This document shows positions 1 through 64,000 of a stretch of 64,000 nt of DNA, in pieces. The translations under genes were made by a program, and so were the position numbers. Numbering within the stretch: position 1 is the stretch's first letter; the number at the start of each line of letters is the position of its first letter. The notes under the pieces are model-generated. The model searched no databases. It had not been told where the DNA came from and saw nothing but the letters and a program-made list of their open reading frames with translations. This DNA is from a delta proteobacterium MLS_D (GTDB lineage Bacteria > Desulfobacterota > Syntrophia > Syntrophales > UBA2210). The DNA lies in assembly GCA_002030015.1 (NCBI GenBank), contig LQBH01000057.1, positions 35,470-99,469 of the forward strand, in the 5' to 3' direction.

Positions 1-85
1 CAAGATAAATATCGACATTCCCGCGGGCCCGGATTCTTTTTTCGCCGATCCTTGTCACTTGAACCGCCCTTATTAATAAAACCGT

Positions 86-862
86 TTATTCCCGGAGCAT
101 GATCGCGCTGATCTGTCGACCGGCGCGTCCGCCTTCTGCCCGGTGTGAATAGAACAAATCATCACGGCACGAGGTACACAAGGGAATCGTCACGATATTT
201 TTTGGATCAAGCCCGCTATCCACAAGCTGGCACGTTACGGCTCGCCCGAGATCGAACATGCTCCGCCCGTCCGGACGCCCGGAATCGAACAGTCCGTCCG
301 ACCACGGACGGCCTGACATCGCCCGAATAACTTCCGGGCCCACGTCGTAGCAGCATCGTCCCACGGATGGCCCCACAACCGCGTTTATATCGCCGGGATT
401 CGACAGAAACCGGTCTGCGAAGACGCCGACGGCCTTCCCGGCAATATCGAGAACCGCCCCTTTCCATCCCGCGTGAATTGCACCGATGACCCGCCGACGC
501 GGATCAAACATAAGCAGGGGGACGCAATCGGCCGTCCTGATACCGACAGCAACTTCCGGCCGGTCCGTGACGAGGCCGTCGCCCGTCAACCGGCGGGCGG
601 TATCCGCATCTGTTCCGTCCACCATGAGGATATCATCGCCGTGCACCTGAATTGCCGTTATCACCCGGGAGGACGGCGCTTCCAGAATACCCGCCATCGT
701 TACTGCCCCCGGTGACTCGTTCGCGCCTTCGACATCGCCACCGGTTGGCGGCATGGCGTCCCCGCACCAGCGGGTCCCGAAGGCATGGGCGAGGTCATGA
801 CGGTCATGCCAGATATCCGCTTCGATATAGAGGGCGAGTCCTCGTCTTCGCAATGCAAACAT
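86..862 (-). CDS. pgeF: YfiH/PgeF (DUF152) family protein (purine nucleoside phosphorylase / peptidoglycan editing factor)
   Basis: 258-aa ORF with family-typical blocks AIHAGWKG and CTSCRDDLFYSHRAEGGRAGRQ. It is co-directional with rluD, 10 nt upstream. Confidence 0.8.
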   Translation of the reverse strand: MFALRRRGLALYIEADIWHDRHDLAHAFGTRWCGDAMPPTGGDVEGANESPGAVTMAGILEAPSSRVITAIQVHGDDILMVDGTDADTARRLTGDGLVTDRPEVAVGIRTADCVPLLMFDPRRRVIGAIHAGWKGAVLDIAGKAVGVFADRFLSNPGDINAVVGPSVGRCCYDVGPEVIRAMSGRPWSDGLFDSGRPDGRSMFDLGRAVTCQLVDSGLDPKNIVTIPLCTSCRDDLFYSHRAEGGRAGRQISAIMLRE

Positions 863-872
863 GGTGTGTCCT

Positions 873-1847
873 TCAGCGGCGATCCGCAGCGAGCATGTCG
901 AGCCGTTCCAGAAGCATCGTCATATCGCCGGGCAGCGGCGCCGCAAATTCCATGAATTGCTTACCTGTCGGGTGATACAGACCGAGGGAGGAAGCGTGCA
1001 GGGCCTGCCGATCCAGAATATTCAGAACGGTATGGAGCGATCCGTTTCTGCAGACAGCCCTGCCTCCATATTCCCTGTCGCCCAGCACCGGGTGCCCGAC
1101 GGCGTGCAGGTGGACCCGAATCTGGTGTGTGCGACCCGTTTCGATTCGTACATCCAGCAGCGAGGCGGCGCCTCCGAAATCTTTCAGCACTTTCCACCGG
1201 GTCAGCGCGTAGCGTCCCCGTCCTCCCCCGGCGGACATTTTTTTCCGGTCACCCCGATGGCGCCCGATGGGAGCATCAACGACTCCTTCACCGCCGGGCA
1301 TGGATCCCGCGACGACGGCCGTGTACCGTTTTACCACGAGGCGTTCCTTGAACTGACGGGCGAGGGCCTGATGCGCGGCGTCGTTTTTGGCGATTACCAT
1401 AACGCCCGACGTGTTCTTGTCAAGACGATGAACGATGCCCGGCCGAAGAAACCCGCCGACACCCGACAGGTCACGGCAGTGAAACAGGAGCGCGTTAACA
1501 AGTGTTCCTCTCGTGTTGCCCGCTCCCGGGTGGACCACGATTCCGGGTGGCTTGTCGATTACGATAAGGGCCTCGTCTTCATACAAAACGGCAAGGGGTA
1601 TGTTTTCCGGTTCCATCGCCGGGGGACGCGGCGGTTCATGCCTGAACACGACGTCGTCCCCTGTCCTGAGCACCATGCCCGCCTTGGCGGCGCCTGTGTT
1701 AATGCTCACCATGCCTTCAGCCACCGCCCGCTTGATCTGCGATCTGGTAATTCCGGGATTTTGTTCGGCGAGAAAGACATCAAGCCGCCGGCCGTGATCC
1801 TTCCCGGATACGACGTATCGGTGTTCGAAACCGCCGACGCTGTCCAT
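873..1847 (-). CDS. rluD: RluA/RluD-family 23S rRNA pseudouridine synthase with N-terminal S4 domain
   Basis: 324 aa with an ATG start. Motifs are HRLDKNTSGVMVIAK (catalytic Asp block) and THQIRVHL. Confidence 0.85.
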   Translation of the reverse strand: MDSVGGFEHRYVVSGKDHGRRLDVFLAEQNPGITRSQIKRAVAEGMVSINTGAAKAGMVLRTGDDVVFRHEPPRPPAMEPENIPLAVLYEDEALIVIDKPPGIVVHPGAGNTRGTLVNALLFHCRDLSGVGGFLRPGIVHRLDKNTSGVMVIAKNDAAHQALARQFKERLVVKRYTAVVAGSMPGGEGVVDAPIGRHRGDRKKMSAGGGRGRYALTRWKVLKDFGGAASLLDVRIETGRTHQIRVHLHAVGHPVLGDREYGGRAVCRNGSLHTVLNILDRQALHASSLGLYHPTGKQFMEFAAPLPGDMTMLLERLDMLAADRR

Positions 1848-1873
1848 GGAAACATTCCCCTCACCGGGTCCAC

Positions 1874-3292
1874 TTAAGCCGGTCTTGCTGCCGCAAGGCG
1901 GCGAAACGCCGCCACCACATCGTCTGCATCGCTGTTTTGAAGAGTTCTGGAATCGAGAAGCACCTGGTCATCTGCAATCCTGGCGATCACGGGGGGGTCG
2001 GCGGCGCGAAGACGCCGTTCCAGGGCCTGCGCCGTCAGGTTTCTCGCCGTGACGGCGATAAGGACCGTGGGAATTTCCCGGGTCGGAAGCGCGCCGCCTC
2101 CGGACAGCGAGGCACCATTCACAAGCGTGAACGAAAAACTCTCGCCGACAACCTCATCGAGTCGTCCGAGGAGATTCTCCGCCCTGTCCCGCACCGCATC
2201 AACCGGTTCCGTCATGGCTCGGAGGGCGGGGATGCGCTTCTTCACGTTCGTTGCAAGAAGATAGTTCCTCAGTGTCGCCTCCAGGGCCGCCAGGGTCAAT
2301 TTGTCTATGCGAAGCGCGCGGTTAAGGGGATTTTTCCTGATGGTTTCCACAACGGACCGTCGTCCGAGAATAATACCCGCCTGAGGACCACCAAGCAATT
2401 TGTCTCCGCTGAACGTTACCACGTCGGACCCCCATTGAACGGCGTCCTGTACCGTCGGTTCGTCCCCGATCTCCAGGTCGGTCAGGCAACCGCTCCCCAG
2501 ATCGTGCATGACCGGCACACCACGACGCCTGCCCAGCTCAACCAGGGCTGGTGCCGTAACCTCCTCCGTGAACCCTATGGTCCTGAAATTGCTTGTATGC
2601 ACCTTCAGAATAAGACCGGTTTTCTCCTGATCGACGGCCTCCTCGTAATCGGTAATACGGGTCCGGTTCGTGGTACCCACCTCCCTCAACCGCGCCCCGC
2701 TCTTTTCCATCACCTCGGGAATGCGGAATTCCCCGCCGATCTCGATCAACTCGCCCCGCGACACGACCGCTTCTTTGCCGGCCGACAGGGTGTTGAGAAC
2801 CAGCAGCACGGCAGCCGCGTTATTATTCACCACGATCGACTCTTCCGCTCCCGTGAGCATAGAGAGGAGTTCTCGTACGTGGTCGTAACGAAGTCCACGT
2901 CTGCCTTCATGCAGGTTGAACTCGAGGTTGGAATATCCACGGCTGACTGCAATAATCGCCTGCAAGGCCTCTTCACAAAGCGGCGCCCGTCCGAGATTCG
3001 TGTGCAGAATGATGCCGGTGGCATTGACGACCCGTCGCAGACCAGGGGTTTTGAGCGTGCGAATACGATCAAGGGCGATATCCCGCGCCGTCTCCGGCGT
3101 CGGCTGTTCGAACGTGCCCGCGTCGGCTTCCAGAATTCTTTTTCGCAGGACCTCCACGGCAAAGCGACAGGCATCAACAAGAACCTGCCGGGGCAATTCT
3201 TCCTTGTCGGCAGTGTCTTCCAGGAGAACGAGCACCTGGTCGACGCGGGGAAGCGCCTTCAGGTAATGCCGCCTGGCATCATTCACGTTCAC
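1874..3292 (-). CDS. selA: L-seryl-tRNA(Sec) selenium transferase
   Basis: 472 aa with a SelA-type N-terminus (LKALPRVDQVL) and the PLP-lysine block FSGDKLLGGPQAGII. The start is GTG at 3292, overlapping the upstream gene by 14 nt. Confidence 0.9.
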   Translation of the reverse strand: MNVNDARRHYLKALPRVDQVLVLLEDTADKEELPRQVLVDACRFAVEVLRKRILEADAGTFEQPTPETARDIALDRIRTLKTPGLRRVVNATGIILHTNLGRAPLCEEALQAIIAVSRGYSNLEFNLHEGRRGLRYDHVRELLSMLTGAEESIVVNNNAAAVLLVLNTLSAGKEAVVSRGELIEIGGEFRIPEVMEKSGARLREVGTTNRTRITDYEEAVDQEKTGLILKVHTSNFRTIGFTEEVTAPALVELGRRRGVPVMHDLGSGCLTDLEIGDEPTVQDAVQWGSDVVTFSGDKLLGGPQAGIILGRRSVVETIRKNPLNRALRIDKLTLAALEATLRNYLLATNVKKRIPALRAMTEPVDAVRDRAENLLGRLDEVVGESFSFTLVNGASLSGGGALPTREIPTVLIAVTARNLTAQALERRLRAADPPVIARIADDQVLLDSRTLQNSDADDVVAAFRRLAAARPA

Positions 3293-4541
3293 CTTTCCCC
3301 CCTGTTTCCCCCCGGCAATAATCCCTGAAATTATTAACGGCCGTAAAAAATTCCCGCATCATAATCACCCAGTGATAGCGACCGCGACGTGTCAGCAGGA
3401 GCCGTCCGTCGCGGTAGCGAAGAGACCCGGCCAGAAAAAAAGGCGTGGCGACCGCCGCGAGAGCAATTCCGCCCCGCGGCCCGCGGTTGTCGAGCAACGG
3501 TTTCACGTCGATGCTGCCGCCGAAAAGACGCATAAGAAAATCATACATGACCAGATCGCCCGTTCCGAACGTCCGCGAGGCCATGAGGGGTAACCCGCCC
3601 GCCTCAATCTGTCGTATATATTCCTCTATATCGAAGGTGTTCGCGTAGACCCGTCCCCGCAGGTAACCGATGGAACCGCTCCCGAGACCGGCATATTCAT
3701 TGTACTCGACGATATATTCATCAATCATGGATTTCTTTTTCGAAAAGCACCACGCGGAAGAAAAGTCATAGTGCCCGAGCAGGTGACGAAGAATAATACC
3801 GTAAAAACGTTTTTCCCGACCGAAGTTCACCTCCCCCAACGTACGGGTGACGACCCGTCGCGTCGATTCGGATACCATGAGAGGATACCAGGTTACCTGG
3901 TCCAGTCCCCGCTCCATAATAATGTCGAGATCGCGCTCGAGCATAGCCTCGGTCTGGCCGGGAAAATTGAAGATCATGTCCGCGTTGAGCGTCTCGAAAC
4001 GGCCCATCGCGTTGCTCAGCCGTTCAGCTATTTCCGCGCCTGACCCGTACTTCGCGTATCGTCCCATGTCCCGCAACAGGCCGTCATCGAAACTCTGCAC
4101 ACCCGCTGAGAGGCGGTTGACGCCCGCCGAGACGAGCATGTCGAGCCGGTCGTCGGTCAGGTGATTGGGATTGGTTTCAACGGAAATCTGGGAAATGGAA
4201 AAGTCACGCCGGGCCAGTTCGAGCGTTTCAATCAGCTCATCCATGAGAACCGTGGGCGTGCCGCCACCCACGTAGAGCGCGCTGAAATCGTGGCCCAGCT
4301 CCCGGTACATTGACATTTCCTTTCTCAGCGCGCGAAAGTACCGGCGGCATATTGTCTCCTCGAAAATGACACGGTTGAATGAGCAATAGGGGCAGAGACT
4401 CTCGCAAAAGGGAACGTGGAGATAGAGCAGGCGCTCGCGGCTGCCGTCGCCGGTCTCCGCCGCCGGCGTTTCGCCCTCGTGAAACGCCACGGCGCGCGCG
4501 AATTGCCTGCGCGCAACTTGTGTTATAATGTCGTCAATCAA
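3279..4541 (-). CDS. Radical SAM protein, HemN/HemZ-like (oxygen-independent coproporphyrinogen III oxidase family)
   Basis: 420 aa with the CxxxCxxC motif CESLCPYCSF and a HemN-like C-terminal region. The TTG start at 4541 follows an in-frame TGA and has GGAGG 9 nt upstream. Confidence 0.8.
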   Translation of the reverse strand: MIDDIITQVARRQFARAVAFHEGETPAAETGDGSRERLLYLHVPFCESLCPYCSFNRVIFEETICRRYFRALRKEMSMYRELGHDFSALYVGGGTPTVLMDELIETLELARRDFSISQISVETNPNHLTDDRLDMLVSAGVNRLSAGVQSFDDGLLRDMGRYAKYGSGAEIAERLSNAMGRFETLNADMIFNFPGQTEAMLERDLDIIMERGLDQVTWYPLMVSESTRRVVTRTLGEVNFGREKRFYGIILRHLLGHYDFSSAWCFSKKKSMIDEYIVEYNEYAGLGSGSIGYLRGRVYANTFDIEEYIRQIEAGGLPLMASRTFGTGDLVMYDFLMRLFGGSIDVKPLLDNRGPRGGIALAAVATPFFLAGSLRYRDGRLLLTRRGRYHWVIMMREFFTAVNNFRDYCRGETGGKGERE

Positions 4542-4722
4542 TCAACGTCGCCTCCATCATACGTGTATTAATGACCCGTGAAAAGCGGGACTTTAGCAGA
4601 TATATTTATACGTGACAAGAATGCTTGAAGCCTGATCGTTGAATTCTCGTTCCGAACGTGCTAATGAGTTTTCGAAAGAAATGCGGCATCGTGCGATAAT
4701 TTCTCGGGACGGTACGAAAACT

Positions 4723-5316
4723 ATGGCGACATTGAAACACGCGACATGGACGCTCTGGCGGAACAACAGCGTAAACGGGGAGGAATCAAGGCTGCTGAGG
4801 CGAGTCGCCGATGATGTGCCCATTCCTCTCACGGACGAAGGGCGACGCGACGTGGAAACGTTGATTGACGCTTTTCTCGAAAGGAATGATGCGGCGGGAC
4901 TGGCGGCGCCGCAGATCGGTATGAGCAAGCGAATTGTTGTTTTTAAAACGAGGAACTTCGGAAGCGACGCCCCTCCGACGAGGGACGCCAATGATTACGA
5001 AGTGCTGATCAATCCCCGTATTACCCAATACCGTGGCGTCGAGGAGCAGCAGACCGAAGGATGTCTCTCTTGTCCCGAAATCAGTGCGGACGTTACCCGA
5101 TGGACCGAGGTAAAGGTGAAGGCCTTTGACCGAACGGGGCGCAAGATCAACCGACGTTACACGGGATTCCCGGCCCGCGTGGTCCAGCACGAACTGGATC
5201 ACCTCGAGGGTATACTGATCGTTGATCGGGCCGATACGCTTTATTTCCCCCGGGAGAAAAAACAATTTTTTGAAACAATGTTTCAAATCGGCAGGCGGCC
5301 GACGCCCACGCTGTAA
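4723..5316 (+). CDS. def: Peptide deformylase
   Basis: All three Def motifs are present: GLAAPQIG, EGCLSCP and QHELDHLEG. The ORF track opens at 4639. I prefer the ATG at 4723 (MATLKH...), but the start is uncertain. Confidence 0.85.
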   Translation: MATLKHATWTLWRNNSVNGEESRLLRRVADDVPIPLTDEGRRDVETLIDAFLERNDAAGLAAPQIGMSKRIVVFKTRNFGSDAPPTRDANDYEVLINPRITQYRGVEEQQTEGCLSCPEISADVTRWTEVKVKAFDRTGRKINRRYTGFPARVVQHELDHLEGILIVDRADTLYFPREKKQFFETMFQIGRRPTPTL

Positions 5317-5347
5317 CAACCACTCGAAAGTTCAGGCTGCAAATCAT

Positions 5348-6556
5348 ATGGCCACATATCTTACCACGGATCATCTCGACAAATACGCCGACGTTCTCAT
5401 CTGGGGCTTGACCACGGCCCGCACGCAGCAGTTCAGGGCAGGCGACATCGTATTAATCCGCTTCGACAGTCCCGCCCTTGAGCTGGCCGAAATGCTCTAT
5501 GGAAAACTTATAGACCGGGGCATGCACGTGCTCGTCCGCATGAATCCGACGCCCCGCATGGAGCGGGACTTTTTCGGGAGAGGCCGGAACCGTCAGCTTT
5601 CTTTTCTGCCTCCGGGAGAATCATCGCTCATGGAATCCCTGAACGGCAGTATCTATCTGCACGCACCCGATTCCCTCACGCACCTCCGTGACGTCGATTC
5701 CCGGAAAATCGGCACAGCGCTCGTTGCCCGGAAGGAACTACGAGACATCCTGGTAACACGGGAAGAACAGGGATCGTACGGCTGGACGCTTTGTGTCTAT
5801 CCCACGAAGGAACTCGCACAACAGGCGGGTATGTCGCTGAATCGTTACGCGCGCAGAATCGTCGAGGCCTGTTTTCTCGATAATCCTGATCCCCGTGCCC
5901 GCTGGAACGAGGTATACCGCGAGGCGATGGCCGTGAAGCGCCGTCTTAACCGTCTGGACATCACATCACTCAACATCGAATCGGCGGGAACAGATCTCGT
6001 TGTTACTCCCGGCCGGCAGAGAAAGTGGATTGGTGTATCGGGGCACAATATTCCCAGTTTTGAAATTTTTCTCTCGCCGGACTGGCGTGGAACCAGGGGC
6101 GTCTATTTCGCCGATCAGCCTTCCTTTCGCAGCGGCAACTATGTGCGCGGGGCGCGGCTCGAGTTCGAAAAAGGGCGGGTCCGTTCGGCAACGGCCGAAG
6201 AGGGCGAAGATTTTCTGCAAAAACAGATACGCCTCGACCCCGGCGCCCGCAGAATCGGCGAGTTTTCCTTGACCGACCGGCGTTTCTCGCCCATCGACAC
6301 GTTCATGGCGGACACCCTTTTCGACGAAAATTACGGGGGGCGTTACGGCAACTGCCACATCGCTCTCGGTGCATCCTATTCCGACACCTACGCCGGCAAT
6401 CCCGCCGAGTTAACACGTGAGCGTAAACGGTCGCTCGGGTTCAACGAATCGGCCATCCACTGGGACCTGGTCAATACGGAAAAGAAAATCGTCACGGCCC
6501 GTCTCGCCTCGGGAAAACGTACTATTATTTACGAGGAAGGCACCTTCACCGTGTAG
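5348..6556 (+). CDS. M29-family (AmpS/PepS-type) aminopeptidase
   Basis: Family-like blocks include NCHIALGASY and HWDLV near the C-terminus. The track ORF opens at 5222, overlapping def. The ATG at 5348 (MATYLTTDHLDKYADVLI) gives a normal length of about 402 aa. Confidence 0.75.
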   Translation: MATYLTTDHLDKYADVLIWGLTTARTQQFRAGDIVLIRFDSPALELAEMLYGKLIDRGMHVLVRMNPTPRMERDFFGRGRNRQLSFLPPGESSLMESLNGSIYLHAPDSLTHLRDVDSRKIGTALVARKELRDILVTREEQGSYGWTLCVYPTKELAQQAGMSLNRYARRIVEACFLDNPDPRARWNEVYREAMAVKRRLNRLDITSLNIESAGTDLVVTPGRQRKWIGVSGHNIPSFEIFLSPDWRGTRGVYFADQPSFRSGNYVRGARLEFEKGRVRSATAEEGEDFLQKQIRLDPGARRIGEFSLTDRRFSPIDTFMADTLFDENYGGRYGNCHIALGASYSDTYAGNPAELTRERKRSLGFNESAIHWDLVNTEKKIVTARLASGKRTIIYEEGTFTV

Positions 6557-6681
6557 CGGCGGCTCGACCATGCCGACGATTCCCGCCTTTATGGTACCCA
6601 TGACAGAGGAAGCGTGCGCATGGTCTGAAGCACCCTGCTGTATCCCTGTTCTGACAAATGTTTCTGCGTTACCGGTTTCTA

Positions 6682-6709
6682 TTGACCAACCGGGCTTTCT
6701 TGCTATACT
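6682..6709 (+). promoter_or_regulatory. Candidate sigma-70 promoter (TTGACC-16 nt-TATACT)
   Basis: Hexamers at 6682-6687 and 6704-6709 lie about 180 nt upstream of the PAS-GGDEF gene. This is a pattern match only. Confidence 0.3.
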
Positions 6710-6841
6710 GATATTGATGCCGACGGAAAAAGCCGTCCGGGAACCGACAGCTTGACAGCTCCGTGAGACGCGGCAATCGTAACTTCAGACAAATAACGGA
6801 ACGCCGGCAACGGAAAAACGGCGCCGTAAAAGCGCCGGACC

Positions 6842-6856
6842 AGGCACCTCGTATGC
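6842..6856 (+). promoter_or_regulatory. Candidate sigma-54 promoter (AGGCAC-N5-ATGC, canonical GG-N10-GC spacing)
   Basis: The sequence aGGCACctcgtaTGC lies 34 nt upstream of the ATG at 6890. Both flanking T positions of the consensus are mismatched. Confidence 0.3.
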
Positions 6857-6889
6857 GGATCGGATACCCCGCGGGTACGGAGGAATGTC

Positions 6890-8368
6890 ATGGCACAATC
6901 GAAGGTTGCGCGCGGCGGGAAAAAAAATTTAAGCGAAAACGACAGCTTCTCCGAGCGGCGGAACAGCTTCGGAGGGAGGCGGTCAAGCGACCGGATGCTC
7001 GCCATGATCATGGAAGGGACGTCCATTCCCACCTTCGTGATCGGCAAAGACCACCAAATAGTCTACTGGAACAGGGCCATGGAACGCCTCACGGGCATTG
7101 CCGCCCGACATGTTCTGGCCGGCGATATTCCTCCCTGGAAACCGTTTTATCGTGAAAAGAGGCCCTGCCTGGCAGACCTGCTCGTGAGCGGCGCGTCAGA
7201 CGATAAGACCCGTGTTTACTATACTTCCGGGACAAAAAAACTGCCCGATGCACACGAAAACGGGGCCTGCGAAGCAATAGATTTTTTTCCCGCTCTGGGT
7301 AAAACAGGAACCTGGATGCGCTGCACGGCCGCTCTCTTAAGGGAACCGTCCGGCAATATTTTCGGCGCCGTCGAAACCCTGGAAGACATAACCGATCGCA
7401 TACAGGCGGAAACAGCGCTGAAAAAAAGCGAAGCGCTTCTGATCTCTATCCTGCAGGGATCCCCCATCCCCACGTTCGTCATCGGCACTGATCACCGGAT
7501 CATCTACTGGAACAGGGCGCTTGAGGAATTAAGCCATATCAAGGCGTCGGATGTGAAGGGGACGCAGGATCAGTGGAAAGCTTTTTATGATCACAGTCGT
7601 CCCTGCATGGCCGATATTCTCGTGGATGGACAGGTCGAGAATTTATCAGTCTGGTACAAGGCCAAATACCTAAAATCACAACTAATCGAAGAGGCGTACG
7701 AGGGCACCGATTTTTTCCCCGCCCTGGGGGATCGAGGAAAGTGGCTCCGTTTTACCGCGGCCGTCCTGAGGGACGACCGGGGAGGGCTGCTTGGCGCCCT
7801 GGAAACGCTGGAAGATATAACGGCGCGGGTCGCGGCGGAAGAAGCCCTGAAGGCGAGCGAAAAACGATACCGGCGGCTCAGCATCACCGACGGGCTGACA
7901 AAACTTTTCAACGGTCGTCATTTTTATCATCAGCTCCGCAGTGAAATGGACAGGGCGAACCGCTATCGTCACAATCTGTCCATTCTTTTTCTTGATATCG
8001 ACGACTTCAAGCAATTTAACGACACGTATGGTCATCTGGAGGGAGATGGAGTGCTGATCCGGCTCGCGGAAGTCACCACGCGGTGCCTGCGAAAAACCGA
8101 TTCAGCCTACCGCTTCGGCGGTGAAGAGTTTACGGCATTTCTTCCCGAAACGGACGGTCCGGCCGCTCTCCTCATAGCCGACCGAATCCGGCGCGAATTT
8201 CGAAGGGAACGTTTTTTTCCGCGCGACGGAGATGCTGTGCAGGTTACGGTAAGTATCGGCGTCGCTCAGCTGAATTTCGGTGAAACATTGGAATCCCTGA
8301 TTAAACGAGCCGATTTAAACATGTACCGCGCCAAGAACCTGGGTAAAGACAGGGTTTATTTCGGGTAA
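6890..8368 (+). CDS. Diguanylate cyclase with two tandem PAS-like sensor domains (PAS-PAS-GGDEF)
   Basis: 492 aa with GGAGG 6 nt before the ATG. The active site is GGEEF, with an RxxD I-site (RKTD) 5 residues upstream. The N-terminal half contains two homologous sensor modules of about 147 aa. Confidence 0.85.
   Translation: MAQSKVARGGKKNLSENDSFSERRNSFGGRRSSDRMLAMIMEGTSIPTFVIGKDHQIVYWNRAMERLTGIAARHVLAGDIPPWKPFYREKRPCLADLLVSGASDDKTRVYYTSGTKKLPDAHENGACEAIDFFPALGKTGTWMRCTAALLREPSGNIFGAVETLEDITDRIQAETALKKSEALLISILQGSPIPTFVIGTDHRIIYWNRALEELSHIKASDVKGTQDQWKAFYDHSRPCMADILVDGQVENLSVWYKAKYLKSQLIEEAYEGTDFFPALGDRGKWLRFTAAVLRDDRGGLLGALETLEDITARVAAEEALKASEKRYRRLSITDGLTKLFNGRHFYHQLRSEMDRANRYRHNLSILFLDIDDFKQFNDTYGHLEGDGVLIRLAEVTTRCLRKTDSAYRFGGEEFTAFLPETDGPAALLIADRIRREFRRERFFPRDGDAVQVTVSIGVAQLNFGETLESLIKRADLNMYRAKNLGKDRVYFG
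7025..7906 (+). repeat. Intragenic tandem duplication of a sensor module of about 441 nt (147 aa)
   Basis: Unit 1 begins IPTFVIGKDHQIVYWNRAMERLTGI at 7025. Unit 2 begins IPTFVIGTDHRIIYWNRALEELSHI at 7466. Both continue through RPC(L/M)AD(L/I)LV, FFPALG, W(M/L)R(C/F)TAA and ETLEDIT.R..AE.ALK.SE. Confidence 0.8.
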
Positions 8369-8369
8369 A

Positions 8370-8398
8370 GGCCGGCCGGTCCGATTTCGCCGGCGGCC
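8370..8398. terminator. GC-rich hairpin between convergent genes (possible bidirectional terminator)
   Basis: GGCCG(G)CCGG pairs with CCGGCGGCC around the loop CCGATTTC. It lies between the GGDEF stop (8368) and the cbpM-like stop (8400). There is no clear U-tract. Confidence 0.35.
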
Positions 8399-8399
8399 G

Positions 8400-8705
8400 C
8401 TACAGGCGGTTTCGAAGTTTCGCGGCAAGATCAAGCAGAATATCGTCGAATTGCTTCCTCATATCTATCATCTGTTTGCGCATGTGAAGAATAATATCGA
8501 CCCCGGGAGGATTCACGTCGAATTCCTCCGTAAGGATTTTGGCGATACGCAGCACCTCCATGTCCTCACAGGAATAGATGCGCTCGCTGTCCTCTTCCCG
8601 GCACGAGGGACAGATAATTTCCTCTTCTTCGAGTATCGTGAGAAATGTATTGGATATCTCAAAAATCTCAATGACTTCCGACACTGTCCAGTATTCTTTG
8701 GTCAT
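8400..8705 (-). CDS. MerR_2 / CbpM-like small HTH protein (putative chaperone modulator)
   Basis: 101 aa with a MerR-like N-terminal HTH (YWTVSEVIEIFEISNTFLTILEEEEIICP). It starts 3 nt after the stop of the DnaJ-class gene, as in the cbpA-cbpM arrangement. Confidence 0.6.
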   Translation of the reverse strand: MTKEYWTVSEVIEIFEISNTFLTILEEEEIICPSCREEDSERIYSCEDMEVLRIAKILTEEFDVNPPGVDIILHMRKQMIDMRKQFDDILLDLAAKLRNRL

Positions 8706-8708
8706 GAC

Positions 8709-9860
8709 CTACAACCTTACATTTTTCCGTATATCGCCCTGGTAATACCTGTCCAGAATCCGGGCCGCCGACCGCATCTCCTCGTCTCCCCCTTCGGGAA
8801 GCCGAACCGCCAGGCGGACGAACAGGTCTCCTCTGGTTTTGGTCCTGGGATCCGCCATGCCTTTTCCCTTCACCCGCAACAGCTTACCGTTCTGGCTTCC
8901 CGACGGTATTTTCAGGCTGATATCACCGTCAACCGTGGGAATCGTGATCGTTCCGCCCCCCACGGCTTCACCGACTGAAACGGGAACATCCATGTAGAGG
9001 TCTGAGCCCTTGCGGGAGAGAACGGGATGAGGCTCCACGTGGACGACGAGATAGAGATCACCCGGCGATCCTCCCGCCCGACCGGCGCCCCCCTTGCCGG
9101 CGACGCGGATGCGGGATCCCTCATCGACACCCGGTGGTATTGATACCCGGATTTTTTCGGTTCCTTCTGTCTGCCCGCTTCCTCCGCAGGCCGAACAGGG
9201 AGTCCCCACGCGGCCGTGGCCTCCGCACCGCGGGCAGACCTGCGTAAAGTGCAGAGGACCTTCGGCAACCTTGATACGCCCCGAACCGCCGCATACGTTG
9301 CAGGGGATGAGTTTAGAGCCCGGCTCAGTCCCGGTGCCGCTGCATTTCTCACACTCTCGGACACGCCGGAGCGATATATCTGTTTTCATCCCTTTGAGCG
9401 CGGACAGGAAATCGATGGACAGGGTATATTCCACATCCTGCCCCCGTTCTTTTGCCGGCCGCCCGGCGGACCGTCCCGCAGCACTGAAACCGAACATATC
9501 TCCAAATATATCCTCATAGCTGTGGAAGCGGCCGAATTCTGTTCCACTGTAATCATCTCCAACTCCGAACCCGCCTTCCCCATCGGCGGCTGACTGCCAG
9601 CGATGATACTGGCGCGTCTTGTCCGCGTCGAACCCCGCCTGCAGACTCTCTTCACCGAATTCATCGTAAAGCTTTCGCTTTTCGGGATTGCCAAGGTATT
9701 CATAAGCCCTTGAAATATCTTTGAATTTCTGCTCCGCGTCCTTGTTTCCCGGATTCACGTCGGGATGATACTTACGGGCCAGTTTCCGATAGGCCTTTTT
9801 AATATCAGCCTCGGAAGCATTCCGTTTTAATCCCAGTATGGAGTACAAATCCTGCGCCAT
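8709..9860 (-). CDS. DnaJ-class co-chaperone (J domain, G/F-like linker, four CxxCxGxG zinc-finger repeats)
   Basis: 383 aa with a J domain containing HPD (YRKLARKYHPDVNPG). The zinc-finger repeats are CEKCSGTG, CNVCGGSG, CPRCGGHG and CSACGGSG. No dnaK or grpE is adjacent. Confidence 0.85.
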   Translation of the reverse strand: MAQDLYSILGLKRNASEADIKKAYRKLARKYHPDVNPGNKDAEQKFKDISRAYEYLGNPEKRKLYDEFGEESLQAGFDADKTRQYHRWQSAADGEGGFGVGDDYSGTEFGRFHSYEDIFGDMFGFSAAGRSAGRPAKERGQDVEYTLSIDFLSALKGMKTDISLRRVRECEKCSGTGTEPGSKLIPCNVCGGSGRIKVAEGPLHFTQVCPRCGGHGRVGTPCSACGGSGQTEGTEKIRVSIPPGVDEGSRIRVAGKGGAGRAGGSPGDLYLVVHVEPHPVLSRKGSDLYMDVPVSVGEAVGGGTITIPTVDGDISLKIPSGSQNGKLLRVKGKGMADPRTKTRGDLFVRLAVRLPEGGDEEMRSAARILDRYYQGDIRKNVRL

Positions 9861-10012
9861 GTCATTCGCTCAATTTCGATTCATTGTTCGGCCGTGCCGT
9901 TCACGAACGCCCGCAAATGTCTCTTCGTAACCGCCGGCTCAATCCTGTATAAAATAATTATTGTCAGGCAAAAAGCAACCATGCACCCGGGGAAAAGTAA
10001 CGACCGTCGTTT

Positions 10013-10774
10013 TCAGCCCGTGAGCGCCCCGCCGTCGACATATATCGTGTGTCCCGTCATGTAACTCGCCCCGTCCGACGCGAGGAAGAGAACCGCGGGA
10101 ACGATTTCTTCCGGCTCGGCGATCCGTCCCATGGGCAACATGGACGTTACGTGTTTCTCGATATCGGGATTCGACCAGATAGGTTCGCTGAAGGACGTTC
10201 GTGTCAAACCCGGTCCAACCGCGTTCACCTGTATGCCGAACGGCGCCCATTCGCGGGCCATGCAGCGGGTCAGCATTTTCAGCGCCGCCTTGCTGCTGTC
10301 GTAGGCGGCCATGCCCGGTTCCGCCTTCTCGGCTCCCACCGTCGTGATATTTATGATCCGGCCACCCTGTTGCTCGATCATCAGCCGGGCGACGGCCCTG
10401 CTTAACAGCCACACGGCCTTGACGTTGGTATTGAATATCTTGTCCCACCCGTCTTCCCGAAGGTCAAGCAGACTTCTTAAAAAGCTCCGAGCCGCGTTGT
10501 TCACCAGGATATCGATCCGCCCGAACGTCTCCGCCGCGTCTCGCGCCAGCCCCTCTATGTCGTCCGGTATCGTGAGGTCCGTTACCCGCGGAAGCACGGA
10601 ACCTCCTTTTTGCCGTATCTCCTCAGCTACCGCTTCAAGTTGTTCCGCCGATCTGCCGGCAATGATCACCGAAGCGCCCGCCTCGGCAAACCCGAGGGCG
10701 ATCGCCCTGCCGATACCGCGACTTCCTCCTGTCACGATTGCCACTTTCCCCGCCAGGTCAAAAGTCATGTTCAT
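10013..10774 (-). CDS. Short-chain dehydrogenase/reductase (FabG-like)
   Basis: 253 aa with the cofactor motif TGGSRGIGRAIA, an NNAA block and a YxxxK-type catalytic region (YDSSKAAL). Confidence 0.85.
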   Translation of the reverse strand: MNMTFDLAGKVAIVTGGSRGIGRAIALGFAEAGASVIIAGRSAEQLEAVAEEIRQKGGSVLPRVTDLTIPDDIEGLARDAAETFGRIDILVNNAARSFLRSLLDLREDGWDKIFNTNVKAVWLLSRAVARLMIEQQGGRIINITTVGAEKAEPGMAAYDSSKAALKMLTRCMAREWAPFGIQVNAVGPGLTRTSFSEPIWSNPDIEKHVTSMLPMGRIAEPEEIVPAVLFLASDGASYMTGHTIYVDGGALTG

Positions 10775-10856
10775 AAAAAAGCCCCCCCTTGTTCATAATC
10801 GGTTTTTATTCCGGTTCCAGCTTCAGTATTCATCAGAGTATAAGAAAACCTTTGAA

Positions 10857-10881
10857 ACCTGTCAATTTTTCGAGTTGACAG
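10857..10881. promoter_or_regulatory. Perfect 8-bp inverted repeat CCTGTCAA-N9-TTGACAGG in a divergent intergenic region
   Basis: The arms are at 10857-10864 and 10874-10881, between the SDR gene (minus) and the membrane GGDEF gene (plus). It may be an operator or a hairpin. Confidence 0.3.
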
Positions 10882-11101
10882 GAACACCGTTCCGTGCGAA
10901 TGAAACCAAGGTGAAGATGGAGGGACCGGTGTTGAAATATTACATGCGTTTTACTCCCGACAGGCTGTGAGTCTATTGTTCTTCACAATTGCCGAAACCG
11001 CGCGAATATTTTTTCAGACAGGTCGCACCGCCACGGGAATTTCCACAAATCACCGGTAGACCCACGGCATAACAATATATATTCATCGAACCAGGTGAAC
11101 G

Positions 11102-12295
11102 GTGACAGATTCGACCTCATCGGAACAATTCGCGATTTCACCGTGGAAGGCTGAATTCAAAGATCCCGTCACGGAAAGCACGTACCGTAAGCGGATCATG
11201 ATCCGATCCGCCCGCGAGCTGCGCGTCGCCGTCTTTGTATGGGCCCTTCTGCTCCTTCTTTTTTGTTTCAATGATTACTTAATTCTTGGATGTTCAGAGG
11301 AATTCCTGCGGGCCTTTCTCAGCAGGGCGATAGTTATCGTTCCCCTGCTCGTGTTTGCTTTTGTTCTCGGCAGGCGACCTCAACAGGCCGTTGCCGGTCA
11401 TACGGTCACGGTACTCTTAATCTATGGTTTTACCTGTTTCTTCGAGCTCTATTTCCTGTATCCGCGGGTGGCGATCCCCTATATCATAATGGTCACCATG
11501 GTGATCCTGATTTCACTGTTCGTTTTTATACCGAACCGTCTGATTTTTGCCGCCTTCGCCGCGCTGTACGGCATTATCGGCACAACGATCGCCGTGGCAC
11601 TTGCCACGCCGGCAAACAACCGGGACGTCGCCGGCCTTATTGTTGCCCTGTTCCTGCCGACGATTGTCGGTTTCATGGCCGCCTATCGCCTGCATACAAC
11701 CTGGCGGAGGGAATTTACCGCGCTCCACCAAACCAAACTGGCCAATGAAGAACTCCGCCGCGAAATAGACCAGCGATCGAAACTTGAAGAGGAACTGCGG
11801 CGCCAGGCCAGTACCGATCCATTGACCGGTTTGTACAACCGCAGGTTCTACGAACAGTTGCTCGAGCGGGAAATCAAACAGGCCAAACGTTACGGGTCGT
11901 CCCTGGCACTCTGCGTGCTCGATCTCGACCGCTTCAAGGACGTCAACGACTCATACGGCCACGCGTCGGGCGACGTCGCCCTCTGCAGGGTAGCCGACGC
12001 CTGCCGGGACGAGTTGCGCGAATCGGATATCATCGGAAGGCTCGGCGGCGAGGAGTTTGTCCTTATACTTCCCCAGACCGACGCGGCGGGAGCCGTTGTC
12101 GTCGCCGACCGCCTGCGGGAACACATCGCCGCAACGGAAGTGGAGACTGAAACCGCGCGTTTTCGAGTAACAGTCAGTCTCGGCGTCACGGAGTTGCAAT
12201 CGACCGACACGGGCATTACCGATCTGATACGCCGGGCTGACGAAGCGCTGTACATGAGCAAGGCGGCGGGCCGCAACAGAGTCCGGACGTGCTGA
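11102..12295 (+). CDS. Membrane-anchored diguanylate cyclase (multi-TM N-terminal domain + GGDEF)
   Basis: 397 aa with about 6 hydrophobic segments and a coiled linker. The active site is GGEEF, with an RxxD I-site (RESD) 5 residues upstream. The GTG start at 11102 is uncertain. Confidence 0.8.
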   Translation: MTDSTSSEQFAISPWKAEFKDPVTESTYRKRIMIRSARELRVAVFVWALLLLLFCFNDYLILGCSEEFLRAFLSRAIVIVPLLVFAFVLGRRPQQAVAGHTVTVLLIYGFTCFFELYFLYPRVAIPYIIMVTMVILISLFVFIPNRLIFAAFAALYGIIGTTIAVALATPANNRDVAGLIVALFLPTIVGFMAAYRLHTTWRREFTALHQTKLANEELRREIDQRSKLEEELRRQASTDPLTGLYNRRFYEQLLEREIKQAKRYGSSLALCVLDLDRFKDVNDSYGHASGDVALCRVADACRDELRESDIIGRLGGEEFVLILPQTDAAGAVVVADRLREHIAATEVETETARFRVTVSLGVTELQSTDTGITDLIRRADEALYMSKAAGRNRVRTC

Positions 12296-12391
12296 TTGAG
12301 CGCCGCATTTCACTTGACAGACAGCAATCACCGACGCTATGGTCCGAGCGGACCTCGAGGCGGATGTTGCCGCCCGGACAGAAATCATACC

Positions 12392-13015
12392 ATGTTCCTC
12401 GTCGATCTTCACATACACACCATCCTGGGAGGCGATTCCGATATCGAACCGGGAGTTCTGGTAGACCGCGCCCGTGAGGCGGGGCTGGACGCAGTCTGCG
12501 TCACCGAGCACCATTCCCACGCCCTGAGCGCTCCCTGCGATGAAGTTTCACGTGCAACGGGGTTTCCCATATTCCGGGGCATGGAATACCGCGCCGCCGA
12601 GGGACACCTGCTGGTCTTCGGCGTGCCGCTTGACCGAAGCGACATGACGCCGGGACTGCCCATACAGAATGTCATAACATGGGTCCACAAACGGGGTGGC
12701 GTCGCGATTCCCGCTCATCCCTATCAGCGGGACATGCTCGGCGGTTGCCTGGGAGACCGGGTGCTTGCACTGCACGGCCTCTACGCGCTGGAAGGCGCCA
12801 ACGGCAGCGTATCGCCGGAAGGTAACAGGAGAGCGGTGGAAGCGGCACGCACCATGGGAATCGGGACTGTGGGCGGTTCCGACGCCCACGGCCTGATAAC
12901 GGTCGGGCGGGCATACACTGTTTTTCCCGCTCCGCTGAAAAATGAAGCGGCGCTGGTGGAAGCGCTCAAGAACGGCGACTACCGGCCCGTTATGGACGAT
13001 ATCGATACGAACTGA
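12392..13015 (+). CDS. PHP-domain metal-dependent phosphoesterase
   Basis: The N-terminus MFLVDLHIHT carries the PHP His motif, followed by VTEHH and GGSDAHG blocks. The track ORF opens at 12296; I prefer the ATG at 12392. Confidence 0.75.
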   Translation: MFLVDLHIHTILGGDSDIEPGVLVDRAREAGLDAVCVTEHHSHALSAPCDEVSRATGFPIFRGMEYRAAEGHLLVFGVPLDRSDMTPGLPIQNVITWVHKRGGVAIPAHPYQRDMLGGCLGDRVLALHGLYALEGANGSVSPEGNRRAVEAARTMGIGTVGGSDAHGLITVGRAYTVFPAPLKNEAALVEALKNGDYRPVMDDIDTN

Positions 13016-13121
13016 ACGAGCTGTTTTTCCGTCTATTTTCTTGACCGGCTCAACAATTTTTACTACGCTCGCGGGCACAGTTCACGGGATTTCGTCACGC
13101 GAAAGGAGGGCCGCTGTCTCC

Positions 13122-14531
13122 ATGAAATCAATCCGTTACGCCTCAGCCGGGACATTAGTAGACCTGATACGATCGAAACAGGTGTCTCCACGAGAACTTA
13201 TGGAGGAAACCCTTCGGCAGATCGACGCGATCAATCCGAAGCTCAACGCGTTCGTGTCGCTTTATCCCGAGCGCGCGCTGGCGGAAGCCGAGGCCCTCAC
13301 GAAAGAACTTAACGCGGGCGTCGAGCCGGGACCGCTGGCCGGCCTTCCCATAGCCGTCAAGGACCTGGAAGACGTTAGAGGTATGACCACCACCTTCGGA
13401 TCGGTCCCTTTCAGGGACAACGTCGCGGAGCGTGATTCCGTCCAGGTGGAGCGCCTGAGACGGTCCGGCGCGATTGTCGTGGGGAAAACCAACACGCCCG
13501 AATTCGGATTTACGGGATTCACGAAAAACCGCCTCTTCGGCGTCACCCGCAACCCCTGGAATCTGGAACGAACGCCGGGAGGTTCAAGCGGGGGATCGGC
13601 GGCAGTCGTCTCAGCCGGCATGGTCTCGCTTGCCACCGGTTCCGACGGAGGGGGATCCATCCGCATTCCCGCATCCTATTCGGGATGTTTCGGTCTGAAG
13701 ACATCGCCGGGCAGAATTCCCGTCGGCCCCATGCCCATCCTTCACATCAACCAGATCTCGGTACTGGGACCTCTGGCGCGAACCGTCGCCGACGCGGCAT
13801 TGTACCTGGACTGCGTCGTCGGTTATTATCCGGCCGACCCCGCCTCATTACCACACCCCGGCTTCTCATACCTGGCCGGACTTGAGCGACTTCCCGCAGG
13901 GTTGAAAATCGCTTTCAGCCCCACGCTGGGCCACGCCACGGTCCAGTCCGACGTGGCGTCTCTCGTTGAAAACGCCGTCAGAACCTTTGAAGACATGGGG
14001 CACCACGTTGAACTGTTTGACGATCCCATGCCAGCCGTCGGAGATGCCTGGAACCGGCTTTTCGGCCTTGATATTTACGGCAACCTGCATGAACACCTGG
14101 ACCGGTACCGGTCCGAAATCAACCGGACTCTGGCGGCCTCACTGGAAGCGGTAAAGCAATCCACGGCGGCCGACTTCGTGGAAGCCCAGAAGGTACGAAC
14201 TGAACAGAACCGCTGGCTCTGGCGCCTGTTCGACCGTTACGACCTGCTGCTGACGCCGTCCATGCCCACAGAGGCTTTCGCGGCTGAAGGGCCGCCGCCT
14301 TCGAAAATCGACGGCAAACCCGTTGATGTTCTTGACGTTACCGCCTTTTCATATCCTTTCAATTTTTCGGGACACCCGGCGGCGTCGGTTCCCGTCGGAT
14401 TAACAAAAAACGGTTTGCCGGCGGGGCTCCAGATCGTCGCCCCACGGCAGCGGGACGATCTCGTGCTGCAGGCCGCCCGCGCCTTTGAAAAGGCGAGACC
14501 ATGGGAGAACAGCCGCCCGCCGCTGGAATAA
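13122..14531 (+). CDS. Amidase-signature family enzyme (GatA-like amidase)
   Basis: The Gly/Ser-rich amidase signature GGSSGGSAAVVSAG..GSDGGGSIRIPA is present. The ATG at 13122 is preceded by GGAGG. The track ORF opens at 12942, overlapping the PHP gene. Confidence 0.85.
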   Translation: MKSIRYASAGTLVDLIRSKQVSPRELMEETLRQIDAINPKLNAFVSLYPERALAEAEALTKELNAGVEPGPLAGLPIAVKDLEDVRGMTTTFGSVPFRDNVAERDSVQVERLRRSGAIVVGKTNTPEFGFTGFTKNRLFGVTRNPWNLERTPGGSSGGSAAVVSAGMVSLATGSDGGGSIRIPASYSGCFGLKTSPGRIPVGPMPILHINQISVLGPLARTVADAALYLDCVVGYYPADPASLPHPGFSYLAGLERLPAGLKIAFSPTLGHATVQSDVASLVENAVRTFEDMGHHVELFDDPMPAVGDAWNRLFGLDIYGNLHEHLDRYRSEINRTLAASLEAVKQSTAADFVEAQKVRTEQNRWLWRLFDRYDLLLTPSMPTEAFAAEGPPPSKIDGKPVDVLDVTAFSYPFNFSGHPAASVPVGLTKNGLPAGLQIVAPRQRDDLVLQAARAFEKARPWENSRPPLE

Positions 14532-14589
14532 CATCACAACAATCCGCGTCATGCCTGATACGCACAGGACGCCGGAAAAGGAGTTCGCA

Positions 14590-15585
14590 ATGATCAAAAC
14601 CGCCATCACGGACATGTTCGACGCCACATATCCCATTATCTGCGGCGCCATGATGTGGCTCTGCAAACCGCCGCTCTGCGCGGCAATATGCAATGCCGGA
14701 GGCATCGGCAGCATAACGGCCGCCATATGGGAAAAGGAGGACGATTTCAGGGCCGCTATTCGGGAAACGAGAAAACTGACCGATAAACCGTTCATGGTGA
14801 GCGTCACCATACTGCCTTCCGTGCGAATCGGGCCGGACAGTCACAAGATGTGGCTGCGGGTCTGCGCCGAAGAGCGGGTGGCGGGTGTTGAAATATCGGG
14901 AAGTCCCATCGACAGGGCCTGTGGAACGGAATATATCGAACTGCTGAAAAAGGCCGGCGTCAAGATGTTTCACAAGGTCGGTTCGGTCAGACATGCAGTG
15001 CACGCACAGGAAGTGGGGTACGACGGCATTTACGCCGCCGGGATCGAGGAAGGGGGTCATCCGTTGAACGATGACGTGACAACGATGCTGCTCACGCCGC
15101 GAATCGTCGAATCAGTTTCCCTTCCGGTGGTCACCGCGGGCGGCATCGCCGACGGCAGATCCATGGCAGCCGCACTCACGCTCGGCGCCGAAGGCGTCAT
15201 GATGGCGAGCCGTTTCATTGCCACGCGGGAATGCGATGTTCACGATAATATCAAACAGGAACTTGTCCACCGACGGGAACACGATACAACCCTGATCTGC
15301 AAGTCAATCGGTCTTCAGGCGCGGGCCCTGAAAAACAAAAACTCTCTCGCAGTACTTGATGCTGAGAAACAGGGAGGCGGCCTGGAAGAGATTATTCCTC
15401 TTATCGCCGGTGAAAAGAATCTTGCCGCCTGGCGGACCGGTGACGTGGATAACGCGCCGCTCTACGTAGGGCAATCCATCGGTCTCATTCACGATATCCC
15501 CACCTGCGCCGAGCTCCTCGACCGCATGGTGACGGAGGCAGGGGAACGCATCAACGCCGCCCGGGAAAAAATAGGAGTCGCCTGA
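14590..15585 (+). CDS. Nitronate monooxygenase family / FabK-like FMN oxidoreductase
   Basis: NMO-type TIM-barrel blocks are present: YPIICGAM, AGIEEGGH, VVTAGGIADGR and GAEGVMMASRF. The ATG at 14590 is preceded by AAGGAG. The track ORF opens at 14485. Confidence 0.8.
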   Translation: MIKTAITDMFDATYPIICGAMMWLCKPPLCAAICNAGGIGSITAAIWEKEDDFRAAIRETRKLTDKPFMVSVTILPSVRIGPDSHKMWLRVCAEERVAGVEISGSPIDRACGTEYIELLKKAGVKMFHKVGSVRHAVHAQEVGYDGIYAAGIEEGGHPLNDDVTTMLLTPRIVESVSLPVVTAGGIADGRSMAAALTLGAEGVMMASRFIATRECDVHDNIKQELVHRREHDTTLICKSIGLQARALKNKNSLAVLDAEKQGGGLEEIIPLIAGEKNLAAWRTGDVDNAPLYVGQSIGLIHDIPTCAELLDRMVTEAGERINAAREKIGVA

Positions 15586-15677
15586 TCATCGTTCGTTCAG
15601 GTATCGCGCGACATGCCGGTCGTCCCTGTCGCCGGTTCTCTGGAAACAGTTCAATCCAAAACGTCAACGACACGGGA

Positions 15678-15712
15678 GGTGTCATGCCGACCATCCGGCC
15701 CGGCATGACACC
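15678..15712 (+). terminator. Strong hairpin downstream of the NMO-family gene (12-bp perfect stem)
   Basis: GGTGTCATGCCG (15678-15689) pairs with CGGCATGACACC (15701-15712). No U-tract follows, so its function as a terminator is uncertain. Confidence 0.35.
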
Positions 15713-15808
15713 GTACCTGTTCCGAAAATGCAGTTCCCGTCCCCGCCGCTGTTGAGATATGAACGGTTCAATGCTATATGTTGTCACTGAGCCGGAGAGC
15801 GTGATTTC

Positions 15809-16564
15809 ATGGAACGGAAACGAAGATTTCTCCACATTGCATACCAGCCTTACAAGTGGCTCATTTTCGGACCCTGGCTCGTTTTGTCGACACTGTTTTT
15901 CGGCGCGACGGCGCCCCTGCTTGTTCCGCTCACCGGCCCGAGGGCGACAAGCCGGTTTTGTGGACGTACCTGGGCGCGTATGAACGGGCGTTTGACTCCC
16001 ATGTCCGTCACGGTTGAGGGAAGAGAGAACGTGGATCCACGACAATCATACGTGATCATCTGCAATCACCAGAGCCAGTATGATATTTTTGTCCTCTACG
16101 GCTGGCTTGACATCGACTTTCGCTGGGTCCTGAAGCAGGAACTGCGGAACATTCCGGCCCTGGGCGTGGCCTGTGAACGGATCGGCCATATATTTATCGA
16201 CCGCTCCGACCATGAAAAGGCCCTGGCGTCGATCAACGCGGCGAAAGAGAGGATCAGGAACGGCACCTCGGTCCTCTTTTTTCCCGAAGGATCACGCAGC
16301 TCAGACGGCAGGCTTCGTCCTTTCAGGAAAGGCGCCTTCAAAATGGCCGTCGACATAGACCTGCCCCTCCTGCCCGTTACAATCATAGGCACAAAGGATA
16401 TCCTGCCGAATAAAACGATCGACCTTTTCCCCGGGCGGGCGACCATGGTTATTCATCCGCCGCTGGATATCGCCGGCTATAACGATGCTTCCCTCCCCGC
16501 CTTGATGGACCGGGCGAGGCATGTTATCGCCTCGGCGCTGCCCGCGGAACAACAGAACGGATAA
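15809..16564 (+). CDS. plsC: 1-acyl-sn-glycerol-3-phosphate acyltransferase family
   Basis: 251 aa with an N-terminal hydrophobic segment, the HX4D motif (NHQSQYD) and an FPEGSRS block. Confidence 0.8.
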   Translation: MERKRRFLHIAYQPYKWLIFGPWLVLSTLFFGATAPLLVPLTGPRATSRFCGRTWARMNGRLTPMSVTVEGRENVDPRQSYVIICNHQSQYDIFVLYGWLDIDFRWVLKQELRNIPALGVACERIGHIFIDRSDHEKALASINAAKERIRNGTSVLFFPEGSRSSDGRLRPFRKGAFKMAVDIDLPLLPVTIIGTKDILPNKTIDLFPGRATMVIHPPLDIAGYNDASLPALMDRARHVIASALPAEQQNG

Positions 16565-16574
16565 CCACTGTACC

Positions 16575-18554
16575 ATGATAACGCTTTCCAATCTTTCCAA
16601 GCGGTATGGGGAAAAGCTCCTCTTCGAACGATTTTCCTTTCGGATCAACGAAGGCTCCCGCATTGCCCTGCTGGGCGCCAACGGCGCCGGCAAGTCCACG
16701 CTGCTCAAAATCATCGCGGGATTGGTGGAGCCGGATTCGGGAACGGTACGCTGCGCCCGGACGGCGACGGTGGGGTATCTCCCCCAGGACGGGGTGTACC
16801 ACCGTGGCCTCACGCTCCTGGAAGAGGCCTGGACCGCCTTTGAAGGCATCCTGCGCCTTGAGGAAGAGATAACAGACCTGTCGGACCGAATCCGGCTGAC
16901 AACGGCCGAAGAAGGCCCTTCGTCGCCGTTTCTGCCGGCCCTGGTGGATGAACTGGGACGGGCGCAACACGATATGGAGCGTCGCGAAGGATACCGGAAG
17001 GAATCAAAAATAAAGGAAATTCTTTTCGGACTGGGATTCACGGAACGAGATCTCCACCGGGAAACGGAAGAATTCAGCGGCGGATGGCACATGCGCATCG
17101 AAATGGCAAAGCTGCTGCTGGCGGAACCGTCGGTCCTCCTGCTGGACGAGCCGACGAACCATCTCGACCTGGAATCCCTGGAATGGATTGAAGAGTACCT
17201 CCGGTCGTACCGCGGAGCGCTGCTCATCGTTTCTCACGACAGTCGCTTTCTCGACAACTTAGTGGACCAGGTCCTGGACGTGACCGGCAGCGCAATAACC
17301 TCATATAGCGGAAATTATTCATCATATCTGCTCCAGCGGGAGACCCGCAGAAAAATAAGCGAGGCCTCGCGCGAAAACCAGCGGAAACTGATCGAGCGCA
17401 CGAACCGTTTCGTGGAACGGTTCCGCTACAAAAACACCAAGGCGAGCCAGGTCCAGAGTCGACTGAAAATGCTGGAGAAATTGCAGCGTGTCGAACAGGA
17501 GGTCGAGCAGCGCGACATCGCCTTTTCCTTCCCCGATCCACCGCGATCCGGGCGGATAGTCATGGAACTGAAAGATCTGGCAAAATCCTATGGCGACGTA
17601 ACCGTGTTCGGCAGCCTGTCTCTGGTGGTCAACCGGGAAGACCGGATCGCCTGCATCGGCGTCAACGGTTCGGGAAAATCGACGCTGGCGCGCATCATCG
17701 CCGGGATCGAACCATTCAACCGGGGCAAACGCCTGCCGGGGCACAACGTGATCCCGGCCTACTACAGCCAGAACATGGCCGATGCCCTCCATCCCGACAA
17801 AACGGTCCTGGAAACACTGTCCGGGCTTGCTCCCGAACATTCTTCCGGCGCGTTGCGATCCCTGCTCGGGTCGTTTCTGTTTTCCGGCGATGATGTCTTC
17901 AAACCTGTCTCGGTTCTTTCGGGCGGAGAAAAAAGCAGGCTCGCCCTGGCGAAAATGCTGCTTGAACCGGCAAATTTTCTCATCCTGGACGAGCCGACGA
18001 ACCACCTGGACGCACGATCCAAGACCGTCCTGCAACAACGGCTCCGCGACTATCCGGGAACCCTGTTCATCGTGTCCCACGACCGGGACTTCCTCGCCCC
18101 CCTGGTGACGCGCGTCATTGCCTTGGGGCATGGAGGTGTGGACGAATATCCCGGTTCCCTGGAGGATTATCTGGAACGCCTGCACCGGCTGCGTGAACCG
18201 GAAAGAAACGACACAACGGGAAAACCGCCGGATACACCGGCGACGGCGGACCGTGACCGCAAGCGCCACGAGGCCAGGCGAAGGCAGGAACGATACCGGA
18301 AAACCAAGCCCCTTCGGGAATCTCTCGCCACCGTTGAACAGGCCATTCAAGACAAGGAGTCACGGAAAGCGGCAATCGAGGCGGCCTTCGCCGACCGGGA
18401 AACCTTTTCCGATGAACGGCTTATTCAATCATTGCACAAGGAACACGCCGAACTTGCCGCGAACCTCGAATCCCTTTACGATGAATGGACAAGGAACGAG
18501 GAAGCGCTGGAAACCGCCGAACGGGAATACGGGCCGCCCGATTCTTATTCATAG
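16575..18554 (+). CDS. ABC-F family ATPase (Uup/EttA-like, two ABC domains + charged C-terminal coiled coil)
   Basis: There are two Walker A motifs (GANGAGKST, GVNGSGKST) and two signatures (FSGGWHMR, LSGGEKSR), with no TM domain. I prefer the ATG at 16575 (MITLSNLSKRYG); the track ORF opens at 16521. Confidence 0.85.
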   Translation: MITLSNLSKRYGEKLLFERFSFRINEGSRIALLGANGAGKSTLLKIIAGLVEPDSGTVRCARTATVGYLPQDGVYHRGLTLLEEAWTAFEGILRLEEEITDLSDRIRLTTAEEGPSSPFLPALVDELGRAQHDMERREGYRKESKIKEILFGLGFTERDLHRETEEFSGGWHMRIEMAKLLLAEPSVLLLDEPTNHLDLESLEWIEEYLRSYRGALLIVSHDSRFLDNLVDQVLDVTGSAITSYSGNYSSYLLQRETRRKISEASRENQRKLIERTNRFVERFRYKNTKASQVQSRLKMLEKLQRVEQEVEQRDIAFSFPDPPRSGRIVMELKDLAKSYGDVTVFGSLSLVVNREDRIACIGVNGSGKSTLARIIAGIEPFNRGKRLPGHNVIPAYYSQNMADALHPDKTVLETLSGLAPEHSSGALRSLLGSFLFSGDDVFKPVSVLSGGEKSRLALAKMLLEPANFLILDEPTNHLDARSKTVLQQRLRDYPGTLFIVSHDRDFLAPLVTRVIALGHGGVDEYPGSLEDYLERLHRLREPERNDTTGKPPDTPATADRDRKRHEARRRQERYRKTKPLRESLATVEQAIQDKESRKAAIEAAFADRETFSDERLIQSLHKEHAELAANLESLYDEWTRNEEALETAEREYGPPDSYS

Positions 18555-20038
18555 ACCGGTTTCTCCCAGGATGTGAAAAAGGCGGGCCTCAGGGGATCCC
18601 ACCGGCCGACCAGGCGGTCGAAACAGGGATGCGAATAAGTTTCCTTAAAAATCCGATAATAATACAGCTCCTCCACCGATGAAAGGAGCGGGTTCCCCGG
18701 ACGCCGGTTGAATGCTTCAAGTTCCGCCTCGCTGACATTCTGCTCCGCCATGCGGCGCATCACCGACGATACGCCCGATCCCTGCGAGAAAAATCGTTTC
18801 GTCTGGTAGATGAGATGCTCGGGAAGACTATCTTCAAAGGCATCCCGAAGAATCCATTTCCCCACCTCATCGGCGCCGTGAATTTTATATTCCAGTGGAA
18901 TTTTCAGGGCAAAATCCATAACAGCCGCATCAAGAAAGGGCATCCGACTTTCTACGCCGTTGGCCGCGTTGAGACGGTCGAGTCGTTGTAATGCCGTGTT
19001 GTGGGCCACGTTGACGAGACTGTTCACGATAGCCGACCGTTCTTCGGGATTTTCAGCCACCCGGTACTGGCCGTCGTAGCCGGCAAAATATTCATCGGCG
19101 CCTTCGCCGGAAAGCACGCACGTCGCTTTGCCCCGAATAAAACGTCCCGCCAGGAAATTCGCTATGGCACCGTGAATACAGCTTTCTTCAAACATTTCCT
19201 GGTGGTAAATCGCCTCCCGAAGCACGCCGGCGATTTCCTGCTCGTCAAACATGTACACATGATGTTTCAGCCCGAGAAATTCCGTCACGTCGCGGGCAAG
19301 TGGAAGATCGGCGGCCCCTTCCATACTGACGGTGTAACATTCGATGTCCGGGTCTATCCGTGCGGCTATCGCGGTAATGATGCTGCTGTCCAGTCCGCCG
19401 CTGAGCAGGACGCCCGTTACCGCTCCGTCGCTCATGCGTTTTTCAACGGCCTTTTCCAGCAACGCCCGCACGACCCTTTTCGCCTGGTCGTAGGATTCAC
19501 ATTCCGGCGTGTCCACCGCCTTAGAGAAAAACCGGCGGAAACCTCCTTCCCTCGAATAGACATGTCCCGGCGGAAACTCCCGCACGTCGACGGATATGCC
19601 CGCGAAAGCCTTTGCCTCGGAAGCAAAGCACAGGTTTCCCGCCTTGTCATGCCCGTAGTAAAGCGGCTTGATACCCGCCTCGTCCCGGGCGAGTATCAGC
19701 GTGTCATCGTGTGCGACGGCACAAGCGAAATCACCATCGATGTGTCCGGCGAAATTGCGTCCGAACCGTTCGTACAGATCCAGCACCGCCTCCGCATCGG
19801 ACAGGTGACGAAGGTCTTTGTTATAAACCCGGCCGTCCATGACGACGACGGTTTCCCCCCGCATCGCACGATGGGTGCCCGGGGGGTTCTCACCACCCGC
19901 GTGTAGTTCCCGAATACCCAGGCGCACCGAACCTTGCTCACCTTTCCAGACGCCTCCGAGACCGCGGTGCCTGATCGCCTCAAGCAAACGGTCGACAGGA
20001 GAACCGTCATTCCCGATCATACCGGCAATTCCCGACAT
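18545..20038 (-). CDS. Asparagine synthase (AsnB)-like amidotransferase with Ser instead of the N-terminal Cys nucleophile
   Basis: 497 aa with a class-II GATase-like N-terminal domain and a synthetase domain carrying the PP-loop LSGGLDSS. The start is ATG TCG (MSGIAG), preceded by AAAGGAGG. The 3' end overlaps the convergent ABC-F gene by 10 nt. Confidence 0.8.
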   Translation of the reverse strand: MSGIAGMIGNDGSPVDRLLEAIRHRGLGGVWKGEQGSVRLGIRELHAGGENPPGTHRAMRGETVVVMDGRVYNKDLRHLSDAEAVLDLYERFGRNFAGHIDGDFACAVAHDDTLILARDEAGIKPLYYGHDKAGNLCFASEAKAFAGISVDVREFPPGHVYSREGGFRRFFSKAVDTPECESYDQAKRVVRALLEKAVEKRMSDGAVTGVLLSGGLDSSIITAIAARIDPDIECYTVSMEGAADLPLARDVTEFLGLKHHVYMFDEQEIAGVLREAIYHQEMFEESCIHGAIANFLAGRFIRGKATCVLSGEGADEYFAGYDGQYRVAENPEERSAIVNSLVNVAHNTALQRLDRLNAANGVESRMPFLDAAVMDFALKIPLEYKIHGADEVGKWILRDAFEDSLPEHLIYQTKRFFSQGSGVSSVMRRMAEQNVSEAELEAFNRRPGNPLLSSVEELYYYRIFKETYSHPCFDRLVGRWDPLRPAFFTSWEKPVYE

Positions 20039-20102
20039 TCCGCCTCCTTTCCCTGCTCTGTTGCAATCGCGCGACGACGAACCCTTTCACTGCGATTCTC
20101 CC

Positions 20103-20783
20103 TCATACCACGCTCATTGATTCCAGTATTCTAACCGCTTCAAAACCATCGGAGCAATACGCGTCCGCTCCGATTGCCTCAGCGTATTCCTTTGAAACGG
20201 CGGCGCCGCCTACGAAAATCTTTACCTGCTCGCGCAGGCCGGCGGCGTTGAGCGCTGTCACAACCTCGCCCATGACGAGCATGGTGGTGGTAAGCAACGC
20301 CGACAGTCCGAGGAACGCCGGCTTGTGTTCCCGGACATAGTCCACTATTTTGTCTGTGGGCACGTCGATGCCCAGGTCGACTACCTCGTATCCCGCCCCC
20401 TTTACGAGGATGGAAACAATGTTTTTCCCGATATCGTGTATATCCCCTTTCACGGTGGCGATAGCAAAGGTTCCCTTCGGCTTGACGTCGGTCCCGGCCA
20501 GAAGCGGTTTCAAAATGTCCATGGCCTCGCTCACGGCTTCGGCCGACGCCAGCATGTCGGGAACGTAGTACTCACCGGCGTTGAATTTCTCCCCCACGAT
20601 TTCCATACCTGCCGTCAGCCCACCCGTAATGATGTCCTGAGGCGGTATGTGTTCGTCAATCGCCCGCTGCGTCAATTCGACCACGCCTGGACCGGTAACG
20701 GTATCATCGACCCCTTCATCTTCACCGGTCATGCGGCCCTGGATGACATTTTCCTTGAGCATGGCAATAATATCGTCACTCAT
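20103..20783 (-). CDS. Methyltransferase-cognate corrinoid protein (B12-binding cap + Rossmann domain)
   Basis: 226 aa with the DxHxxG motif (GDIHDIGKN), SALLTT and GGA blocks typical of MtgC/MttC-type proteins. A GGGAG RBS is present. Confidence 0.85.
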   Translation of the reverse strand: MSDDIIAMLKENVIQGRMTGEDEGVDDTVTGPGVVELTQRAIDEHIPPQDIITGGLTAGMEIVGEKFNAGEYYVPDMLASAEAVSEAMDILKPLLAGTDVKPKGTFAIATVKGDIHDIGKNIVSILVKGAGYEVVDLGIDVPTDKIVDYVREHKPAFLGLSALLTTTMLVMGEVVTALNAAGLREQVKIFVGGAAVSKEYAEAIGADAYCSDGFEAVRILESMSVV

Positions 20784-20835
20784 GACAAACTCCCTTCTTT
20801 ATCAGCGGCGCCGGGATAATTGTTCCGCGCACCGG

Positions 20836-22377
20836 TTACGATTCACCATCCCGCTCCGAAGGATGAAGCCGCGGCAGCAATCCCGGAATATCCCGGAAAA
20901 CCCGCTCGGCGGTTTCGCGTTCAATGTGATTGACCGGACGGGACAGCAATTCTTCCATCCGCTGCTGCGCCTTGAAAAATACCTCGTCCTCATTCCCTTC
21001 ATAGGGATAGGGAGACGACAGCAATCCTTTTCGAAGAACCCTGCGGACATATCGAATGAACAGCTTGTGTGGTGAAGCGAGTACTTCCCGAATCTGGCGG
21101 GCCATGGTTTCCAGTTCATCTCCGTCCAGCCGGGGTCCCTGAAAGAAATATTTAATCATACTGAAATGAGTGTCGTCGATGACCGCCTGGAGCGGCGAGA
21201 ATGCGGCGTTGCAGTCCAGAAGCCCGTAGGCGCAGTGCAGATACTGGGGACCGCTGAGGGTGACCAGTATGTTTGAAAACAGCCGTTCAACCGTGGACTG
21301 CTGCCCCGGAAATGCCGGGTCGCAGACGCCGGAGGTGGAGTAGTTGGGAATACCGTAGTAACGCGCCAGCTGTGTGCAGTCGATCGTGTACTGACTCGTC
21401 TCGACGGCGCCGTATGAATCGGCGAGATTGTCCATGCGGGTTCTCACGGGGACCGTGCCGTATAGGATGGGCGTCCCCGGATTGACCAGCTGTCCCAGAA
21501 CGATGCCGGCAAGCACTTCGGCGTTGATCTGGGCGATGATGCCCGCTTCGTGAATAGGCGCGGTGGTTCCGGCCTGCGGGGATGACGACACTGCCACGGG
21601 TATGCCCCGACGGCAGATGTCGATAAACGATCCCGTCGTCTCATCGACAAACTGGAGCGGACTTTTCACCAGGCAGGTGATGAATGACAGGATCGGATTT
21701 TCTTGCAGTTTCTCGTCGTCACCGGCGATGATCGAGGCCATGGCCAGCACGGTATCGAGTTGATCCGGTTTTGTAAGACCAACCATCACATGTTTTGTCG
21801 TATTATCGAGGCTGGCGTAGACCTTGTTGACATCCTTGATGTCTTCGGTGATGTCGGCGTCCTGAATATTGACGTTGCGGATGAACCCGTCCAGCGTTTC
21901 CAGGTGTTCCGAGAGACGGGCCGACAGACACAAGTCGGCCAGCATGCCTCTGCGCGGTTTGAATTCGGCGACCCTGATTTCCTTCACCGGATCGGACTTT
22001 TTCACGTAGATGGGAAATTCAGCGTCGACCCAGGTATTCGCCTCGGAACCGGTCACGAAATACACCCGCGGTTCCCTTCCGTCCATTACCAAGGCGTTTT
22101 CGGAGTTCCTGGCCCCGAGCGTAATAACGGCGGGAGCCGACTGCAGACCCCGCTCGACAACTCCCGGTGGAATTTTCACGGTCCGGTAAGGCGGGGGACC
22201 CTGCATGAGGACCGAAACGTCGGCGCCGGCTTCGGCGAAAATCGACGCCGCCTCGTCGTTATAACAGACAAGACCGGGGTCGCTCAGAATGGCCAGCGAC
22301 GCCCGGTGAATATCGTCGATCTGCTTCCGTGACAGACGTTCCAACGGCGCCGGTATCAGCAGTCCCTGTCGCGGCAT
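20836..22377 (-). CDS. MttB-superfamily methyltransferase, non-pyrrolysine type (paralog 1, 513 aa)
   Basis: The N-terminus (LSRKQIDDIHRASLAILSDPGL) and the RRGIPV and NPGTPILYG blocks are typical of the family. The ORF is uninterrupted with no in-frame TAG. A GGGAGG RBS is present. Confidence 0.85.
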   Translation of the reverse strand: MPRQGLLIPAPLERLSRKQIDDIHRASLAILSDPGLVCYNDEAASIFAEAGADVSVLMQGPPPYRTVKIPPGVVERGLQSAPAVITLGARNSENALVMDGREPRVYFVTGSEANTWVDAEFPIYVKKSDPVKEIRVAEFKPRRGMLADLCLSARLSEHLETLDGFIRNVNIQDADITEDIKDVNKVYASLDNTTKHVMVGLTKPDQLDTVLAMASIIAGDDEKLQENPILSFITCLVKSPLQFVDETTGSFIDICRRGIPVAVSSSPQAGTTAPIHEAGIIAQINAEVLAGIVLGQLVNPGTPILYGTVPVRTRMDNLADSYGAVETSQYTIDCTQLARYYGIPNYSTSGVCDPAFPGQQSTVERLFSNILVTLSGPQYLHCAYGLLDCNAAFSPLQAVIDDTHFSMIKYFFQGPRLDGDELETMARQIREVLASPHKLFIRYVRRVLRKGLLSSPYPYEGNEDEVFFKAQQRMEELLSRPVNHIERETAERVFRDIPGLLPRLHPSERDGES

Positions 22378-22405
22378 AGTGCTTTTCCTCCCTGTTTTCA
22401 GTCGT

Positions 22406-23203
22406 TTATTGCACCAGTTCTCCCCTGCGATAGGACCTGATGAAGCGTTTACAGCGACTATCCCGGCCGGTCAGGAGATCGGCCGTGGCGACAAGCGTCA
22501 TCAGCCGCTTGTCCAGGGGATTGAGAATCGCGGCGTCAAGTCCGGCCGCGGCAGCCATCAGCAGAAAAGCCCGGTTCACAATGCCCCGTGCCGGCAGCCC
22601 GTAAGAAATATTACTGAGTCCCATGACCGTTCCGGCCGCGGGATAACGCTTTTGCAGGGCCTCGATTGTTTTCAGAGTTACCCCCGCCTGGATCGAATCC
22701 ACCGAAACGGGCAGTACCAGGGGATCGAAGAATATCCGTTCTTCCGCTATGCCATGATCCGCGAGGGCCTTGACGATAACGTCCGCGGCCCGGACGCGCT
22801 CTTCAACCGTCCGCGGGATGCCGCCTTCGTCCATAACGAGAGCGATGACACAGGCGTCATTGCGGGCCGCGAGAGAACCCACCATCTTCAGTCGATCGGG
22901 TTCTGCGTTCACGGAATTTATCATCACTCTGTCGCCGCGGTACACTTCGAGCCCCGCCCGGAGCACTGACGGATCATCGCTGTCCAGGCACAGCGGTTTA
23001 TTCGTGGCCGACCGGACCACGTCCACGAGCCAGCGCATGGTGGCCGCGCCTTCTCCTCCTTCTCCCGCGTTGACGTCAATGTAATCCGCCCCGGCGGTGT
23101 CCTGTTTTCCGGCCAGGTCCGCAAGAAAAGACTCGTCCCTGCGGCCGATCGCGTCGCGGACCGAGGGGATGGAAGCATTGATTTTTTCACCGATTATGAT
23201 CAT
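22406..23203 (-). CDS. Methyltetrahydrofolate:corrinoid methyltransferase (pterin-binding, MtgA/AcsE-like)
   Basis: 265 aa beginning MIIIGEKINASIPSVRDAI, with ADYIDVNAG, INSVN and GLSNISYGLP blocks of the pterin-binding (DHPS-like) fold. A strong AAGGAG RBS is present. Confidence 0.8.
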   Translation of the reverse strand: MIIIGEKINASIPSVRDAIGRRDESFLADLAGKQDTAGADYIDVNAGEGGEGAATMRWLVDVVRSATNKPLCLDSDDPSVLRAGLEVYRGDRVMINSVNAEPDRLKMVGSLAARNDACVIALVMDEGGIPRTVEERVRAADVIVKALADHGIAEERIFFDPLVLPVSVDSIQAGVTLKTIEALQKRYPAAGTVMGLSNISYGLPARGIVNRAFLLMAAAAGLDAAILNPLDKRLMTLVATADLLTGRDSRCKRFIRSYRRGELVQ

Positions 23204-23221
23204 ACCGGTCTCCTTTCTCCG

Positions 23222-24667
23222 CTACAGTGATCTCAAGCCGGGAATTTCATCCATGATCCGACGCGCCGCAGCGTCGGGGATATACCGCTTCGGTTGTTCG
23301 GCCAGGAATGCCCTGACCGTGTCGGCCGCGCGTGCCCGTGCGTCCTTCGATCCTCGCTGTTCCCATTGTCTGCGATCATCCCGGTCGCTCAATCCGGGCA
23401 GAAACCGTTCATTGCGCATGAGCTTCCGTGTATGCGGCTGCGCCACGTAATGGCCGCCGGGACCGACATTTTTTATAATATCGAAGGCAAGTGACTCATC
23501 GTCCACTCGAATGCCCTCCACGGCACGCATGACCATGCCGATGATATCGTTATCGATGACGAGCTTTTCGTACGACGCGGTCAGGCAGAACTCGATGAAC
23601 CCCGCGGCGTCGTGAATGAAATTACCGCCCGCGAGAGCCACCATGACGGAACTCACCGCTGATTCATAGCCCGCTTGCGCGTCCGCGGTCTTAGCGTCGG
23701 TCATGCCCGCCGTGGCATAGTAGGGAAGCCGGTAGTGCTGGGCCATCTGTGCCGCCGCGGCATTGAGAAGTCCCATTTCAACGGCGCCCGAAAGATATTT
23801 CATGTCACGCAGGTCCGCGACCGACGCGACGCTGCCGTAGATCACGGGCGTTCCGGGATTCGCCAGCTGGGCAAGCATGACCCCGGCCAGGGTGTCGACG
23901 TTCTGTATGACAAGCGTTCCGGCCAGCGTTATCGGTGCCGTGGCTCCGCTGAGCGGCTCGGAGGGAACCACGACAGGAATGCCCCGCCGGGCGATCTCGA
24001 TGGTGAGACCCGAATAGTGCATGTCCAGTCTGAGGGGACTGACAACGCAGGCTACCATAGAAATGAAAGGCCTCTCCCGCAACGGTTCGGCGCCGCCGGC
24101 GACATGTTCGGCCATGCGGATCACCCGTTCCACGCCTTCAAACGTATACACTCCTCCCATGACATGTTTCCGGGTATACGTGAGGGCCGCGTAAAAACGA
24201 TTGGCGTCCACCTCCTCGGCGGCAAGATCGTTCGGGTACACGTTCAGCATGTAAAAATCGATGTGTTCCAGCCTGTCCACGAGCCGGGCCATAGACACCA
24301 CGTCTTCAAGGACGGACGGTCTCGGTCGGTCGGCTCCCGGCTCAAGCACGTTGAGCGCCGTACCTCCCGTACCCAGGTACACATTCCGCCCGCCGACGTG
24401 ACAATCGAGATCGCCGCTTTCATCCCTGCCGCAGAGACTGACGACGGACGGAGCGCCGCCGATGAGTCGTTCCGCCAGGGAGGCCGGTATTTTCAGAACA
24501 TGACCGTCGGCCGCCCGGGCACCGGCGTCGAGAAAGAGCCTCCTCGCCTCCGGAAGCCGAACCTCGATGCCCACTTCTTCAAAAACGCGGAGGGACGTTT
24601 CATGGATTCGCGACACGGCATCGTCAGACAGCGGTCTGTAGGACCCCCCTTCGCGTGTTTCCTTCAT
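23222..24667 (-). CDS. MttB-superfamily methyltransferase, non-pyrrolysine type (paralog 2, 481 aa)
   Basis: The LSDDAVSRIHETSLRVFEEVGI N-terminus and the RRGIPV and NPGTPVIYG blocks are present. The ORF is uninterrupted. Its ATG overlaps the metF stop (ATGA at 24664-24667). Confidence 0.85.
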   Translation of the reverse strand: MKETREGGSYRPLSDDAVSRIHETSLRVFEEVGIEVRLPEARRLFLDAGARAADGHVLKIPASLAERLIGGAPSVVSLCGRDESGDLDCHVGGRNVYLGTGGTALNVLEPGADRPRPSVLEDVVSMARLVDRLEHIDFYMLNVYPNDLAAEEVDANRFYAALTYTRKHVMGGVYTFEGVERVIRMAEHVAGGAEPLRERPFISMVACVVSPLRLDMHYSGLTIEIARRGIPVVVPSEPLSGATAPITLAGTLVIQNVDTLAGVMLAQLANPGTPVIYGSVASVADLRDMKYLSGAVEMGLLNAAAAQMAQHYRLPYYATAGMTDAKTADAQAGYESAVSSVMVALAGGNFIHDAAGFIEFCLTASYEKLVIDNDIIGMVMRAVEGIRVDDESLAFDIIKNVGPGGHYVAQPHTRKLMRNERFLPGLSDRDDRRQWEQRGSKDARARAADTVRAFLAEQPKRYIPDAAARRIMDEIPGLRSL

Positions 24668-25545
24668 ATGTTATTTCTCCCGGGCAGTGATATGCCGTTC
24701 AGAATTTCCTCCACGGGTCCGCTCCGGTTCATACTGTAGAAATGAAGTCCCGGGACACCGTGTTGCAAAAGGTCCTCGGTCTGCCGAACGGCATAGTCGA
24801 TACCCCGGCGTGCCACCTCGCCGTCGTCGTCCCGCACGGGATCTATCCGTTCACGCAGTTCCCGGGGCAGTGTCGCGCCGCAGAGAGATACGATTTTGCT
24901 TATCTGGCGATAGTTTATCACGGGGAAAATACCGGGAACGAGCGGCACGTTCACACCCGCCCTGTCAGCCGCGTCACGGAACCGGTAAAAATCCTCGTTG
25001 CGGTAAAACAGCTGTGTTATGACGAAATCGGAACCAGCGTCAATCTTGCGTTTCAGGTGATCGATATCCGCCTCAAAACTCTCAGCTTCCTGATGTCCCT
25101 CGGGATATCCCGCAACGCCCACGCAGAACCAGTTGTAGGAACGAATGAAATCAACCAGCTCACAGGCGTAGCCGAACCCGTCCTTCGGCCTGGTAAAGGA
25201 TGTTTCTCCCGCCGGCGGATCTCCCCGAAGCGCAAGGATGTTCTGCACGCCCTTGTCCCGTAATTCCCGAAGAATACCGTCTATCTGTTCTCTGTCAGCG
25301 CCCACGCAGGTCAAGTGAGCCAGCACCTCCACGGAAGCTTTTTCCTTGAGAAGCGAGGCTATCTCGACGGACATGTCACGCGTACCGCCCCCGGCGCCAT
25401 ACGTCACGGATATGAAGTGCGGATCGAGCTCCGCAAGGCGGTCTATCACGGGAACGAGACGGTCGATGGTACCGTCCCTGACGGGCGGAAAAACCTCAAA
25501 GGAAAGCACGCATGGGTCTGTTGCAAAGAAATCCCTAATTTTCAC
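24664..25545 (-). CDS. metF: 5,10-methylenetetrahydrofolate reductase
   Basis: MetF-like blocks include SFEVFPP, ISVTYGAGG and a C-terminal HFYSMN. I prefer the GTG at 25545 (VKIRDFF), preceded by AAAGGAGA. The maximal ORF to 25695 would overlap the upstream gene by 160 nt. Confidence 0.85.
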   Translation of the reverse strand: MKIRDFFATDPCVLSFEVFPPVRDGTIDRLVPVIDRLAELDPHFISVTYGAGGGTRDMSVEIASLLKEKASVEVLAHLTCVGADREQIDGILRELRDKGVQNILALRGDPPAGETSFTRPKDGFGYACELVDFIRSYNWFCVGVAGYPEGHQEAESFEADIDHLKRKIDAGSDFVITQLFYRNEDFYRFRDAADRAGVNVPLVPGIFPVINYRQISKIVSLCGATLPRELRERIDPVRDDDGEVARRGIDYAVRQTEDLLQHGVPGLHFYSMNRSGPVEEILNGISLPGRNNI

Positions 25546-26356
25546 GGCCCGTCGTCTCCTTTCCCCCGGTACGGCGACCAGGGCCGTTACCTCGGAAAAG
25601 GTAGGACGGGATCGAACGCCGTTCGGGACAATGTCGTCGGTCGCACCGGGTGCAGGGATTCTTGAGGACGTGACGGGTCCTCCGGCTTCCGTCAAGAATG
25701 CCGAATATACCTGAAATGGATTTCCGCGGTCTCATAAGCAGTGACGGGCTCAGGGACACGCCGATACGCTTCGTGTCAACCAGTGAAAAGAGTTTCCTTT
25801 GTTCCGCCAGCGACCAGTCGCAGTAACCGGGACTGAAACGCATGGTTACTCCTCTGCCCTTCCTGCCGAAGCGTTCCGCCATTTCCCGGTGAAAGGCGGT
25901 AACCACCGCCTCGATCGCCAGTGAACCGACACGATCAAGCAGGTACACGCCGGACAGGCGCTGCTCCGATGTCAATCGCTCGATTTCACAGTCAAGCACA
26001 GGACCGATGGTGGCGACAAAACAAACGGCCTGCGGGCAATCTTCAAGCACCCAGGCCAGTTTACTGCTGGTCAAACTTACGCCGTTTTCAAGTCTCACCG
26101 TCGCACCATCGTCGCCTTCCACTGATCTGATGGTAAAACTGAGACGAGGATGAATCAGTTCATTGAACGGGTGGTCTCCCGCGTCAGCGCCCTCCCGCAG
26201 AATGCGCTGCAGGCGTCGACCGTGTCTTCCGCCGACGAGACGGGACCACTCACGCCGTTCACCGTCGTCAAGATCATCAAACGAATCAACGATGTTTTCG
26301 AAAGAAAACAGCTGCTCCATAACCATCACGCGTAACAGGGGGAATAAAGGTTTCAC
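25535..26356 (-). CDS. MetH activation (AdoMet-binding reactivation) domain-like protein
   Basis: The blocks RFSPGYCDWSLAEQRKLFSLVD and LMRPRKSISGIFGI resemble the methionine synthase C-terminal activation domain. The C-terminus has a CxxCxxxxC motif. The start is uncertain: GTG at 26356, or ATG at 26326 or 26320. Confidence 0.65.
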   Translation of the reverse strand: MKPLFPLLRVMVMEQLFSFENIVDSFDDLDDGERREWSRLVGGRHGRRLQRILREGADAGDHPFNELIHPRLSFTIRSVEGDDGATVRLENGVSLTSSKLAWVLEDCPQAVCFVATIGPVLDCEIERLTSEQRLSGVYLLDRVGSLAIEAVVTAFHREMAERFGRKGRGVTMRFSPGYCDWSLAEQRKLFSLVDTKRIGVSLSPSLLMRPRKSISGIFGILDGSRRTRHVLKNPCTRCDRRHCPERRSIPSYLFRGNGPGRRTGGKETTGREN

Positions 26357-26388
26357 GTATAATAATTATACCTGAAACCTATATCAGG
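26357..26388. promoter_or_regulatory. Two adjacent palindromes immediately upstream of the corrinoid operon (candidate MarR operator / promoter)
   Basis: GTATAAT-A-ATTATAC lies at 26357-26371 and CCTGA-N8-TCAGG at 26371-26388. On the minus strand, perfect TTGACA (26404-26399) and TATAAT (26370-26365) hexamers are present but 28 nt apart. Confidence 0.35.
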
Positions 26389-26631
26389 AAAAGCGCCTTG
26401 TCAAGAAAAGCCGGCTATCTTATTAATATAATGGCAGATTATCGTAAATGGTCGCACGCACGGGTGAAAGTGTCTCGGCCTGGCTGAATGGCTTAGCGAA
26501 TGTCTGTTGTGTGATGGCTCCGGGCAATGACTGCCCGTCCCCGGCGTGGTCACGGAAAGACCTGTCGGCTGACCCGAAAAAGGCGCAAGCGAGGCGCTCA
26601 CGCGGTGCCGGCGGGCGAAAACTGCGAAGGG

Positions 26632-27171
26632 TTACCAGATCGACATGACCGTGTCGTCCTGTTCGACCTGGGTTTCGATAACCTTGGTGTCCAGCATGGA
26701 TGTAAGAATTTTGAGAGTGCGGATTATGTGTTCGATCTGGGAGGGATCAAGCCGGTTGAGTCCGTCCACCATCTGCTGCTGGATAGGGGGTGGAGCGTTT
26801 CGTGCCAGGTGTCGGCCCTCAGGTGTCAACTCGATCGTGATAACGCGGCGATCGGGGGAAGTGCGGACCCTGTGGACAAAACCCTTTCGCTCCAACCGAT
26901 CCACGATTCCGGTTATGGTGCTTGATTTGACCATGACACGCCTCGCCAGCTGTGAATGCGGCAGGGGACCGTCACTGTCGAGAACGCGAAGGCAACTCAA
27001 CTGGGGCGCGCTTACGTTATGCTTCCTGTCAAGCTCTTTCGTGTAAAGATAGGTGGCCTGTACGAGACGCCGAATAAGACGAATGATCTCGTCTGTCGAA
27101 TCCCGGCGGTACTCTTCGTCCGGCGCCCCGTTTCCGGATGTAGAATAGAGGGAGTGCTGGCTCTGGTCCAT
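26632..27171 (-). CDS. MarR-family transcriptional regulator
   Basis: 179 aa with a winged-helix core (SAPQLSCLRVL..LPHSQLARRVMVKSSTITGIVDRLERKGFVHR). It is co-directional with and upstream of the corrinoid operon. Confidence 0.85.
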   Translation of the reverse strand: MDQSQHSLYSTSGNGAPDEEYRRDSTDEIIRLIRRLVQATYLYTKELDRKHNVSAPQLSCLRVLDSDGPLPHSQLARRVMVKSSTITGIVDRLERKGFVHRVRTSPDRRVITIELTPEGRHLARNAPPPIQQQMVDGLNRLDPSQIEHIIRTLKILTSMLDTKVIETQVEQDDTVMSIW

Positions 27172-27314
27172 GATATGTTACCTGTGATAATCGTTAATAA
27201 AGTAATCTTATTCCGTCTTGAATTTCCAGCCGCCTTTTCGTAGCGATTGATACCATGGCCCGTCGTCGGGAGCAATAGAAATCGTAATTTCTTTATCATC
27301 CGGTACGGGGCGCC

Positions 27315-27349
27315 GACGGCCGAGCAGGCGCTTCTCCTGCCCGGCCGTC
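27315..27349 (-). terminator. 14-bp stem hairpin 22 nt downstream of htrA
   Basis: In minus-strand sense, GACGGCCGGGCAGG pairs with CCTGCTCGGCCGTC (one G:U) around the loop AGAAGCG. No U-tract follows, so it may be a terminator or a stabiliser. Confidence 0.4.
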
Positions 27350-27370
27350 ATGCCCGTTTTTCGGAATACG

Positions 27371-28855
27371 TTATGGTTTTATCACAACGAAAAACCTGGC
27401 ATCCTGTCGCTTTATGAGCAGAAGCAAGCTCTTTGAAGCATCGGCCCTCGCGATGGCCTCCCGGTAGTCATCCATGGTTTCGATATGAATGTTGTTGACC
27501 GAAACGATGATATCCGCCGGTTGAATACCCGCCTCGTCGGCCCTGCTGCCTGGTTCTACTTCTGTCACAATCACACCGCCCGTGTCGGACAGGCCGAAGT
27601 GCAGGGCCATATCGGGGGTAATCGCCTGGACGGTCATACCGAACTGGTCTTCCTTTTTATCCTTGCGGACCATAGTTTCCGCGTCCGGCCGCTCCTTGAT
27701 GACAACTGAAAAGTGCTTCTCCGCTCCCTTGCGGACCACGCCGACGTCAACCTCATCGCCGACCGGTATCGATGCCACAACACGGAGCAACTCCTGAGTG
27801 TCTTTAACGGGCTTCCCGTCGATCGAAACAATGACGTCGCCGCTCATGATGCCCGCCTCGGCGGCGGGATCTCCCTCGAAAGCATGGGCGACCAGTACGC
27901 CGTTCTCGGCTTTCAACCCGAGGTTTTCGGCGATTTCTTTCGTCACGTCCTGGACGGATACGCCCAGCCAACCACGGGTGACCCGTCCCTCCTTTTTAAG
28001 GGCCGGAAGAATTTCCTTCGCCATATCGATCGGAATGGCGAAGCCGATGCCCTGACCCTGTGCCACGATGGCCGTGTTAATACCGACCACCTCCCCGGCC
28101 ATGTTAAACAATGGACCGCCGCTGTTTCCGGGATTAATGGAAGCATCGGTCTGAATAAAATTATCATAGGGACCGGCGCCGATAACTCGGCCCGTGGCAC
28201 TGACGATACCAGCGGTAACCGTTTGCGACAGGCCGAAGGGGTTTCCGATAGCCATGACCCATTCACCAACTCGGAGATCTGCTGATTTTCCCAGGGTCGC
28301 GGCGGGAAGTTCCTCATCCGCTTCTATCTTGAGAAGGGCGATGTCGGTGTTTTTATCGCTGCCCTTGACGGTGGCGATATATTCGTTTCCGTTTGAAAGG
28401 CGGACCGTGATTTCGTCGGCCCGTTCTATGACGTGATTATTCGTAAAAAGATAACCGTCCTTGCTGATGATGAAACCGGACCCCAGGCTGCGCTGCCGGT
28501 ATTCCCTGCCCGGCCGATCGCCGAAAAAGTGCCTGAAAAATTCGTCGCCACCGAAGAACCGTTCGAAGGGTGATCCCCGAAAAGGTGACCCGAAGTTATA
28601 CATGTCTCCTCCACTGACAACCTTTGTCGTACTGATATTCACGACACAGGGATTAACCTGTTCAGCGATTTCGGTAAAGGACGGAGGGACATTAAACGCG
28701 GCCGCCTCGGCAGCAACTGCTTTTGTTTCCCGCGCTTCGAGAGAGCCGGGAACGAAGCCGAACGATGCCAGCCCAGCAATGAGGGCTATCGCAAAGGCCA
28801 GAAAAACAGCGGCTCCCGGCATTATAGTTGTTCGTTTCTGTCGTGATGTCTTCAT
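27371..28855 (-). CDS. htrA: Periplasmic serine endoprotease, DegP/DegQ/HtrA family (protease domain + two PDZ domains)
   Basis: 494 aa with an N-terminal signal/anchor and the catalytic triad context (TNNHV, DIALLKI, GNSGGPL). Two PDZ-like regions are present. The RBS AAGGAGGAG lies 6 nt before the ATG. Confidence 0.9.
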   Translation of the reverse strand: MKTSRQKRTTIMPGAAVFLAFAIALIAGLASFGFVPGSLEARETKAVAAEAAAFNVPPSFTEIAEQVNPCVVNISTTKVVSGGDMYNFGSPFRGSPFERFFGGDEFFRHFFGDRPGREYRQRSLGSGFIISKDGYLFTNNHVIERADEITVRLSNGNEYIATVKGSDKNTDIALLKIEADEELPAATLGKSADLRVGEWVMAIGNPFGLSQTVTAGIVSATGRVIGAGPYDNFIQTDASINPGNSGGPLFNMAGEVVGINTAIVAQGQGIGFAIPIDMAKEILPALKKEGRVTRGWLGVSVQDVTKEIAENLGLKAENGVLVAHAFEGDPAAEAGIMSGDVIVSIDGKPVKDTQELLRVVASIPVGDEVDVGVVRKGAEKHFSVVIKERPDAETMVRKDKKEDQFGMTVQAITPDMALHFGLSDTGGVIVTEVEPGSRADEAGIQPADIIVSVNNIHIETMDDYREAIARADASKSLLLLIKRQDARFFVVIKP

Positions 28856-29003
28856 ATGTATCTCCTCCTTCGTCGTATCGTCCCATCAAACCTTTTATAT
28901 TCATTCCGCTTTCCGCCGATGCCGCGTTGTCTCTCCGGTCCGGCCGCCGAAGGCGCTCCGGACGGCGTAACGTTCCCCCGGCGTCGCCGACTGCTGTGAA
29001 AAG

Positions 29004-29020
29004 TTGCAATGGTTATGCCA
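29004..29020 (-). promoter_or_regulatory. Sigma-54 promoter (-24/-12) for htrA: TGGCATAACCATTGCAA
   Basis: The minus-strand sequence TGGCAT-N5-TTGCA differs from the consensus TGGCAC-N5-TTGCW at one position. It lies about 150 nt upstream of the htrA ATG and next to a sigma-54 activator gene. Confidence 0.6.
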
Positions 29021-29097
29021 ACCGTCCTTCCCCGGCATCCCGCCAGGCGTCATTCCGGGCGGCGCGGCCGGGTACAACCCGGGAAGGCGCAAAAAAC

Positions 29098-29114
29098 TGG
29101 ATACAATATATCCA
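29098..29114. promoter_or_regulatory. Candidate enhancer (UAS) dyad TGGATA-N5-TATCCA between the two sigma-54 promoters
   Basis: This perfect 6-bp-arm dyad lies about 80-95 bp from the minus-strand promoter and about 110-125 bp from the plus-strand promoter. Its core TACAATATA recurs at 29133-29141. Confidence 0.4.
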
Positions 29115-29221
29115 CTTATGGTATACGGGTGTGTACAATATAGCCGGTTCTAAGCCGGCGGCGACATTCCAGATAAACCGCGTGCCGTGCGGTCTCTGTC
29201 GTCCCGCCTATACCGGTTTCA

Positions 29222-29237
29222 TGGCATCGACTTTGCT
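29222..29237 (+). promoter_or_regulatory. Sigma-54 promoter (-24/-12) for the kinase/regulator operon: TGGCATCGACTTTGCT
   Basis: The TGGCAT-N5-TTGCT sequence has canonical spacing and lies about 100 nt upstream of the kinase start. It is a mirror image of the htrA promoter. Confidence 0.55.
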
Positions 29238-29334
29238 TGTTGTCATGCCTGAATGAAATTATTGTACCGCTGCCGCGTCGTAAAGGCAAATACCCGGTAT
29301 CACGGGTATAAACCATAGGGAGGACCCGACAATC

Positions 29335-31086
29335 GTGCAAAAAGGGATGCCGAGCAAAACCGGCGCCTGGATTATGATTTCCCCGTGGATCATAATCGGA
29401 ACGGTGCTCATACTGGTTCCCATCGTGATACTGATGGCTCTGTACAGTATCGAGCAGCAGCGGACGGCCATGACGAAGCTGCTCGCCGAAAAGGGCGCCG
29501 CCCTTATCCGCTCCGTTGAAGCCGGTGCACGGGCGGGGCGGTCCCAAGCGGCGATAGATCTGCCCAGCATTCAGGCGTTGGTCGCCGAAACGTCCCAGCA
29601 GCCGGACATCGTGTATCTGCTCGTCACCGACGTAAACGGCCGCATAATCGCGCACAACGATCCAGGTAAAATCGGACGGTATCACGGTCGAGAACTGGAC
29701 CTGCGGGAAATAGCGGCGTCTCAGGGCCTGTACTACCGCAGGCCTGAAGGCAAGGACCGTGACGATATCTTTGAGGTATTCCGTTTTTTTGCGCCTGCTT
29801 CCGGCCCAATAGCCGGAGCGCGGGAAGAAGCAATTCCAGACGACGTTTTTAGGGGAACGAGCTCGCAGCAACCGGCATATATGATCTTCGTGGGATTGAA
29901 CCGCGAGCCTGTCGCCTCGGCCCTGAAATCGGATACTCGAGTCACCGTTGTGATGGCATTAATACTGCTTCTCGTCGGAGTTCTGGGTGTTATCACGCTC
30001 CTCATCCTGCAGGGGTATCGACAGACCCGCGCAACCCTGTCCCGAATCAGGACTTTTTCCGAAAACCTGGTGGAACATATTCCCATCGGCATCATCGCGA
30101 CCGACGCCTCCGGCTCCATCACATCTTTCAACCGGGCCGCGGAATCGCTTTTACAGATTCCGGCTTCACAAGCGTTTGGTCGAAATACCCGAGAGGTGAT
30201 GCCCATGCAACTTACGAACTGTCTCGAAAGGCTGTCGGAAGAAAAAACGGTCATCGAAGATGAACTTTCATGGTCCCCGGCGAAAGACAGAATGGTTGAT
30301 CTCGACATCATCGCCACATCAATGGCGGAAAAGGGCGTCTTCATGGGTCATGTCGTTATCATTCGGGACCTCACGGAAGTCAAGCGTTTGCAGCATGAAA
30401 TCGACCGGAGCCGTCGGCTGGCCTCTGTCGGCCGGCTGGCGGCGGGCGTCGCTCACGAAATACGTAATCCACTGAGTACCATCAAGGGATTCGCCACCTA
30501 CTTCAGGGACCGGTACCCGGATGCGGAAGACCGGCGCACCGCCGAGGTCATGATCGAGGAAGTGGACCGTCTCAATAGAGTGGTGGGCCAGCTCCTGGAT
30601 TTTTCCAGGCCCGTCAGGTTGAGGAATTCAACCGTATCCATTACCGACCTTGTTCGGCGTTCACTTGACATGATCAAAAACGGGGCGGACGAACGAAACA
30701 TCGTCGTCGAAACCGATCTGCCCGTGGATAATCTTGAAATCAGCGCGGACTCGGACAGCCTGAGCCAGGCCTTGCTCAACCTGTATCTCAACGCCGTCGA
30801 AGCAATGCCCGACGGCGGCCGACTTCGGGTCGGCGCAGCGCGGGATGACGGCGGCATCGTGATAACCGTCGCCGACACGGGTTGGGGTATTACCAAAGAA
30901 GACATGTTAAAAATATTTGATCCCTATTTCACCACCAAGCCCTCGGGCACGGGACTGGGGCTTTCTATCGTGCACAACATAGTGGAAGCTCACGGAGGAA
31001 CCATGACTGTCGACAGCGAACCAGGAGGGGGAACGGTCGTACGTTTTACTATTCGCGAGACGTCGGGCGCGAGGTCGAAAACATGA
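29335..31086 (+). CDS. Sensor histidine kinase (2 TM, PAS, HisKA, HATPase_c; NtrB/ZraS/AtoS-like)
   Basis: 583 aa with the H-box HEIRNPLSTIKG, N-box LLNLYLNAVEA and G-boxes DTGWGI and GTGLGLSIV. The start is GTG at 29335 with GGGAGG 11 nt upstream. An alternative ATG lies at 29347. Confidence 0.85.
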   Translation: MQKGMPSKTGAWIMISPWIIIGTVLILVPIVILMALYSIEQQRTAMTKLLAEKGAALIRSVEAGARAGRSQAAIDLPSIQALVAETSQQPDIVYLLVTDVNGRIIAHNDPGKIGRYHGRELDLREIAASQGLYYRRPEGKDRDDIFEVFRFFAPASGPIAGAREEAIPDDVFRGTSSQQPAYMIFVGLNREPVASALKSDTRVTVVMALILLLVGVLGVITLLILQGYRQTRATLSRIRTFSENLVEHIPIGIIATDASGSITSFNRAAESLLQIPASQAFGRNTREVMPMQLTNCLERLSEEKTVIEDELSWSPAKDRMVDLDIIATSMAEKGVFMGHVVIIRDLTEVKRLQHEIDRSRRLASVGRLAAGVAHEIRNPLSTIKGFATYFRDRYPDAEDRRTAEVMIEEVDRLNRVVGQLLDFSRPVRLRNSTVSITDLVRRSLDMIKNGADERNIVVETDLPVDNLEISADSDSLSQALLNLYLNAVEAMPDGGRLRVGAARDDGGIVITVADTGWGITKEDMLKIFDPYFTTKPSGTGLGLSIVHNIVEAHGGTMTVDSEPGGGTVVRFTIRETSGARSKT

Positions 31087-32432
31087 AAACCAGCTGTACG
31101 ATCCTGGTCGTTGATGACGACCGGGCACACCGCATCATGTTGAAAACGCTTCTGTCGGGATGGGGCTACGTCGTGGAGGAAGCCGACGACGGAGATACCG
31201 CTATCGAGCTGGTCCGTGAATATCCCTATGACCTGATTCTCATGGACGTCCGTATGATCCGTGTTTCAGGTCTTGAGGCGCTGCCGTCGATACGGCGCAT
31301 CAATCCGGCCATCCCGGTCATTATCATGACGGCCTATTCCTCTGTTGAATCGGCGGTGGAAGCCATGAAGAAGGGCGCCTACGACTACCTGACAAAACCC
31401 CTTGATTTTGATGAAGTACGGATTGTCATGGAACGGGCCGCCGAACACCGCCGCCTGCGGGAAGAAAACGTCCTGCTGCGGGAACAACTGGGAACCCGTT
31501 TCGACAGCGGCTCCATTATCGGCCGGAGCGAACCCATGGCAAAACTGATGGAAACGGTGGCCCGCGTGGCACCTTCAGACGCCACCGTTCTCATAACGGG
31601 AGAATCCGGTTCGGGCAAAGAGCTGGCCGCAGGCGCTATTCACTACAACAGCAGGCGCCGCGAAGGACCGTTTATAAAGATCAACTGTGGCGCTCTGACA
31701 GACACACTGCTTGCTTCTGAATTGTTCGGCCATGAAAAGGGTGCCTTCACGGGGGCGGACCGGCGCAAGGAAGGTACCTTCCGGCTGGCTGACGGCGGCA
31801 GTCTCTTTCTCGATGAAGTCAGCGATATGTCGCCGGCGATGCAGGTCAAACTGTTGCGGGTCTTGCAGGAGCGTGAAATCATCCGGGTGGGCGGAGCAAC
31901 GCCGATTCCGGTGGACGTACGCATCATCGCTGCCACCAACAGGGAACCGCGACGGGAAGTCGACGAGGGCCGTCTTCGGGAAGACCTGTATTTCCGTCTC
32001 AATGTGGTTCAAATCCGCCTTCCGTCGCTCCGCGAGCGCATGGAAGATATCCCCCTGCTGGCGCAGCGTTTTCTCGAGGATTTCGCCGCAAAAAACAATC
32101 GGACACTTCGTGGTTTTACTCCCGGTGCCATGAACAGCCTTGTGCAACATTCCTGGCCGGGCAATGTGCGAGAATTAATGAACGCCGTCGAACGGGCCGT
32201 TATCATGGCAAGGACCGATTACATAACCGAGGACGACCTCTCTCTTTTTCGGCCGTCCCATGACGACCGGAATTACAGTTTTTCGTCGGAACCGCTTGAA
32301 GACCTGGAACGAAAAGCCGTTCTTTTGACCCTCGAATCGGCGGGAGGCAACAAAAGCGAAGCAGCCCGCCGACTGGGCATCACCAGGAGAACCCTGCACA
32401 AGAAACTGAAAAAATACGGCGCCATGCCGTGA
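31083..32432 (+). CDS. Sigma-54-dependent response regulator (REC + AAA+ + Fis-type HTH; NtrC family)
   Basis: 449 aa with a receiver Asp context (LILMDVRM), Walker A GESGSGKE, the GAFTGA loop (EKGAFTGA) and a C-terminal HTH (AARRLGITRRTLHKKL). It overlaps the kinase stop by 4 nt. Confidence 0.9.
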   Translation: MKTSCTILVVDDDRAHRIMLKTLLSGWGYVVEEADDGDTAIELVREYPYDLILMDVRMIRVSGLEALPSIRRINPAIPVIIMTAYSSVESAVEAMKKGAYDYLTKPLDFDEVRIVMERAAEHRRLREENVLLREQLGTRFDSGSIIGRSEPMAKLMETVARVAPSDATVLITGESGSGKELAAGAIHYNSRRREGPFIKINCGALTDTLLASELFGHEKGAFTGADRRKEGTFRLADGGSLFLDEVSDMSPAMQVKLLRVLQEREIIRVGGATPIPVDVRIIAATNREPRREVDEGRLREDLYFRLNVVQIRLPSLRERMEDIPLLAQRFLEDFAAKNNRTLRGFTPGAMNSLVQHSWPGNVRELMNAVERAVIMARTDYITEDDLSLFRPSHDDRNYSFSSEPLEDLERKAVLLTLESAGGNKSEAARRLGITRRTLHKKLKKYGAMP

Positions 32433-32441
32433 AAAAGCGTT

Positions 32442-32861
32442 ATGGCGGGAAAGGAAGGAGACGTGAGAACGACTATCAGCGTCACGACAACCAGGCGCGA
32501 AGAGCTGGTCGACATAACAGCACCGGTTCGGGAGGTAATCTCCCGTAGCGATCTCTCGTTTCAACTCTGCTCTCTCTTCGTGCGCGGCGCGACCGCGGCT
32601 ATCATGATTCAGGAAAACTGGGATCCCAACATCGGAATCGACGTGGTATCATGCCTGCAACGCCTGGTGCCACGAGGCGACTGGCTTCACGACCGCGTCG
32701 ATGGAAACGGCGACGCCCATATCAAGGCCGGAATCATCGGGCCATCGGAAACCATACCCCTCCTGCGGGGCGGTATGATGCTGGGCACATGGCAAAATAT
32801 TTTTCTCTGTGAATTCGACGGCCCCAGACGGAACCGGGAAATCGTTATCACTCTCCTGTAA
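32442..32861 (+). CDS. YjbQ/UPF0047 family protein (secondary thiamine-phosphate synthase enzyme)
   Basis: 139 aa with family-like blocks TAAIMIQENWDP, GDAHIKA and GTWQNIFLCEFDGPR. Confidence 0.8.
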   Translation: MAGKEGDVRTTISVTTTRREELVDITAPVREVISRSDLSFQLCSLFVRGATAAIMIQENWDPNIGIDVVSCLQRLVPRGDWLHDRVDGNGDAHIKAGIIGPSETIPLLRGGMMLGTWQNIFLCEFDGPRRNREIVITLL

Positions 32862-32865
32862 AGCA

Positions 32866-32881
32866 TGTTTCACGTGAAACA
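32866..32881. other. Perfect parS centromere-like site TGTTTCACGTGAAACA
   Basis: This is an exact 16/16 match to the consensus ParB-binding palindrome. It lies in the 31-nt gap between convergent genes, 7.5 kb from parAB. Confidence 0.75.
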
Positions 32882-32892
32882 TGAAGGGCGGT

Positions 32893-33669
32893 TCAACTTT
32901 TCCGCAACGGACATTCCCCGCACCGCGGCAGGCGCCTGCAGAACAATTTCCCCGTGTTGACCAGGAGGGCGTGATACTGATTGAAGAGAGCCGCGTTCCG
33001 CGGCAAGTTTTCCTGAAACAAATTCTGAACGTCGTCGTAAGACCAGTTCTGTTCCGCCAGGCCGTGCCGTTCCAGAATACGTTTCGTATACGCGTCCACT
33101 ACAAAGACGGGGCGGTTGTCACCGTAAAGAAGGATGCTGTCCGCCGTTTCCCGGCCGATACCGTGCACCGCCAGCAGTATCTCCCGTAATCTTCCGGTTT
33201 CCTCGGCGAACATGGCTTCCATGCTTCCCCCGTAACACTCGTGCAGGAAATCTATAAAGGCCCGCAGCCTGTCTGTCTTTATATTATAAAATCCCGCCGG
33301 CCGTATAGCGTCGCTTATGTGCCTCGAATCCGCCCTGTACATCGTGAACGGATCGAGCAATCCCGAATCTCGAAGTCGTTCCACTGCGCTCGACGCGTTG
33401 GTCCACGTCGTGTTCTGCGTCAGAATCGCCCCGACCGCCATTTCAAAGGAAGTTTCGGCCGGCCACCAGTGCAATGCACCGAAGTGCTCGTTCATCCGTT
33501 TATACGCATCCTCGATCCAGCATTCCTGTTTGCTCCCGGTATCACCTCCCTGGCGCCCTCCGTGACCGTCGGCGCCACCTCCCCGCTTTTCCGCGAAAAT
33601 GACACCTCGAGTCTGTATTTCGTGGTCCTTATTCTTCATGCACGCCCCTGACATCACCTTCCGAAGCAA
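32893..33669 (-). CDS. Endonuclease III-domain (HhH-GPD) protein
   Basis: The blocks WWPAETSFEMAVGAILTQNTTWTNA and HGIGRETADSILLY (HhH) are present. The C-terminus has Cys residues in CRRLPRCGECPL. The start is uncertain: the maximal ORF overlaps the FAH gene by 41 nt, and M11 at 33639 is plausible. Confidence 0.75.
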   Translation of the reverse strand: MLRKVMSGACMKNKDHEIQTRGVIFAEKRGGGADGHGGRQGGDTGSKQECWIEDAYKRMNEHFGALHWWPAETSFEMAVGAILTQNTTWTNASSAVERLRDSGLLDPFTMYRADSRHISDAIRPAGFYNIKTDRLRAFIDFLHECYGGSMEAMFAEETGRLREILLAVHGIGRETADSILLYGDNRPVFVVDAYTKRILERHGLAEQNWSYDDVQNLFQENLPRNAALFNQYHALLVNTGKLFCRRLPRCGECPLRKS

Positions 33670-34456
33670 CGGGATTCGTCAGCGTCCCCAGTCCCTCGAT
33701 CCGCACCGAAACTCGGTCGCCCGCACGAAGAAATATCGGCGGTTGTCTCGTGTATCCCACGCCTTCCGGCGTTCCCGTCAGAATAACCGTTCCCGGCAGC
33801 AGGGTTACTGACTGACTCAGGCTGCTGATAAGATCGTAAACACCGAAAATCATGTCTCCCGTGACGCCGTCCTGTACCTTCCTGTCGTTGACAAACGTCT
33901 GAATCCGCAGGCTGGTCGGATCGAAGTCCGTTCCGCCGGTCTCGATCCACGGTCCCAGCGGACAGAAGGTATCGAAACTCTTGCCCCTCACCCACTGCCG
34001 CTGTTGTCTTCGCCACTGCCAGTCCCGGGCGCTCACGTCGTTTGCGCAACAGTACCCCAGTACGTGCTCGCGCGCCTCGGCAGGCGACAGGTTCTTGCCT
34101 GTCCGCCCGATAATAACAGCCAGTTCTCCCTCGTAGTCCACCTCGTCAGGCCCGGCAAGCGGAAGCAGAATGGCATCTCCCGGCCCCGCAACGCTGGTCG
34201 TTGGTTTCATGAATATTTCCGGCTCGTCCGGATAGACCGTGGCCGTTTCATCGGCGTGGCGGCGATAATTAAATCCGACGGCGTATATGTTCGCCGGTGC
34301 GACCGGCGCAGCCAGTCTCGACACATGCGCGATCCGCTCCCCCGGATTTCCACTGAACAGGTCACCCTCTATGATACGGGCCCGTTCCATTCCTTCGTCC
34401 TCGGGTATCCCCCAGAACATGCCGCCCTGTTCGTCTCTGAATCGTATTATCCTCAT
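33629..34456 (-). CDS. Fumarylacetoacetate hydrolase (FAH) family protein
   Basis: 275 aa with the blocks EGELAVIIG, NDVSARDWQ, KSFDTFCPLGPW and LLPGTVILTGTPEGVG. Its ATG overlaps the kdsB stop (ATGA). Confidence 0.85.
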   Translation of the reverse strand: MRIIRFRDEQGGMFWGIPEDEGMERARIIEGDLFSGNPGERIAHVSRLAAPVAPANIYAVGFNYRRHADETATVYPDEPEIFMKPTTSVAGPGDAILLPLAGPDEVDYEGELAVIIGRTGKNLSPAEAREHVLGYCCANDVSARDWQWRRQQRQWVRGKSFDTFCPLGPWIETGGTDFDPTSLRIQTFVNDRKVQDGVTGDMIFGVYDLISSLSQSVTLLPGTVILTGTPEGVGYTRQPPIFLRAGDRVSVRIEGLGTLTNPVASEGDVRGVHEE

Positions 34457-35229
34457 GTTTCCATACTCCGTTTTATCGTACCCGGTTTCCCTGAGCCGCC
34501 AGTCATCTCGTCGACGGCTCGCCTGAGTTCTTCCGGAGTGTCCACTTCCGGTGAATCATAAGCGCTTATCACAACCTTGATCCTGTAACCGTGCTCCAAA
34601 GCTCTCAACTGTTCAAGCGATTCAATCTGTTCCAGTCGGCCCGTTTCCAGTCCGGTGAACACGGAAAGAAAGGAGCGCCGATAGGCGTAAATGCCGTGAT
34701 GTTTGTAATAACGGGAATCTCCGTCGTTCCGTGCGAAGGGTACGGTTGATCGGGAAAAATACAGCGCGAAATCATCCCGATCAAAGACCACCTTGACGGC
34801 GTTTGGATGGGTTATTTCTTCTCGTCGCCGTATTTCGTAGACAAGGGTTGCGAATGAAAGCGATGCATCATCCAGCAGGGGGGCTGTTACCTCTTCAATC
34901 TGAGCCGGTTCAACCAGCGGCTGGTCTCCCTGTACGTTAACCACGATATCTGTTGTGTCGAGCTCCATGCTGTCGGCCGCTTCCGCGACGCGGTCAGTTC
35001 CTGAACGCTGTGTTGCGGCCGTCATGATCACCCGACCACCGAATGCCTCGACTGCCCGTACTATGCGTTCGTCGTCGGTGGCGACAGCGGCTTCCCGAAC
35101 CAGCGGGCATAGCAAAACTCGCTCGTATACCCGCTGTATCATCGGTTTTCCACCCATGTCGGCCAGGGGCTTGCCAGCGAATCTCGTCGACTCGTAGCGC
35201 GCGGGAATAATACAGACTATTCGAGGCAT
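34453..35229 (-). CDS. kdsB: 3-deoxy-manno-octulosonate cytidylyltransferase (CMP-KDO synthetase)
   Basis: The KdsB N-terminus MPRIVCIIPARYESTRFAGKPL is present, along with VNVQGDQP and EQLRALEHG blocks. I prefer the ATG at 35229; the track ORF extends to 35442 inside hldD. Confidence 0.85.
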   Translation of the reverse strand: MPRIVCIIPARYESTRFAGKPLADMGGKPMIQRVYERVLLCPLVREAAVATDDERIVRAVEAFGGRVIMTAATQRSGTDRVAEAADSMELDTTDIVVNVQGDQPLVEPAQIEEVTAPLLDDASLSFATLVYEIRRREEITHPNAVKVVFDRDDFALYFSRSTVPFARNDGDSRYYKHHGIYAYRRSFLSVFTGLETGRLEQIESLEQLRALEHGYRIKVVISAYDSPEVDTPEELRRAVDEMTGGSGKPGTIKRSMET

Positions 35230-36191
35230 CGCTGCTCCCCCGCGAGATAATTGCCCACGTAATCCGCCACCGCGTCCTCCAGTGACATGAAGGGCGTCTC
35301 GTAGCCCGCCGACCGGAGTTTTGCCATCGACGCCTCGGTAAAGTACTGGTATTGCGCCCTGATGGATTCGGGCATGTCTATATAATCGATCAACGGTTGC
35401 TTGCCGGCCGCGTTGAACACCGCCCGCGCCAGGTCGTTCCACGATCGGGCGCGTCCCGTGCCCAGATTGAAGATACCCTGAACGTCCCGCCGCTCAATAA
35501 GCCACCAGAGTACGCTCACACAGTCTTTCACGTAAATAAAATCACGTTTCTGCTCCCCATGTTCAATACCGTCCCGGTGTGATTTAAAAAGTTCCACTCT
35601 CCCCCGGTTCCGTACCTGTCCGTACGCCTTGTGAACCACGCTGCGCATCTCGCCTTTGTGATACTCGTTCGGCCCGAAAACGTTGAAAAATTTAATGCCC
35701 GCCATATGTTCGTCCAGACTGTTTGAAAGCACCCATCGGTCGAAAAGCTGCTTCGAATAACCGTACATGTTAATGGGACGAAGCCCGGCGCTCACCGTGT
35801 TGTCGTCGGAAAATCCCCGCGACCCGTCACCGTAGGTGGCGGCGCTGCTCGCGTATATAAAGCGGATGTTCCGGCGATGCGCCCATTCGGCAAGTATCCT
35901 GCTGTAACGGTAATTATTCTCCACAAGATAATCGGCGTCCCGCTCAACTGTGGACGAACAGGCGCCCAGATGCACCACCGCTTCGATTTCCCCGCCGATC
36001 CTGTCATCCCGTACCAGTTCCAGAAAAGAATCCTTGTGCAGATAATCGTCGAACCGCCGGTTGACAAGATTCTTCCACTTGTCCGATGATCCCAGGTGGT
36101 CCACGATCAGAATATCTCCGATTCCCTCGCTGTTGAGCTTCCAGACTAGGGCGCTTCCAATAAAACCGGCCCCTCCCGTTACGATTATCAT
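35217..36191 (-). CDS. hldD: ADP-L-glycero-D-manno-heptose 6-epimerase
   Basis: 324 aa beginning MIIVTGGAGFIGSALVWKLN, with a YGYSK catalytic block and HldD/RfaD-like length and order. Confidence 0.9.
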   Translation of the reverse strand: MIIVTGGAGFIGSALVWKLNSEGIGDILIVDHLGSSDKWKNLVNRRFDDYLHKDSFLELVRDDRIGGEIEAVVHLGACSSTVERDADYLVENNYRYSRILAEWAHRRNIRFIYASSAATYGDGSRGFSDDNTVSAGLRPINMYGYSKQLFDRWVLSNSLDEHMAGIKFFNVFGPNEYHKGEMRSVVHKAYGQVRNRGRVELFKSHRDGIEHGEQKRDFIYVKDCVSVLWWLIERRDVQGIFNLGTGRARSWNDLARAVFNAAGKQPLIDYIDMPESIRAQYQYFTEASMAKLRSAGYETPFMSLEDAVADYVGNYLAGEQRCLE

Positions 36192-36206
36192 GCCCGGATT
36201 TCTCCT

Positions 36207-37409
36207 TTACACGGTTGCCGCGGCCTTTTCTATGCCACCGATGACCGTCCCGCTTCGCTCTTCCGTCATGATAACCGGAACCGCCATAAAGAGAGATCGC
36301 GCGAGCAGGTCTTCGGCGTGCGGAATATGGTCAACGGAATAGTCCACCGTACCGGTATACAGCGGGCTGGTGAAGGGATATCCTTTCGAGTTGGCCGTTG
36401 CTCCGGCTATCAGGTGCTCCCACCGGGGCGCGTAGTGCCAGGCGTTTTCCCTGTAATAAATCGAATCAACGCCGTTGTTCTGGAGCGCCCCCTTGAGGGC
36501 TCTTGCCGTCCTTTCATCGGGCAGTGAAAATCCGATAAAGGTCGCCGTGTCCCCCGCGGGATCGACATGTTCCCGGAAGGTGATGCCGGGAATCGTGCTT
36601 AACGCTTCCCGCAGCAGCGCCTTGTTGCGGCGTTGACCGGTGATGATATCATCGATTTTTCTCAGTTGCGCGAGACCTACCGCGCCCTGCAATTCGCCCA
36701 TGCGGTAATTGAATCCCAGGAACGAGCGCCCCTCCTGCGCGCGCCCCACCGCCGGATTGTGATCGTGGCCATGGTCGTGGTACCAGTCGGCCCGGTCGTA
36801 GAGCCGCTTGCTGTCTGTTATGACCAGGCCGCCTTCGCCGGTGGTCATGGTTTTATAGTAATCGAAGCTGAGAATCCCCATGTCTCCGAAGGTCCCCAGT
36901 TTTTTTCCTCCTACGCTGCCCCCACAGGCCTGGGCGTTGTCTTCCAGCACAAGAAGACCGTGTTTGCGCGCCACGGCGACGATTTCTTCTATTCGAGCTG
37001 CCGACCCACACATGTGCACGGGAATAACCGCCCGCGTGCGTGGCGTCACGCGCTTTTCCACGGCACCGGGATCAAGGTTGTAGGTGTCGTCGATATCGGC
37101 CATAACGGGAATGGCGCCGACCTCGAGAACCGACTCGTACGTGGCGATGAAATCGAAGGCCGGCACGATCACCTCGTCCCCGTGGCCCACGTCGAGTGCG
37201 GTCAGGGCCACCTTCAGGGCCGCCGAACCGGAGGTGACACCCAGTGTATGCGCCGCTCCCAGATAGTCGGCGAATGCCCTCTCAAATTCCGCAACCTTAT
37301 ACACGCCTTTGCGCTTATCGTGAAAATCATAACGGGCGAGGACACCTGTTTCCAGCACCTCCATAACTTCCTGTATTTCTTCTTTTCCTATCAGTTCGGC
37401 ACCCGCCAT
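36207..37409 (-). CDS. DegT/DnrJ/EryC1/StrS-family PLP-dependent sugar aminotransferase
   Basis: 400 aa with a family-typical layout and a PLP-lysine context (FDYYKTMTTGEGG). Confidence 0.85.
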   Translation of the reverse strand: MAGAELIGKEEIQEVMEVLETGVLARYDFHDKRKGVYKVAEFERAFADYLGAAHTLGVTSGSAALKVALTALDVGHGDEVIVPAFDFIATYESVLEVGAIPVMADIDDTYNLDPGAVEKRVTPRTRAVIPVHMCGSAARIEEIVAVARKHGLLVLEDNAQACGGSVGGKKLGTFGDMGILSFDYYKTMTTGEGGLVITDSKRLYDRADWYHDHGHDHNPAVGRAQEGRSFLGFNYRMGELQGAVGLAQLRKIDDIITGQRRNKALLREALSTIPGITFREHVDPAGDTATFIGFSLPDERTARALKGALQNNGVDSIYYRENAWHYAPRWEHLIAGATANSKGYPFTSPLYTGTVDYSVDHIPHAEDLLARSLFMAVPVIMTEERSGTVIGGIEKAAATV

Positions 37410-37442
37410 TTCGCTTCCTCCTTGGTATCGTTCATTATGCCT

Positions 37443-38606
37443 CTAAAATGCCTCGCCGTAAATCTCGCGAGCGTCCTCCGGCGACAGGGCCCGCGGATTG
37501 TTCTCCAGCGGCCGCGACACCTTCATGGCCTGTTCGGCTATTTCATTAAAGTCGTCCCGCGCGATGCCCAGCGTCTCCAGGGTGCTGTCGACGCCGCAGT
37601 CGCTTATTAATTCCTCGACGGCGTCGACGGCGTACATCGCTGCTTCCCGCAGCGAACAATCCTCCACCGGTTCACCCATGGTCTCGGCGACGACGGCGTA
37701 TTTTTCCAGCGCAGCGGGCAGATTGAACCTCATGACCGCGGGCAGCAGCACGGTGTTGGCCAGTCCATGCGGAATACCATAGCGTCCCCCCAGCGGATAG
37801 GACAGGGAGTGCACCGCCGTGACGCCCGCGTTCGCGAGACCAAGCCCCGCGTAGAGGCTTCCCAGCAGCATTCCTTCCCGGGCGTCGGCGTCCGCACCGT
37901 TGTGAACGCAGGTCCTCAGGTTTTCCGCGATGAGCCGTATCGCCTCGAGAGAAAAGAGTCCGCTCATGGGGCTCGCCTGTCGCGACGTGAACGATTCGAA
38001 TGCGTGGCAGAAGGCATCAATGCCAGTAGAAGCCGTTACGGCCGGGGGCACGGACAGGGTCAGCAGTGGATCGAGCAGGGCAATATCCGGGTACAGAAAT
38101 GGACTGTTCATGCCCTCTTTCTTTCGAAGATCGTTTCGTATGAATACCGCCGTGAAGGTTACCTCGCTTCCCGTGCCCGCTGTGGTGGGAACCATGATCG
38201 TCGGTAATCCCGGCCCGGGAACACGGTTAAGCCCGAGATACTGTTCGGCCCTGTCGTTGCCTCGCGCGAGCACCGCCATGGCCTTGGCGGCGTCCATCGC
38301 GCTGCCGCCGCCGACACCTATGACTATATCGGCATTCGCGTCCCGTATCAGTTGCGCCCCCTCGTCGGCGATCTCGAGGGGCGGTTCGCCGTCGATCCGG
38401 TCGAACAGAACATACTCCAGTCCACTTCCGTCCAGCAGTTCCGCCGTCCGCGCGGCCATTCCGGAACGTGCCAGTTGTCCATCGATAACGATACAAGGCT
38501 TCGTGCCGCCGAGTTCCCCGATGGCGCCGGCGATCCCTTCGAAGGCTCCCCGCCCGAAAATTATTTTTTTTGCTCCCGTGAACGTAAACAGATCGGTCAT
38601 GTGCAT
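37443..38606 (-). CDS. Iron-containing (group III) alcohol dehydrogenase
   Basis: The GGGSAMDAAKA motif and His-rich metal site blocks (CHAFES, AVHSLSYPLGG..HG) are present. I prefer the ATG at 38606 or 38600 (MHMTDLF) after GGAAACGGGG. The track ORF extends to 38768 over the trmJ-like 3' end. Confidence 0.85.
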   Translation of the reverse strand: MHMTDLFTFTGAKKIIFGRGAFEGIAGAIGELGGTKPCIVIDGQLARSGMAARTAELLDGSGLEYVLFDRIDGEPPLEIADEGAQLIRDANADIVIGVGGGSAMDAAKAMAVLARGNDRAEQYLGLNRVPGPGLPTIMVPTTAGTGSEVTFTAVFIRNDLRKKEGMNSPFLYPDIALLDPLLTLSVPPAVTASTGIDAFCHAFESFTSRQASPMSGLFSLEAIRLIAENLRTCVHNGADADAREGMLLGSLYAGLGLANAGVTAVHSLSYPLGGRYGIPHGLANTVLLPAVMRFNLPAALEKYAVVAETMGEPVEDCSLREAAMYAVDAVEELISDCGVDSTLETLGIARDDFNEIAEQAMKVSRPLENNPRALSPEDAREIYGEAF

Positions 38607-38625
38607 ATCCCCGTTTCCTGCGTCA

Positions 38626-39561
38626 TCATGATTCCCCGTCCTCTCCCCCGGAGCGGCTGTGCCGCTTTCCGAATCCCGTGGAAATCGTGGTGTCACTCTG
38701 AGGCCGGTTGCGACCGGCCTGTTTGGTTGCTGTGGAATTTTTGTAAGGGTCGCCCGTAGGAATGTCAAGGTTTTTGTTTTGCTTTACCGATCCCGATGTC
38801 GTGCCCTCGCCGTAGCATTCAACCTGGCGGCAGATGCCGCGAATGATCTTGACATCCCTGGCCCGGAGCGTCGTTCGGGAGAAGAAATTACGAACCGCCA
38901 CCATCCAGTAATCGGGGTTCTCGGCATTAATAAAATCAATTTTGAGGAACAGCTCGCGCAGTGACTCGTACATGGCCTCCAGCTCACAGGCGGAAGCAAG
39001 TCTGGGAATACGCGGCGATGATTTCGTACCCCGCCAGGTAAATAATTCGTAACAGGCGATCATGACAGCGTGGGAAAGGTTGATTGATGAAAAGGTTTCC
39101 GACGTGGGTATTCCCGCGACGATATGGCATCGCTGCAATTCCCGGTTCGTCAGGCCTCGGTCCTCTGGCCCGAACACCAGCGCCACCTGGTTCTCCCGGG
39201 AAACGGGAGCGAGCGTTTCCCCCAGTTCCGTCGAGGACACGATGGATCCGCGCAGGTTGGACGTACCGCGGCGGGCCGTCGTTCCCACAACGTACTGGAA
39301 GGGAGCGAGCGCTTCGTCGAGAGAGGATACGCAGCGGATTTTTTCGACAACCCGTTTCGCCGCATGAGTCGCCATTTTATCGATCTCTTCGTGATTAATC
39401 ATGCGCGGATCGACAACGATGATATTTTTCACGTCCATGTTCGAGGCACACCTGGCGACCGAGCCGATGTTGCCCGAATGTTTCGGCCTGACGAGAACAA
39501 TGGACATATTGTCCATGTTCACCCGGTTTTCGTATGCCTCCGGCCTGGTTTGTCGCATCAT
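38626..39561 (-). CDS. trmJ: SpoU/TrmJ-like tRNA (cytidine/uridine-2'-O)-methyltransferase
   Basis: The blocks IVLVRPKHSGNIGSVARCASNM, LVFGPEDRGL and INLSHAVMIACYE of the SPOUT fold are present. The start may be an internal ATG at 39516 or 39507. The C-terminal tail is long and low-complexity. Confidence 0.8.
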   Translation of the reverse strand: MMRQTRPEAYENRVNMDNMSIVLVRPKHSGNIGSVARCASNMDVKNIIVVDPRMINHEEIDKMATHAAKRVVEKIRCVSSLDEALAPFQYVVGTTARRGTSNLRGSIVSSTELGETLAPVSRENQVALVFGPEDRGLTNRELQRCHIVAGIPTSETFSSINLSHAVMIACYELFTWRGTKSSPRIPRLASACELEAMYESLRELFLKIDFINAENPDYWMVAVRNFFSRTTLRARDVKIIRGICRQVECYGEGTTSGSVKQNKNLDIPTGDPYKNSTATKQAGRNRPQSDTTISTGFGKRHSRSGGEDGES

Positions 39562-39602
39562 ATCCGTTGCACCGCTTTTGATCTTGGCTTACTATCACTA
39601 TT

Positions 39603-40319
39603 ATGACTCGAAAGTCCACCGGACATACACTCGATGAAACGCAGGAATCGTGGGAAATGCTGTTCCGGCGAGCCGCCACGGATCTCGGCCTGTCTCCGAC
39701 GGAGCGCCAGGTGCGACGGTTTGCGCTCTACCGCGATGAACTTATCACCTGGAACGCGAAGATGTCGCTCCTCTCGTTGAAAACGCCGCTGGACCTGCCG
39801 GTGAAACACTTCGCCGACGCCCTCACGGTCCTCCCGATCGTGACCGGCGGCCCGGCCCGGCTTCTCGACGCGGGAACGGGCGCCGGATTTCCGGGCATAC
39901 CTCTCGCCATCATGCACGAATCTCTGGAGGTTACCCTCGTTGAATCATCGCGAAAAAAAGCTTCCTTTCTCAAACAGGCCACGCGGCTCCTTGAGCTCGA
40001 AAAGGCGTCGGTGATTCACGACAGGATCGAAGAGATGATGAACGAAGCATCACAACGGGCGAGTTATGACTTCGTCGTGTCCAGGGCCGCCTTCACGACA
40101 GAGCAACTTGTCGGCATTGCCGGTTATTTCCTGAAACCGGGCGGTATGCTTATAGCAATGAAGGGTACGCCACCGGACCGCGAAATTGAGGACGCACTTG
40201 CCGCGGCCGCCCGGTTCGACATGGAGGACGCGGGACGCCGCATCCTGGAACTTCCCTTCGGAACGGGCGCGCGATGTCTTGTTCTTTTTCGAAAAAATAT
40301 CAGGCATCGCCGGCTTTAA
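39603..40319 (+). CDS. rsmG: 16S rRNA (guanine527-N7)-methyltransferase
   Basis: 238 aa with the SAM motif LDAGTGAGFPGIPLAI and the classical position upstream of parAB. Confidence 0.85.
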   Translation: MTRKSTGHTLDETQESWEMLFRRAATDLGLSPTERQVRRFALYRDELITWNAKMSLLSLKTPLDLPVKHFADALTVLPIVTGGPARLLDAGTGAGFPGIPLAIMHESLEVTLVESSRKKASFLKQATRLLELEKASVIHDRIEEMMNEASQRASYDFVVSRAAFTTEQLVGIAGYFLKPGGMLIAMKGTPPDREIEDALAAAARFDMEDAGRRILELPFGTGARCLVLFRKNIRHRRL

Positions 40320-40426
40320 CGCGCCATGCCCGGCAACCAAAATTGACCTTCTCTTCGAAATGCTTTTGTGATAGCATCGCTCACTTATCCCGTGAAATCA
40401 CGTTATGAAAGAATTTTTTCTCGGCC

Positions 40427-41197
40427 GTGCGAAACATACTATCAATTGCAAATCAAAAGGGCGGCGTCGGTAAAACAACGACCGCGATCAGCATTGCGGC
40501 GGCGCTTGCCGCCTCGAACAAGAAAATACTGCTGGTCGACGCGGATCCCCAGGCAAACGCAACGACCGGGCTGGGCATCGCCAAAAACGACGTTGCAACC
40601 GGCAATCTTTATCACGTCCTGATCGGCAGAGCCGTCGCGGACGATGTGATCATCGGTACGTCGGTTCCCATGCTCGACGTTATGCCCTCGAACCAGGACC
40701 TGGTCGGCGTTGAAGTTGAATTCGTCACCATGCCGAAACGGGAGGAACGGCTGAAAAATGCCGTGAGAAACATTGACAGAGGCTATGATTATATTATAAT
40801 CGATTGTCCTCCATCCCTGGGGTTTTTGACGGTGAACGCACTGGTAGCGTCCGACGCCCTGATCATTCCTCTTCAGTGTGAATATTTTGCGCTGGAGGGA
40901 CTGGGACAGCTCCTGAACACGGTCAAACTCATTCAGGCCCGGCTGAATCCGCAGTTATCGCTTGCCGGTATCCTGTTGACCATGTTTGATGTACGGAACG
41001 GCATTTCACACCGGGTTGCCGAAGAAGTCAGAAAATATTTTGGTTCGCGAGTGTTTGCCACGGTTATTCCACGAAACGTAAGACTTTCGGAATGTCCGAG
41101 TTACGGCATGCCGATATTTCAGTATGATGGCGCATCCCGGGGAGCCCTGTCCTACATGGAGCTCGCAAAAGAAATCCTCAACGACGGGAGACTGTAA
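40427..41197 (+). CDS. parA: Chromosome partitioning ATPase ParA/Soj
   Basis: 256 aa with the deviant Walker A NQKGGVGKTTT and a DCPPSL block. The start is GTG. Confidence 0.9.
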   Translation: MRNILSIANQKGGVGKTTTAISIAAALAASNKKILLVDADPQANATTGLGIAKNDVATGNLYHVLIGRAVADDVIIGTSVPMLDVMPSNQDLVGVEVEFVTMPKREERLKNAVRNIDRGYDYIIIDCPPSLGFLTVNALVASDALIIPLQCEYFALEGLGQLLNTVKLIQARLNPQLSLAGILLTMFDVRNGISHRVAEEVRKYFGSRVFATVIPRNVRLSECPSYGMPIFQYDGASRGALSYMELAKEILNDGRL

Positions 41198-42054
41198 TGG
41201 CCAAGAGAAACGCCCTGGGAAAAGGACTGGGGGCAATTTTTACCGACCTGGTCGACGACGGATCGCCGAAACCGCGTTACGTCGTCTGCGGCGTTGAGGA
41301 ACTGCGACCAAACTCATTCCAGCCCCGGCGATCGTTTGACGGCGATGAAATCAAGAACCTTGCTGATTCCATCAGGACAAACGGTATCATTCAACCGATC
41401 ATCGTCAGGAAAATCGATTCCGGTTACGAAATCATCGCCGGTGAGCGGCGATGGAGAGCCGCCCAGGCAGCGGGACTTCGGGAAGTACCTGTCGTCGTCA
41501 GGGAAGCGACGGACCGTGATCTCGCCGAATGGTCGCTTATAGAAAACATTCAGCGGGAGGAACTGAACCCGATCGAAGAAGCGGACGCCTACAACCGTCT
41601 GCTTTCGAACTTTCATCTTTCACAGGAAGAAATAGCCCTCCGGGTCGGCAAGGACCGCTCAACCATAGCAAATTCCCTGAGACTGCTGAAACTTCCCTCG
41701 AAAATACGGGAAGCGCTGGTTGCAGAAAAAATAACCGCCGGGCATGCCCGGGCCTTGCTGTCCCTGCAGTCCGCTGCAAAGCAGATGAGCCTGTTTCATA
41801 ACATTAACTCAAAAAAGCTTTCGGTCAGGGAAGCGGAGCGGCTCGCAAAAGAAGCCGGCAAAAAAACAGCAGCCCCGAAAAAGGAATCGCATCGTCCCGG
41901 GTTCCGGGAACTGGAAACGACGCTGTCACGATCACTGATGGCCAAAGTCGTCGTGAAACCGAAAAAACGGGGTGGAGTGCTTGAAATACGATATAGGTCG
42001 GACGACGAATTGAACAGGGTCGTAGAACGGATCCTGTCATCAGAGATCGGGTAA
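41197..42054 (+). CDS. parB: Chromosome partitioning protein ParB/Spo0J
   Basis: 285 aa with the ParB box GERRWRAA and an HTH region (SQEEIALRVGKDRSTIANSLRLL). Its ATG overlaps the parA stop (TAATG). Confidence 0.9.
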   Translation: MAKRNALGKGLGAIFTDLVDDGSPKPRYVVCGVEELRPNSFQPRRSFDGDEIKNLADSIRTNGIIQPIIVRKIDSGYEIIAGERRWRAAQAAGLREVPVVVREATDRDLAEWSLIENIQREELNPIEEADAYNRLLSNFHLSQEEIALRVGKDRSTIANSLRLLKLPSKIREALVAEKITAGHARALLSLQSAAKQMSLFHNINSKKLSVREAERLAKEAGKKTAAPKKESHRPGFRELETTLSRSLMAKVVVKPKKRGGVLEIRYRSDDELNRVVERILSSEIG

Positions 42055-42080
42055 CGACAGGAAACGTGGCAACACTCCCT

Positions 42081-42100
42081 GTATCAACAGCTGTTGATAA
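42081..42100. other. Inverted pair of DnaA-box-like 9-mers (GTATCAACA / TTATCAACA) forming an 18-bp palindrome upstream of dnaA
   Basis: TATCAACAGCTGTTGATA lies at 42082-42099. The minus-strand box TTATCAACA matches the consensus TTATCCACA at 8/9 positions. The site lies 19 nt before the dnaA ATG. Confidence 0.45.
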
Positions 42101-42118
42101 CCCTGTGTATAGGAAAGT

Positions 42119-43480
42119 ATGAATTTGGAAACTATTTGGTCCGAAAGCACTAAAATAATTAAAGACAACATCACCAAACAGAACTTCGAAACCTGGATTA
42201 AACCGATAAAAATTCAGTCCATCGAAGACAACACGGTGACGTTATCGGTGCCGAACAAGTTCTTCAGGGACTGGATTGTCGATAACTACTATTCACTGAT
42301 CTGTGACGCCGTGTCGAGTGTCGCTTCGACACACGTTTCAGTATCATTTTCTATACAGAAATCAAATAGTTCGATTCTTTCGACGGCCGAGCGGACAGCC
42401 GAAGCAGATGAAACAACCAAAGTCGAGCAGGCGACCCTTCCTCAACGACCGCTGTCGTCACTCAATCCCCACTACAGTTTCGAGCGGTTCATCGTCGGCT
42501 CGTCAAACCAGTTTGCTCACGCGGCGGCACGTTCCGTGGCGGAACAACCGGCCCATAATTACAATCCCCTGTTCATTTACGGCGGTGTCGGACTTGGCAA
42601 GACGCACCTGATCAACGCAGTCGGTCTTCTTACAACCTCACTCTATCCGAAAAAAAACGTCCTCTATGTTTCAGCCGAGGAATTCATGAATGAATTGATC
42701 AATTCGATCCGCTACGACAAAATGCCCGAATTCAGAGAAAAATACAGGAAGATCGATTGTCTCCTCATCGACGACATTCAGTTCATCGCCGGCAAGGAAC
42801 GAACCCAGGAAGAATTTTTTCACACGTTCAACACGCTTCATGATTCAGGAAAACAGATCGTCGTTACCAGTGATAAATTTCCCAAGGAAATCCAGAATCT
42901 CGAAGCACGCCTGCGTTCGCGGTTTGAATGGGGTCTCATCGCCGATATTCAGCCGCCCGAGATGGAAACACGGGTCGCAATCATTCGCAAAAAAGCGGCC
43001 GAGAACAATATGAACATTCCCGACGACGTCGTACAGTACATTGCCTCGGCGGCCGATTCCAATATTCGGGAACTTGAGGGTATACTGACGAGAATAGCGG
43101 CATACGCATCCCTCACCGGCAGTGAAATTACCGTCGACACTATCAGGGAAATCATGAAAAAACTCATGAAGCAGGTCAAAAAACAAGACATCACCGTCGA
43201 TGATATCGTCAAGGTGGTTGCCTCTCAGTTCAACATCAAGATCGCCGATCTTAAATCACAGAAAAAGAACAAGGATATCGTGCTCTCTCGACAGGTAGCC
43301 ATGTATCTGGCGCGGAAGCTCACGGAATTATCATTCCCGGACATCGGTTCGAAAATCGGCAATCGCGACCATTCGACCGTTATCTACGCCAACAATAAAA
43401 TCAGGTCCCGAATAGGCAAAGATGGAACACTGAGAAGCCTCGTGGAAGAAATCGAGGAAACCCTGCAGCGAAAAGGTTAA
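42119..43480 (+). CDS. dnaA: Chromosomal replication initiator protein DnaA
   Basis: 453 aa with Walker A GGVGLGKTHL, sensor blocks and a C-terminal DNA-binding domain (DHSTVIYA). Confidence 0.95.
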   Translation: MNLETIWSESTKIIKDNITKQNFETWIKPIKIQSIEDNTVTLSVPNKFFRDWIVDNYYSLICDAVSSVASTHVSVSFSIQKSNSSILSTAERTAEADETTKVEQATLPQRPLSSLNPHYSFERFIVGSSNQFAHAAARSVAEQPAHNYNPLFIYGGVGLGKTHLINAVGLLTTSLYPKKNVLYVSAEEFMNELINSIRYDKMPEFREKYRKIDCLLIDDIQFIAGKERTQEEFFHTFNTLHDSGKQIVVTSDKFPKEIQNLEARLRSRFEWGLIADIQPPEMETRVAIIRKKAAENNMNIPDDVVQYIASAADSNIRELEGILTRIAAYASLTGSEITVDTIREIMKKLMKQVKKQDITVDDIVKVVASQFNIKIADLKSQKKNKDIVLSRQVAMYLARKLTELSFPDIGSKIGNRDHSTVIYANNKIRSRIGKDGTLRSLVEEIEETLQRKG

Positions 43481-43559
43481 CTACCCTCCACTGTCGGGTC
43501 AACAGGAAAGCAACAGGTTCCATCAGTATAAGGAACGGTAACACAAGGCGAAATAATGA

Positions 43560-43620
43560 TTATCCACATATCAACAACCACTATTGTTACTACTATTTTT
43601 TTTATTTTTACTTGAAAGAA
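43560..43620. other. oriC candidate: perfect DnaA box TTATCCACA + adjacent TATCAACA + 40-nt AT-rich stretch
   Basis: TTATCCACA lies at 43560-43568 and TATCAACA at 43569-43576. An AT-rich run (ctattgttactactattttttttatttttacttgaaagaa) follows at 43581-43620, in the dnaA-dnaN spacer. Confidence 0.45.
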
Positions 43621-43631
43621 TAGGTGACACG

Positions 43632-47178
<3,547 letters not shown>

Positions 47179-47282
47179 TCGCCTGACGGGGGTTACGCAC
47201 CGCGCCGCGGGAATGTTCTTTCCGTGGAAGAGTTCCGTTGCACGGTGCGCCACCCCTTCGTTATAGGGAGGAAAGAAACAGA

Positions 47283-49811
47283 ATGGATCAGTTGAAGCAG
47301 CGGAATATGCCCGTCAACATAGAAGACGAAATGAAAAGTTCCTACGTGGACTACGCCATGAGCGTCATTATCGGCCGGGCCATACCCGACGTGCGCGACG
47401 GCATGAAACCGGTTCATCGACGCGCCCTGTTCGCGATGGCCGATCTGGGAAACCGCTGGAACAAACCCTATAAGAAATCCGCCCGCATCGTGGGCGATAT
47501 CATCGGCAAGTATCATCCTCACGGCGATTCGGCTGCCTATGACACAATCGTCCGAATGGCCCAGGATTTCTCGATGCGTTACCCGCTGGTGGACGGCCAG
47601 GGAAACTTTGGTTCCATCGACGGCGATCCGCCGGCCGCCATGCGGTACACGGAAAGCAGGATGGCCCGTATCGCCGACGAGATGCTCGCCGATATCGACA
47701 AGAACACGGTCGATTTCATTCCCAACTACGACGAGACTCTCGAGGAACCGGTCGTGCTGCCCGCGAGAATACCCGAGCTGCTCCTGAACGGTTCTTCGGG
47801 CATCGCCGTCGGTGTCACCACGAACATACCGCCTCACAACCTCACGGAAGTCTGCGATGCGGCCGTCGCGCTCATCAACAATCCCGAACTGACCGTGGAC
47901 GACTTGATGCGGTATATCCAGGGGCCCGATTTTCCCACGGCGGGATTCATCAACGGACGCGAGGGTATACTGTCAGCCTACAGAACAGGCCGGGGAATAA
48001 TCCGCATACGCGCCCGGGCCCTGGTTGAACGAAATGCGCGGAACGACAGGGAAAGTATCGTTATCACAGAACTGCCGTACCAAGTGAACAAAGCTTCCCT
48101 GATCGAAAAAATTTCAGATCTGGTCAAGGAAAAAAAGATAAACGGCATCGCCGACCTGCGGGACGAATCGGACCGGGACGGCCTTCGGATCGCCATCGAC
48201 CTGAAGCGCGACGAAAACGCCTCCGTCATTCTGAACCAGCTGTATAAACAGACGCCCATGGAATCAACCTTCGGCATCATCATGCTGGCCATCGACCAGG
48301 GACGGCCGAAGTTGTTGAATCTCAAGGAAATCCTTCAAAAATTTATTATATTCCGGCAGGAAGTCGTGATACGAAGGACACGCTTCGACCTTGCCCGCGC
48401 TCGGGCGAGACTGCACATTCTTGAGGGACTGATTATCGCCCTCGACAATATAGACGACGTGGTCGCGGCCATTCGTGCGTCCTCGAATCCACGGGAAGCA
48501 TCGAGCCGGCTGGTGGACGATTTCGGTCTGTCAGAGGATCAGGCGAAGGCGATTCTCGAAATGCGGCTGCAAAGGCTCACGGGCCTGGAGCGCGACAAGA
48601 TCAGGGCGGAACACCGGGAGGTGTCCGAGCTGGTTCTCGAGCTCGAAGGCATTCTCGCCGACATCCGTAAAGTGATGAACATAATCAAGGAAGAACTCGA
48701 AGACATCAAAAAGCGATTCGGTGACGAGCGACGGACGGAAATCGTACGGGACAGCGAGGAGATCGATGTCGAGGACATGATCGTTGAAGAAGACATGGTG
48801 GTTACCATATCCCACCAGGGATACATCAAGCGCAATCCCGTCAGCCTCTATACGAGTCAGCGGCGGGGCGGCCGGGGCAAGATGGGTATGGGAACCAAGG
48901 AAGACGATTTCGTCGAGAAGATCTTCATAGCTTCCAGCCACAGTCATATCCTCTTTTTCACAAACAGGGGGCGGGTCTACTGGCTGAAAGTCTATCAGAT
49001 CCCGCAGGCCGGCCGGGCGGCCAGGGGGAAGGCCGTCGTCAATCTCATTGAAATAGGCGACGACGAACACATTACGGCGTTTTTGCCCGTCAGGGAATTC
49101 GAGGCGGGGAAATATGTTTTCATGGCGACCCGGAACGGCATCGTGAAAAAAACGGAACTGCTTGCCTACTCCAATCCCCGGTCGGGCGGCATTATCGCGC
49201 TGACGCTCGACGAAGGCGATGAACTGATCGGCGTTCACCTGACCGACGGGGAACGGAACATTTTTCTGGGCACAAACCGGGGACATTCCATCAGGTTCAA
49301 GGAAACGGACGTTCGCCCCATGGGCCGCACCGCCCGGGGCGTCACCGGCATCAGAATGGAGCCGGGCGACCGGGTCGTGGGCGTGGAGATTCTTTCAGGT
49401 GGAAACTCGATCCTGACCGTGTCGGAAAAAGGTTTCGGCAAGCGGACCGACGTGGCGGAATACCGTCTCCAGACTCGAGGCGGCAAGGGCATCATCAATC
49501 TCAAAACAACGCCGCGGGTCGGTTTCGTAACCGTCGTGTTGCAGGTTTGCAATAACGAAGACGTTATGCTGATCAGTAATACCGGCAACATCATTCGACT
49601 GAACGTGGAAGATATCTCGCTGCTTCACCGGAGCACCCAGGGAGTCAAGCTGATCAACCTCGAATCCGAAGAGCGTCTCGTCGGACTCGCCCGGGCCGAG
49701 CGGGGCGAGGAACCGAGCGGCGAAGAAAACGATGTCGCCCTCGACGAAGCCGAACAGGTCGATGAAAACAACGACGCCGAAACAACGGAGGACGGTGACG
49801 ACGGCAATTAA
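47283..49811 (+). CDS. gyrA: DNA gyrase subunit A
   Basis: The blocks [28 protein letters not shown] and the active-site region AAMRYTE are present, with beta-pinwheel repeats and an acidic tail. The ATG at 47283 is preceded by GGGAGG. The track ORF opens at 47238. Confidence 0.95.
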
Positions 49812-50214
49812 GCTGTTCGATCACACCGCCGACCTCGGTCTGGAATGCAGCGGTGCCTCGATGGCCGATCTGCTTGAGCGCGCCGGCGAGGCCCTTACCG
49901 GGTGTGTCGTTGACAGGAGCGACATTCGGGCGGTGGAAGAACGGGTTGTAACAGCGGAAGGCCACGATCCGGAAGAGCTGCTCGTCAATTTTCTTCGGGA
50001 ACTGTTATTTCTCATCAACGGCGAGGCGTTTCTTCCGAAGCGCCTCGCCGTTGATTCGATCGGCGACCGAAGCGTGAGCTGCCGCGTGAATGGAGAACCC
50101 CGTGACCCGCAACGGCACACTCCGATCAGGGAAATAAAAGCGGTCACCTATCACGGCGTGACACTCGAGGAATCGCGGGGGATGCTGACGGCGCGGGTGG
50201 TGCTCGATGTCTGA
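49795..50214 (+). CDS. Archease (RtcB activator)
   Basis: The N-terminal [10 protein letters not shown] block and the C-terminal [13 protein letters not shown]...ARVVLDV block are archease hallmarks. The start is uncertain: GTG at 49795 after GGAGG, or ATG at 49762 or 49732. All three overlap the gyrA 3' end. Confidence 0.75.
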
Positions 50215-51649
50215 TATCGTCATGGAACGCATCGATCGGTACCGGTGGAAGATTCAGCCTCAGGGGGGCATGCGTGTTCCCGGTATCGTGTACGCGGACG
50301 ATGTCCTGATGGAAACTATTCGGGACGACGAGAGCCTCCGCCAGGTGGCAAACGTGGCCCACCTGCCCGGCATTCAGGCGGCATCGCTTGCCATGCCCGA
50401 CATACATCGGGGTTACGGCTTTCCCATCGGAGGCGTCGCCGCCTTTGACATGGACGAAGGCGTTATTTCACCGGGGGGCGTCGGATACGATATCAACTGT
50501 GGCGTCCGCCTGATGACCACCGATCTTTGTATCGATGATATACGCGGTCGACTGAAAGAGCTGGTGGCCGGTCTCTTCAGCGCGATTCCCAGCGGGGTGG
50601 GATCGAGCGGGCCCCTGAATCTTACGAAAGCGGAAGAAAGGCAGGTTTTTGAAAAAGGTGCGGCCTGGGCGGTTGAGCGTGGGTACGGAACGCCGGCGGA
50701 TCTCGAGATGACTGAACAGCGCGGCGTGCTTGGGGGTGCCGATCCCGACGGCGTCAGCGACCGGGCGCTTGAACGGGGCAGGAATCAGCTCGGCACCCTG
50801 GGATCGGGCAATCACTTTCTTGAAATAGAGGTTGTGGACGAGATTTTCGACGACAGGGCGGCCCGTGCGTTCGGTGTCGAACCGGGACAGGTGGTGGTGA
50901 TGATACACACGGGATCCCGCGGACTCGGCTACCAGGTGTGCGATGAATACCTGGCCCGCATGGTCAAACGGGCCGGGTTGCTCGATTTCCGACTTCCCGA
51001 CCGGCAACTGGCATGCGCCTATCTGCAATCGCGGGAAGGACAGGACTACCTCGGCGCCATGGCATGCGCCGCCAACTACGCCTGGGCCAACCGCCAGATT
51101 CTCATGCACCGGGCGGCGGAGACCTTTCAGCGCGTGCTCGAACGATCGCCGGCGGACATCGGCATGCGCCTCGTCTATGACGTGTGCCACAATATCGCCT
51201 CCGTGGAGGATTTGGAGATCGACGGCGTGCGGAAACGTCTCTGTGTGCACCGCAAGGGAGCTACCCGCGCGTACCCGCCGGGACACCCCGATCTGCCCGG
51301 CCGGTACCGCGACGTCGGTCAGCCGGTGCTGATTCCGGGTGACATGGGTACCGGTTCATATCTGCTCGTCGGAACGGAGCTGGCCTTCAGGGAAACCTTC
51401 GGCAGCACCTGCCACGGCGCCGGGCGGCTGATGAGCCGCAGCAGAGCAAGAAAGGCGGGCGCGCGTCGACAGGTGAGGACGGAACTGGAAAAACAGGGAA
51501 TAATCGTAATGGCCACGGGACGGGCAACGATCAATGAAGAAATACCCGAGGCCTATAAAAATATCGAAGACGTGGTCAACGTCGTCCACGGTGCGGGCCT
51601 GTCGCGCAAGGTCGCCCGTATGAGGTCGATAGGTTGCATTAAGGGATAA
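50207..51649 (+). CDS. rtcB: RNA-splicing ligase RtcB (3'-phosphate/5'-hydroxy RNA ligase)
   Basis: 480 aa with GYDINCGVR, GSGNHFLE, HTGSRGLG, CHNIA and CHGAGR blocks. Its ATG overlaps the archease stop by 8 nt. Confidence 0.9.
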   Translation: MSDIVMERIDRYRWKIQPQGGMRVPGIVYADDVLMETIRDDESLRQVANVAHLPGIQAASLAMPDIHRGYGFPIGGVAAFDMDEGVISPGGVGYDINCGVRLMTTDLCIDDIRGRLKELVAGLFSAIPSGVGSSGPLNLTKAEERQVFEKGAAWAVERGYGTPADLEMTEQRGVLGGADPDGVSDRALERGRNQLGTLGSGNHFLEIEVVDEIFDDRAARAFGVEPGQVVVMIHTGSRGLGYQVCDEYLARMVKRAGLLDFRLPDRQLACAYLQSREGQDYLGAMACAANYAWANRQILMHRAAETFQRVLERSPADIGMRLVYDVCHNIASVEDLEIDGVRKRLCVHRKGATRAYPPGHPDLPGRYRDVGQPVLIPGDMGTGSYLLVGTELAFRETFGSTCHGAGRLMSRSRARKAGARRQVRTELEKQGIIVMATGRATINEEIPEAYKNIEDVVNVVHGAGLSRKVARMRSIGCIKG

Positions 51650-51670
51650 CAGTCTGTTAGTGATGATGCC

Positions 51671-51685
51671 TGGAAATGAAATTGC
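51671..51685 (+). promoter_or_regulatory. Weak sigma-54-like motif TGGAAA-N5-TTGC upstream of trxB
   Basis: The GG-N10-GC spacing is canonical and TTGC is exact, but the -24 element is degenerate. The motif lies 46 nt before the trxB ATG. Confidence 0.25.
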
Positions 51686-51730
51686 GGATTGGTACATGCT
51701 CACTTGTGCCGTCCAGGAGGTTGAAAGAAC

Positions 51731-52696
51731 ATGAGTGACGTAAAAATACCGGAAGATGTATGTGATTGCCTGATAGCAGGCGGCGGACCGGCCGGATTGA
51801 CGGCGGCTCTGTACGCGTCCCGGTCGGGCATGAAGACTCTGATACTTGAAGGGTCGACAACCGTGAGCCAGATCACCATCACCGACCTGGTTGAGAACTA
51901 TCCCGGCGTTCCCGATGTGGGCGGATTCGAACTGCACAGCCGTCTGAGGACCCAGGCGCTCGCCTTCGGCGCCGAGGCCAGGGCGGAAGAAATCCAGTCG
52001 GTTAAGAAGACCCGCCTGGGAGCCGTTGACGGCTGGACCGTCAGCACGGGCGATGGATCCTATCGCGCTCTGTCGGTCATCATTGCCACGGGAGCGCGGT
52101 GGCGCGCGCTCGACGTCCCCGGGGAGCAGGATTTCATCGGGAAAGGTATTTCCTATTGCGCCACCTGCGACGGTCCGTTCTACCGGAACAGTGCGGTGGC
52201 CGTGGTCGGGGGCGGTGACACGGCCGTCCAGGAAGCCCTCTTTCTGACGAAGTTCGCCGAAAAAGTGACGATCATTCACCGCCGCGATCGGCTGCGTGCG
52301 GCGGCGATTCTTCAGGAGCGTGCTTTTGCGAACGAAAAAATAGATTTCTGCTGGAACGCCGTGGTCGACAAAATCGAGGGAGAAGACGTCGTCACCGGCA
52401 TCAGGGTGAGAAAGCTGCACGGCGGCGATGAATACGTTACCCTCCCCGTGGACGGCGTCTTTGTCTTTATTGGTCTTGATCCCCTGACGGACAGTGTCCG
52501 TGGGGTTGTCAAGCTCGACGAGGGTGGCTATATTGTTACCGACGGATCTATGAGAACGTCCGAGCGGGGTCTGTTCGCCGCCGGCGACTGTATAGCCAAA
52601 CCGCTGCGCCAGATCGTGACGGCCTGCGGTGACGGCGCTACGGCGGCTCACGAGGCTTCGCTGCACGTGGATGAGCTGAAGGGCCGGCCCTACTGA
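51731..52696 (+). CDS. trxB: Thioredoxin-disulfide reductase
   Basis: 321 aa with FAD motif GGGPAGLTAALY, redox centre CATCDG and NADPH motif GGGDTAVQEA. Confidence 0.9.
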   Translation: MSDVKIPEDVCDCLIAGGGPAGLTAALYASRSGMKTLILEGSTTVSQITITDLVENYPGVPDVGGFELHSRLRTQALAFGAEARAEEIQSVKKTRLGAVDGWTVSTGDGSYRALSVIIATGARWRALDVPGEQDFIGKGISYCATCDGPFYRNSAVAVVGGGDTAVQEALFLTKFAEKVTIIHRRDRLRAAAILQERAFANEKIDFCWNAVVDKIEGEDVVTGIRVRKLHGGDEYVTLPVDGVFVFIGLDPLTDSVRGVVKLDEGGYIVTDGSMRTSERGLFAAGDCIAKPLRQIVTACGDGATAAHEASLHVDELKGRPY

Positions 52697-52742
52697 CCGG
52701 AACGGCGGCGCCACGACAGGAACAAAAAAAGGAGAAGGTGAT

Positions 52743-52988
52743 ATGCCAATCTACGAATACCGCTGCAACCGGTGCCGGGGCGAGTTTGAGCATCTGGGAT
52801 CGATGAACGACCGCGACAGTGAGGTTGAATGTCCGCTGTGCGGGGGCAGGGGCGCGGAAAAACTGATGTCCCGGTGCCAAACAAAAGTCGAGATGTCTCT
52901 TTCGGATTTCAAGGCGCTGAGCGGCGCCGCGGCCGGCGGAGGGTGCGCCGGTTGTACATCCGGATCATGCAGCACCTGCGACAAATGA
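52743..52988 (+). CDS. FmdB-family zinc-ribbon protein
   Basis: 81 aa beginning MPIYEYRCNRCRGEFE, with a second CxxC (CPLCGG) and a Cys-rich tail. The RBS is AAAGGAGAAGG. Confidence 0.7.
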   Translation: MPIYEYRCNRCRGEFEHLGSMNDRDSEVECPLCGGRGAEKLMSRCQTKVEMSLSDFKALSGAAAGGGCAGCTSGSCSTCDK

Positions 52989-53085
52989 GTCAGACGAACA
53001 CGGCGGGATCGTTCTGTCGGGAACAGGGACGACAGGGTGCCGGTATAAACGGGACGAGCAGACCCCGCGCGGCGGCCGGTGAGCG

Positions 53086-53931
53086 GTGATGGATGAAATC
53101 ATACAGATCTGGCAGCACATCCCGGCATCGCTTGACCCGGTTCTGGCACGTATCGGATCGTTCCAGATTCGGTATTACAGCCTCATGTACCTGGCGGCGT
53201 TCTTCTGCACGTACCTGATCGTCGTCCGCAGAATCAGAACAGAGAACTATGAATTTTCCACGGCCGTGATCCAGGATGTGTTTGTCTGGGGGATCGTTGG
53301 ATTACTGGTGGGAGCGCGGTTGGGCTATGTGCTGTTCTACGACATGTCCCACTTTATCGAGCACCCCCTCGAGATATTTCTTCCCGTCCAGTGGTCCGGC
53401 GACGGCGTTCTTGTTACCGGCATCAGGGGCCTGTCGTATCATGGAGGCCTGCTGGGCATTATCGCCGCAGTGGTTATTTTCTGCCGCCGCCGGGGAATCC
53501 GCGTTCTGCGGCTGGCGGATCTTTTCGCCGCCGCCGCGCCCCTCGGATACACCTTCGGACGGCTCGGCAACTTCATAAATGGTGAACTCTATGGAAAAGT
53601 CACGTCGGTTCCCTGGGGCATGTATTTTCCCCTCGATCCGACGGGACGGCTGCGGCATCCTTCGCAGCTTTACGAAGCGTTGTTCGAGGGGCTCGTGCTT
53701 TTCGCTCTGCTCTGGCCGCTGCGGCAGAAATTCCGGACCGAGGGGACCCTGTTCGGTCTGTACATCGCCGGGTACGGTATCATCCGGTTTGTTATCGAGT
53801 TTTTTCGTGAACCGGACCTGCACCTGGGGTATGTGCTGGGACCGTTCTCCGCGGGCCAGTTGTTATGCCTTGCCATGATCATAACCGGCATCGTGATGAT
53901 CTTCGTGCTGCAGAAGCGGGCAAAACGGTAA
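53086..53931 (+). CDS. lgt: Prolipoprotein diacylglyceryl transferase
   Basis: 281 aa and polytopic, with Lgt blocks YHGGLLG, GRLGNFINGELYG and HPSQLYE. Confidence 0.9.
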   Translation: MMDEIIQIWQHIPASLDPVLARIGSFQIRYYSLMYLAAFFCTYLIVVRRIRTENYEFSTAVIQDVFVWGIVGLLVGARLGYVLFYDMSHFIEHPLEIFLPVQWSGDGVLVTGIRGLSYHGGLLGIIAAVVIFCRRRGIRVLRLADLFAAAAPLGYTFGRLGNFINGELYGKVTSVPWGMYFPLDPTGRLRHPSQLYEALFEGLVLFALLWPLRQKFRTEGTLFGLYIAGYGIIRFVIEFFREPDLHLGYVLGPFSAGQLLCLAMIITGIVMIFVLQKRAKR

Positions 53932-53968
53932 TATTTGTAATACATAATAAACCAGGAGGAACGACAGA

Positions 53969-55300
53969 ATGGGAAAGCGTCTCATTATTATCGGCGGCGG
54001 CGCCGCCGGGCCATCGGTGGCGGCCGAGGCCCGTCGCCGGGATCCGTCACTGGACATCAACGTGCTTGAAGCCGGGGAGTTCGTATCCTACATATCTTGA
54101 CTGATGCCCTATTACATCGGTGATGTAATACGGCAATCGGAAGAACTCGTTGCACGGACACCGGAAAAATTCGGCGAGTCCGGCATAACAATTTCCCTGA
54201 ACACCACCGTGGAATCGGTCGATTACGACAAGGGGCTGCTGAAAACCGCCGCCGGAGAAACCATCGGATATGATCATCTCGTAATCGCCACGGGGACGAA
54301 CGCCATTCGCCCCGACATTCCCGGAATAGACCGGGACGGCGTGTTCGTGCTGAAAAATCTCACCGACGGTATCGCCGTCAAAAAGTGGGTCGAGGATAAC
54401 CACTGCCGCCGGGCCGTTGTCGTGGGGGCGGGGTTCGTCGCCATGGAACTCGCCGAGGCTTTTCGAACCCGCGACATGGATACGACGGTCGTGTACCGGG
54501 GCACACGTCCCATCAAGCGGTGGGACAAGGCCCTGACGGATATCGTCACGGAAGAACTGGAGAAAAACGGGGTCATCTTTGTTACCGGAACATCGCCGCG
54601 GGCCGTCGAGGAAAGCGGGGACGGGCTGCGCCTGGTGACGGATAACGGCGACTTCGACGCCGATGTTATCGTGTTCGGACTGGGTGTTAAACCGGAAACA
54701 TCGATAGCCCGCGATATAGGTCTGGAGATGGGAACATCGGGCGCCATCAAGGTTAATTTCTCCCAGAGGACGAGCCGTGAAGAGATATTCGCCGTGGGCG
54801 ACTGCGCCGAGGCATTCCATCGTATCCGCCGCGAATGGGTCCACATTCCGCTGGGCGATACCGCCAACAAGCAGGGCCGAATAGTCGGTTGTATCATCGG
54901 TGGCGCGCCACGCGTTTTTCAGGGCGTGGTGGGCGCCCAGAGTTTCAAGTTCTTCGGGCTGGAAATTGCGGCTACGGGTATCGACGAAGCGGAAGCCGTC
55001 GCATGCGGCTATCATCCTGAAAGTCATGTTACGAAGGGAACATTCAGGACGCCGTCAATGCAGGGCCGCGCGAGAATGAGCATCAAGCTCACCGCGGACA
55101 GGGCGACCGGGCGCTTACTCGGCGCCCAGGCGGTTTCGAATATCGGCGCCGTTGGTCGCATCAATATTCTGTCGGCCTGCCTGTGGTCGGAGATGACTCT
55201 CGACCAGATCGGGTACCTGGATTTCGCCTATTCACCTCCCTTCGGCGGGGCCTGGGATATCGTTCACCGCGCCGCCCAGGGGCTGCAGAGGAAATTGTAA
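53969..55300 (+). CDS. CoA-disulfide reductase / NADH oxidase family flavoprotein with in-frame UGA (probable selenocysteine) at the catalytic Cys position
   Basis: The ATG at 53969 follows AGGAGG and opens 43 codons with a GxGxxG fold (IIGGGAAGPS). TGA at 54098-54100 sits in the context FVSYIS-U-LMPYYIG, which matches the family motif SFANC(G/A)LPY.IG. The rest equals track ORF 54104-55300, giving 443 aa in total. A hairpin follows at 54106-54134, and selA is in the window. Confidence 0.8.
54106..54134 (+). promoter_or_regulatory. Candidate bacterial SECIS hairpin
   Basis: The structure is GCC-C-TATTACATC [GGT] GATGTAATA-C-GGC. It has a 9-bp perfect stem, plus 3 further bp beyond a C:C mismatch. 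It starts 5 nt after the TGA, and the G-rich apical loop lies about 19-21 nt 3' of the TGA. Confidence 0.65.
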
Positions 55301-55312
55301 GGAGGCTGGGCC

Positions 55313-55633
55313 GTGACTGTACGCTGTCACTACTGCGGCGGACCCGTCGGCGAGGATGTCACAATCGGTTTTCGGGATACCTGCGGCAGGTGCGGGCGTG
55401 ATCTGCACGTATGCAGGAACTGCCGGTTTTACGATCCCGGCGCCTACAACGCATGTCGGGAACCCCAGGCTGAACGGATACTCGACAAGGAGCGCGCCAA
55501 TTTCTGCGAGTATTTCGTTCCGGCGTCGGATCCGACGCCGGGAGCTCGCGGGAGTTCCTCCGGCACGGAAGACGCCGCCCGGAAACGCCTTGAAGACCTG
55601 TTCGCGGGTGGCACCGATTCTTCGAAACGGTGA
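55313..55633 (+). CDS. Cys-rich zinc-ribbon-like hypothetical protein
   Basis: 106 aa with a GTG start and AGGAGG 7 nt upstream. The Cys motifs are CHYCGG, CGRCG and CRNCRFY, plus two further Cys. It starts 12 nt after the Nox/Cdr-like gene. I do not recognise a family. Confidence 0.55.
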   Translation: MTVRCHYCGGPVGEDVTIGFRDTCGRCGRDLHVCRNCRFYDPGAYNACREPQAERILDKERANFCEYFVPASDPTPGARGSSSGTEDAARKRLEDLFAGGTDSSKR

Positions 55634-55660
55634 TGGAAAAACATGGAAAGGAGGGAGCAC

Positions 55661-56128
55661 ATGGCAGACATGAAACTGGACGACGTGATCGACAGGGCCG
55701 TGAAGCGCGAAGAGGAATCTTTCGCCTTTTACCGGGATCTCAGCGACCGTGTGGAAGATCCAGCGGTACGGGACACGCTGGAATTTCTCGCCGGTGAAGA
55801 GCGGAAACACCGGGACTTTCTGATCGCTTACCGCGAGGGACGGGTCGGCGCCGGCGGCCTGCGAATGGCTGAAGCCGTCGATTACAAGATTGCCGAGCAT
55901 CTGGAAGCGCCCGATCCCGAAAAGGATATGGAAAGCAAGGACGTCTACCTGGTGGCGGCCCACCGGGAGCTCAATTCATACCTTTTTTACAAGGAGCTTG
56001 CCGATGTCCATCCAGAGGGAGAAGTAAAAGACGTGCTTCTTCGCATCGCCTCCGAGGAAATGAAGCACAAGGAAAAGGTGGAATATCTCTATGCCAACAC
56101 GGCGTTTCCCCAGACGGCGGGAGGCTGA
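55661..56128 (+). CDS. Ferritin-like / rubrerythrin-family diiron four-helix-bundle protein
   Basis: There are two E...ExxH half-sites (EESFAFY..GEERKH and ELNSYLFY..SEEMKH). I prefer the ATG at 55661, preceded by AAGGAGGGAG. The track ORF opens at 55643. Confidence 0.7.
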   Translation: MADMKLDDVIDRAVKREEESFAFYRDLSDRVEDPAVRDTLEFLAGEERKHRDFLIAYREGRVGAGGLRMAEAVDYKIAEHLEAPDPEKDMESKDVYLVAAHRELNSYLFYKELADVHPEGEVKDVLLRIASEEMKHKEKVEYLYANTAFPQTAGG

Positions 56129-56141
56129 GGGGACCGTCGGC

Positions 56142-56759
56142 GTGGAAGGAACCCGCGGTAAACTGCCGGTCGCGCTGCGGTATGCCGGCGAGAACGGTTT
56201 CTGGGAAGAGCTCGGACGGCGTCTGAAAGAGAGAAACACGGTCAGGACGCCTGACCTGTTCTCGGCCCTCGTTTCCCGGGCCGCCGGGCTGGGGTTGCCC
56301 GTAACCTTCGGCGGACCGAGAAGTGAGGCCTGGGCTCTGATCTGCGGCCTGTTCATGCTCTGCCATGACCGTACGCCCCCGCTGGGCCGGAACGCGTATC
56401 GCTCCATGATGGCCGGCTGCAATCGGGTCATGAACGGGCGGTCCGCCGCGGCGGCGTTCGGACGCATCGCGGCCAACATCGCCAGTCCCTCGTCTCCCGG
56501 ACGGTCGATTCCCGACTCCGTCGTCGATACCTTTCTGGCCAACGGCCTCGTGACGACGGGTGGTTACGAGGGATCGTCGATGGACGGTGACATTCTCACG
56601 GCTTTTCTTGAAGACGACGAAACCATGAATCTGGCCCGCGCCGTGGTCACGCCGCCGGAGGATGTCTGGGACGAGGCTCTGCGTTCCTATGAATCCAGAC
56701 GGCCCGGTTTCGCGGCAAGAAAGCTGCTTGATCTGTTTTACTGGATTTTCACACGGTAA
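56142..56759 (+). CDS. Hypothetical protein (no recognisable family)
   Basis: GC3 is strongly G/C-biased in this frame, whereas the opposing 268-aa ORF is Arg/Gly/Pro-rich junk. The start is uncertain: ATG at 56091 overlaps the upstream gene, while GTG at 56142 follows GAGGGG. Confidence 0.45.
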   Translation: MEGTRGKLPVALRYAGENGFWEELGRRLKERNTVRTPDLFSALVSRAAGLGLPVTFGGPRSEAWALICGLFMLCHDRTPPLGRNAYRSMMAGCNRVMNGRSAAAAFGRIAANIASPSSPGRSIPDSVVDTFLANGLVTTGGYEGSSMDGDILTAFLEDDETMNLARAVVTPPEDVWDEALRSYESRRPGFAARKLLDLFYWIFTR

Positions 56760-56806
56760 TAACGCGTTACCCGGCACGGACCGCCGGGCGGAAAGGATCG
56801 ATATTT

Positions 56807-58411
56807 ATGGAAAAAGTGTCGTCAGCATTCGCCGGGGAACTGAAAAAGGCCGGCGTGCGCCACCTGTTCGGCATTCCCAGCATTCATAATATAGGTTTCT
56901 ACGACGCCCTTCGCGGGGAACCGGCCATGACACACGTGCTGTGTCGTCACGAGTCGTCCGCCACCCACATGGCGGACGGCTACGCCCGCGGCGGTGCGGG
57001 GCCGGGTGTGGTCGTCACGTCAACCGGTCCGGGGGCGGCCTACATGATACCCCCCCTGATGGAGGCCTGGTGGAGTTCCTCGCCGGTGTTCGCTCTCAGC
57101 ACCAATATCGCCGCCGGAAGGATCGGGAAGAAAACCGGCGTTCTTCACGAGATCGAAAACCAGTCGTCCATGTTTGCTCCCGTTACCAGGGAACAGTTCT
57201 GCCCGCGCGGCGCTGAAGAAGTGCTTCCCATGACCCGGGACGCCTTGCGGATGATGCGGGAAGGCCGGCCCGGCCCGGTTTTTTTCGAGGTTCCCACTGA
57301 TCTCTGGGACCGGGACTGTGATGAACACGAAACGGCGGACAACGAACGCGGCGTGCATGAACAGTGCGAAGGCGACCTGGACGGGGCGGCCGTGATTCTC
57401 GCCCGGGCGGAGCGGCCTCTCATCGTGGCCGGAACCGGCGCCCTGCGCGCGGGGATCGGAACCGCCGTCAAAGCCCTGGCCGAGGTTCTGGGAGCGCCGG
57501 TGGTGACAAACGCCGAGGCAAAGGGGGTAATTCCGGAAGACCACGAACTTGCCTTCGGCAACGCGGCCCGGCGAGGCGTGGTCCGGGACATGATACGGTC
57601 GGCGACGGCGGTCCTGGCAGTGGGTACCCGGCTTCGGAACGTCGATTACGCCCGCCGTGGCGTCACCATGCCCCACCTGGTGCACGCGGATTTCGACGAT
57701 AGGTTCATGGACAGAAATTTTCCCGCCGAGATTCGACTGACGGGATCACTGCGGGCCATAACCGACGGTCTGCGTGAACGTGTCGGGCAGGCCAGCGGTG
57801 AAAAATCCTGGTCGTCGGAATTCCGCCGCCGTCTCGATGAAGAGAGACGGGCAATCGCCGACGAACGGGATGAGCCGGCCTTTGTGGACGCGATCCGACG
57901 CGCCCTTCCCCGGGACTCGTCCCTGGTGATAGACAACACCATGCTCGGTTACTGGTCGGAATATTTTTACGATTCGTATCGCGAAGGCGGTCTCGTCACG
58001 GCGAAGGGATCGTCGATCATCGGTTTTGGCTTTCCCGCGGCCATCGGCCTGAAGCTGGCCCGTCCCGACCATCCCGTGGCGGCCGTCACCGGGGACGGAG
58101 GGTTTTTTTACGGGGCCCAGGAACTTTCCACCTGTATCAGGCACGGGGTGGGATTTCCACTGGTCGTCGTCAACGACGGGGCATTCGGAATCATCGATTA
58201 CCTGCAGCGCCTGATATACGGGCAGGGGCATGAAACATCCCTGATAAATCCCGACCTGCGTTCATTCGCCGCGTCATTCGGCGTGCCCGCCGACCGGGTT
58301 CATACGCCGGACGAGCTGGAACAGGCCCTGGCATCCTCCCTGGGCACGGGACGGATGCATCTCATCGAACTGGAGGCATCCTTTCCGGAGAGTCCTTTCG
58401 TGCGCTACTGA
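56807..58411 (+). CDS. Thiamine-pyrophosphate-dependent enzyme (acetolactate synthase large-subunit-like)
   Basis: 534 aa with three-domain ThDP enzyme organisation. The N-terminal Pyr domain contains HESSATHMADGYAR, and the C-terminal ThDP motif is GDGGF...NDGAFG. Confidence 0.85.
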   Translation: MEKVSSAFAGELKKAGVRHLFGIPSIHNIGFYDALRGEPAMTHVLCRHESSATHMADGYARGGAGPGVVVTSTGPGAAYMIPPLMEAWWSSSPVFALSTNIAAGRIGKKTGVLHEIENQSSMFAPVTREQFCPRGAEEVLPMTRDALRMMREGRPGPVFFEVPTDLWDRDCDEHETADNERGVHEQCEGDLDGAAVILARAERPLIVAGTGALRAGIGTAVKALAEVLGAPVVTNAEAKGVIPEDHELAFGNAARRGVVRDMIRSATAVLAVGTRLRNVDYARRGVTMPHLVHADFDDRFMDRNFPAEIRLTGSLRAITDGLRERVGQASGEKSWSSEFRRRLDEERRAIADERDEPAFVDAIRRALPRDSSLVIDNTMLGYWSEYFYDSYREGGLVTAKGSSIIGFGFPAAIGLKLARPDHPVAAVTGDGGFFYGAQELSTCIRHGVGFPLVVVNDGAFGIIDYLQRLIYGQGHETSLINPDLRSFAASFGVPADRVHTPDELEQALASSLGTGRMHLIELEASFPESPFVRY

Positions 58412-58421
58412 ACCCCGGACG

Positions 58422-59447
58422 TCAGGGGCGCAGCACCTTGCCGCCCCTGATCTTTCGATCCTTGAGTTCCATGAGGGCGCGGTTGGCTTCTTCCAGCGGG
58501 AATTCGACGACCTCAGGTTTCAGGGGAATCTGCGGGGCCAGCGCGAGGCAATCGGCGATATCGCGGCGCGTCACGTTGGCGACGCTCGCCACCTCCTTTT
58601 CCATCCACAGGTGGGTCGTGTAATCGAGACGGTCCAGGATTTTACGGTCTCCCTCCTCCTTGCGTATGGCGTTGATGACCAGCCGGCCTCCGGCGTCGAG
58701 CCGTTCCAGAGCCGCCAGGACGGGTTTCCAGGCCGGCGTGGTGTCGATAATCGCCTGCGGCGGTTCCGGGGGTATGTCGTCCGTGTCTCCCGCCCAGGCG
58801 GCGCCGAGTTCCAGGGCAAAGCGGCGTTCGGCCTCACTGCGGGCGAACACCATAACCGGTGAACGCGGGTAGAGGTGACGGGACATCTGGAGGACCAGGT
58901 GACCCGACGCGCCAAACCCGGTCAGTCCCAGCGGCCGCCCGTTTTCGAGTTGCGCCAGCCTGAGCGAGCGCAGGCCGACGGCTCCCGCGCACAGGAGTAC
59001 AGCGGCCTCTGCATCGCGAGGTCCGTCTGGAACCGGAGTGGCAAACTCTTCGGCTATCACGACATATTCGGCATACCCGCCGTTTATGTCACGGCCCAGG
59101 GCCCGGAACTCGGGGCAGAGGTTTTCCCTGCCCGTGGTACAGAAGCGGCACGTACCGCAGGCGTGACCGATCCATCCCATGCCGACCCGGTCTCCCTCGC
59201 GCAGCCGTCCTGTTCCTTCACGGATGGACTCAACCACGCCGACGACCTCGTGGCCCGGAATGACGGGGTACCCCGGCGGCGGCGTCCGGCCCTCGATTTC
59301 GTCGAGTTCCGTGTGGCAAACGCCGCAGGCCGTGACTTTTACAAGTACTTCGCCCGGCGCCGGTTCGGGCCGTTCAATCTCGACCAGGCGCAAGGGCTCC
59401 CGTGTCGAACGGGTATCGTATACGTTTTCGAGAATCATCGCTTTCAC
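58422..59447 (-). CDS. Zinc-dependent medium-chain alcohol dehydrogenase family
   Basis: 341 aa with the catalytic zinc motif CGVCHTE..GHEVVG, a structural zinc Cys cluster (CGTCRFCTTGRENLC) and GxGxxG-like GFGASGH. Confidence 0.85.
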   Translation of the reverse strand: MKAMILENVYDTRSTREPLRLVEIERPEPAPGEVLVKVTACGVCHTELDEIEGRTPPPGYPVIPGHEVVGVVESIREGTGRLREGDRVGMGWIGHACGTCRFCTTGRENLCPEFRALGRDINGGYAEYVVIAEEFATPVPDGPRDAEAAVLLCAGAVGLRSLRLAQLENGRPLGLTGFGASGHLVLQMSRHLYPRSPVMVFARSEAERRFALELGAAWAGDTDDIPPEPPQAIIDTTPAWKPVLAALERLDAGGRLVINAIRKEEGDRKILDRLDYTTHLWMEKEVASVANVTRRDIADCLALAPQIPLKPEVVEFPLEEANRALMELKDRKIRGGKVLRP

Positions 59448-59571
59448 GGGCCGACCTCCTTATGTCCGCCGCGTCACCGCGACAGGCGGTACGATTTCGA
59501 GTCCTTCGATGGTTAACAGCAAGGCCCGGGGTCCCCGAAAAAGGTCTGGACCTTGACGAAAAGAAATCTAT

Positions 59572-59590
59572 AATATTATTTAATAATATT
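59572..59590. promoter_or_regulatory. Perfect AT-only palindrome AATATTAT-TTA-ATAATATT upstream of the phosphofructokinase gene
   Basis: This 19-bp dyad lies in the divergent ADH/PFK intergenic region, 42 nt before the pfk ATG. The local AT content is exceptional for this genome. Confidence 0.35.
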
Positions 59591-59631
59591 TTCAAATGCC
59601 CGTCCTGTGCGGGCTGAGGGAGGAGGGTGTA

Positions 59632-60921
59632 ATGTCGGCGGACATCGTCATGACAGGGGAACAGCAATCCGACGCTATTCAACGGTTACGTTCGGCTGGT
59701 TTGAAAGTCGGTATTCTTCATGCAGGTGGTCCCGCGCCGGGGGCGAATCGTGTGCTGGCCGGTGCGGCGAAACAGTTTCTCGACCGGGGAGTGGAAGTCA
59801 TTGGGTTTCTTAATGGATATGAATTCATTCAGGACATGGAACCCTTCACGCTCGTTCCCGGGAGACATTATACCGCCGTCACCCGCGAAGTAATCTCACG
59901 GGTTCTCGACATGAACAGTTTTTACCTGCGAACATCGCGGGCAAATCCGGGCAAAACCGTCACCCGGCCAGCCGACCTTCGGGATCCTGATAAGACCAGA
60001 AAACTCGTCAATATTCTCAATGTTTTTGAGTACCTGAAAATCGGTGCCGTGATCTCGATCGGCGGTGACGACACGCTCAAGATCGCCAACTACCTCTATG
60101 AAATTTCCCGTCTTCGCCGTGACGAAGACGGACAGCTCTGTTTCAGAGGGGACGTCGTGCACGTGCCGAAGACAATCGACAACGATTATTACGGTATTCC
60201 CTGGACCTTCGGGTTCTTCACCGCCGCAGAGTCGGCGGGCCGCTCCGTCAGGGGGTTCTATGACGACGCGAAAGCAACCAATTGCTACCACGTGGTGGAA
60301 CTTATGGGCCGCCGCGCCGGGTGGTACACCGCAGCCGCGAGTATCTTCGCCCGGGGAACGAAGGCGCTTATTCCCGAAGATTATAGCGATCGCGATGCCA
60401 TAAGGATTCAGGATCTTGCCGAGGAACTCCTGAAGATCGTTCTGAGACGGGAAAAGCGGGGGAAAGCCTACGGACTGTTCTGTGTGGCCGAAGGACTGGC
60501 CGACAAGCTTCCTCCGGAAGACAGGGCCGGTATGTCGCTCGACCGGCACGGCAACCCGAAACTGGCGGAGGCGAAGATAGGCGATCACATCGCCCGGCAG
60601 CTTGCCCTGTTATACACCGAGGCGACGGGCCGTGAAAAAAGTTTCAAACCCCAGCTCGTGGGGTATGAAACCCGGCAGAACCCGCCGTCACTATACGACG
60701 TCCTGCTGACCTCGCAGCTTGGCGTCGGGGCCTTCCGTCTCATAGAGCAGGGACGCGAGGCGGAAATGGTGACGGTCGGGAACAATCTCGAAATTGACGG
60801 AATTCCCTTCGGGCAGCTTATCGAACCCGGGACACTGCGGGTGAGAAACAGGAGCATCGATATTAACGGCGATTTTTACACGCTGCTCCGTTCGCTGGAA
60901 GAGTACTTTACCGAGGGGTAG
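59632..60921 (+). CDS. Phosphofructokinase, probably pyrophosphate-dependent
   Basis: PFK-A family blocks are present. The motif is GGDDT (SIGGDDTLKIA) rather than GGDGS, plus PKTIDND, a pattern associated with PPi-dependent enzymes. The ATG at 59632 is preceded by GGAGGAGGG. The track ORF opens at 59596. Confidence 0.8.
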   Translation: MSADIVMTGEQQSDAIQRLRSAGLKVGILHAGGPAPGANRVLAGAAKQFLDRGVEVIGFLNGYEFIQDMEPFTLVPGRHYTAVTREVISRVLDMNSFYLRTSRANPGKTVTRPADLRDPDKTRKLVNILNVFEYLKIGAVISIGGDDTLKIANYLYEISRLRRDEDGQLCFRGDVVHVPKTIDNDYYGIPWTFGFFTAAESAGRSVRGFYDDAKATNCYHVVELMGRRAGWYTAAASIFARGTKALIPEDYSDRDAIRIQDLAEELLKIVLRREKRGKAYGLFCVAEGLADKLPPEDRAGMSLDRHGNPKLAEAKIGDHIARQLALLYTEATGREKSFKPQLVGYETRQNPPSLYDVLLTSQLGVGAFRLIEQGREAEMVTVGNNLEIDGIPFGQLIEPGTLRVRNRSIDINGDFYTLLRSLEEYFTEG

Positions 60922-61125
60922 CGTCCGGCGTCGACCGTCGTGATAACCGCCTGATATTTATTATTTTTTATTATTTCTTCGTGATCGGAGCGCGCCGTGG
61001 TGCGACCCTGTGGCGGGATTTTTTATTTGACCACCGCCGCGAAAGTATAGTAGTCGGAGTGGTCCCGACGGACCGGGCGGTCTGCCGGGTGAGAAGAACG
61101 CCGCTTTGACGGCGGGGAGTCGTAC

Positions 61126-61344
61126 ATGGGGAAAAAACGTTTTAATGTTACCGTTGACAGGACAATCTGTAAGGCCTGTGGTATTTGTGTCGCCTTCTGT
61201 CCCATGTCGGTGTTCACCACCGACCATGACGACAAGGCCGTGGTAAGCGCGCCCGAACGGTGCACCGGGTGCAGGCAGTGCGAGCTCCTGTGCCCCGATT
61301 TCTGCATAACTGTCGTTCAGGTCGAGGAGACAGCCGATGGCTGA
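61126..61344 (+). CDS. 2-oxoacid:ferredoxin oxidoreductase delta subunit (2x[4Fe-4S] ferredoxin)
   Basis: 72 aa with two CxxCxxCxxxCP motifs (CKACGICVAFCP, CTGCRQCELLCP). It overlaps the alpha subunit start. Confidence 0.8.
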   Translation: MGKKRFNVTVDRTICKACGICVAFCPMSVFTTDHDDKAVVSAPERCTGCRQCELLCPDFCITVVQVEETADG

Positions 61345-62464
61345 GGCGAAATTATTATCGGGAAACGATGCGTGCGTCCAGGGCGCGCTGGCGGCGGGAG
61401 TCAGATTTTTTGCCGGCTATCCTATCACGCCGTCTACTGAGATCGCCAATGCCTTTGCACGGGAGCTTCCAGGCAGGGGCGGTATCTTCATGCAGATGGA
61501 AGACGAGATCGCCAGCATGGGCGCCATCATCGGCGCTTCCTGCACGGGCACGAAAGCCGTGACCGCCACGAGCGGACCGGGCTTTTCATTGATGCAGGAA
61601 AACATCGGTTACGCCGCCGTCGCAGAAATTCCCTGCGTCATCATCAACGTCATGCGGTATGGTCCCAGCACGGGACTGCCGACCAGTCCGTCCCAGGGAG
61701 ATTTCATGCAAACCCGCTGGGGGCCTCATGGAGACCACCCCGTCATCGTCATAGCTCCCTACACGGCGCGCGAAGCCTACCGGGAAACGGGACGGGCCGT
61801 GAACCTTTCGGAGCGGTACCGGGTGCCCGTCATTGTTCTCATGGACGAGATACTCGGACATCTGCGGGAGCGGGTCGAATTCAGGGACGAAGACCTCGTG
61901 CAGGAGATAAACCGGAAAGGCCCGGATCCCGACAGCACCTTTCTGCCCTACGAATACACTGAGGACGGTGTTCCGCCGTTCGCGAATTTCGGTACGGGAT
62001 ACCGGTATCACATAACGGGGCTCATTCACGACGAAACAGGATTTCCCACGAACAATCCCGTCGAGGTTGACCGGATCATGCGACGGGTGAACGAAAAAAT
62101 CGAGTTGCACCGACGGGATATAGCGCGCACGCAGTTCGTCGAAGTCGACGACGCCGACATCCTGGTTGTCGCTTTTGGCAGCGTTGCCCGGTCGGCCCAC
62201 GAAGCGGTCCGGACCCTGCGCCAGGAGGGCAAGGCGGTGGGCATGGTGCGTCCCGTCACGGTCTGGCCTTTCCCCGATGAAGACATCAGAAAAGCCGCCG
62301 CCGGCAAAAAGGCCGTCATCGTGCCGGAAATGAACCTGGGACAGATGGTTCGCGAAGTAGAACGGGTTGTCGCGGGGACCGTTCCCGTCCATGCGCTGAA
62401 CAGGATCGACGGCCTGCTGATTACACCTCAAGAAATGCGCGACCTGATCGAGGACATACAGTAA
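61337..62464 (+). CDS. 2-oxoacid:ferredoxin oxidoreductase alpha subunit (Kor/Vor-type)
   Basis: 375 aa with an N-terminus (GNDACVQGALAAGVRFFAGYPITPSTEI) typical of OFOR alpha subunits. Substrate specificity cannot be told from the sequence alone. Confidence 0.85.
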   Translation: MAEAKLLSGNDACVQGALAAGVRFFAGYPITPSTEIANAFARELPGRGGIFMQMEDEIASMGAIIGASCTGTKAVTATSGPGFSLMQENIGYAAVAEIPCVIINVMRYGPSTGLPTSPSQGDFMQTRWGPHGDHPVIVIAPYTAREAYRETGRAVNLSERYRVPVIVLMDEILGHLRERVEFRDEDLVQEINRKGPDPDSTFLPYEYTEDGVPPFANFGTGYRYHITGLIHDETGFPTNNPVEVDRIMRRVNEKIELHRRDIARTQFVEVDDADILVVAFGSVARSAHEAVRTLRQEGKAVGMVRPVTVWPFPDEDIRKAAAGKKAVIVPEMNLGQMVREVERVVAGTVPVHALNRIDGLLITPQEMRDLIEDIQ

Positions 62465-63291
62465 TGGGAGAACTGCACGAAAAATACCTGCGCATGAATA
62501 AAATGCCTCACATCTGGTGCGCCGGTTGCGGCAACGGCATCATCATGGGGGCCTTTATCACCGCCATAGACCGCCTGGGATACGACAAAGACGAGGTGGC
62601 GGCCGTTTCAGGAATCGGTTGTTCCGGCCGCATCACGGGTTACCTGGATTTTAACACCATCCACACCACCCACGGCAGGGCGCTTGCGTTCGCTACGGGA
62701 ATCAAATTGACCAAGCCCCGGCTGAAAGTGTTCGTTTTCATGGGCGATGGTGACGCCGTGGCCATCGGCGGCAACCACTTGATACACGCCTGCCGCAGGA
62801 ATCTTGATATGACGGCCGTTATTTTCAACAATCACATTTACGGCATGACGGGCGGCCAGTTTTCACCCACCACCTTCAAAAACAAAAGCGCCACCACGGC
62901 GCCGTACGGGACCACCGACCCGGATTTCGACATCGCCCAGCTCTGCATCGGCGCCGGTGCGACCTACGTGGCCCGGGGAACCAGTTACCATGCGAGGCTG
63001 CTGACCGATCTCATCGTCAAGGGGGCGGAACATCCGGGGTTTTCCGTCATTGAAGTTATCACGCACTGCCCCGTGAATTTCGGGCGGCGCAACAATTTCG
63101 AGTCTCCCGCCCAGATGTTGCTCTGGCAGAAAGAGCATGGTGTGGCGGCACGAAAGGCGAAGGCGATGCCCCTGGAAGACATGGAGGGAAAGTTCACTAT
63201 CGGTGAATTGTACCGTAGCACCGAAATTCCCGAGTATCTCGAAGAGTACGGCCGGGTGATTCAGGCGGCGAACGAGGAGAAACAGCCGTGA
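62464..63291 (+). CDS. 2-oxoacid:ferredoxin oxidoreductase beta subunit (ThDP-binding)
   Basis: 275 aa with the WCAGCGNG Cys motif, GIGCSGR and the ThDP motif GDGD..AIGGNH...NN.IYGMTGGQ. Confidence 0.85.
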   Translation: MGELHEKYLRMNKMPHIWCAGCGNGIIMGAFITAIDRLGYDKDEVAAVSGIGCSGRITGYLDFNTIHTTHGRALAFATGIKLTKPRLKVFVFMGDGDAVAIGGNHLIHACRRNLDMTAVIFNNHIYGMTGGQFSPTTFKNKSATTAPYGTTDPDFDIAQLCIGAGATYVARGTSYHARLLTDLIVKGAEHPGFSVIEVITHCPVNFGRRNNFESPAQMLLWQKEHGVAARKAKAMPLEDMEGKFTIGELYRSTEIPEYLEEYGRVIQAANEEKQP

Positions 63292-63851
63292 GCAAGCGAT
63301 GGGAAGTACGACTGATCGGTACGGGCGGCCAGGGAATCGTCACGGCGAGCATCATTCTCGCCGTCGCGGCTCTCCGGGAAGGAAACAACGTGGTGCAGTC
63401 CCAGAACTACGGACCCGAGGTCAGGGGAGGTTACAGTACCGCCTACGTGATCGCCTCGGAAAGCAGCATTCTTTACCCCAAGATCGACCGGCCCAACGTA
63501 CTGCTGGTGATGACCAGCACGGATTACGAGAAGTACCTGCGTGATATTGATGACAACGGCATGCTCATCATGAACGGTGAACCCGGTCCGGAAAAGGTGC
63601 CGGACAACGTGTACTTCATACCCATAACGAATATCGCTCACGATGAGGTGGAGCGTCCCATAACCGCGAATATCGTCTGCGTGGGCGCCGTCGTGGGGCT
63701 TACGGGAATGGTGTCTGAAGCCGCCGCCCTGGCGGCGGTGGAAGAGCACGTTCCCGCGAAGGCCGTCAAGATCAACCGGCGAGCCTTTATCCTGGGAGTA
63801 CGAGCAGCCAGGGAAGCCCTGGCGAAGCGCGAGGCGTCAGCCACGTCCTGA
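63288..63851 (+). CDS. 2-oxoacid:ferredoxin oxidoreductase gamma subunit
   Basis: 187 aa beginning RLIGTGGQGIVTASIILA, with an SQNYGPEVRGG block. It overlaps the beta subunit stop by 4 nt. Confidence 0.8.
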   Translation: MSKRWEVRLIGTGGQGIVTASIILAVAALREGNNVVQSQNYGPEVRGGYSTAYVIASESSILYPKIDRPNVLLVMTSTDYEKYLRDIDDNGMLIMNGEPGPEKVPDNVYFIPITNIAHDEVERPITANIVCVGAVVGLTGMVSEAAALAAVEEHVPAKAVKINRRAFILGVRAAREALAKREASATS

Positions 63852-64000
63852 CATCAAGATTTTTGCAGAACCTCACCAAGCCGGCAATTTCGTCATATAC
63901 CGTCAGGGAAACAATAGTCGGCAGATATCCGCGCGTGTACACGGGCCGGCACGAGCATCTTCCGTCATACCGGCGGAAGCCGGTATCCAGAAAGCCATGG

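Follow-up and report, generated by a model that had tools for sequence, protein, structure and literature searches.

The glycine betaine:THF system MtgB/MtgC/MtgA of Desulfitobacterium hafniense (PDB 2QNE, 9YCE) consists of one non-Pyl MT1, a DxHxxG corrinoid protein, and a pterin-binding MT2 which delivers the methyl group to THF; its repair protein is of the RamA type. The pyrrolysine-containing MttB/MttC of Methanosarcina barkeri (PDB 7XCL-7XCN) acts on trimethylamine, with coenzyme M as methyl acceptor. In Eubacterium limosum, non-Pyl MT1s (MtpB, MtcB, and MtyB with MtqC/MtqA; MthB/MthC/MthA/MthK for phosphocholine) also pass methyl groups to a corrinoid protein, which is served by a THF methyltransferase. 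MthB is accompanied by the choline kinase MthK, an ATP-dependent accessory enzyme which derivatises the substrate before demethylation. The residue R312 of MtgB has been reported as conserved in MtgB, MtcB, MtpB, MtyB, and MthB.

Strain DCMF ("Candidatus Formimonas warabiya") has a glycine-betaine-induced cluster which was proposed for stepwise demethylation (PMC9768040). This cluster, known from proteomics only, codes for three MttB-family MTIs, two corrinoid proteins, a single MTII, BCCT transporters, and an ATP-dependent amide-handling enzyme (hydantoinase/oxoprolinase family). Its authors suggested a possible specificity of the several MTI and corrinoid subunits for glycine betaine and dimethylglycine (PMC9768040). 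The aerobic Ruegeria pomeroyi has a split methionine synthase/MtgBCD system in which separate MetH-type pterin and cobalamin modules occur with MttB-family MT1s, presumed to be glycine betaine enzymes; reactivation is by RamA and DUF1638, and its MtgC is of another lineage. A metF paralog, metF2, adjoins the pterin module and mtgD, and MetF2 is proposed to oxidise methyl-H4F, based on proteomic induction (PMC12478193).

The operon described here is one copy of a probable B12-dependent methyl-stripping gene set which is widespread in anaerobic sediment bacteria and so far unstudied. It was detected in a window of 64,000 nt, i.e., the whole stretch of DNA that was analysed. A preliminary description is supported in that the operon codes for corrinoid-dependent methyl transfer, with a pair of diverged non-Pyl MttB paralogs, one corrinoid protein, an MT2, and MetF. 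The full three-component corrinoid system is present, and curated thresholds are passed where such exist. Two MT1s are encoded (one in the Mtg system), and MetF and an AsnB-like partner are additionally present; the latter has not been reported for DCMF, to which the cassette is likened by description. A fixed MT1 paralog pair is found neither in E. limosum nor in R. pomeroyi, and R. pomeroyi also lacks the AsnB-like gene.

Layout and signals of the operon

The features, all on the minus strand, are:

18545–20038, minus: AsnB-family adenylating amide synthetase, "type A" (PF00733, 208 bits)
20103–20783, minus: corrinoid (B12-binding) protein (PF02607 B12-binding_2 and PF02310 B12-binding)
20836–22377, minus: MttB-superfamily MT1, "513-type" (MtxB-B), non-Pyl (PF06253, 197 bits)
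22406–23203, minus: pterin-binding methylcorrinoid:THF methyltransferase (MT2, MtgA/MtqA/MeTr-like; NF005719, 292 bits, cut-off 259 bits; PF00809, 79 bits)
23222–24667, minus: MttB-superfamily MT1, "481-type" (MtxB-A), non-Pyl (PF06253 MTTB, 361 bits)
23605–23704, minus: Rfam PYLIS_3 match (mttB pyrrolysine insertion sequence) within the 481-type gene (47.9 bits, full length; gathering score 38 bits)
24664–25545, minus: MetF, methylenetetrahydrofolate reductase, 293 aa (TIGR00676, 336 bits, cut-off 293.7 bits; PF02219, 319 bits)
25535–26326, minus: standalone MetH reactivation-domain homolog, TM0269 type (PF02965 Met_synt_B12, 27 bits)
26359–26388, minus: promoter-like site with overlapping palindrome (sigma-70-like match at 9 of 12 positions, 26387–26359)
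26583–26603, minus: terminator-like hairpin and T-run directly behind the marR stop (9-bp stem with 6 GC pairs, then CTTTTTC)
26632–27171, minus: MarR-family regulator, own transcription unit 5' of the operon (PF01047 MarR, 58.9 bits)

In the ORF list of the window, six closely spaced genes extend from 26326 (or 26356) to 20103 in the order MetH-reactivation-like protein, MetF, 481-aa MttB homolog, MT2, 513-aa MttB homolog, and corrinoid protein. All six had been placed correctly in the preliminary description, which missed the co-directional seventh gene (AsnB-like). This begins 64 nt past the corrinoid gene and extends the unit down to 18545. Within the seven-gene unit, neighbouring genes overlap or are spaced by 9–64 nt. 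Shine-Dalgarno-like motifs were seen ahead of five of the genes. A terminator-like site was not found by a scan of the 64-nt spacer between the corrinoid gene and the AsnB-like gene; the sole such site in the unit and its upstream region is the one behind marR. The MarR gene upstream, already noticed earlier, has counterparts upstream of the cassette in about nine Desulfobacterota-type loci. The promoter-like site has a TATAAT hexamer (26370–26365, read straight from the sequence), and the palindrome CCTGA-N8-TCAGG (26388–26371) is a candidate MarR operator. No Rfam riboswitch was detected in 26250–26700. The operon is chromosomal and probably MarR-controlled.

Public gene calls let the reactivation-like gene begin at ATG 26326 (263 aa); its longest ORF starts at GTG 26356 (25535–26356). 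The PF02965 match alone is weak (27 bits); the family profile matches Thermotoga maritima TM0269 (PDB 1J6R) with E = 5e-16, followed by MetH activation domains. The AdoMet-binding motif, RFSPGYCDW, is present in the protein, as is NPC-x2-C-x4-C-x2-RR, a motif conserved in its C-terminal part; the gene occurs in 47 of 52 related loci. The TM0269-like, AdoMet-dependent type distinguishes this operon from the RamA-dependent Mtg system, and no MetH-activation-like gene has been reported for DCMF. The start of metF (GTG 25545, RBS GGAAAGGAG) agrees with public gene calls and overlaps the stop of the reactivation-like gene by 11 nt; the longest ORF (343 aa, 24664–25695) is too long and was rejected in favour of this start. 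The metF stop overlaps the start of the 481-type gene as ATGA (24667–24664), as had been described.

The two MttB paralogs

Both ORFs are uninterrupted by an in-frame UAG, with Met322 (481-type) and Val351 (513-type) at the position of Pyl334 of MttB, so that the earlier assignment to the non-Pyl branch stands. The postulated likeness to the quaternary-amine enzymes is not seen at the substrate site: where MtgB has R312, both families have a Tyr without exception, as does Pyl-MttB, and the MtgB residues Y97/R312/H348/F356 correspond to G/Y/D/C in the 481-aa and to S/Y/C/N in the 513-aa protein. Neither paralog is MtgB-like; all four glycine-betaine-binding residues are absent from both. The Tyr also sets the pair apart from the E. 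limosum enzymes, as far as these are described. The two paralogs are not merely alike in short blocks, as had been stated, but share about 30% identity across their full length, and they form two tight, separate clades. They do not fall together into a clade of known specificity represented by MtgB or MttB.

The 481-type protein scores 438 bits against TIGR02369, under its cut-off of 525, and among solved structures matches MtgB (260 bits) and MttB (257 bits). Its clade is monophyletic in 100% of NJ bootstraps. With 38% identity to true MttB, the nearest solved protein, compared to 32% for MtgB, it is by sequence the closest to true MttB among the non-Pyl lineages. It retains the G110-T111 pair of MttB, the Tyr at the MtgB R312 position, and the Glu of MLELG; however, catalytic Tyr364 of MttB is an invariant His in both families. 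In 61 family members, the pocket residues G102-T103, Y317, M322, H352, D353, and E359 vary hardly or not at all. At the nucleotide level, the gene matches PYLIS_3 from the Pyl codon onward: the match begins exactly at codon 322, with AUG in place of UAG. It recurs in all seven other 481-type genes tested and in no 513-type gene tested. The PYLIS_3 consensus, when translated, is the MttB peptide. The match is a signal of homology and no functional PYLIS.

The 513-type protein is more remote. It scores 260 bits against TIGR02369 (cut-off 525) and about 130 bits against PDB entries, and covers only positions 30–423 of the 500 in the PF06253 profile, its C-terminus being divergent. Its clade is isolated in the tree. 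Foldseek gave 7xcl, 2qne, and 4yyc as best matches (TM about 0.7); it shares the TIM barrel with MtgB (TM 0.64–0.69) but only 26% identity. The pocket is His/Cys-rich, with S111, E112, Y346, V351, H381, C382, and N390 among the invariant residues.

Conserved partners and spread of the cassette

At least 181 species-level genomes carry the cassette; most of them belong to Dehalococcoidia or to Syntrophales-like Desulfobacterota. Counts refer to 84 independent loci, with denominators that differ per feature. The 481-type and 513-type genes are present together in 56 of 57 loci and have similar identity ranges across phyla. The MT2 gene lies between them in 32 of 57 related loci, while 25/57 lack a pterin MT2 in the cassette. 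MetF is far rarer (6 of 47 loci) and is a lineage-specific feature of the Desulfobacterota-type cassette; its inclusion in the operon thus holds here, with Ruegeria MetF2 as a precedent, but not as a general feature.

The corrinoid protein carries DIHDIG (DxHxxG motif), as previously noted, and scores under the cut-offs of both the MtgC-like and the pyl_corrinoid model. In 76 of 77 loci, a corrinoid-protein gene is located 3' of the 513-type gene, and in 25 of 57 a second one is found between both MttB genes, resulting in one behind each MttB gene. Median identity of our protein is 67% to the downstream and 59% to the upstream corrinoid proteins; in sequence, it is the orthologue of "CP-B," whose gene is the one behind the 513-type gene in every lineage. 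The single corrinoid carrier, correctly described for this operon, is therefore a trait of the Desulfobacterota-type cassette only.

The most distinctive conserved partner, overlooked in the preliminary description, is the AsnB-like gene. An AsnB-family gene is located downstream in all 64 related loci with enough flank, although many are kin by descent within Dehalococcoidia, so that these are not 64 independent events. Reverse sampling from the AsnB-like side retrieved the cassette in 3/3 cases. The protein scores under the NCBIfam AsnB cut-offs (346 vs. 499; 254 vs. 267) and starts with MSGIAG, lacking the glutaminase cysteine. Across 42 type A members, other residues occupy the glutaminase site (C1 to A/S, R49 to E, N74 to D, E76 to R), while SGGLDS, E348, D351, E352, K429, and K449 are kept, leaving the ATP/PP-loop site intact. 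Synthetase-site positions conserved in AsnB/ASNS are altered (D384 to A, K376 to L, R324 to H). Twelve loci have no AsnB-family gene other than one which the NCBIfam rule classes as canonical, glutamine-dependent AsnB (584 bits, cut-off 499).

Transporter genes adjoin the cassette in just about 5 of 84 loci: ProV/ProW/ProX lie directly behind it in two (L042, L055; ProX 417 bits, cut-off 215), and OsmF-like OpuAC transporters are beside it in three (L030, L032, L035). None is encoded near the operon in our 64-kb window.

Proposed pathway and alternative explanations

We consider the chances to be about even that the operon encodes a cobalamin-dependent pathway which demethylates one small methylated onium or amine compound in successive MT1 steps, channelling the methyl groups into THF. 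Based on the observed gene content, family membership, residue patterns, and conserved linkage, we infer which way the methyl groups flow, in which order the two MT1s act, what kind of substrate is used, and what the AsnB-like enzyme does. The two MttB homologs (481-type and 513-type) would be dedicated MT1s of one pathway, most likely running successive demethylations, and each would methylate the corrinoid protein in its Co(I) state. MT2 would hand the methyl group to tetrahydrofolate, in contrast to the coenzyme M-dependent MttB system. MetF would turn methyl-THF into methylene-THF for oxidation or assimilation, Ruegeria MetF2 being a possible precedent for the oxidative direction. Oxidised Co(II) corrinoid would be repaired by the TM0269-like protein through AdoMet-dependent reductive methylation. 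The glutaminase-dead AsnB-like enzyme may, at the expense of ATP, adenylate a carboxylate group (on the substrate, an intermediate, or the product) and turn it into an amide. MthK offers the best analogy and a precedent as an ATP-dependent accessory enzyme, although it is a kinase and not an adenylating amide synthetase.

As had been stated before, the sequence does not tell what the substrates are. A betaine-like or methylamine-like compound, bound in a way other than glycine betaine by MtgB, would fit. The transporters beside some cassettes count towards the betaine-like class. On the other side, the MT1s lack the carboxylate-binding Arg and the aromatic pair of MtgB, and the acidic 481-type pocket (D353, E359) is a poor fit for a carboxylate betaine. 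Linkage to THF is not universal, given the loci without pterin MT2 (25/57) and without MetF (41/47). It is difficult to see why energy-limited anaerobes would spend ATP on an amide synthetase in a catabolic route, and the accessory reaction might be plain asparagine synthesis, as canonical AsnB is the sole family member in 12 loci.

The near-obligatory pairing of the paralogs (56/57) and their similar identity ranges across phyla favour one pathway over two unrelated substrates. Likewise in favour, the pairs of MttB gene and corrinoid gene in 25/57 loci resemble MttB/C, MtbB/C, and MtmB/C, the arrangement of stepwise methylamine demethylation, and the DCMF cluster offers a parallel. The near-obligatory pairing would also suit an obligate heteromeric MT1 performing a single demethylation of one substrate, with one catalytic subunit and the other completing its partner's active-site rim and docking the corrinoid protein. 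The C-terminal extension of the MtgB/MttB monomer is published as helping to form the partner's active-site cavity, and MttC as touching both subunits of the MttB dimer; the 513-type protein, unmatched to Pfam MTTB past position 423 of 500, suggests a remodelled interface, and the Desulfobacterota version has one corrinoid protein for two MT1s. We nevertheless regard a heteromer as unlikely, because both families hold their own invariant pocket residues, as for two active enzymes, and a corrinoid gene behind each paralog in 25/57 loci suits two MT1:CP pairs better. Two independent MT1s for unrelated substrates with common downstream machinery, as suggested initially, would be in line with about 30% identity and very different pockets, and E. 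limosum has been reported to serve several MT1s of differing specificity with one MtqC/MtqA pair. Linkage in the same gene order in two phyla is unexpected for unrelated specificities, which makes this quite unlikely. To our knowledge, the E. limosum MT1 genes for different substrates form no invariant pair.

An anabolic or reverse role, which we judge very improbable, would have the corrinoid and reactivation modules supply methyl groups to methionine synthesis, comparable to the Ruegeria split MetH/MtgBCD, or MetF-made methyl-THF pass its methyl group via the corrinoid for N-methylation of an osmolyte precursor of the amide type, made by the AsnB-like enzyme. Every MetH module except the homocysteine domain is present (pterin, cap and B12, activation), and one locus (L090) has a MetH without activation domain 5 kb from the cassette. 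Physiologically, MetF usually runs towards methyl-THF, and AsnB homologs make carboxamide osmolytes, e.g., NAGGN (NCBIfam TIGR03104). However, the cassette lacks a homocysteine-binding (PF02574) gene, and moving a methyl group from methyl-THF onto an amine nitrogen is thermodynamically disfavoured relative to the reverse. Betaine uptake transporters adjoining some cassettes indicate consumption, and all characterised MttB-family enzymes in the literature examined donate the methyl group to Co(I). Finally, the AsnB-like gene could be outside the demethylation pathway, as a housekeeping ammonia-dependent asparagine synthetase which is a neighbour by descent or co-transfer. This we find rather improbable, even though Cys1 mutants of E. 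coli AsnB retain ammonia-dependent activity, a B2 subtype of the AsnB-family genes clears the NCBIfam AsnB equivalog threshold, and many of the loci are kin within Dehalococcoidia. Type A is found directly behind the corrinoid gene in both phyla, while all other flanking genes differ. Its replaced glutaminase residues (E49, D74, R76) are invariant and thus under selection rather than decaying, its synthetase site is altered, NCBI names it "asparagine synthase-related protein" and no more, and its identity range parallels that of the MttB pair.

Operon layout and surroundings in the window

The preliminary description had proposed an operon of six tightly packed minus-strand genes. All six ORFs were recovered with identical positions, as were the ATGA in which the metF stop overlaps the start of the mttB-like gene (24667-24664) and the Shine-Dalgarno-like motifs in front of the operon genes.

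Genes and sites of the operon region
26632-27171: MarR
26603-26583: terminator-like hairpin after marR
26388-26359: promoter-like site with an overlapping palindrome
25535-26356, minus strand: first gene, MetH activation-like protein, Met_synt_B12 (PF02965), Pfam 27 bits
24664-25695, minus strand: MetF, TIGR00676, 336 bits (equivalog cut-off 293.7, passed)
23222-24667, minus strand: 481-type MttB paralog, MTTB (PF06253), Pfam 361 bits
22406-23203, minus strand: pterin-binding methyl-THF:corrinoid methyltransferase, NF005719, 292 bits (cut-off 259, passed)
20836-22377, minus strand: 513-type MttB paralog, MTTB (PF06253), Pfam 197 bits
20103-20783, minus strand: corrinoid protein, B12-binding_2 (PF02607) and B12-binding (PF02310), DIHDIG
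18545-20038, minus strand: asparagine-synthase-family (AsnB-like) gene, 497 aa

Two starts deserve comment. That of MetF was corrected to the GTG at 25545 (293 aa), which is preceded by GGAAAGGAG and results in an 11-nt overlap with the preceding stop, and for the first gene, public gene calls on window-identical contigs use 26326 (263 aa). Hairpin matches within the operon on the coding strand are short, weak, and intragenic (5-7 bp stems), and no riboswitch was found in the 275-nt leader (Rfam, E up to 1). The AsnB-like gene has its own RBS and begins 64 nt downstream of the corrinoid gene, a spacer in which no terminator-like site was found. The co-directional unit is larger than six genes and extends through the AsnB-like gene; it stops there, because the 3' end of this gene overlaps a convergent ABC-F gene.

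The corrinoid protein (CP) consists of cap and Rossmann B12 domains with the DxHxxG motif (sequence KGDIHDIGKN). One tightly packed unit encodes a full set of substrate:corrinoid methyltransferase (MT1), CP, and methylcorrinoid:THF methyltransferase (MT2), plus MetF and a repair protein of the AdoMet type. For reactivation of the corrinoid, a TM0269-like AdoMet-dependent protein is present instead of the RamA/RACo type; the operon and the other window ORFs scanned contain no ATP-dependent reductive activase of that type. The window protein alone is barely above the Pfam threshold (27 vs. 25 bits). The profile of its family, when searched, retrieved Thermotoga maritima TM0269 (1J6R, E = 5e-16), followed by MetH activation domains, with the MetH structure 8G3H at E = 0.004. 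The family carries an invariant RFSPGYCDW, which corresponds to the AdoMet-binding motif of MetH (RxxPGY), and a C-terminal NPC-x2-C-x4-C-x2-RR motif.

Four cysteines are invariant in this family (window 25535-26326, residues 223-237), that of PGYCDW and the three of NPC-x2-C-x4-C. The profile match to 1J6R (214 residues) stops short of the C-terminal motif. These cysteines may form an Fe-S or Zn site and may serve electron input. In one related locus (L090), a gene for MetH with homocysteine, pterin, and B12 domains, devoid of an activation domain, is found 5 kb downstream of the cassette (14215-16635), and the TM0269-like protein encoded there may also serve methionine synthase.

The operon is surrounded by housekeeping genes and by the chromosomal replication origin region (39603-49811; rsmG, parA, parB, dnaA, dnaN, gyrB, gyrA), where the cumulative GC skew has its minimum and the GC content dips to 0.47 at 42-44 kb. 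It is located ca. 16-24 kb from dnaA and is co-oriented with replication. Upstream of marR (27371-32432) are an HtrA-type PDZ protease, an sCache/PAS histidine kinase, and a sigma-54-dependent response regulator, which are not conserved beside the cassette elsewhere. An amidase (PF01425, 369 bits; 12942-14531, plus strand) and an NMO/FMN-dependent oxidoreductase (14485-15585, plus strand) are encoded 4-5 kb past the AsnB-like gene on the opposite strand. Both genes recur in contigs L001-L003, which are identical to the window; the related locus L091 shares only the adjacent ABC-F and acyltransferase genes. SelA (L-seryl-tRNA selenium transferase, 491 bits) is encoded at 1874-3292 (minus strand), so the organism encodes selenocysteine. 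Neither a betaine transporter nor further C1 genes were found within the window, and no pyl genes were seen among the ORFs scanned.

Conservation of the cassette across genomes

Contigs identical to the window are present in JGI metagenomes 3300001533 and 3300077564 and in SRR2989655. Beyond these, each MttB paralog has a large set of homologs with 63-89% identity from Syntrophales, other Desulfobacterota, and Dehalococcoidia/Chloroflexota MAGs, all named "trimethylamine methyltransferase family protein" and nothing more specific. Several neighborhoods, among them those on a 2.79-Mb contig and in MAGs of Dehalococcoidales and Syntrophobacteraceae, contain the same genes. When each GTDB species was represented by one genome and scanned with patterns specific to the 513-type, the cassette was detected in at least 181 species-level genomes, most of which belong to Dehalococcoidia and Syntrophales and come from anoxic sediments. 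Sequences of 80 loci were retrieved (labelled Chloroflexota in 58 cases, Desulfobacterota in 19, and other in 3), and their components were counted by tblastn with the window proteins, restricted to loci with enough flank. The counts take in many related Dehalococcoidia and do not represent independent events.

Cassette components in the related loci
Corrinoid protein directly 3' of the 513-type: 76/77
AsnB-family gene next after the corrinoid protein: 64/64
481-type upstream of the 513-type: 56/57
Activation-like protein in the cassette: 47/52
MetF in the cassette: 6/47
Between the two MttB genes, pterin methyltransferase: 22/57
Between the two MttB genes, second corrinoid protein: 15/57
Between the two MttB genes, both of these: 10/57
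Between the two MttB genes, no gene: 10/57

The association of these two MT1 clades with an AsnB-family enzyme is thus conserved. Sampling in the reverse direction agrees: three type A AsnB-like proteins (the window subtype), taken from their own homolog list and from contigs not seen before, were all encoded in the cassette (3/3). The linkage outlasts inter-phylum transfer and a complete turnover of flanking genes. To us, the main interest lies in the invariant cassette with its AsnB-like partner. MetF and the presence of just one corrinoid carrier, which the preliminary description had emphasized, are not general features; both are lineage-specific. MetF occurs in just 6/47 loci, and in 25/57 the two MttB genes each precede a corrinoid-protein gene. 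The CP from the window has a median identity of 67% to the copies downstream of the 513-type vs. 59% to the upstream copies, and is the ortholog of the CP that trails the 513-type.

Three cassette loci (L018, L019, L082) are from MAGs labelled "archaeon", Bacteriovoracaceae, and Phycisphaerae, which reflects either horizontal transfer or binning errors. Three others (L020, L028, L036) carry the label "Deltaproteobacteria" and show a Chloroflexota-type gene order.

Two MttB-family clades and their substrate pockets

The 481-type and 513-type share ca. 30% sequence identity. Both belong to the MttB superfamily, scoring 361 and 197 bits against a PF06253 gathering score of 25, and both match the MtgB and MttB structures in PDB (E = 1e-76 to 1e-36). 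The 481-type scores near-equally against Desulfitobacterium hafniense MtgB (260 bits) and Methanosarcina barkeri Pyl-MttB (257 bits), the 513-type with ca. 130 bits against either. After trimming of the alignment, the identity of the 481-type is 38% with MttB and 32% with MtgB, and that of the 513-type 26-27% with MttB or MtgB. Both fail the equivalog model for true MttB (TIGR02369, 438.5 and 259.9 bits; cut-off 525). Each family is monophyletic in 100% of the neighbor-joining bootstraps. With the limited reference sampling of these trees, the 481-type groups with MtgB in 0/200 bootstraps and with MttB in 19%, and the 513-type groups with MtgB in 0%.

The 513-type has small insertions (residues 59-64, 120-125, 134-139), and its C-terminus does not match the PF06253 model past model position 423/500. 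In a library clustered at 50% identity, three full-length representatives have 48-52% identity to it and all others at most 37%; it is a discrete orthologous group. A Foldseek search with the 513-type model returned 7xcl, 2qne, and 4yyc as the sole strong neighbors, which confirms the MttB fold only.

Placement of both paralogs in one clade of known specificity would have lessened their interest; the trees and the defining residues do not place them so for MtgB or MttB. The substrate pocket of MtgB is defined by the glycine-betaine motif Y97/R312/H348/F356, which was validated by mutagenesis and a ligand-bound structure; R312 is reported to be conserved in MtcB, MtpB, MtyB, and MthB (PMC13080624). 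We aligned 61 members of the 481-type family and 82 of the 513-type family.

Pocket columns in the two families
MtgB Y97: G102 in the 481-type, S111 (then E112) in the 513-type
MtgB R312: Y317 in the 481-type, Y346 in the 513-type
MtgB H348: D353 in the 481-type, C382 in the 513-type
MtgB F356: A or C in the 481-type, N390 in the 513-type
MttB Pyl334: M322 in the 481-type, V351 in the 513-type
MttB Tyr364: H352 in the 481-type, H381 in the 513-type

Within each family, these residues are almost without exception invariant. All four residues of the glycine-betaine motif are replaced in both families, and an MtgB-like reading with glycine betaine as substrate was rejected on this ground. The R312 equivalent is an invariant Tyr in both families, a column on which membership in MtpB, MtcB, MtyB, or MthB fails; this comparison uses the single Arg feature, as taken from the published statement of its conservation. 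In place of the catalytic Tyr364 of MttB, both families have an invariant His, and the Gly110-Thr111 pair of MttB is kept in the 481-type only. Judged by their defining features, neither MT1 belongs to the MtgB or MttB families, and the 481-type is probably the closest non-Pyl relative of true MttB. The assignment of both paralogs to the quaternary-amine branch, made in the preliminary description, finds no support in the pocket residues.

For the 513-type, a Zn site formed by H381, C382, C352, and C389 was considered. C352 and C389 are lost independently (67 CC, 8 SC, 7 CG, no covariation) and are not an obligatory ligand pair. A metal (Zn) site in this His/Cys-rich pocket is speculation. The AF2 model, built from a 23-sequence alignment, has a pLDDT below 50 over residues 348-392.

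Both ORFs are uninterrupted and non-Pyl, as originally described, with Met322 (AUG) and Val351 aligned to Pyl334. Nevertheless, the Rfam model PYLIS_3 matches the 481-type gene at 23605-23704 (minus strand) over its full length and above the gathering score. The match begins at codon 322, with the AUG opposite the UAG of the model, and it recurs in 7/7 other 481-type genes and in 0 of the 513-type genes. Because the PYLIS_3 consensus is MttB coding sequence, the match reflects nucleotide-level homology and is no Pyl signal. A functional PYLIS element or pyrrolysine read-through was rejected: there is no in-frame TAG, and the few base pairs of the model include three that are non-canonical in the window gene. 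Automated annotation would falsely call a PYLIS element in this gene.

The AsnB-like partner and a candidate pathway

The AsnB-like protein from the window is closest to Escherichia coli AsnB (1CT9, 198 bits) and scores below both NCBIfam AsnB cut-offs (346 vs. 499 and 254 vs. 267 bits). Its residues at the glutaminase positions Cys1/R49/N74/E76 are S/E/D/R. Three types were distinguished among the cassette loci.

Types of AsnB-like proteins
Type A (window type): 40 loci alone, 2 with B2; NCBI name "asparagine synthase-related protein"
Type B1: 9 loci alone, 5 with B2; similarly without the Cys
Type B2: 12 loci alone; canonical MCGIAGC; AsnB equivalog passed (584 vs. 499)

In type A (n = 42), the glutaminase replacements (A/S at position 1, E49, D74, and R76) are all invariant. 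Types A, B1, and B2 retain the PP-loop ATP pyrophosphatase site (SGGLDS, E348, D351, K429, K449) along with the adenylation residues. Type A departs at synthetase positions that are conserved in AsnB/ASNS, namely R324 (H), K376 (L), and D384 (A), the latter being equivalent to human Asp-400.

In 19 loci, a 282-aa MBL-fold protein (Lactamase_B_2) with an N-terminal CxCxxC is encoded 3' of the AsnB-family gene.

Examples of the MBL-fold gene in related loci
L007: 13752-14600
L072: 13811-14659
L092: 6652-7500

It usually trails the canonical B2, and type A in L092. Six loci additionally have an isochorismatase-family amidohydrolase (RutB/biuret-hydrolase-like). These accessory genes share an "amide" theme.

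With respect to transport, ProV(CBS)/ProW/ProX directly follow the cassette in two Chloroflexota loci (L042, 10797-14200; L055, ca. 6900-10700), with ProX at 417 bits (NCBIfam equivalog cut-off 215), and OsmF-like OpuAC transporters adjoin it in L030, L032, and L035. These transporters point to a compatible-solute-like substrate, for which betaine-like compounds would be the leading class. A different kind of substrate is suggested by the lack of the Arg, by pockets that are acidic or of the His/Cys kind, and by the relatedness of the 481-type to MttB: it may have no free carboxylate at demethylation, or it may be a tertiary or secondary amine in need of acid catalysis.

The two paralogs probably belong to one pathway; in the simplest case, one compound would be their substrate in successive states of methylation. 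Their near-obligatory co-occurrence and the CP after each MttB gene in 25/57 loci argue for one pathway, as does the precedent of strain DCMF (PMC9768040). A heteromeric MT1 would also require both proteins, and we consider it unlikely. Two MT1s for two unrelated substrates would fit their divergence; given their near-constant linkage, we have little confidence in this. In the proposed pathway, both MT1s would load methyl groups onto Co(I), MT2 would hand these on to THF, and MetF would oxidize methyl-THF, a direction for which Ruegeria MetF2 is a proposed precedent (PMC12478193). The system would work in the same way as MtgBCA, MtqCA, and MthBCAK. An anabolic or methionine-linked role of the cassette, whose first gene is MetH activation-like, seems very improbable.

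The weakest link is the role of the AsnB-like enzyme. It probably activates a carboxylate by adenylation and converts it to an amide, be it on the substrate, on an intermediate, or on the product; an analogy is offered by MthK, the source of phosphocholine for MthB. The AsnB-like enzyme might be merely a syntenic asparagine synthetase, as the score of type B2 would allow; with the invariant position of the gene and the residues of type A in mind, we doubt this. A more specific proposal is that the AsnB-like enzyme, whose former glutaminase domain is remodelled yet strictly conserved, spends ATP on conjugating or amidating the methylated substrate (even the capture of free methylamine by a carboxylate is conceivable) and that both Pyl-free MttB homologs demethylate the activated product. 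We regard this as a long shot. If true, it would represent ATP-primed, pyrrolysine-independent bacterial demethylation of amines that are not permanently quaternary, or of a betaine class whose use is not yet known, by a route widespread in subsurface Dehalococcoidia and Syntrophales.

In the literature searched, we found no description of paired MttB clades or of an AsnB-MttB link; a mercury paper that mentions MttB concerns an HgcA docking hypothesis and is not relevant to this association. The label "MtxB" is used in the field for MttB-superfamily proteins with no substrate assigned. The cassette is not categorically new; it is a well-defined and widespread target. It defines two MtxB clades that travel together, lack the substrate-binding logic of every characterized quaternary-amine enzyme, and are linked with an ATP-dependent AsnB-like enzyme and a corrinoid repair protein of the AdoMet type. 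In anoxic sediments, methylated osmolytes constitute a major pool of carbon, nitrogen, and methane precursors. Knowing the substrate would extend anaerobic methylotrophy by a new reaction, could reveal how amines are activated as methyl donors to cobalamin in the absence of pyrrolysine, and would correct routine mis-annotations (trimethylamine methyltransferase, asparagine synthase, PYLIS element).

On the 2.79-Mb contig (L005, 11293-14236), an IS110-family transposase interrupts the 513-type gene and leaves the remaining cassette intact, which may represent a natural knockout of one paralog.

Follow-up and report, generated by a model that had tools for sequence, protein, structure and literature searches.

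A probable selenoprotein of the NADH oxidase/CoA-disulfide reductase group, annotated as a truncated protein in Syntrophales and related bacteria

The nucleotides from 53969 to 55300 on the plus strand of the window (the whole 64-kb stretch of DNA that was analysed) very probably constitute one gene, encoding a 443-residue FAD- and NAD(P)H-dependent oxidoreductase of the NADH oxidase/NADH peroxidase/CoA-disulfide reductase (Nox/Npx/CoADR) group in which an in-frame UGA specifies the single redox residue, selenocysteine U44. An earlier note on this DNA had read the gene as a selenoprotein hidden as a truncated ORF, and that reading is supported by the alignment of the UGA with a catalytic cysteine, by the existence of selenocysteine (Sec) and cysteine (Cys) orthologues, and by a hairpin that follows the UGA. 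Comparative sequence data strongly support the selenoprotein status of the gene; literature searches returned no 75Se labelling, mass spectrometry or other experimental demonstration of Sec for any member of the family.

Gene structure

Read directly, the sequence contains one frame on the plus strand that begins with ATG at 53969-53971, passes through an internal TGA at 54098-54100 and ends with TAA at 55298-55300. The read-through product has 443 residues (43 + 1 + 399). This length and the positions of the ribosome-binding sequence AGGAGG, the ATG, the TGA and the stop had been given in the earlier note, and they agree with the sequence and its translation to the base. The features of the gene and its surroundings are as follows.

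1874-3292, minus strand: selA, L-seryl-tRNA(Sec) selenium transferase (TIGR00474 equivalog, 580 bits against a cut-off of 267.9)
51731-53931, plus strand: conserved upstream neighbours trxB, CxxC ORF and lgt (tblastn in related loci)
51731-52696, plus strand: trxB, thioredoxin reductase (NCBIfam TIGR01292 / TIGR00544 scan)
52743-52988, plus strand: small CxxC zinc-ribbon ORF between trxB and lgt
53086-53931, plus strand: lgt (NCBIfam TIGR01292 / TIGR00544 scan)
53954-53959, plus strand: Shine-Dalgarno sequence AGGAGG, 9 nt 5′ of the start ATG at 53969 (sequence read directly)
53969-54097, plus strand: N-terminal segment, 43 codons from the ATG at 53969 (translation; aligns to residues 1-43 of 6ruz)
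54098-54100, plus strand: in-frame UGA, predicted selenocysteine U44 (structure alignment; Cys homologues; TGA in 62 of 78 relatives)
54101-54140, plus strand: predicted SECIS hairpin inside the coding sequence (folding energy, geometry and comparative data)
54101-55300, plus strand: remaining 399 codons and the TAA at 55298-55300 (Pfam; ORF list; database entries of 398-400 aa)

The 43 sense codons before the TGA encode MGKRLIIIGGGAAGPSVAAEARRRDPSLDINVLEAGEFVSYIS, a segment that holds the FAD-binding GxGxxG fold (IIIGGGAAG) and, leading to the active site, the strand VSYIS. After the TGA the same frame reads LMPYYIGDVI; 54101-55300 completes the FAD domain and also encodes the Rossmann domain that binds NAD(P)H and the dimerisation domain. 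In the mechanical ORF list the gene appears as two entries, 53969-54100 with 43 aa and 54104-55300 with 398 aa; the ATG at 54104, 3 nt past the TGA, is the start chosen by gene callers. Inspection of the sequence found no Shine-Dalgarno sequence before 54104, in contrast to the AGGAGG before 53969.

Position of the UGA in the protein family

Alignments to solved structures were run with Cys substituted at residue 44. Query residues 1-437 aligned with the NADH oxidase of Thermus thermophilus (6ruz, E = 4.9e-88) and residues 1-432 with the CoADR of Pyrococcus horikoshii (5l1n, 4fx9 and 3kd9, E ~1e-74), while the NADH peroxidase of Enterococcus faecalis (E ~1e-60) and the CoADR of Staphylococcus aureus (E ~1e-46) also matched. 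In the printed alignments the catalytic Cys shares its column with the TGA (VSYGAC/GLPY and VSHAPC/GIPY, the stroke following the Cys), and since the alignment to solved structures reaches E = 1e-88, the position of residue 44 is fixed. The placement of the UGA and the end-to-end alignment are, on these sequence comparisons, far beyond chance. The proposal that the TGA occupies the catalytic Cys position thus stands on the alignments with 6ruz and the P. horikoshii CoADR and on the Cys homologues described below. Its more specific form, equivalence to Cys43 of the S. aureus CoADR and Cys42 of Npx, agrees with the alignment offsets: residue 4 of the query pairs with residue 3 of the S. aureus chain (1yqz) and with residue 2 of the E. 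faecalis Npx chain (1joa), and residue 44 accordingly falls on Cys43 and Cys42, respectively, if the alignments are ungapped.

The read-through product matches Pyr_redox_2 (1e-58, residues 4-297), Pyr_redox (3e-21) and Pyr_redox_dim (5e-10) of Pfam, and the complete architecture, including the start of the FAD-binding domain, needs the 43 upstream codons. A protein search returned two length classes, one of ~399 aa (90% of the query) and one of ~443 aa (100%). In the alignment the TGA column is Cys in all 11 full-length homologues, and every truncated homologue begins with MPYYIGD. The shorter class includes several NCBI or JGI entries named "FAD-dependent oxidoreductase", and database entries of 398-400 aa confirm the expectation that standard callers would truncate the gene. 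Standard gene callers and the NCBI and JGI records of many MAGs give a 398-400-aa protein with neither FAD-binding fold nor active site, a misannotation that affects metabolic reconstructions and estimates of the selenium requirement of syntrophic bacteria in methanogenic communities.

Sec and Cys forms in related genomes

A scan of species-representative genomes yielded 80 loci from Syntrophales, Smithellaceae, Syntrophaceae and unclassified "Deltaproteobacteria" MAGs, 78 of which could be scored at the aligned codon. This codon is TGA in 62/78 relatives, TGT in 12/78 and TGC in 4/78; the two loci that are nearly identical to the window gene (L001, 97%; L002, 93%) both have TGA. By tblastn, trxB lies upstream in 61 of the 80 related loci and lgt in 69, with their order kept, and by this conservation of sequence and order the related loci are positional orthologues. 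The search for Sec/Cys ortholog pairs that the earlier note had recommended was therefore successful, with 62 TGA forms and 16 TGY forms at one codon of syntenic loci.

The peptide with the GxGxxG motif upstream of this codon is conserved in 78/78 relatives, TGA and TGY forms alike, and before the TGA the third positions of codons vary more than the first and second positions, as expected of coding sequence. Conservation of these 43 upstream codons as protein in every relative means that termination at the TGA is not what happens in close orthologues, an outcome that the earlier note had named as contrary to its reading. After Sec, the window protein continues as U-L-M-P and the relatives mostly as U-P-[MT]-P. 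The residue two past U is T, I, L or V in some Sec-form relatives (for example U-P-T-P-Y-Y).

The hairpin downstream of the UGA

A predicted hairpin begins immediately after the UGA. In its lower stem 54101-54108 pairs with 54132-54140; its upper stem of 9 bp is formed by 54110-54118 and 54122-54130 (UAUUACAUC / GAUGUAAUA); its apical loop is GGU (54119-54121), and the spacing from UGA to loop is 18 nt. The MFE is -18.9 to -19.6 kcal/mol; for the fold at -19.6 kcal/mol z is -2.8, and 2 of 200 shuffled sequences folded as well. The published model of the bacterial SECIS (bSECIS) specifies an apical loop of 3-9 nt with G at its first two positions, an upper stem of 4-16 bp, a spacing of 16-37 nt and an MFE of at most -7.5 kcal/mol (PMC13188914, Fig. 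2 legend), and the hairpin at 54101-54140 agrees with it on every count. The check for a bacterial SECIS after 54098 that had been advised thus had a positive outcome: the hairpin fits the published model, and its conservation is confined to TGA forms. An Rfam scan of 53800-54400 (E ≤ 10) returned no SECIS family and two meaningless weak matches; because no family for this kind of element was returned, the scan is uninformative on it.

The association of the hairpin with the UGA was evaluated on its core, defined as ATTACATC-GGN-GATGTAAT at positions 14-32 counted from the T of the TGA, with 8 pairs. All 8 core pairs are formed in 62/62 distinct Sec forms versus 1/16 Cys forms, and the proportion of core cells that are paired is 100% in Sec forms versus 78% in Cys forms. 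At the third-codon positions 15, 18, 21, 27 and 30 the entropies are 0, 0.12, 0, 0 and 0 bits among Sec forms, compared with 0.90, 0.95, 0.34, 0.99 and 1.65 bits among Cys forms. Within the Sec forms themselves, the third position in the loop is unconstrained, at 1.39 bits, and nearby third positions beyond the stem have 1-1.9 bits. Folded from the UGA/UGY codon on, the first 48 nt have an average MFE of -10.5 kcal/mol for Sec forms versus -6.8 kcal/mol for Cys forms (Mann-Whitney p = 1e-4).

RNAalifold independently predicts the same helix. A compensatory change from C-G to U-A is present in one Sec form (L062), and a change from U-A to a U-G wobble in another (L074); covariation is thin (one compensatory pair) because 6/8 pairs never vary. 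The case for the hairpin, as these sequences present it, is one of frozen synonymous sites and of the contrast between Sec and Cys forms. D-V-I is fixed in 61/62 distinct Sec forms, as against D-[VMLI]-I in Cys forms; since the SECIS is made of the conserved Y-Y-I-G-D-V-I codons, constraint on the RNA structure may also hold the protein sequence fixed.

Metagenomes were searched with the hairpin core alone, leaving the TGA unspecified. Among 119 evaluable matches, 111 were in this gene family and the other eight were unrelated chance matches. A TGA is located exactly 13 nt upstream of the core in 111/111 of the family matches, and TGT or TGC in 0/111. These matches include more divergent subclades with the motifs U-E-L-P, U-D-L-P and U-S-E-P.

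Genetic code and selenocysteine machinery

Stop codons of the 26 confidently annotated genes of the window are TGA (10), TAA (10) and TAG (6), and this gene is the only one of the 26 with an internal stop. As TGA is the ordinary stop of 10/26 genes and is internal only here, the site is a specific recoding event. An alternative code in which UGA means Trp or Gly was rejected because 10 of these 26 genes end in TGA. GC-rich shadow ORFs and ordinary neighbouring genes made up most of the output of a window-wide scan for in-frame TGA or TAG flanked by long open frames, which gave no second selenoprotein candidate. An Rfam match to PYLIS_3 raised the possibility of a Pyl-using organism, which was rejected because the ORF has no in-frame TAG; the match is taken to be coding-sequence homology in a non-Pyl gene of the MttB family.

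The selA gene that the earlier note had placed at 1874-3292 was identified there by TIGR00474, on the minus strand. It indicates that the organism makes Sec-tRNA, and it is the sole gene of the Sec machinery seen in the window: neither selB nor selD was present among the 39 other ORFs of the 64-kb window scanned against NCBIfam, and ARAGORN detected no tRNA-Sec, nor indeed any tRNA, in the same 64 kb. From selA alone we infer that the organism possesses the complete Sec machinery.

Other readings of the UGA

A single base change converts TGT or TGC to TGA, and the window seems to derive from an uncultured organism, its nearest relatives being MAGs. These circumstances could favour an error of sequencing or assembly, or a recent mutation that inactivated an ordinary Cys enzyme and left a pseudogene. 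The same TGA, however, occurs in 62 independent species-representative genomes and 111 metagenome contigs and in both of the loci with 97% and 93% identity (L001 and L002), the hairpin always accompanies it, and the coding sequence is intact and conserved on both sides. Comparison of these sequences effectively refutes error or inactivation as the origin of the TGA, and the probability that is left to it is negligible. True termination at the TGA would yield a 43-aa peptide and a separate 398-aa protein translated from the ATG at 54104, in keeping with the presence of that ATG 3 nt past the TGA and with the many entries of 398-400 aa in public databases; but the 398-aa product would have neither the GxGxxG FAD-binding fold nor the catalytic residue, the AGGAGG precedes 53969 while no Shine-Dalgarno sequence precedes 54104, and every relative conserves the peptide encoded by the 43 upstream codons. 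Moreover, those Sec-form relatives with T, I, L or V instead of M two residues past U have no ATG start there. Termination is therefore extremely improbable as the normal fate of the frame.

The UGA might also be read as a residue other than Sec, or as Sec only part of the time: by insertion of Cys through the Sec machinery when selenium is limiting, or by a near-cognate tRNA for Trp or Cys aided by the hairpin. Some selenoproteins are known to receive Cys instead of Sec at UGA under such limitation, and the 16 orthologues with Cys at the same codon are compatible with an enzyme that works with Cys. Against such decoding, the hairpin has the specific bSECIS features on which SelB binding depends (G-G in a small apical loop, correct spacing), selA is present, other genes of the window end normally in TGA, and lineages that have fixed Cys change the codon and lose the hairpin. 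Decoding other than as Sec is accordingly considered unlikely, and incorporation of Sec at residue 44 is the reading that will be followed below.

Predicted function and mechanism

The best NCBIfam models for the protein are CoADR equivalogs (NF007123, E = 7e-113; TIGR03385, E = 7e-107), and its scores are below the curated cut-offs of NF007123 (377.6 versus 458), TIGR03385 (358 versus 578.8) and NF010037 (215.7 versus 394), and far below that of the H2O-forming NADH oxidase model NF046103 (228.5 versus 600). Because these cut-offs are missed, the class assignment is made at the level of the group and not of the substrate. CoA disulfide or persulfide, polysulfide, H2O2 and O2 are the candidate substrates, among which the sequence cannot decide. 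A C-terminal rhodanese domain is absent, as the protein has only 443 aa. The trxB neighbourhood is compatible with a role in thiol redox or oxidant defence, but the intervening lgt makes this weak evidence.

The data directly support a start of translation at the ATG at 53969; on reaching the UGA at 54098, the ribosome meets the SECIS-like hairpin at 54101-54140 with its GGU loop. By the established bacterial mechanism, SelB carrying Sec-tRNA(Sec) would bind the hairpin and insert Sec, and termination would not occur. If the chemistry of the Cys enzymes applies to the finished protein, NAD(P)H would reduce FAD, the reduced FAD would reduce the oxidised selenium centre, and the resulting selenolate would attack the next substrate molecule. 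With O2 or H2O2 as substrate, the oxidised centre would be a selenenic acid; with a CoA disulfide or persulfide, it would be a selenenyl-sulfide formed with CoA or a persulfide. By the same analogy, Sec would offer higher nucleophilicity and resistance to irreversible over-oxidation, properties that might be useful to strict anaerobes such as syntrophs that transiently meet oxidants.

Among the Cys enzymes, 6ruz and the P. horikoshii CoADR are the closest in design, with lengths of 443 and 453 aa compared to 443 for the window protein, the same domain order and the same catalytic column; they use Cys, whereas the window protein is predicted to use Sec. The E. faecalis NADH peroxidase (1joa/1npx), the S. 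aureus CoADR (1yqz) and the streptococcal and lactobacillal NADH oxidases belong to the same group of flavoproteins with a single redox Cys. These enzymes are more distant (E = 1e-60 to 1e-46) and serve as the mechanistic template, in which Cys-SOH or Cys-S-S-CoA is reduced by FADH2. The window protein has Ala at what is presumably the position of His10 in Npx and Nox.

Relation to catalogued selenoproteins

The suggestion that Sec-containing proteins resembling NADH oxidase had appeared in earlier surveys proved right, and the family is already catalogued (PMC9312934, PMC13188914, PMC1794560). An "NADH oxidase" selenoprotein family with one instance, in Geobacter metallireducens, was listed by Zhang et al. 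2006 (PMC1794560), and the Olavius symbiont study (PMC1976440) and the GOS study (PMC2398784) likewise include "NADH oxidase" among bacterial selenoprotein families. A 2026 review names the family "TIGR03385, UGxP" (PMC13188914), and two reviews, PMC13188914 among them, credit it to Kryukov & Gladyshev 2004.

The window protein shares with this catalogued family of FAD-dependent oxidoreductase selenoproteins (COG0446/TIGR03385) its superfamily and best models (NF007123, TIGR03385), a single Sec in an N-terminal active-site motif with P at +3, common Cys homologues, anaerobic "Deltaproteobacteria" as hosts, and routine misannotation by gene callers; the founder of the family is WP_011365774.1 of G. 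metallireducens. The catalogued motif is UGxP and the motif here is ULMP, so that Sec and the Pro at +3 match but the Gly at +1 does not. With L after Sec in this protein and P in most relatives, where the catalogued motif has G, the sequences point to a separate subclade within Syntrophales. The gene is thus a new member of the catalogued family and possibly represents a distinct, large subclade of it in Syntrophales. Earlier publications already describe the family, the mechanism of recoding and where Sec is located, and no new principle is involved; what the gene contributes is a corrected annotation and a clean set of sequences for comparison.

Among the sequenced bacteria covered by earlier surveys there was one such selenoprotein, in G. 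metallireducens, whereas here Sec is the majority state across ~80 species-level genomes, which suggests that the Sec form is the norm and not the exception in this clade. The same genomes supply clean pairs of Sec and Cys orthologues in which gain or loss of the SECIS is matched. In a midpoint-rooted, rough neighbour-joining tree of 79 proteins, built without support values, Cys forms branch from among the Sec forms at five or more separate points. The Sec form L062, the same locus that bears the compensatory stem change, lies nested within Cys forms. The tree suggests that Sec prevails and is perhaps ancestral in the clade, with repeated replacement by Cys. A fuller scenario, to which slightly less than an even chance is given, is that Sec was ancestral and has stayed dominant in the Syntrophales/Smithellaceae clade (~80% of species-level genomes), and that several independent Sec-to-Cys replacements were each followed by decay of the SECIS. 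If this is true, the selenoprotein group is much larger than the single Geobacter example of the literature and is systematically misannotated. The clade would then offer a natural system for Sec/Cys exchange and also for a flavin-coupled selenenic-acid or selenenyl-sulfide centre, of a kind never characterised biochemically.

Mammalian thioredoxin reductase, the classic selenoflavoprotein, belongs to the same superfamily of pyridine nucleotide-disulfide oxidoreductases and also combines FAD and NAD(P)H with Sec in catalysis. Its Sec is part of a GCUG extension at the C terminus and cooperates with an N-terminal CxxxxC disulfide, unlike the window protein, in which Sec itself would be the flavin-proximal redox centre with no partner Cys. 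The SECIS differs as well, being predicted here as the bacterial type within the reading frame, as opposed to the 3′-UTR element of the mammalian enzyme.

Conservation of the SECIS hairpin among related loci

The SECIS core is identical in the more divergent metagenomic members of the selenoprotein family (L084, L098, L112, L113, L122, L132, L138, L151, L154 and L164), loci that were found by a search with the hairpin core itself; their N-termini, such as IIGGSAAGPTAASSARR, lead into the Sec motifs U-E-L-P, U-E-T-P, U-D-L-P or U-S-E-P. As judged from this identity, the predicted hairpin is conserved well outside the Syntrophales subclade characterized by U-P-x-P.

One Sec form, with TGA at the codon aligned with U44, is the only one placed inside the Cys forms in the neighbor-joining tree:

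L062, positions 3130-3177 of the locus: PHBJ01000005.1, Deltaproteobacteria bacterium HGW-Deltaproteobacteria-13

L062 is also alone among the Sec forms in having a compensatory change in the SECIS stem (stem-loop AUUAUAUC-GGU-GAUAUAAU), a change that replaces Val with Ile in the protein. Its lineage could have either kept Sec or regained it.

Genes downstream of the selenoprotein gene

55313-55633 (+): 106-aa ORF, starting 13 nt past the selenoprotein stop codon
55643-56128 (+): 161-aa ORF, the next one along, weakly matching a ferritin-like model (MbfA N-terminal)

The 106-aa product matches no NCBIfam family and has four cysteine pairs with CxxC or CxxxC spacing (VRCHYCGG...CGRCGR...CRNCRF...); its gene is kept 3′ of the selenoprotein gene in just seven of the 80 related loci. 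The two products are possible redox partners, or may instead be unrelated.

Other features of the window

23222-24667 (-): MttB-family ORF (TIGR02369), 481 aa, uninterrupted
20836-22377 (-), 22406-23203 (-) and 24664-25695 (-): adjoining genes
39603-49811 (+): rsmG-parA-parB-dnaA-dnaN-gyrB-gyrA, consecutive
5222-6556 (+): 444-aa ORF, start codon TTG

Only one Rfam match in the window reaches the gathering level: PYLIS_3, which models the mttB pyrrolysine insertion sequence, at 23605-23704 (-), with 47.9 bits versus a threshold of 38. It lies inside the MttB-family ORF, which scores 438 bits with TIGR02369, under the cut-off of 525, and has no in-frame TAG across its 481 codons; the match looks like coding-sequence homology in a non-pyrrolysine MttB homologue. 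This ORF has as neighbours another gene of the MttB family, one for a methyl-THF:corrinoid methyltransferase, and metF, a set suggestive of a quaternary-amine demethylation cluster.

The chromosomal replication origin is probably within the window: GC skew switches from negative to positive near 40-44 kb, where GC content falls to 0.50, and the rsmG-gyrA genes span this region. For the 444-aa ORF, NCBIfam models gave no hit at E<=1e-5.

Follow-up and report, generated by a model that had tools for sequence, protein, structure and literature searches.

Does the TGA that interrupts a flavoprotein reading frame in this contig of the delta proteobacterium MLS_D end translation, or is it read as selenocysteine (Sec) with the help of the RNA hairpin that lies immediately downstream? 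The original prediction, made from the letters of the window (the whole 64,000-nucleotide stretch of DNA analysed here), had put forward this hairpin as a candidate selenocysteine insertion sequence (SECIS). Our analysis leads us to regard it, with high confidence, as the bacterial SECIS (bSECIS) of a selenoflavoprotein encoded at 53969-55300, in which the redox-active cysteine is replaced by Sec at the UGA at 54098-54100. This reading is directly supported by the structure of the hairpin, its spacing from the UGA, its strict tie to TGA as opposed to TGY codons, its decay in Cys revertants, and the presence of selA in the window.

The TGA lies in frame between an N-terminal piece of 43 codons (53969-54100) and a C-terminal piece of about 398-399 codons (54104-55300). 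Read through, the two pieces form one plus-strand gene of 443 codons (53969-55300) for an FAD flavoprotein of the CoA-disulfide-reductase/NADH-oxidase family, with the Sec codon as codon 44 and the only in-frame TGA of the translation. Pfam searches of the read-through product returned Pyr_redox_2 (1e-58), Pyr_redox (3e-21) and Pyr_redox_dim (5e-10), and the product thus has the Pyr_redox_2 plus Pyr_redox_dim architecture of CoA-disulfide reductase (CoADR), Nox and Npx homologs. The best NCBIfam match was to the CoADR equivalogs (7e-113); because it reached 377.6 bits against an equivalog cut-off of 458, we leave the substrate of the flavoprotein without assignment. Among solved structures, the best match was the NADH oxidase 6ruz (5e-88), followed by several CoA-disulfide reductases and an NADH peroxidase. 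In alignments, the UGA codon (54098-54100, plus strand) falls on the Cys of VSYGAC-GLPY in 6ruz and, in full-length homologs, on that of ...SYAAC-PMPYYIGDVI. The aligned residue is the single redox-active Cys of the family (Cys42 in NADH peroxidase, Cys43 in CoADR), and the alignment with the homologs accordingly places a putative Sec at the redox-active position.

The database record could suggest another reading, namely that the TGA is a true stop, the locus a split gene or pseudogene whose real protein begins at the ATG at 54104, and the hairpin irrelevant. With a cut-off of E <= 1e-30, a protein search yielded 1685 relatives, the closest of them from Syntrophales and other Desulfobacterota, and the best 120 of these 1685 fall into two classes: proteins of about 443 aa with Cys, and proteins of 398-401 aa that start exactly at MPYYIGDV. 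Annotations of about 399 aa with this start make up approximately half of the closest database homologs. However, shortened annotations are the usual gene-caller artefact at Sec codons, and the 398-401-aa homologs are gene calls cut at the Sec-UGA. The 43 upstream codons, moreover, encode the indispensable FAD-binding GxGxxG Rossmann motif (GGGAAG in the window) and are conserved in frame in every TGA locus; the protein therefore needs read-through. Initiation signals argue in the same direction: an AGGAGG ribosome-binding site, read from the sequence, lies at 53954-53959 on the plus strand, 9 nt upstream of the ATG at 53969, whereas inspection of the sequence before the ATG at 54104, the start used by gene callers, found nothing comparable. 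We consider termination at this TGA extremely improbable.

Turning to the RNA, the codons after the UGA read CUG AUG CCC UAU UAC AUC GGU GAU GUA AUA. The last seven form a stem of nine contiguous Watson-Crick pairs (54110-54130, plus strand; U54110-A54130 through C54118-G54122) that starts 9 nt past the in-frame TGA and closes a triloop, G54119-G54120-U54121. The spacing between UGA and loop is 18 nt (54101-54118), identical in all relatives, and the loop lies 19-21 nt past the A of the UGA, in agreement with the position predicted for a G-containing loop. The hairpin originally proposed (54106-54134, plus strand) also comprised three GCC/GGC pairs beyond a C:C mismatch. Both parts were borne out in the sequence and in the minimum-energy fold, where the mismatch C54109xC54131 is followed by the pairs C54108-G54132, C54107-G54133 and G54106-C54134. 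For the segment 54095-54150, on which a fold had been suggested as a check, RNAfold gave -20.2 kcal/mol compared with -9.9 +/- 2.4 in 200 dinucleotide shuffles (z = -4.3), and only 1/200 shuffles folded equally well; the UGA plus 48 nt had a minimum free energy (MFE) of -18.9. The minimum-energy structure is larger than the hairpin first described. In it, CUGAU (54101-54105) pairs with AUCGG (54136-54140) and UCUU (54095-54098) with AAGA (54141-54144), so that the whole is an imperfect hairpin of 50 nt in which the G and A of the UGA form a 2-nt bulge close to the base. This extended lower stem enclosing the UGA (54095-54144, plus strand) is specific to the window.

The part of the structure that is conserved is smaller. 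It consists of an 8-bp stem, AUUACAUC/GAUGUAAU, and a GGN triloop (54111-54129, plus strand), and its pairs are kept in all distinct Sec sequences of the comparison set described below. The ninth pair, U54110-A54130 (54110-54130, plus strand), exists here because the Ile is coded ATA; it was found in only 14/111 Sec relatives and in 7/26 sequences of a 26-sequence alignment. We also considered the lower stem, from the GCC/GGC pairs outward, as part of the conserved element and rejected it, since pairing of positions 9-11 with positions 33-35 is limited to 14-49% of Sec sequences. These outer GCC/GGC pairs are real in the fold of the window but specific to it, and do not belong to the conserved element.

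According to PMC13188914, the consensus bSECIS of the Zhang and Gladyshev bSECISearch model has a loop of 3-9 nt, an upper stem of 4-16 bp, a UGA-to-loop distance of 16-37 nt and an MFE <= -7.5 kcal/mol, the loop having at least one G in its first two positions in the pattern N1-G[G/U]N-N2 (PMC13188914). The window has a 3-nt GGU loop, a stem of 9 bp (8 bp across the clade), a distance of 18 nt and an MFE of -20.2 kcal/mol; values in the relatives range from about -7 to -16, with a few at the threshold. The loop is GGN, closed by C-G, in 111/111 Sec sequences, the GG being imposed by the Gly codon as well. The bacterial SECIS architecture that had been proposed thus agrees with the published model (PMC13188914) in all four of its features, and the hairpin follows the UGA in Sec forms but has not been kept in Cys forms. 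Like the consensus bacterial SECIS, it is a stem-loop that lies in coding sequence, immediately 3' of the Sec-UGA; it differs in that its loop is a triloop of the minimum allowed size closed by C-G, and in that the clade conserves neither an internal loop nor a lower stem, a lower stem being found only in the window. In E. coli fdhF, the SECIS is a hairpin directly after the UGA, with a lower stem that encloses the UGA and an apical part that is the presumed SelB site; the upper stem of the minimal element reportedly starts about 11 nt after the UGA. The window hairpin likewise follows the UGA directly and has a lower stem enclosing it, but it has no sequence similarity to the fdhF element, lacks a bulged U, and has an upper stem that begins 9-10 nt past the UGA. 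Searching 53900-54300 against Rfam with a permissive E-value turned up no SECIS family, and all matches were at the level of chance; Rfam SECIS models do not cover this hairpin.

The relationship between the hairpin and Sec was assessed by comparing Sec and Cys homologs. A protein-based genome scan, blind to the DNA motif, yielded 80 loci, 79 of which were scorable after tblastn anchoring, and the codon aligned with the UGA was TGA in 22 and TGC or TGT in 57. All eight core positions formed Watson-Crick pairs in 22/22 Sec loci and in 0/57 Cys loci. Metagenomes were scanned with the pattern TGH NNN AYN CCN TAY TAY ATH GGN GAY NTN ATH, which allows Sec or Cys and every synonymous codon. Combining the matches with the genome loci and the window left 111 distinct 105-mers of the Sec type and 17 of the Cys type. 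The eight core pairs were kept in every Sec sequence (111/111), 108 of them with Watson-Crick pairs throughout and three with a single G-U, whereas an all-Watson-Crick core occurred in 0/17 Cys sequences. One distant Cys homolog, L180, pairs all eight positions, but only through three G-U wobbles. The expectation that Sec orthologs carry the hairpin and Cys orthologs do not was thus upheld in both sets, with L180 as the one Cys form that pairs at all eight positions. Bulk folding energy, taken as the MFE of the 54 nt that follow the Sec or Cys codon, did not separate the two groups in the genome-scan loci (Sec -11.6, Cys -11.7 kcal/mol); because many Cys loci come from GC-rich genomes, this measure is uninformative and only the position-specific pair count is informative.

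Codon choice in the stem shows the same division between Sec (n = 111) and Cys (n = 17) sequences. The first Tyr is TAT in all 111 Sec sequences and TAT in 10 and TAC in 7 Cys sequences; the second is TAC in 110 and TAT in 1 of the former, against TAT in 16 and TAC in 1 of the latter. The Ile of the stem is ATC in 111 Sec forms (Cys: ATC 10, ATT 7) and the Asp is GAT in 111 (Cys: GAT 9, GAC 8), while the Val is GTA in 109 and GTG in 2, compared with GTG in 4, GTT in 2 and GTA in 1 of the Cys forms, the other 10 having Ile, Leu or Met. All three exceptions among the Sec codons are changes that keep a G-U wobble. The Gly codon of the loop varies in both groups (Sec: GGT 63, GGC 35, GGG 7, GGA 6; Cys: GGC 10, GGT 4, GGA 2, GGG 1), and so does the final Ile (Sec: ATC 85, ATA 14, ATT 12; Cys: ATC 7, ATT 7, ATA 3). 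Other conserved residues vary freely in the Sec forms, as with Phe (TTC 74, TTT 37), Glu (GAA 62, GAG 41) and Pro (CCC 81, CCT 22). The third positions of the stem are therefore frozen in Sec forms only, while the loop third position and the flanking synonymous sites vary. This supports the earlier suggestion that selection acts on RNA structure in addition to the protein motif, and the comparison of synonymous codons that had been proposed to look for covariation gave fixed codons in Sec forms and mixed codons in Cys forms.

That suggestion had itself been drawn from codon rarity, on the view that TAT, GTA and ATA are unusual in a genome whose third positions are overwhelmingly G/C. GC3 in the window is only 0.66 (about 19,000 codons of long ORFs), which is well short of that description. 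GTA is indeed rare (9% of Val codons), but TAT (41% of Tyr), GAT (40% of Asp) and ATA (21% of Ile) are ordinary minority codons. The joint probability of the exact set of stem codons under window usage is about 1e-3. Taken alone, the codon-rarity argument is weak, and the comparison of Sec with Cys forms is the decisive evidence.

The same comparison bears on whether the hairpin is a by-product, with no RNA function, of codon bias and of the peptide YYIGDVI, which is codon-palindromic (Tyr/Ile, Tyr/Val, Ile/Asp). The peptide is conserved in Cys-type homologs too, and the wobble-paired stem of L180 indicates that the motif predisposes to a stem. Yet with the identical peptide YYIGDVI all pairs are kept in 111/111 Sec and in only 1/7 Cys forms (Fisher p = 2e-9), the single pairing Cys case being L180; the remaining Cys forms mix their codons and lose the stem. 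In the Sec sequences, the 21-nt core has a median pairwise identity of 95%, compared with 65% for the flanks, and clustering at 90% flank identity leaves 82 groups, so the invariance of the core does not derive from recent common ancestry. A codon set with so low a joint probability is nevertheless identical across lineages whose flanks share 65% identity. We give almost no credence to the hairpin being a mere consequence of peptide and codon bias.

In the Sec forms, each variable stem base is a third codon position and pairs with a first or second codon position fixed by the amino acid, so that covariation in the classical sense is possible only if a residue changes as well. Such a change is found in two Sec sequences of the U-E-T-P subclade, L024 and L039, which read TAC TAC ATC GGT GAT GTA GTN (peptide YYIGDVV). 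In these, the U-A pair between the third base of the first Tyr and the first base of the Ile has become C-G through replacement of Ile by Val. In the 26-sequence alignment, the 8-bp core comprised five invariant pairs, two with one-sided G-U changes, one compensatory pair and no broken pair; shifting the 3' partners reduced pairing from 92% to 23-71%, and RNAalifold predicted exactly the 8-bp helix. Covariation is thin, being limited to one compensatory pair in two related sequences, and the main evidence is the differential conservation of synonymous sites.

Additionally, we placed the 78 of these loci that gave a product of at least 330 aa, together with the window, in a neighbour-joining tree without support values. 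In this tree, all Sec forms belong to one clade, with L022, L024, L037 and L039 as a deep branch. Three Cys forms, L002, L007 and L014, are nested separately within the Sec clade, and each has a broken stem. They keep most of the stem sequence and carry one to three disrupting synonymous changes; L002, for example, reads TAT TAT ATC GGT GAC GTA ATA, and L007 ends in GAC GTG ATC. Such a pattern would be expected if Sec had reverted to Cys independently in each and the SECIS had then decayed. Reversion of this type has already been described in other families (PMC1794560; PMC13582414). Remnant SECIS elements in Cys revertants of FdhA and HesB-like proteins (PMC1794560) and of Group 4 [NiFe] hydrogenases (PMC13582414) resemble the stems of L002, L007 and L014, although here, with the peptide unchanged, the decay is visible at the level of single codons.

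The window also carries a gene of the Sec machinery. The selA gene, for L-seryl-tRNA(Sec) selenium transferase, lies at 1877-3292 on the minus strand and gave a full-length match to Pfam SelA (PF03841, E = 3e-147); the organism therefore probably makes Sec-tRNA. ARAGORN found no tRNA-Sec, nor any tRNA at all, in the 64-kb window, and neither selB nor selD was recognised among the ORFs of at least 200 aa within it. A scan of the window for further genes with an in-frame TGA, defined by an open frame on both sides and GC3 >= 0.6, returned about 35 crude candidates, none with a recognisable redox motif apart from the flavoprotein gene, and we treated the list as noise. Published surveys count 19 selenoproteins in Syntrophus aciditrophicus and find the most selenoprotein families in Deltaproteobacteria (PMC1794560).

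By analogy with E. coli fdhF, we infer that SelB binds the stem-loop and that Sec is inserted at the UGA at 54098-54100. When the ribosome stands at this UGA, the stem of 8-9 bp and the GGU triloop would lie just outside the mRNA channel, where SelB, loaded with GTP and Sec-tRNA(Sec), could use its C-terminal domain to bind them. SelB tethered in this way at the A site would then allow Sec to be inserted before RF2 terminates translation. The stem is encoded by the codons of YYIGDVI, with five synonymous third positions each pairing with a base fixed by the amino acid, which would explain why codon choice, and apparently the peptide too, is frozen in every Sec member.

A stem at this place might also act without SelB, either by delaying termination at the UGA, as a generic roadblock or pause site would, or by affecting mRNA stability. 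Conservation of the loop GG does not speak for SelB in particular, as the Gly codon requires GG anyway. The geometry, however, is exactly of the SelB type, with the 18-nt spacing and a C-GGN-G loop that corresponds to N1-G[G/U]N-N2 (PMC13188914). Furthermore, the UGA replaces the redox Cys, a classic position for Sec, selA is present, and a generic roadblock would have no need of a stem whose sequence is invariant throughout the clade. Recoding or stabilisation independent of SelB is thus very unlikely, and we retain the bSECIS as the explanation of the hairpin.

The family of Sec-containing CoADR/NADH-oxidase homologs is said, in later reviews, to have been listed since Kryukov and Gladyshev in 2004. 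These homologs (COG0446) form a recognised selenoprotein family (PMC9312934; PMC13188914; PMC1794560), for which the representative is from Geobacter metallireducens and the published active-site motif is UGxP (PMC13188914). The window gene shares with this family its superfamily, its domain architecture and the use of Sec in place of the single redox-active Cys near residue 43. It departs from UGxP: its motif is U-L-M-P, with P at +3 kept and G at +1 absent, and the relatives have U-P-[MT]-P or U-E-T-P. The gene is a new member, and its relatives a large and under-annotated clade, of an already known selenoprotein family. Judged by the published motif, this clade, which includes Syntrophales, other Desulfobacterota and Acidobacteriota, is probably separate from that of Geobacter and much larger.

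We also entertain, tentatively and with some doubt, a broader evolutionary reading. The bSECIS of this clade may represent an unusually compact class with an invariant sequence: 19 nt that comprise an 8-bp stem and a GGN triloop, lack a conserved lower stem and are encoded wholly by a codon-palindromic peptide beside the active site. Under this reading, the codons and the peptide YYIGDV(I/V) would have been frozen since a single Cys-to-Sec origin, the Ile-to-Val replacement (TAT/ATH to TAC/GTN) would have been driven by pairing and not by protein function, and the palindromy of the peptide would have predisposed the lineage to Sec.

In summary, the finding is ordinary for the field and opens no new biological question, and its value lies in what it clarifies. 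It offers a clean case of an RNA signal that limits synonymous sites, and probably amino acids too, within a coding sequence, and one in which decay of the stem after Sec-to-Cys reversion can be seen in the coding region itself. For this organism, it gives the in-frame TGA a function, the gene encoding one selenoprotein of 443 residues and not a fragment of 399. For the family, the invariant string TGA-N9-TATTACATCGGNGATGTAAT could serve to re-annotate the whole clade.

The codon context of the Sec UGA is biased among the 111 Sec relatives, the distinct UGA-containing sequences pooled from a metagenome pattern scan, genome loci and the window itself. Because the codon preceding UGA is GCC in 83 of these 111, a C lies immediately 5' of the UGA in most of them. 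The following codon begins with C in 106 of the 111 (CCG in 72), which places the Sec codon in a UGA-C context, the weakest context for termination. In the window, the corresponding sequence (54095-54103) is UCU-UGA-CUG.

In many relatives (genome loci L005, L009, L010, L013, L015, L020 and L021), RNAfold favours an alternative helix of 6-7 bp, in which the CCGAUG that directly follows the UGA pairs with CAUCGG. CAUCGG makes up the 5' side of the SECIS stem together with its loop; this helix and the SECIS stem are mutually exclusive. The predicted alternative pairing may represent chance complementarity or a competing conformer.

The selenoprotein gene is surrounded by redox and housekeeping genes (51731-56128). 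Upstream lie genes for a thioredoxin-reductase-like flavoprotein (51731-52696) and a Zn-ribbon protein (52743-52988), together with lgt (53086-53931), and downstream a Cys-rich 106-aa ORF without a family (55313-55633) and a rubrerythrin-like protein gene (55643-56128). The window also carries selA, encoding L-seryl-tRNA(Sec) selenium transferase (1877-3292, minus strand; PF03841, 3e-147), adjoined by a radical SAM protein ORF (3282-4541, minus strand); selB, selD and tRNA-Sec were not recognised within the 64 kb. Elsewhere, a minus-strand methyl-transfer cluster (20106-25695) encodes methyltransferases, two of the MttB family (20839-22377 and 23225-24667) and one that is pterin-binding (22409-23203), along with MTHFR (24667-25695) and a corrinoid protein that binds B12 (20106-20783). 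The chromosomal origin region (39603-49811) contains gidB, parA, parB, dnaA (42119-43477), dnaN, gyrB and gyrA, and GC content falls to 0.47 at 42-44 kb.

Approximately half of the top 120 protein homologs (the best 120 of 1685; P0002-P0120 among the database matches) have an annotated length of 398-401 aa and start at MPYYIGDV. These entries are gene calls cut off at the Sec UGA, and their NCBI and JGI labels read only 'FAD-dependent oxidoreductase' or similar. Truncated and named in this way, the selenoprotein clade is systematically mis-annotated.
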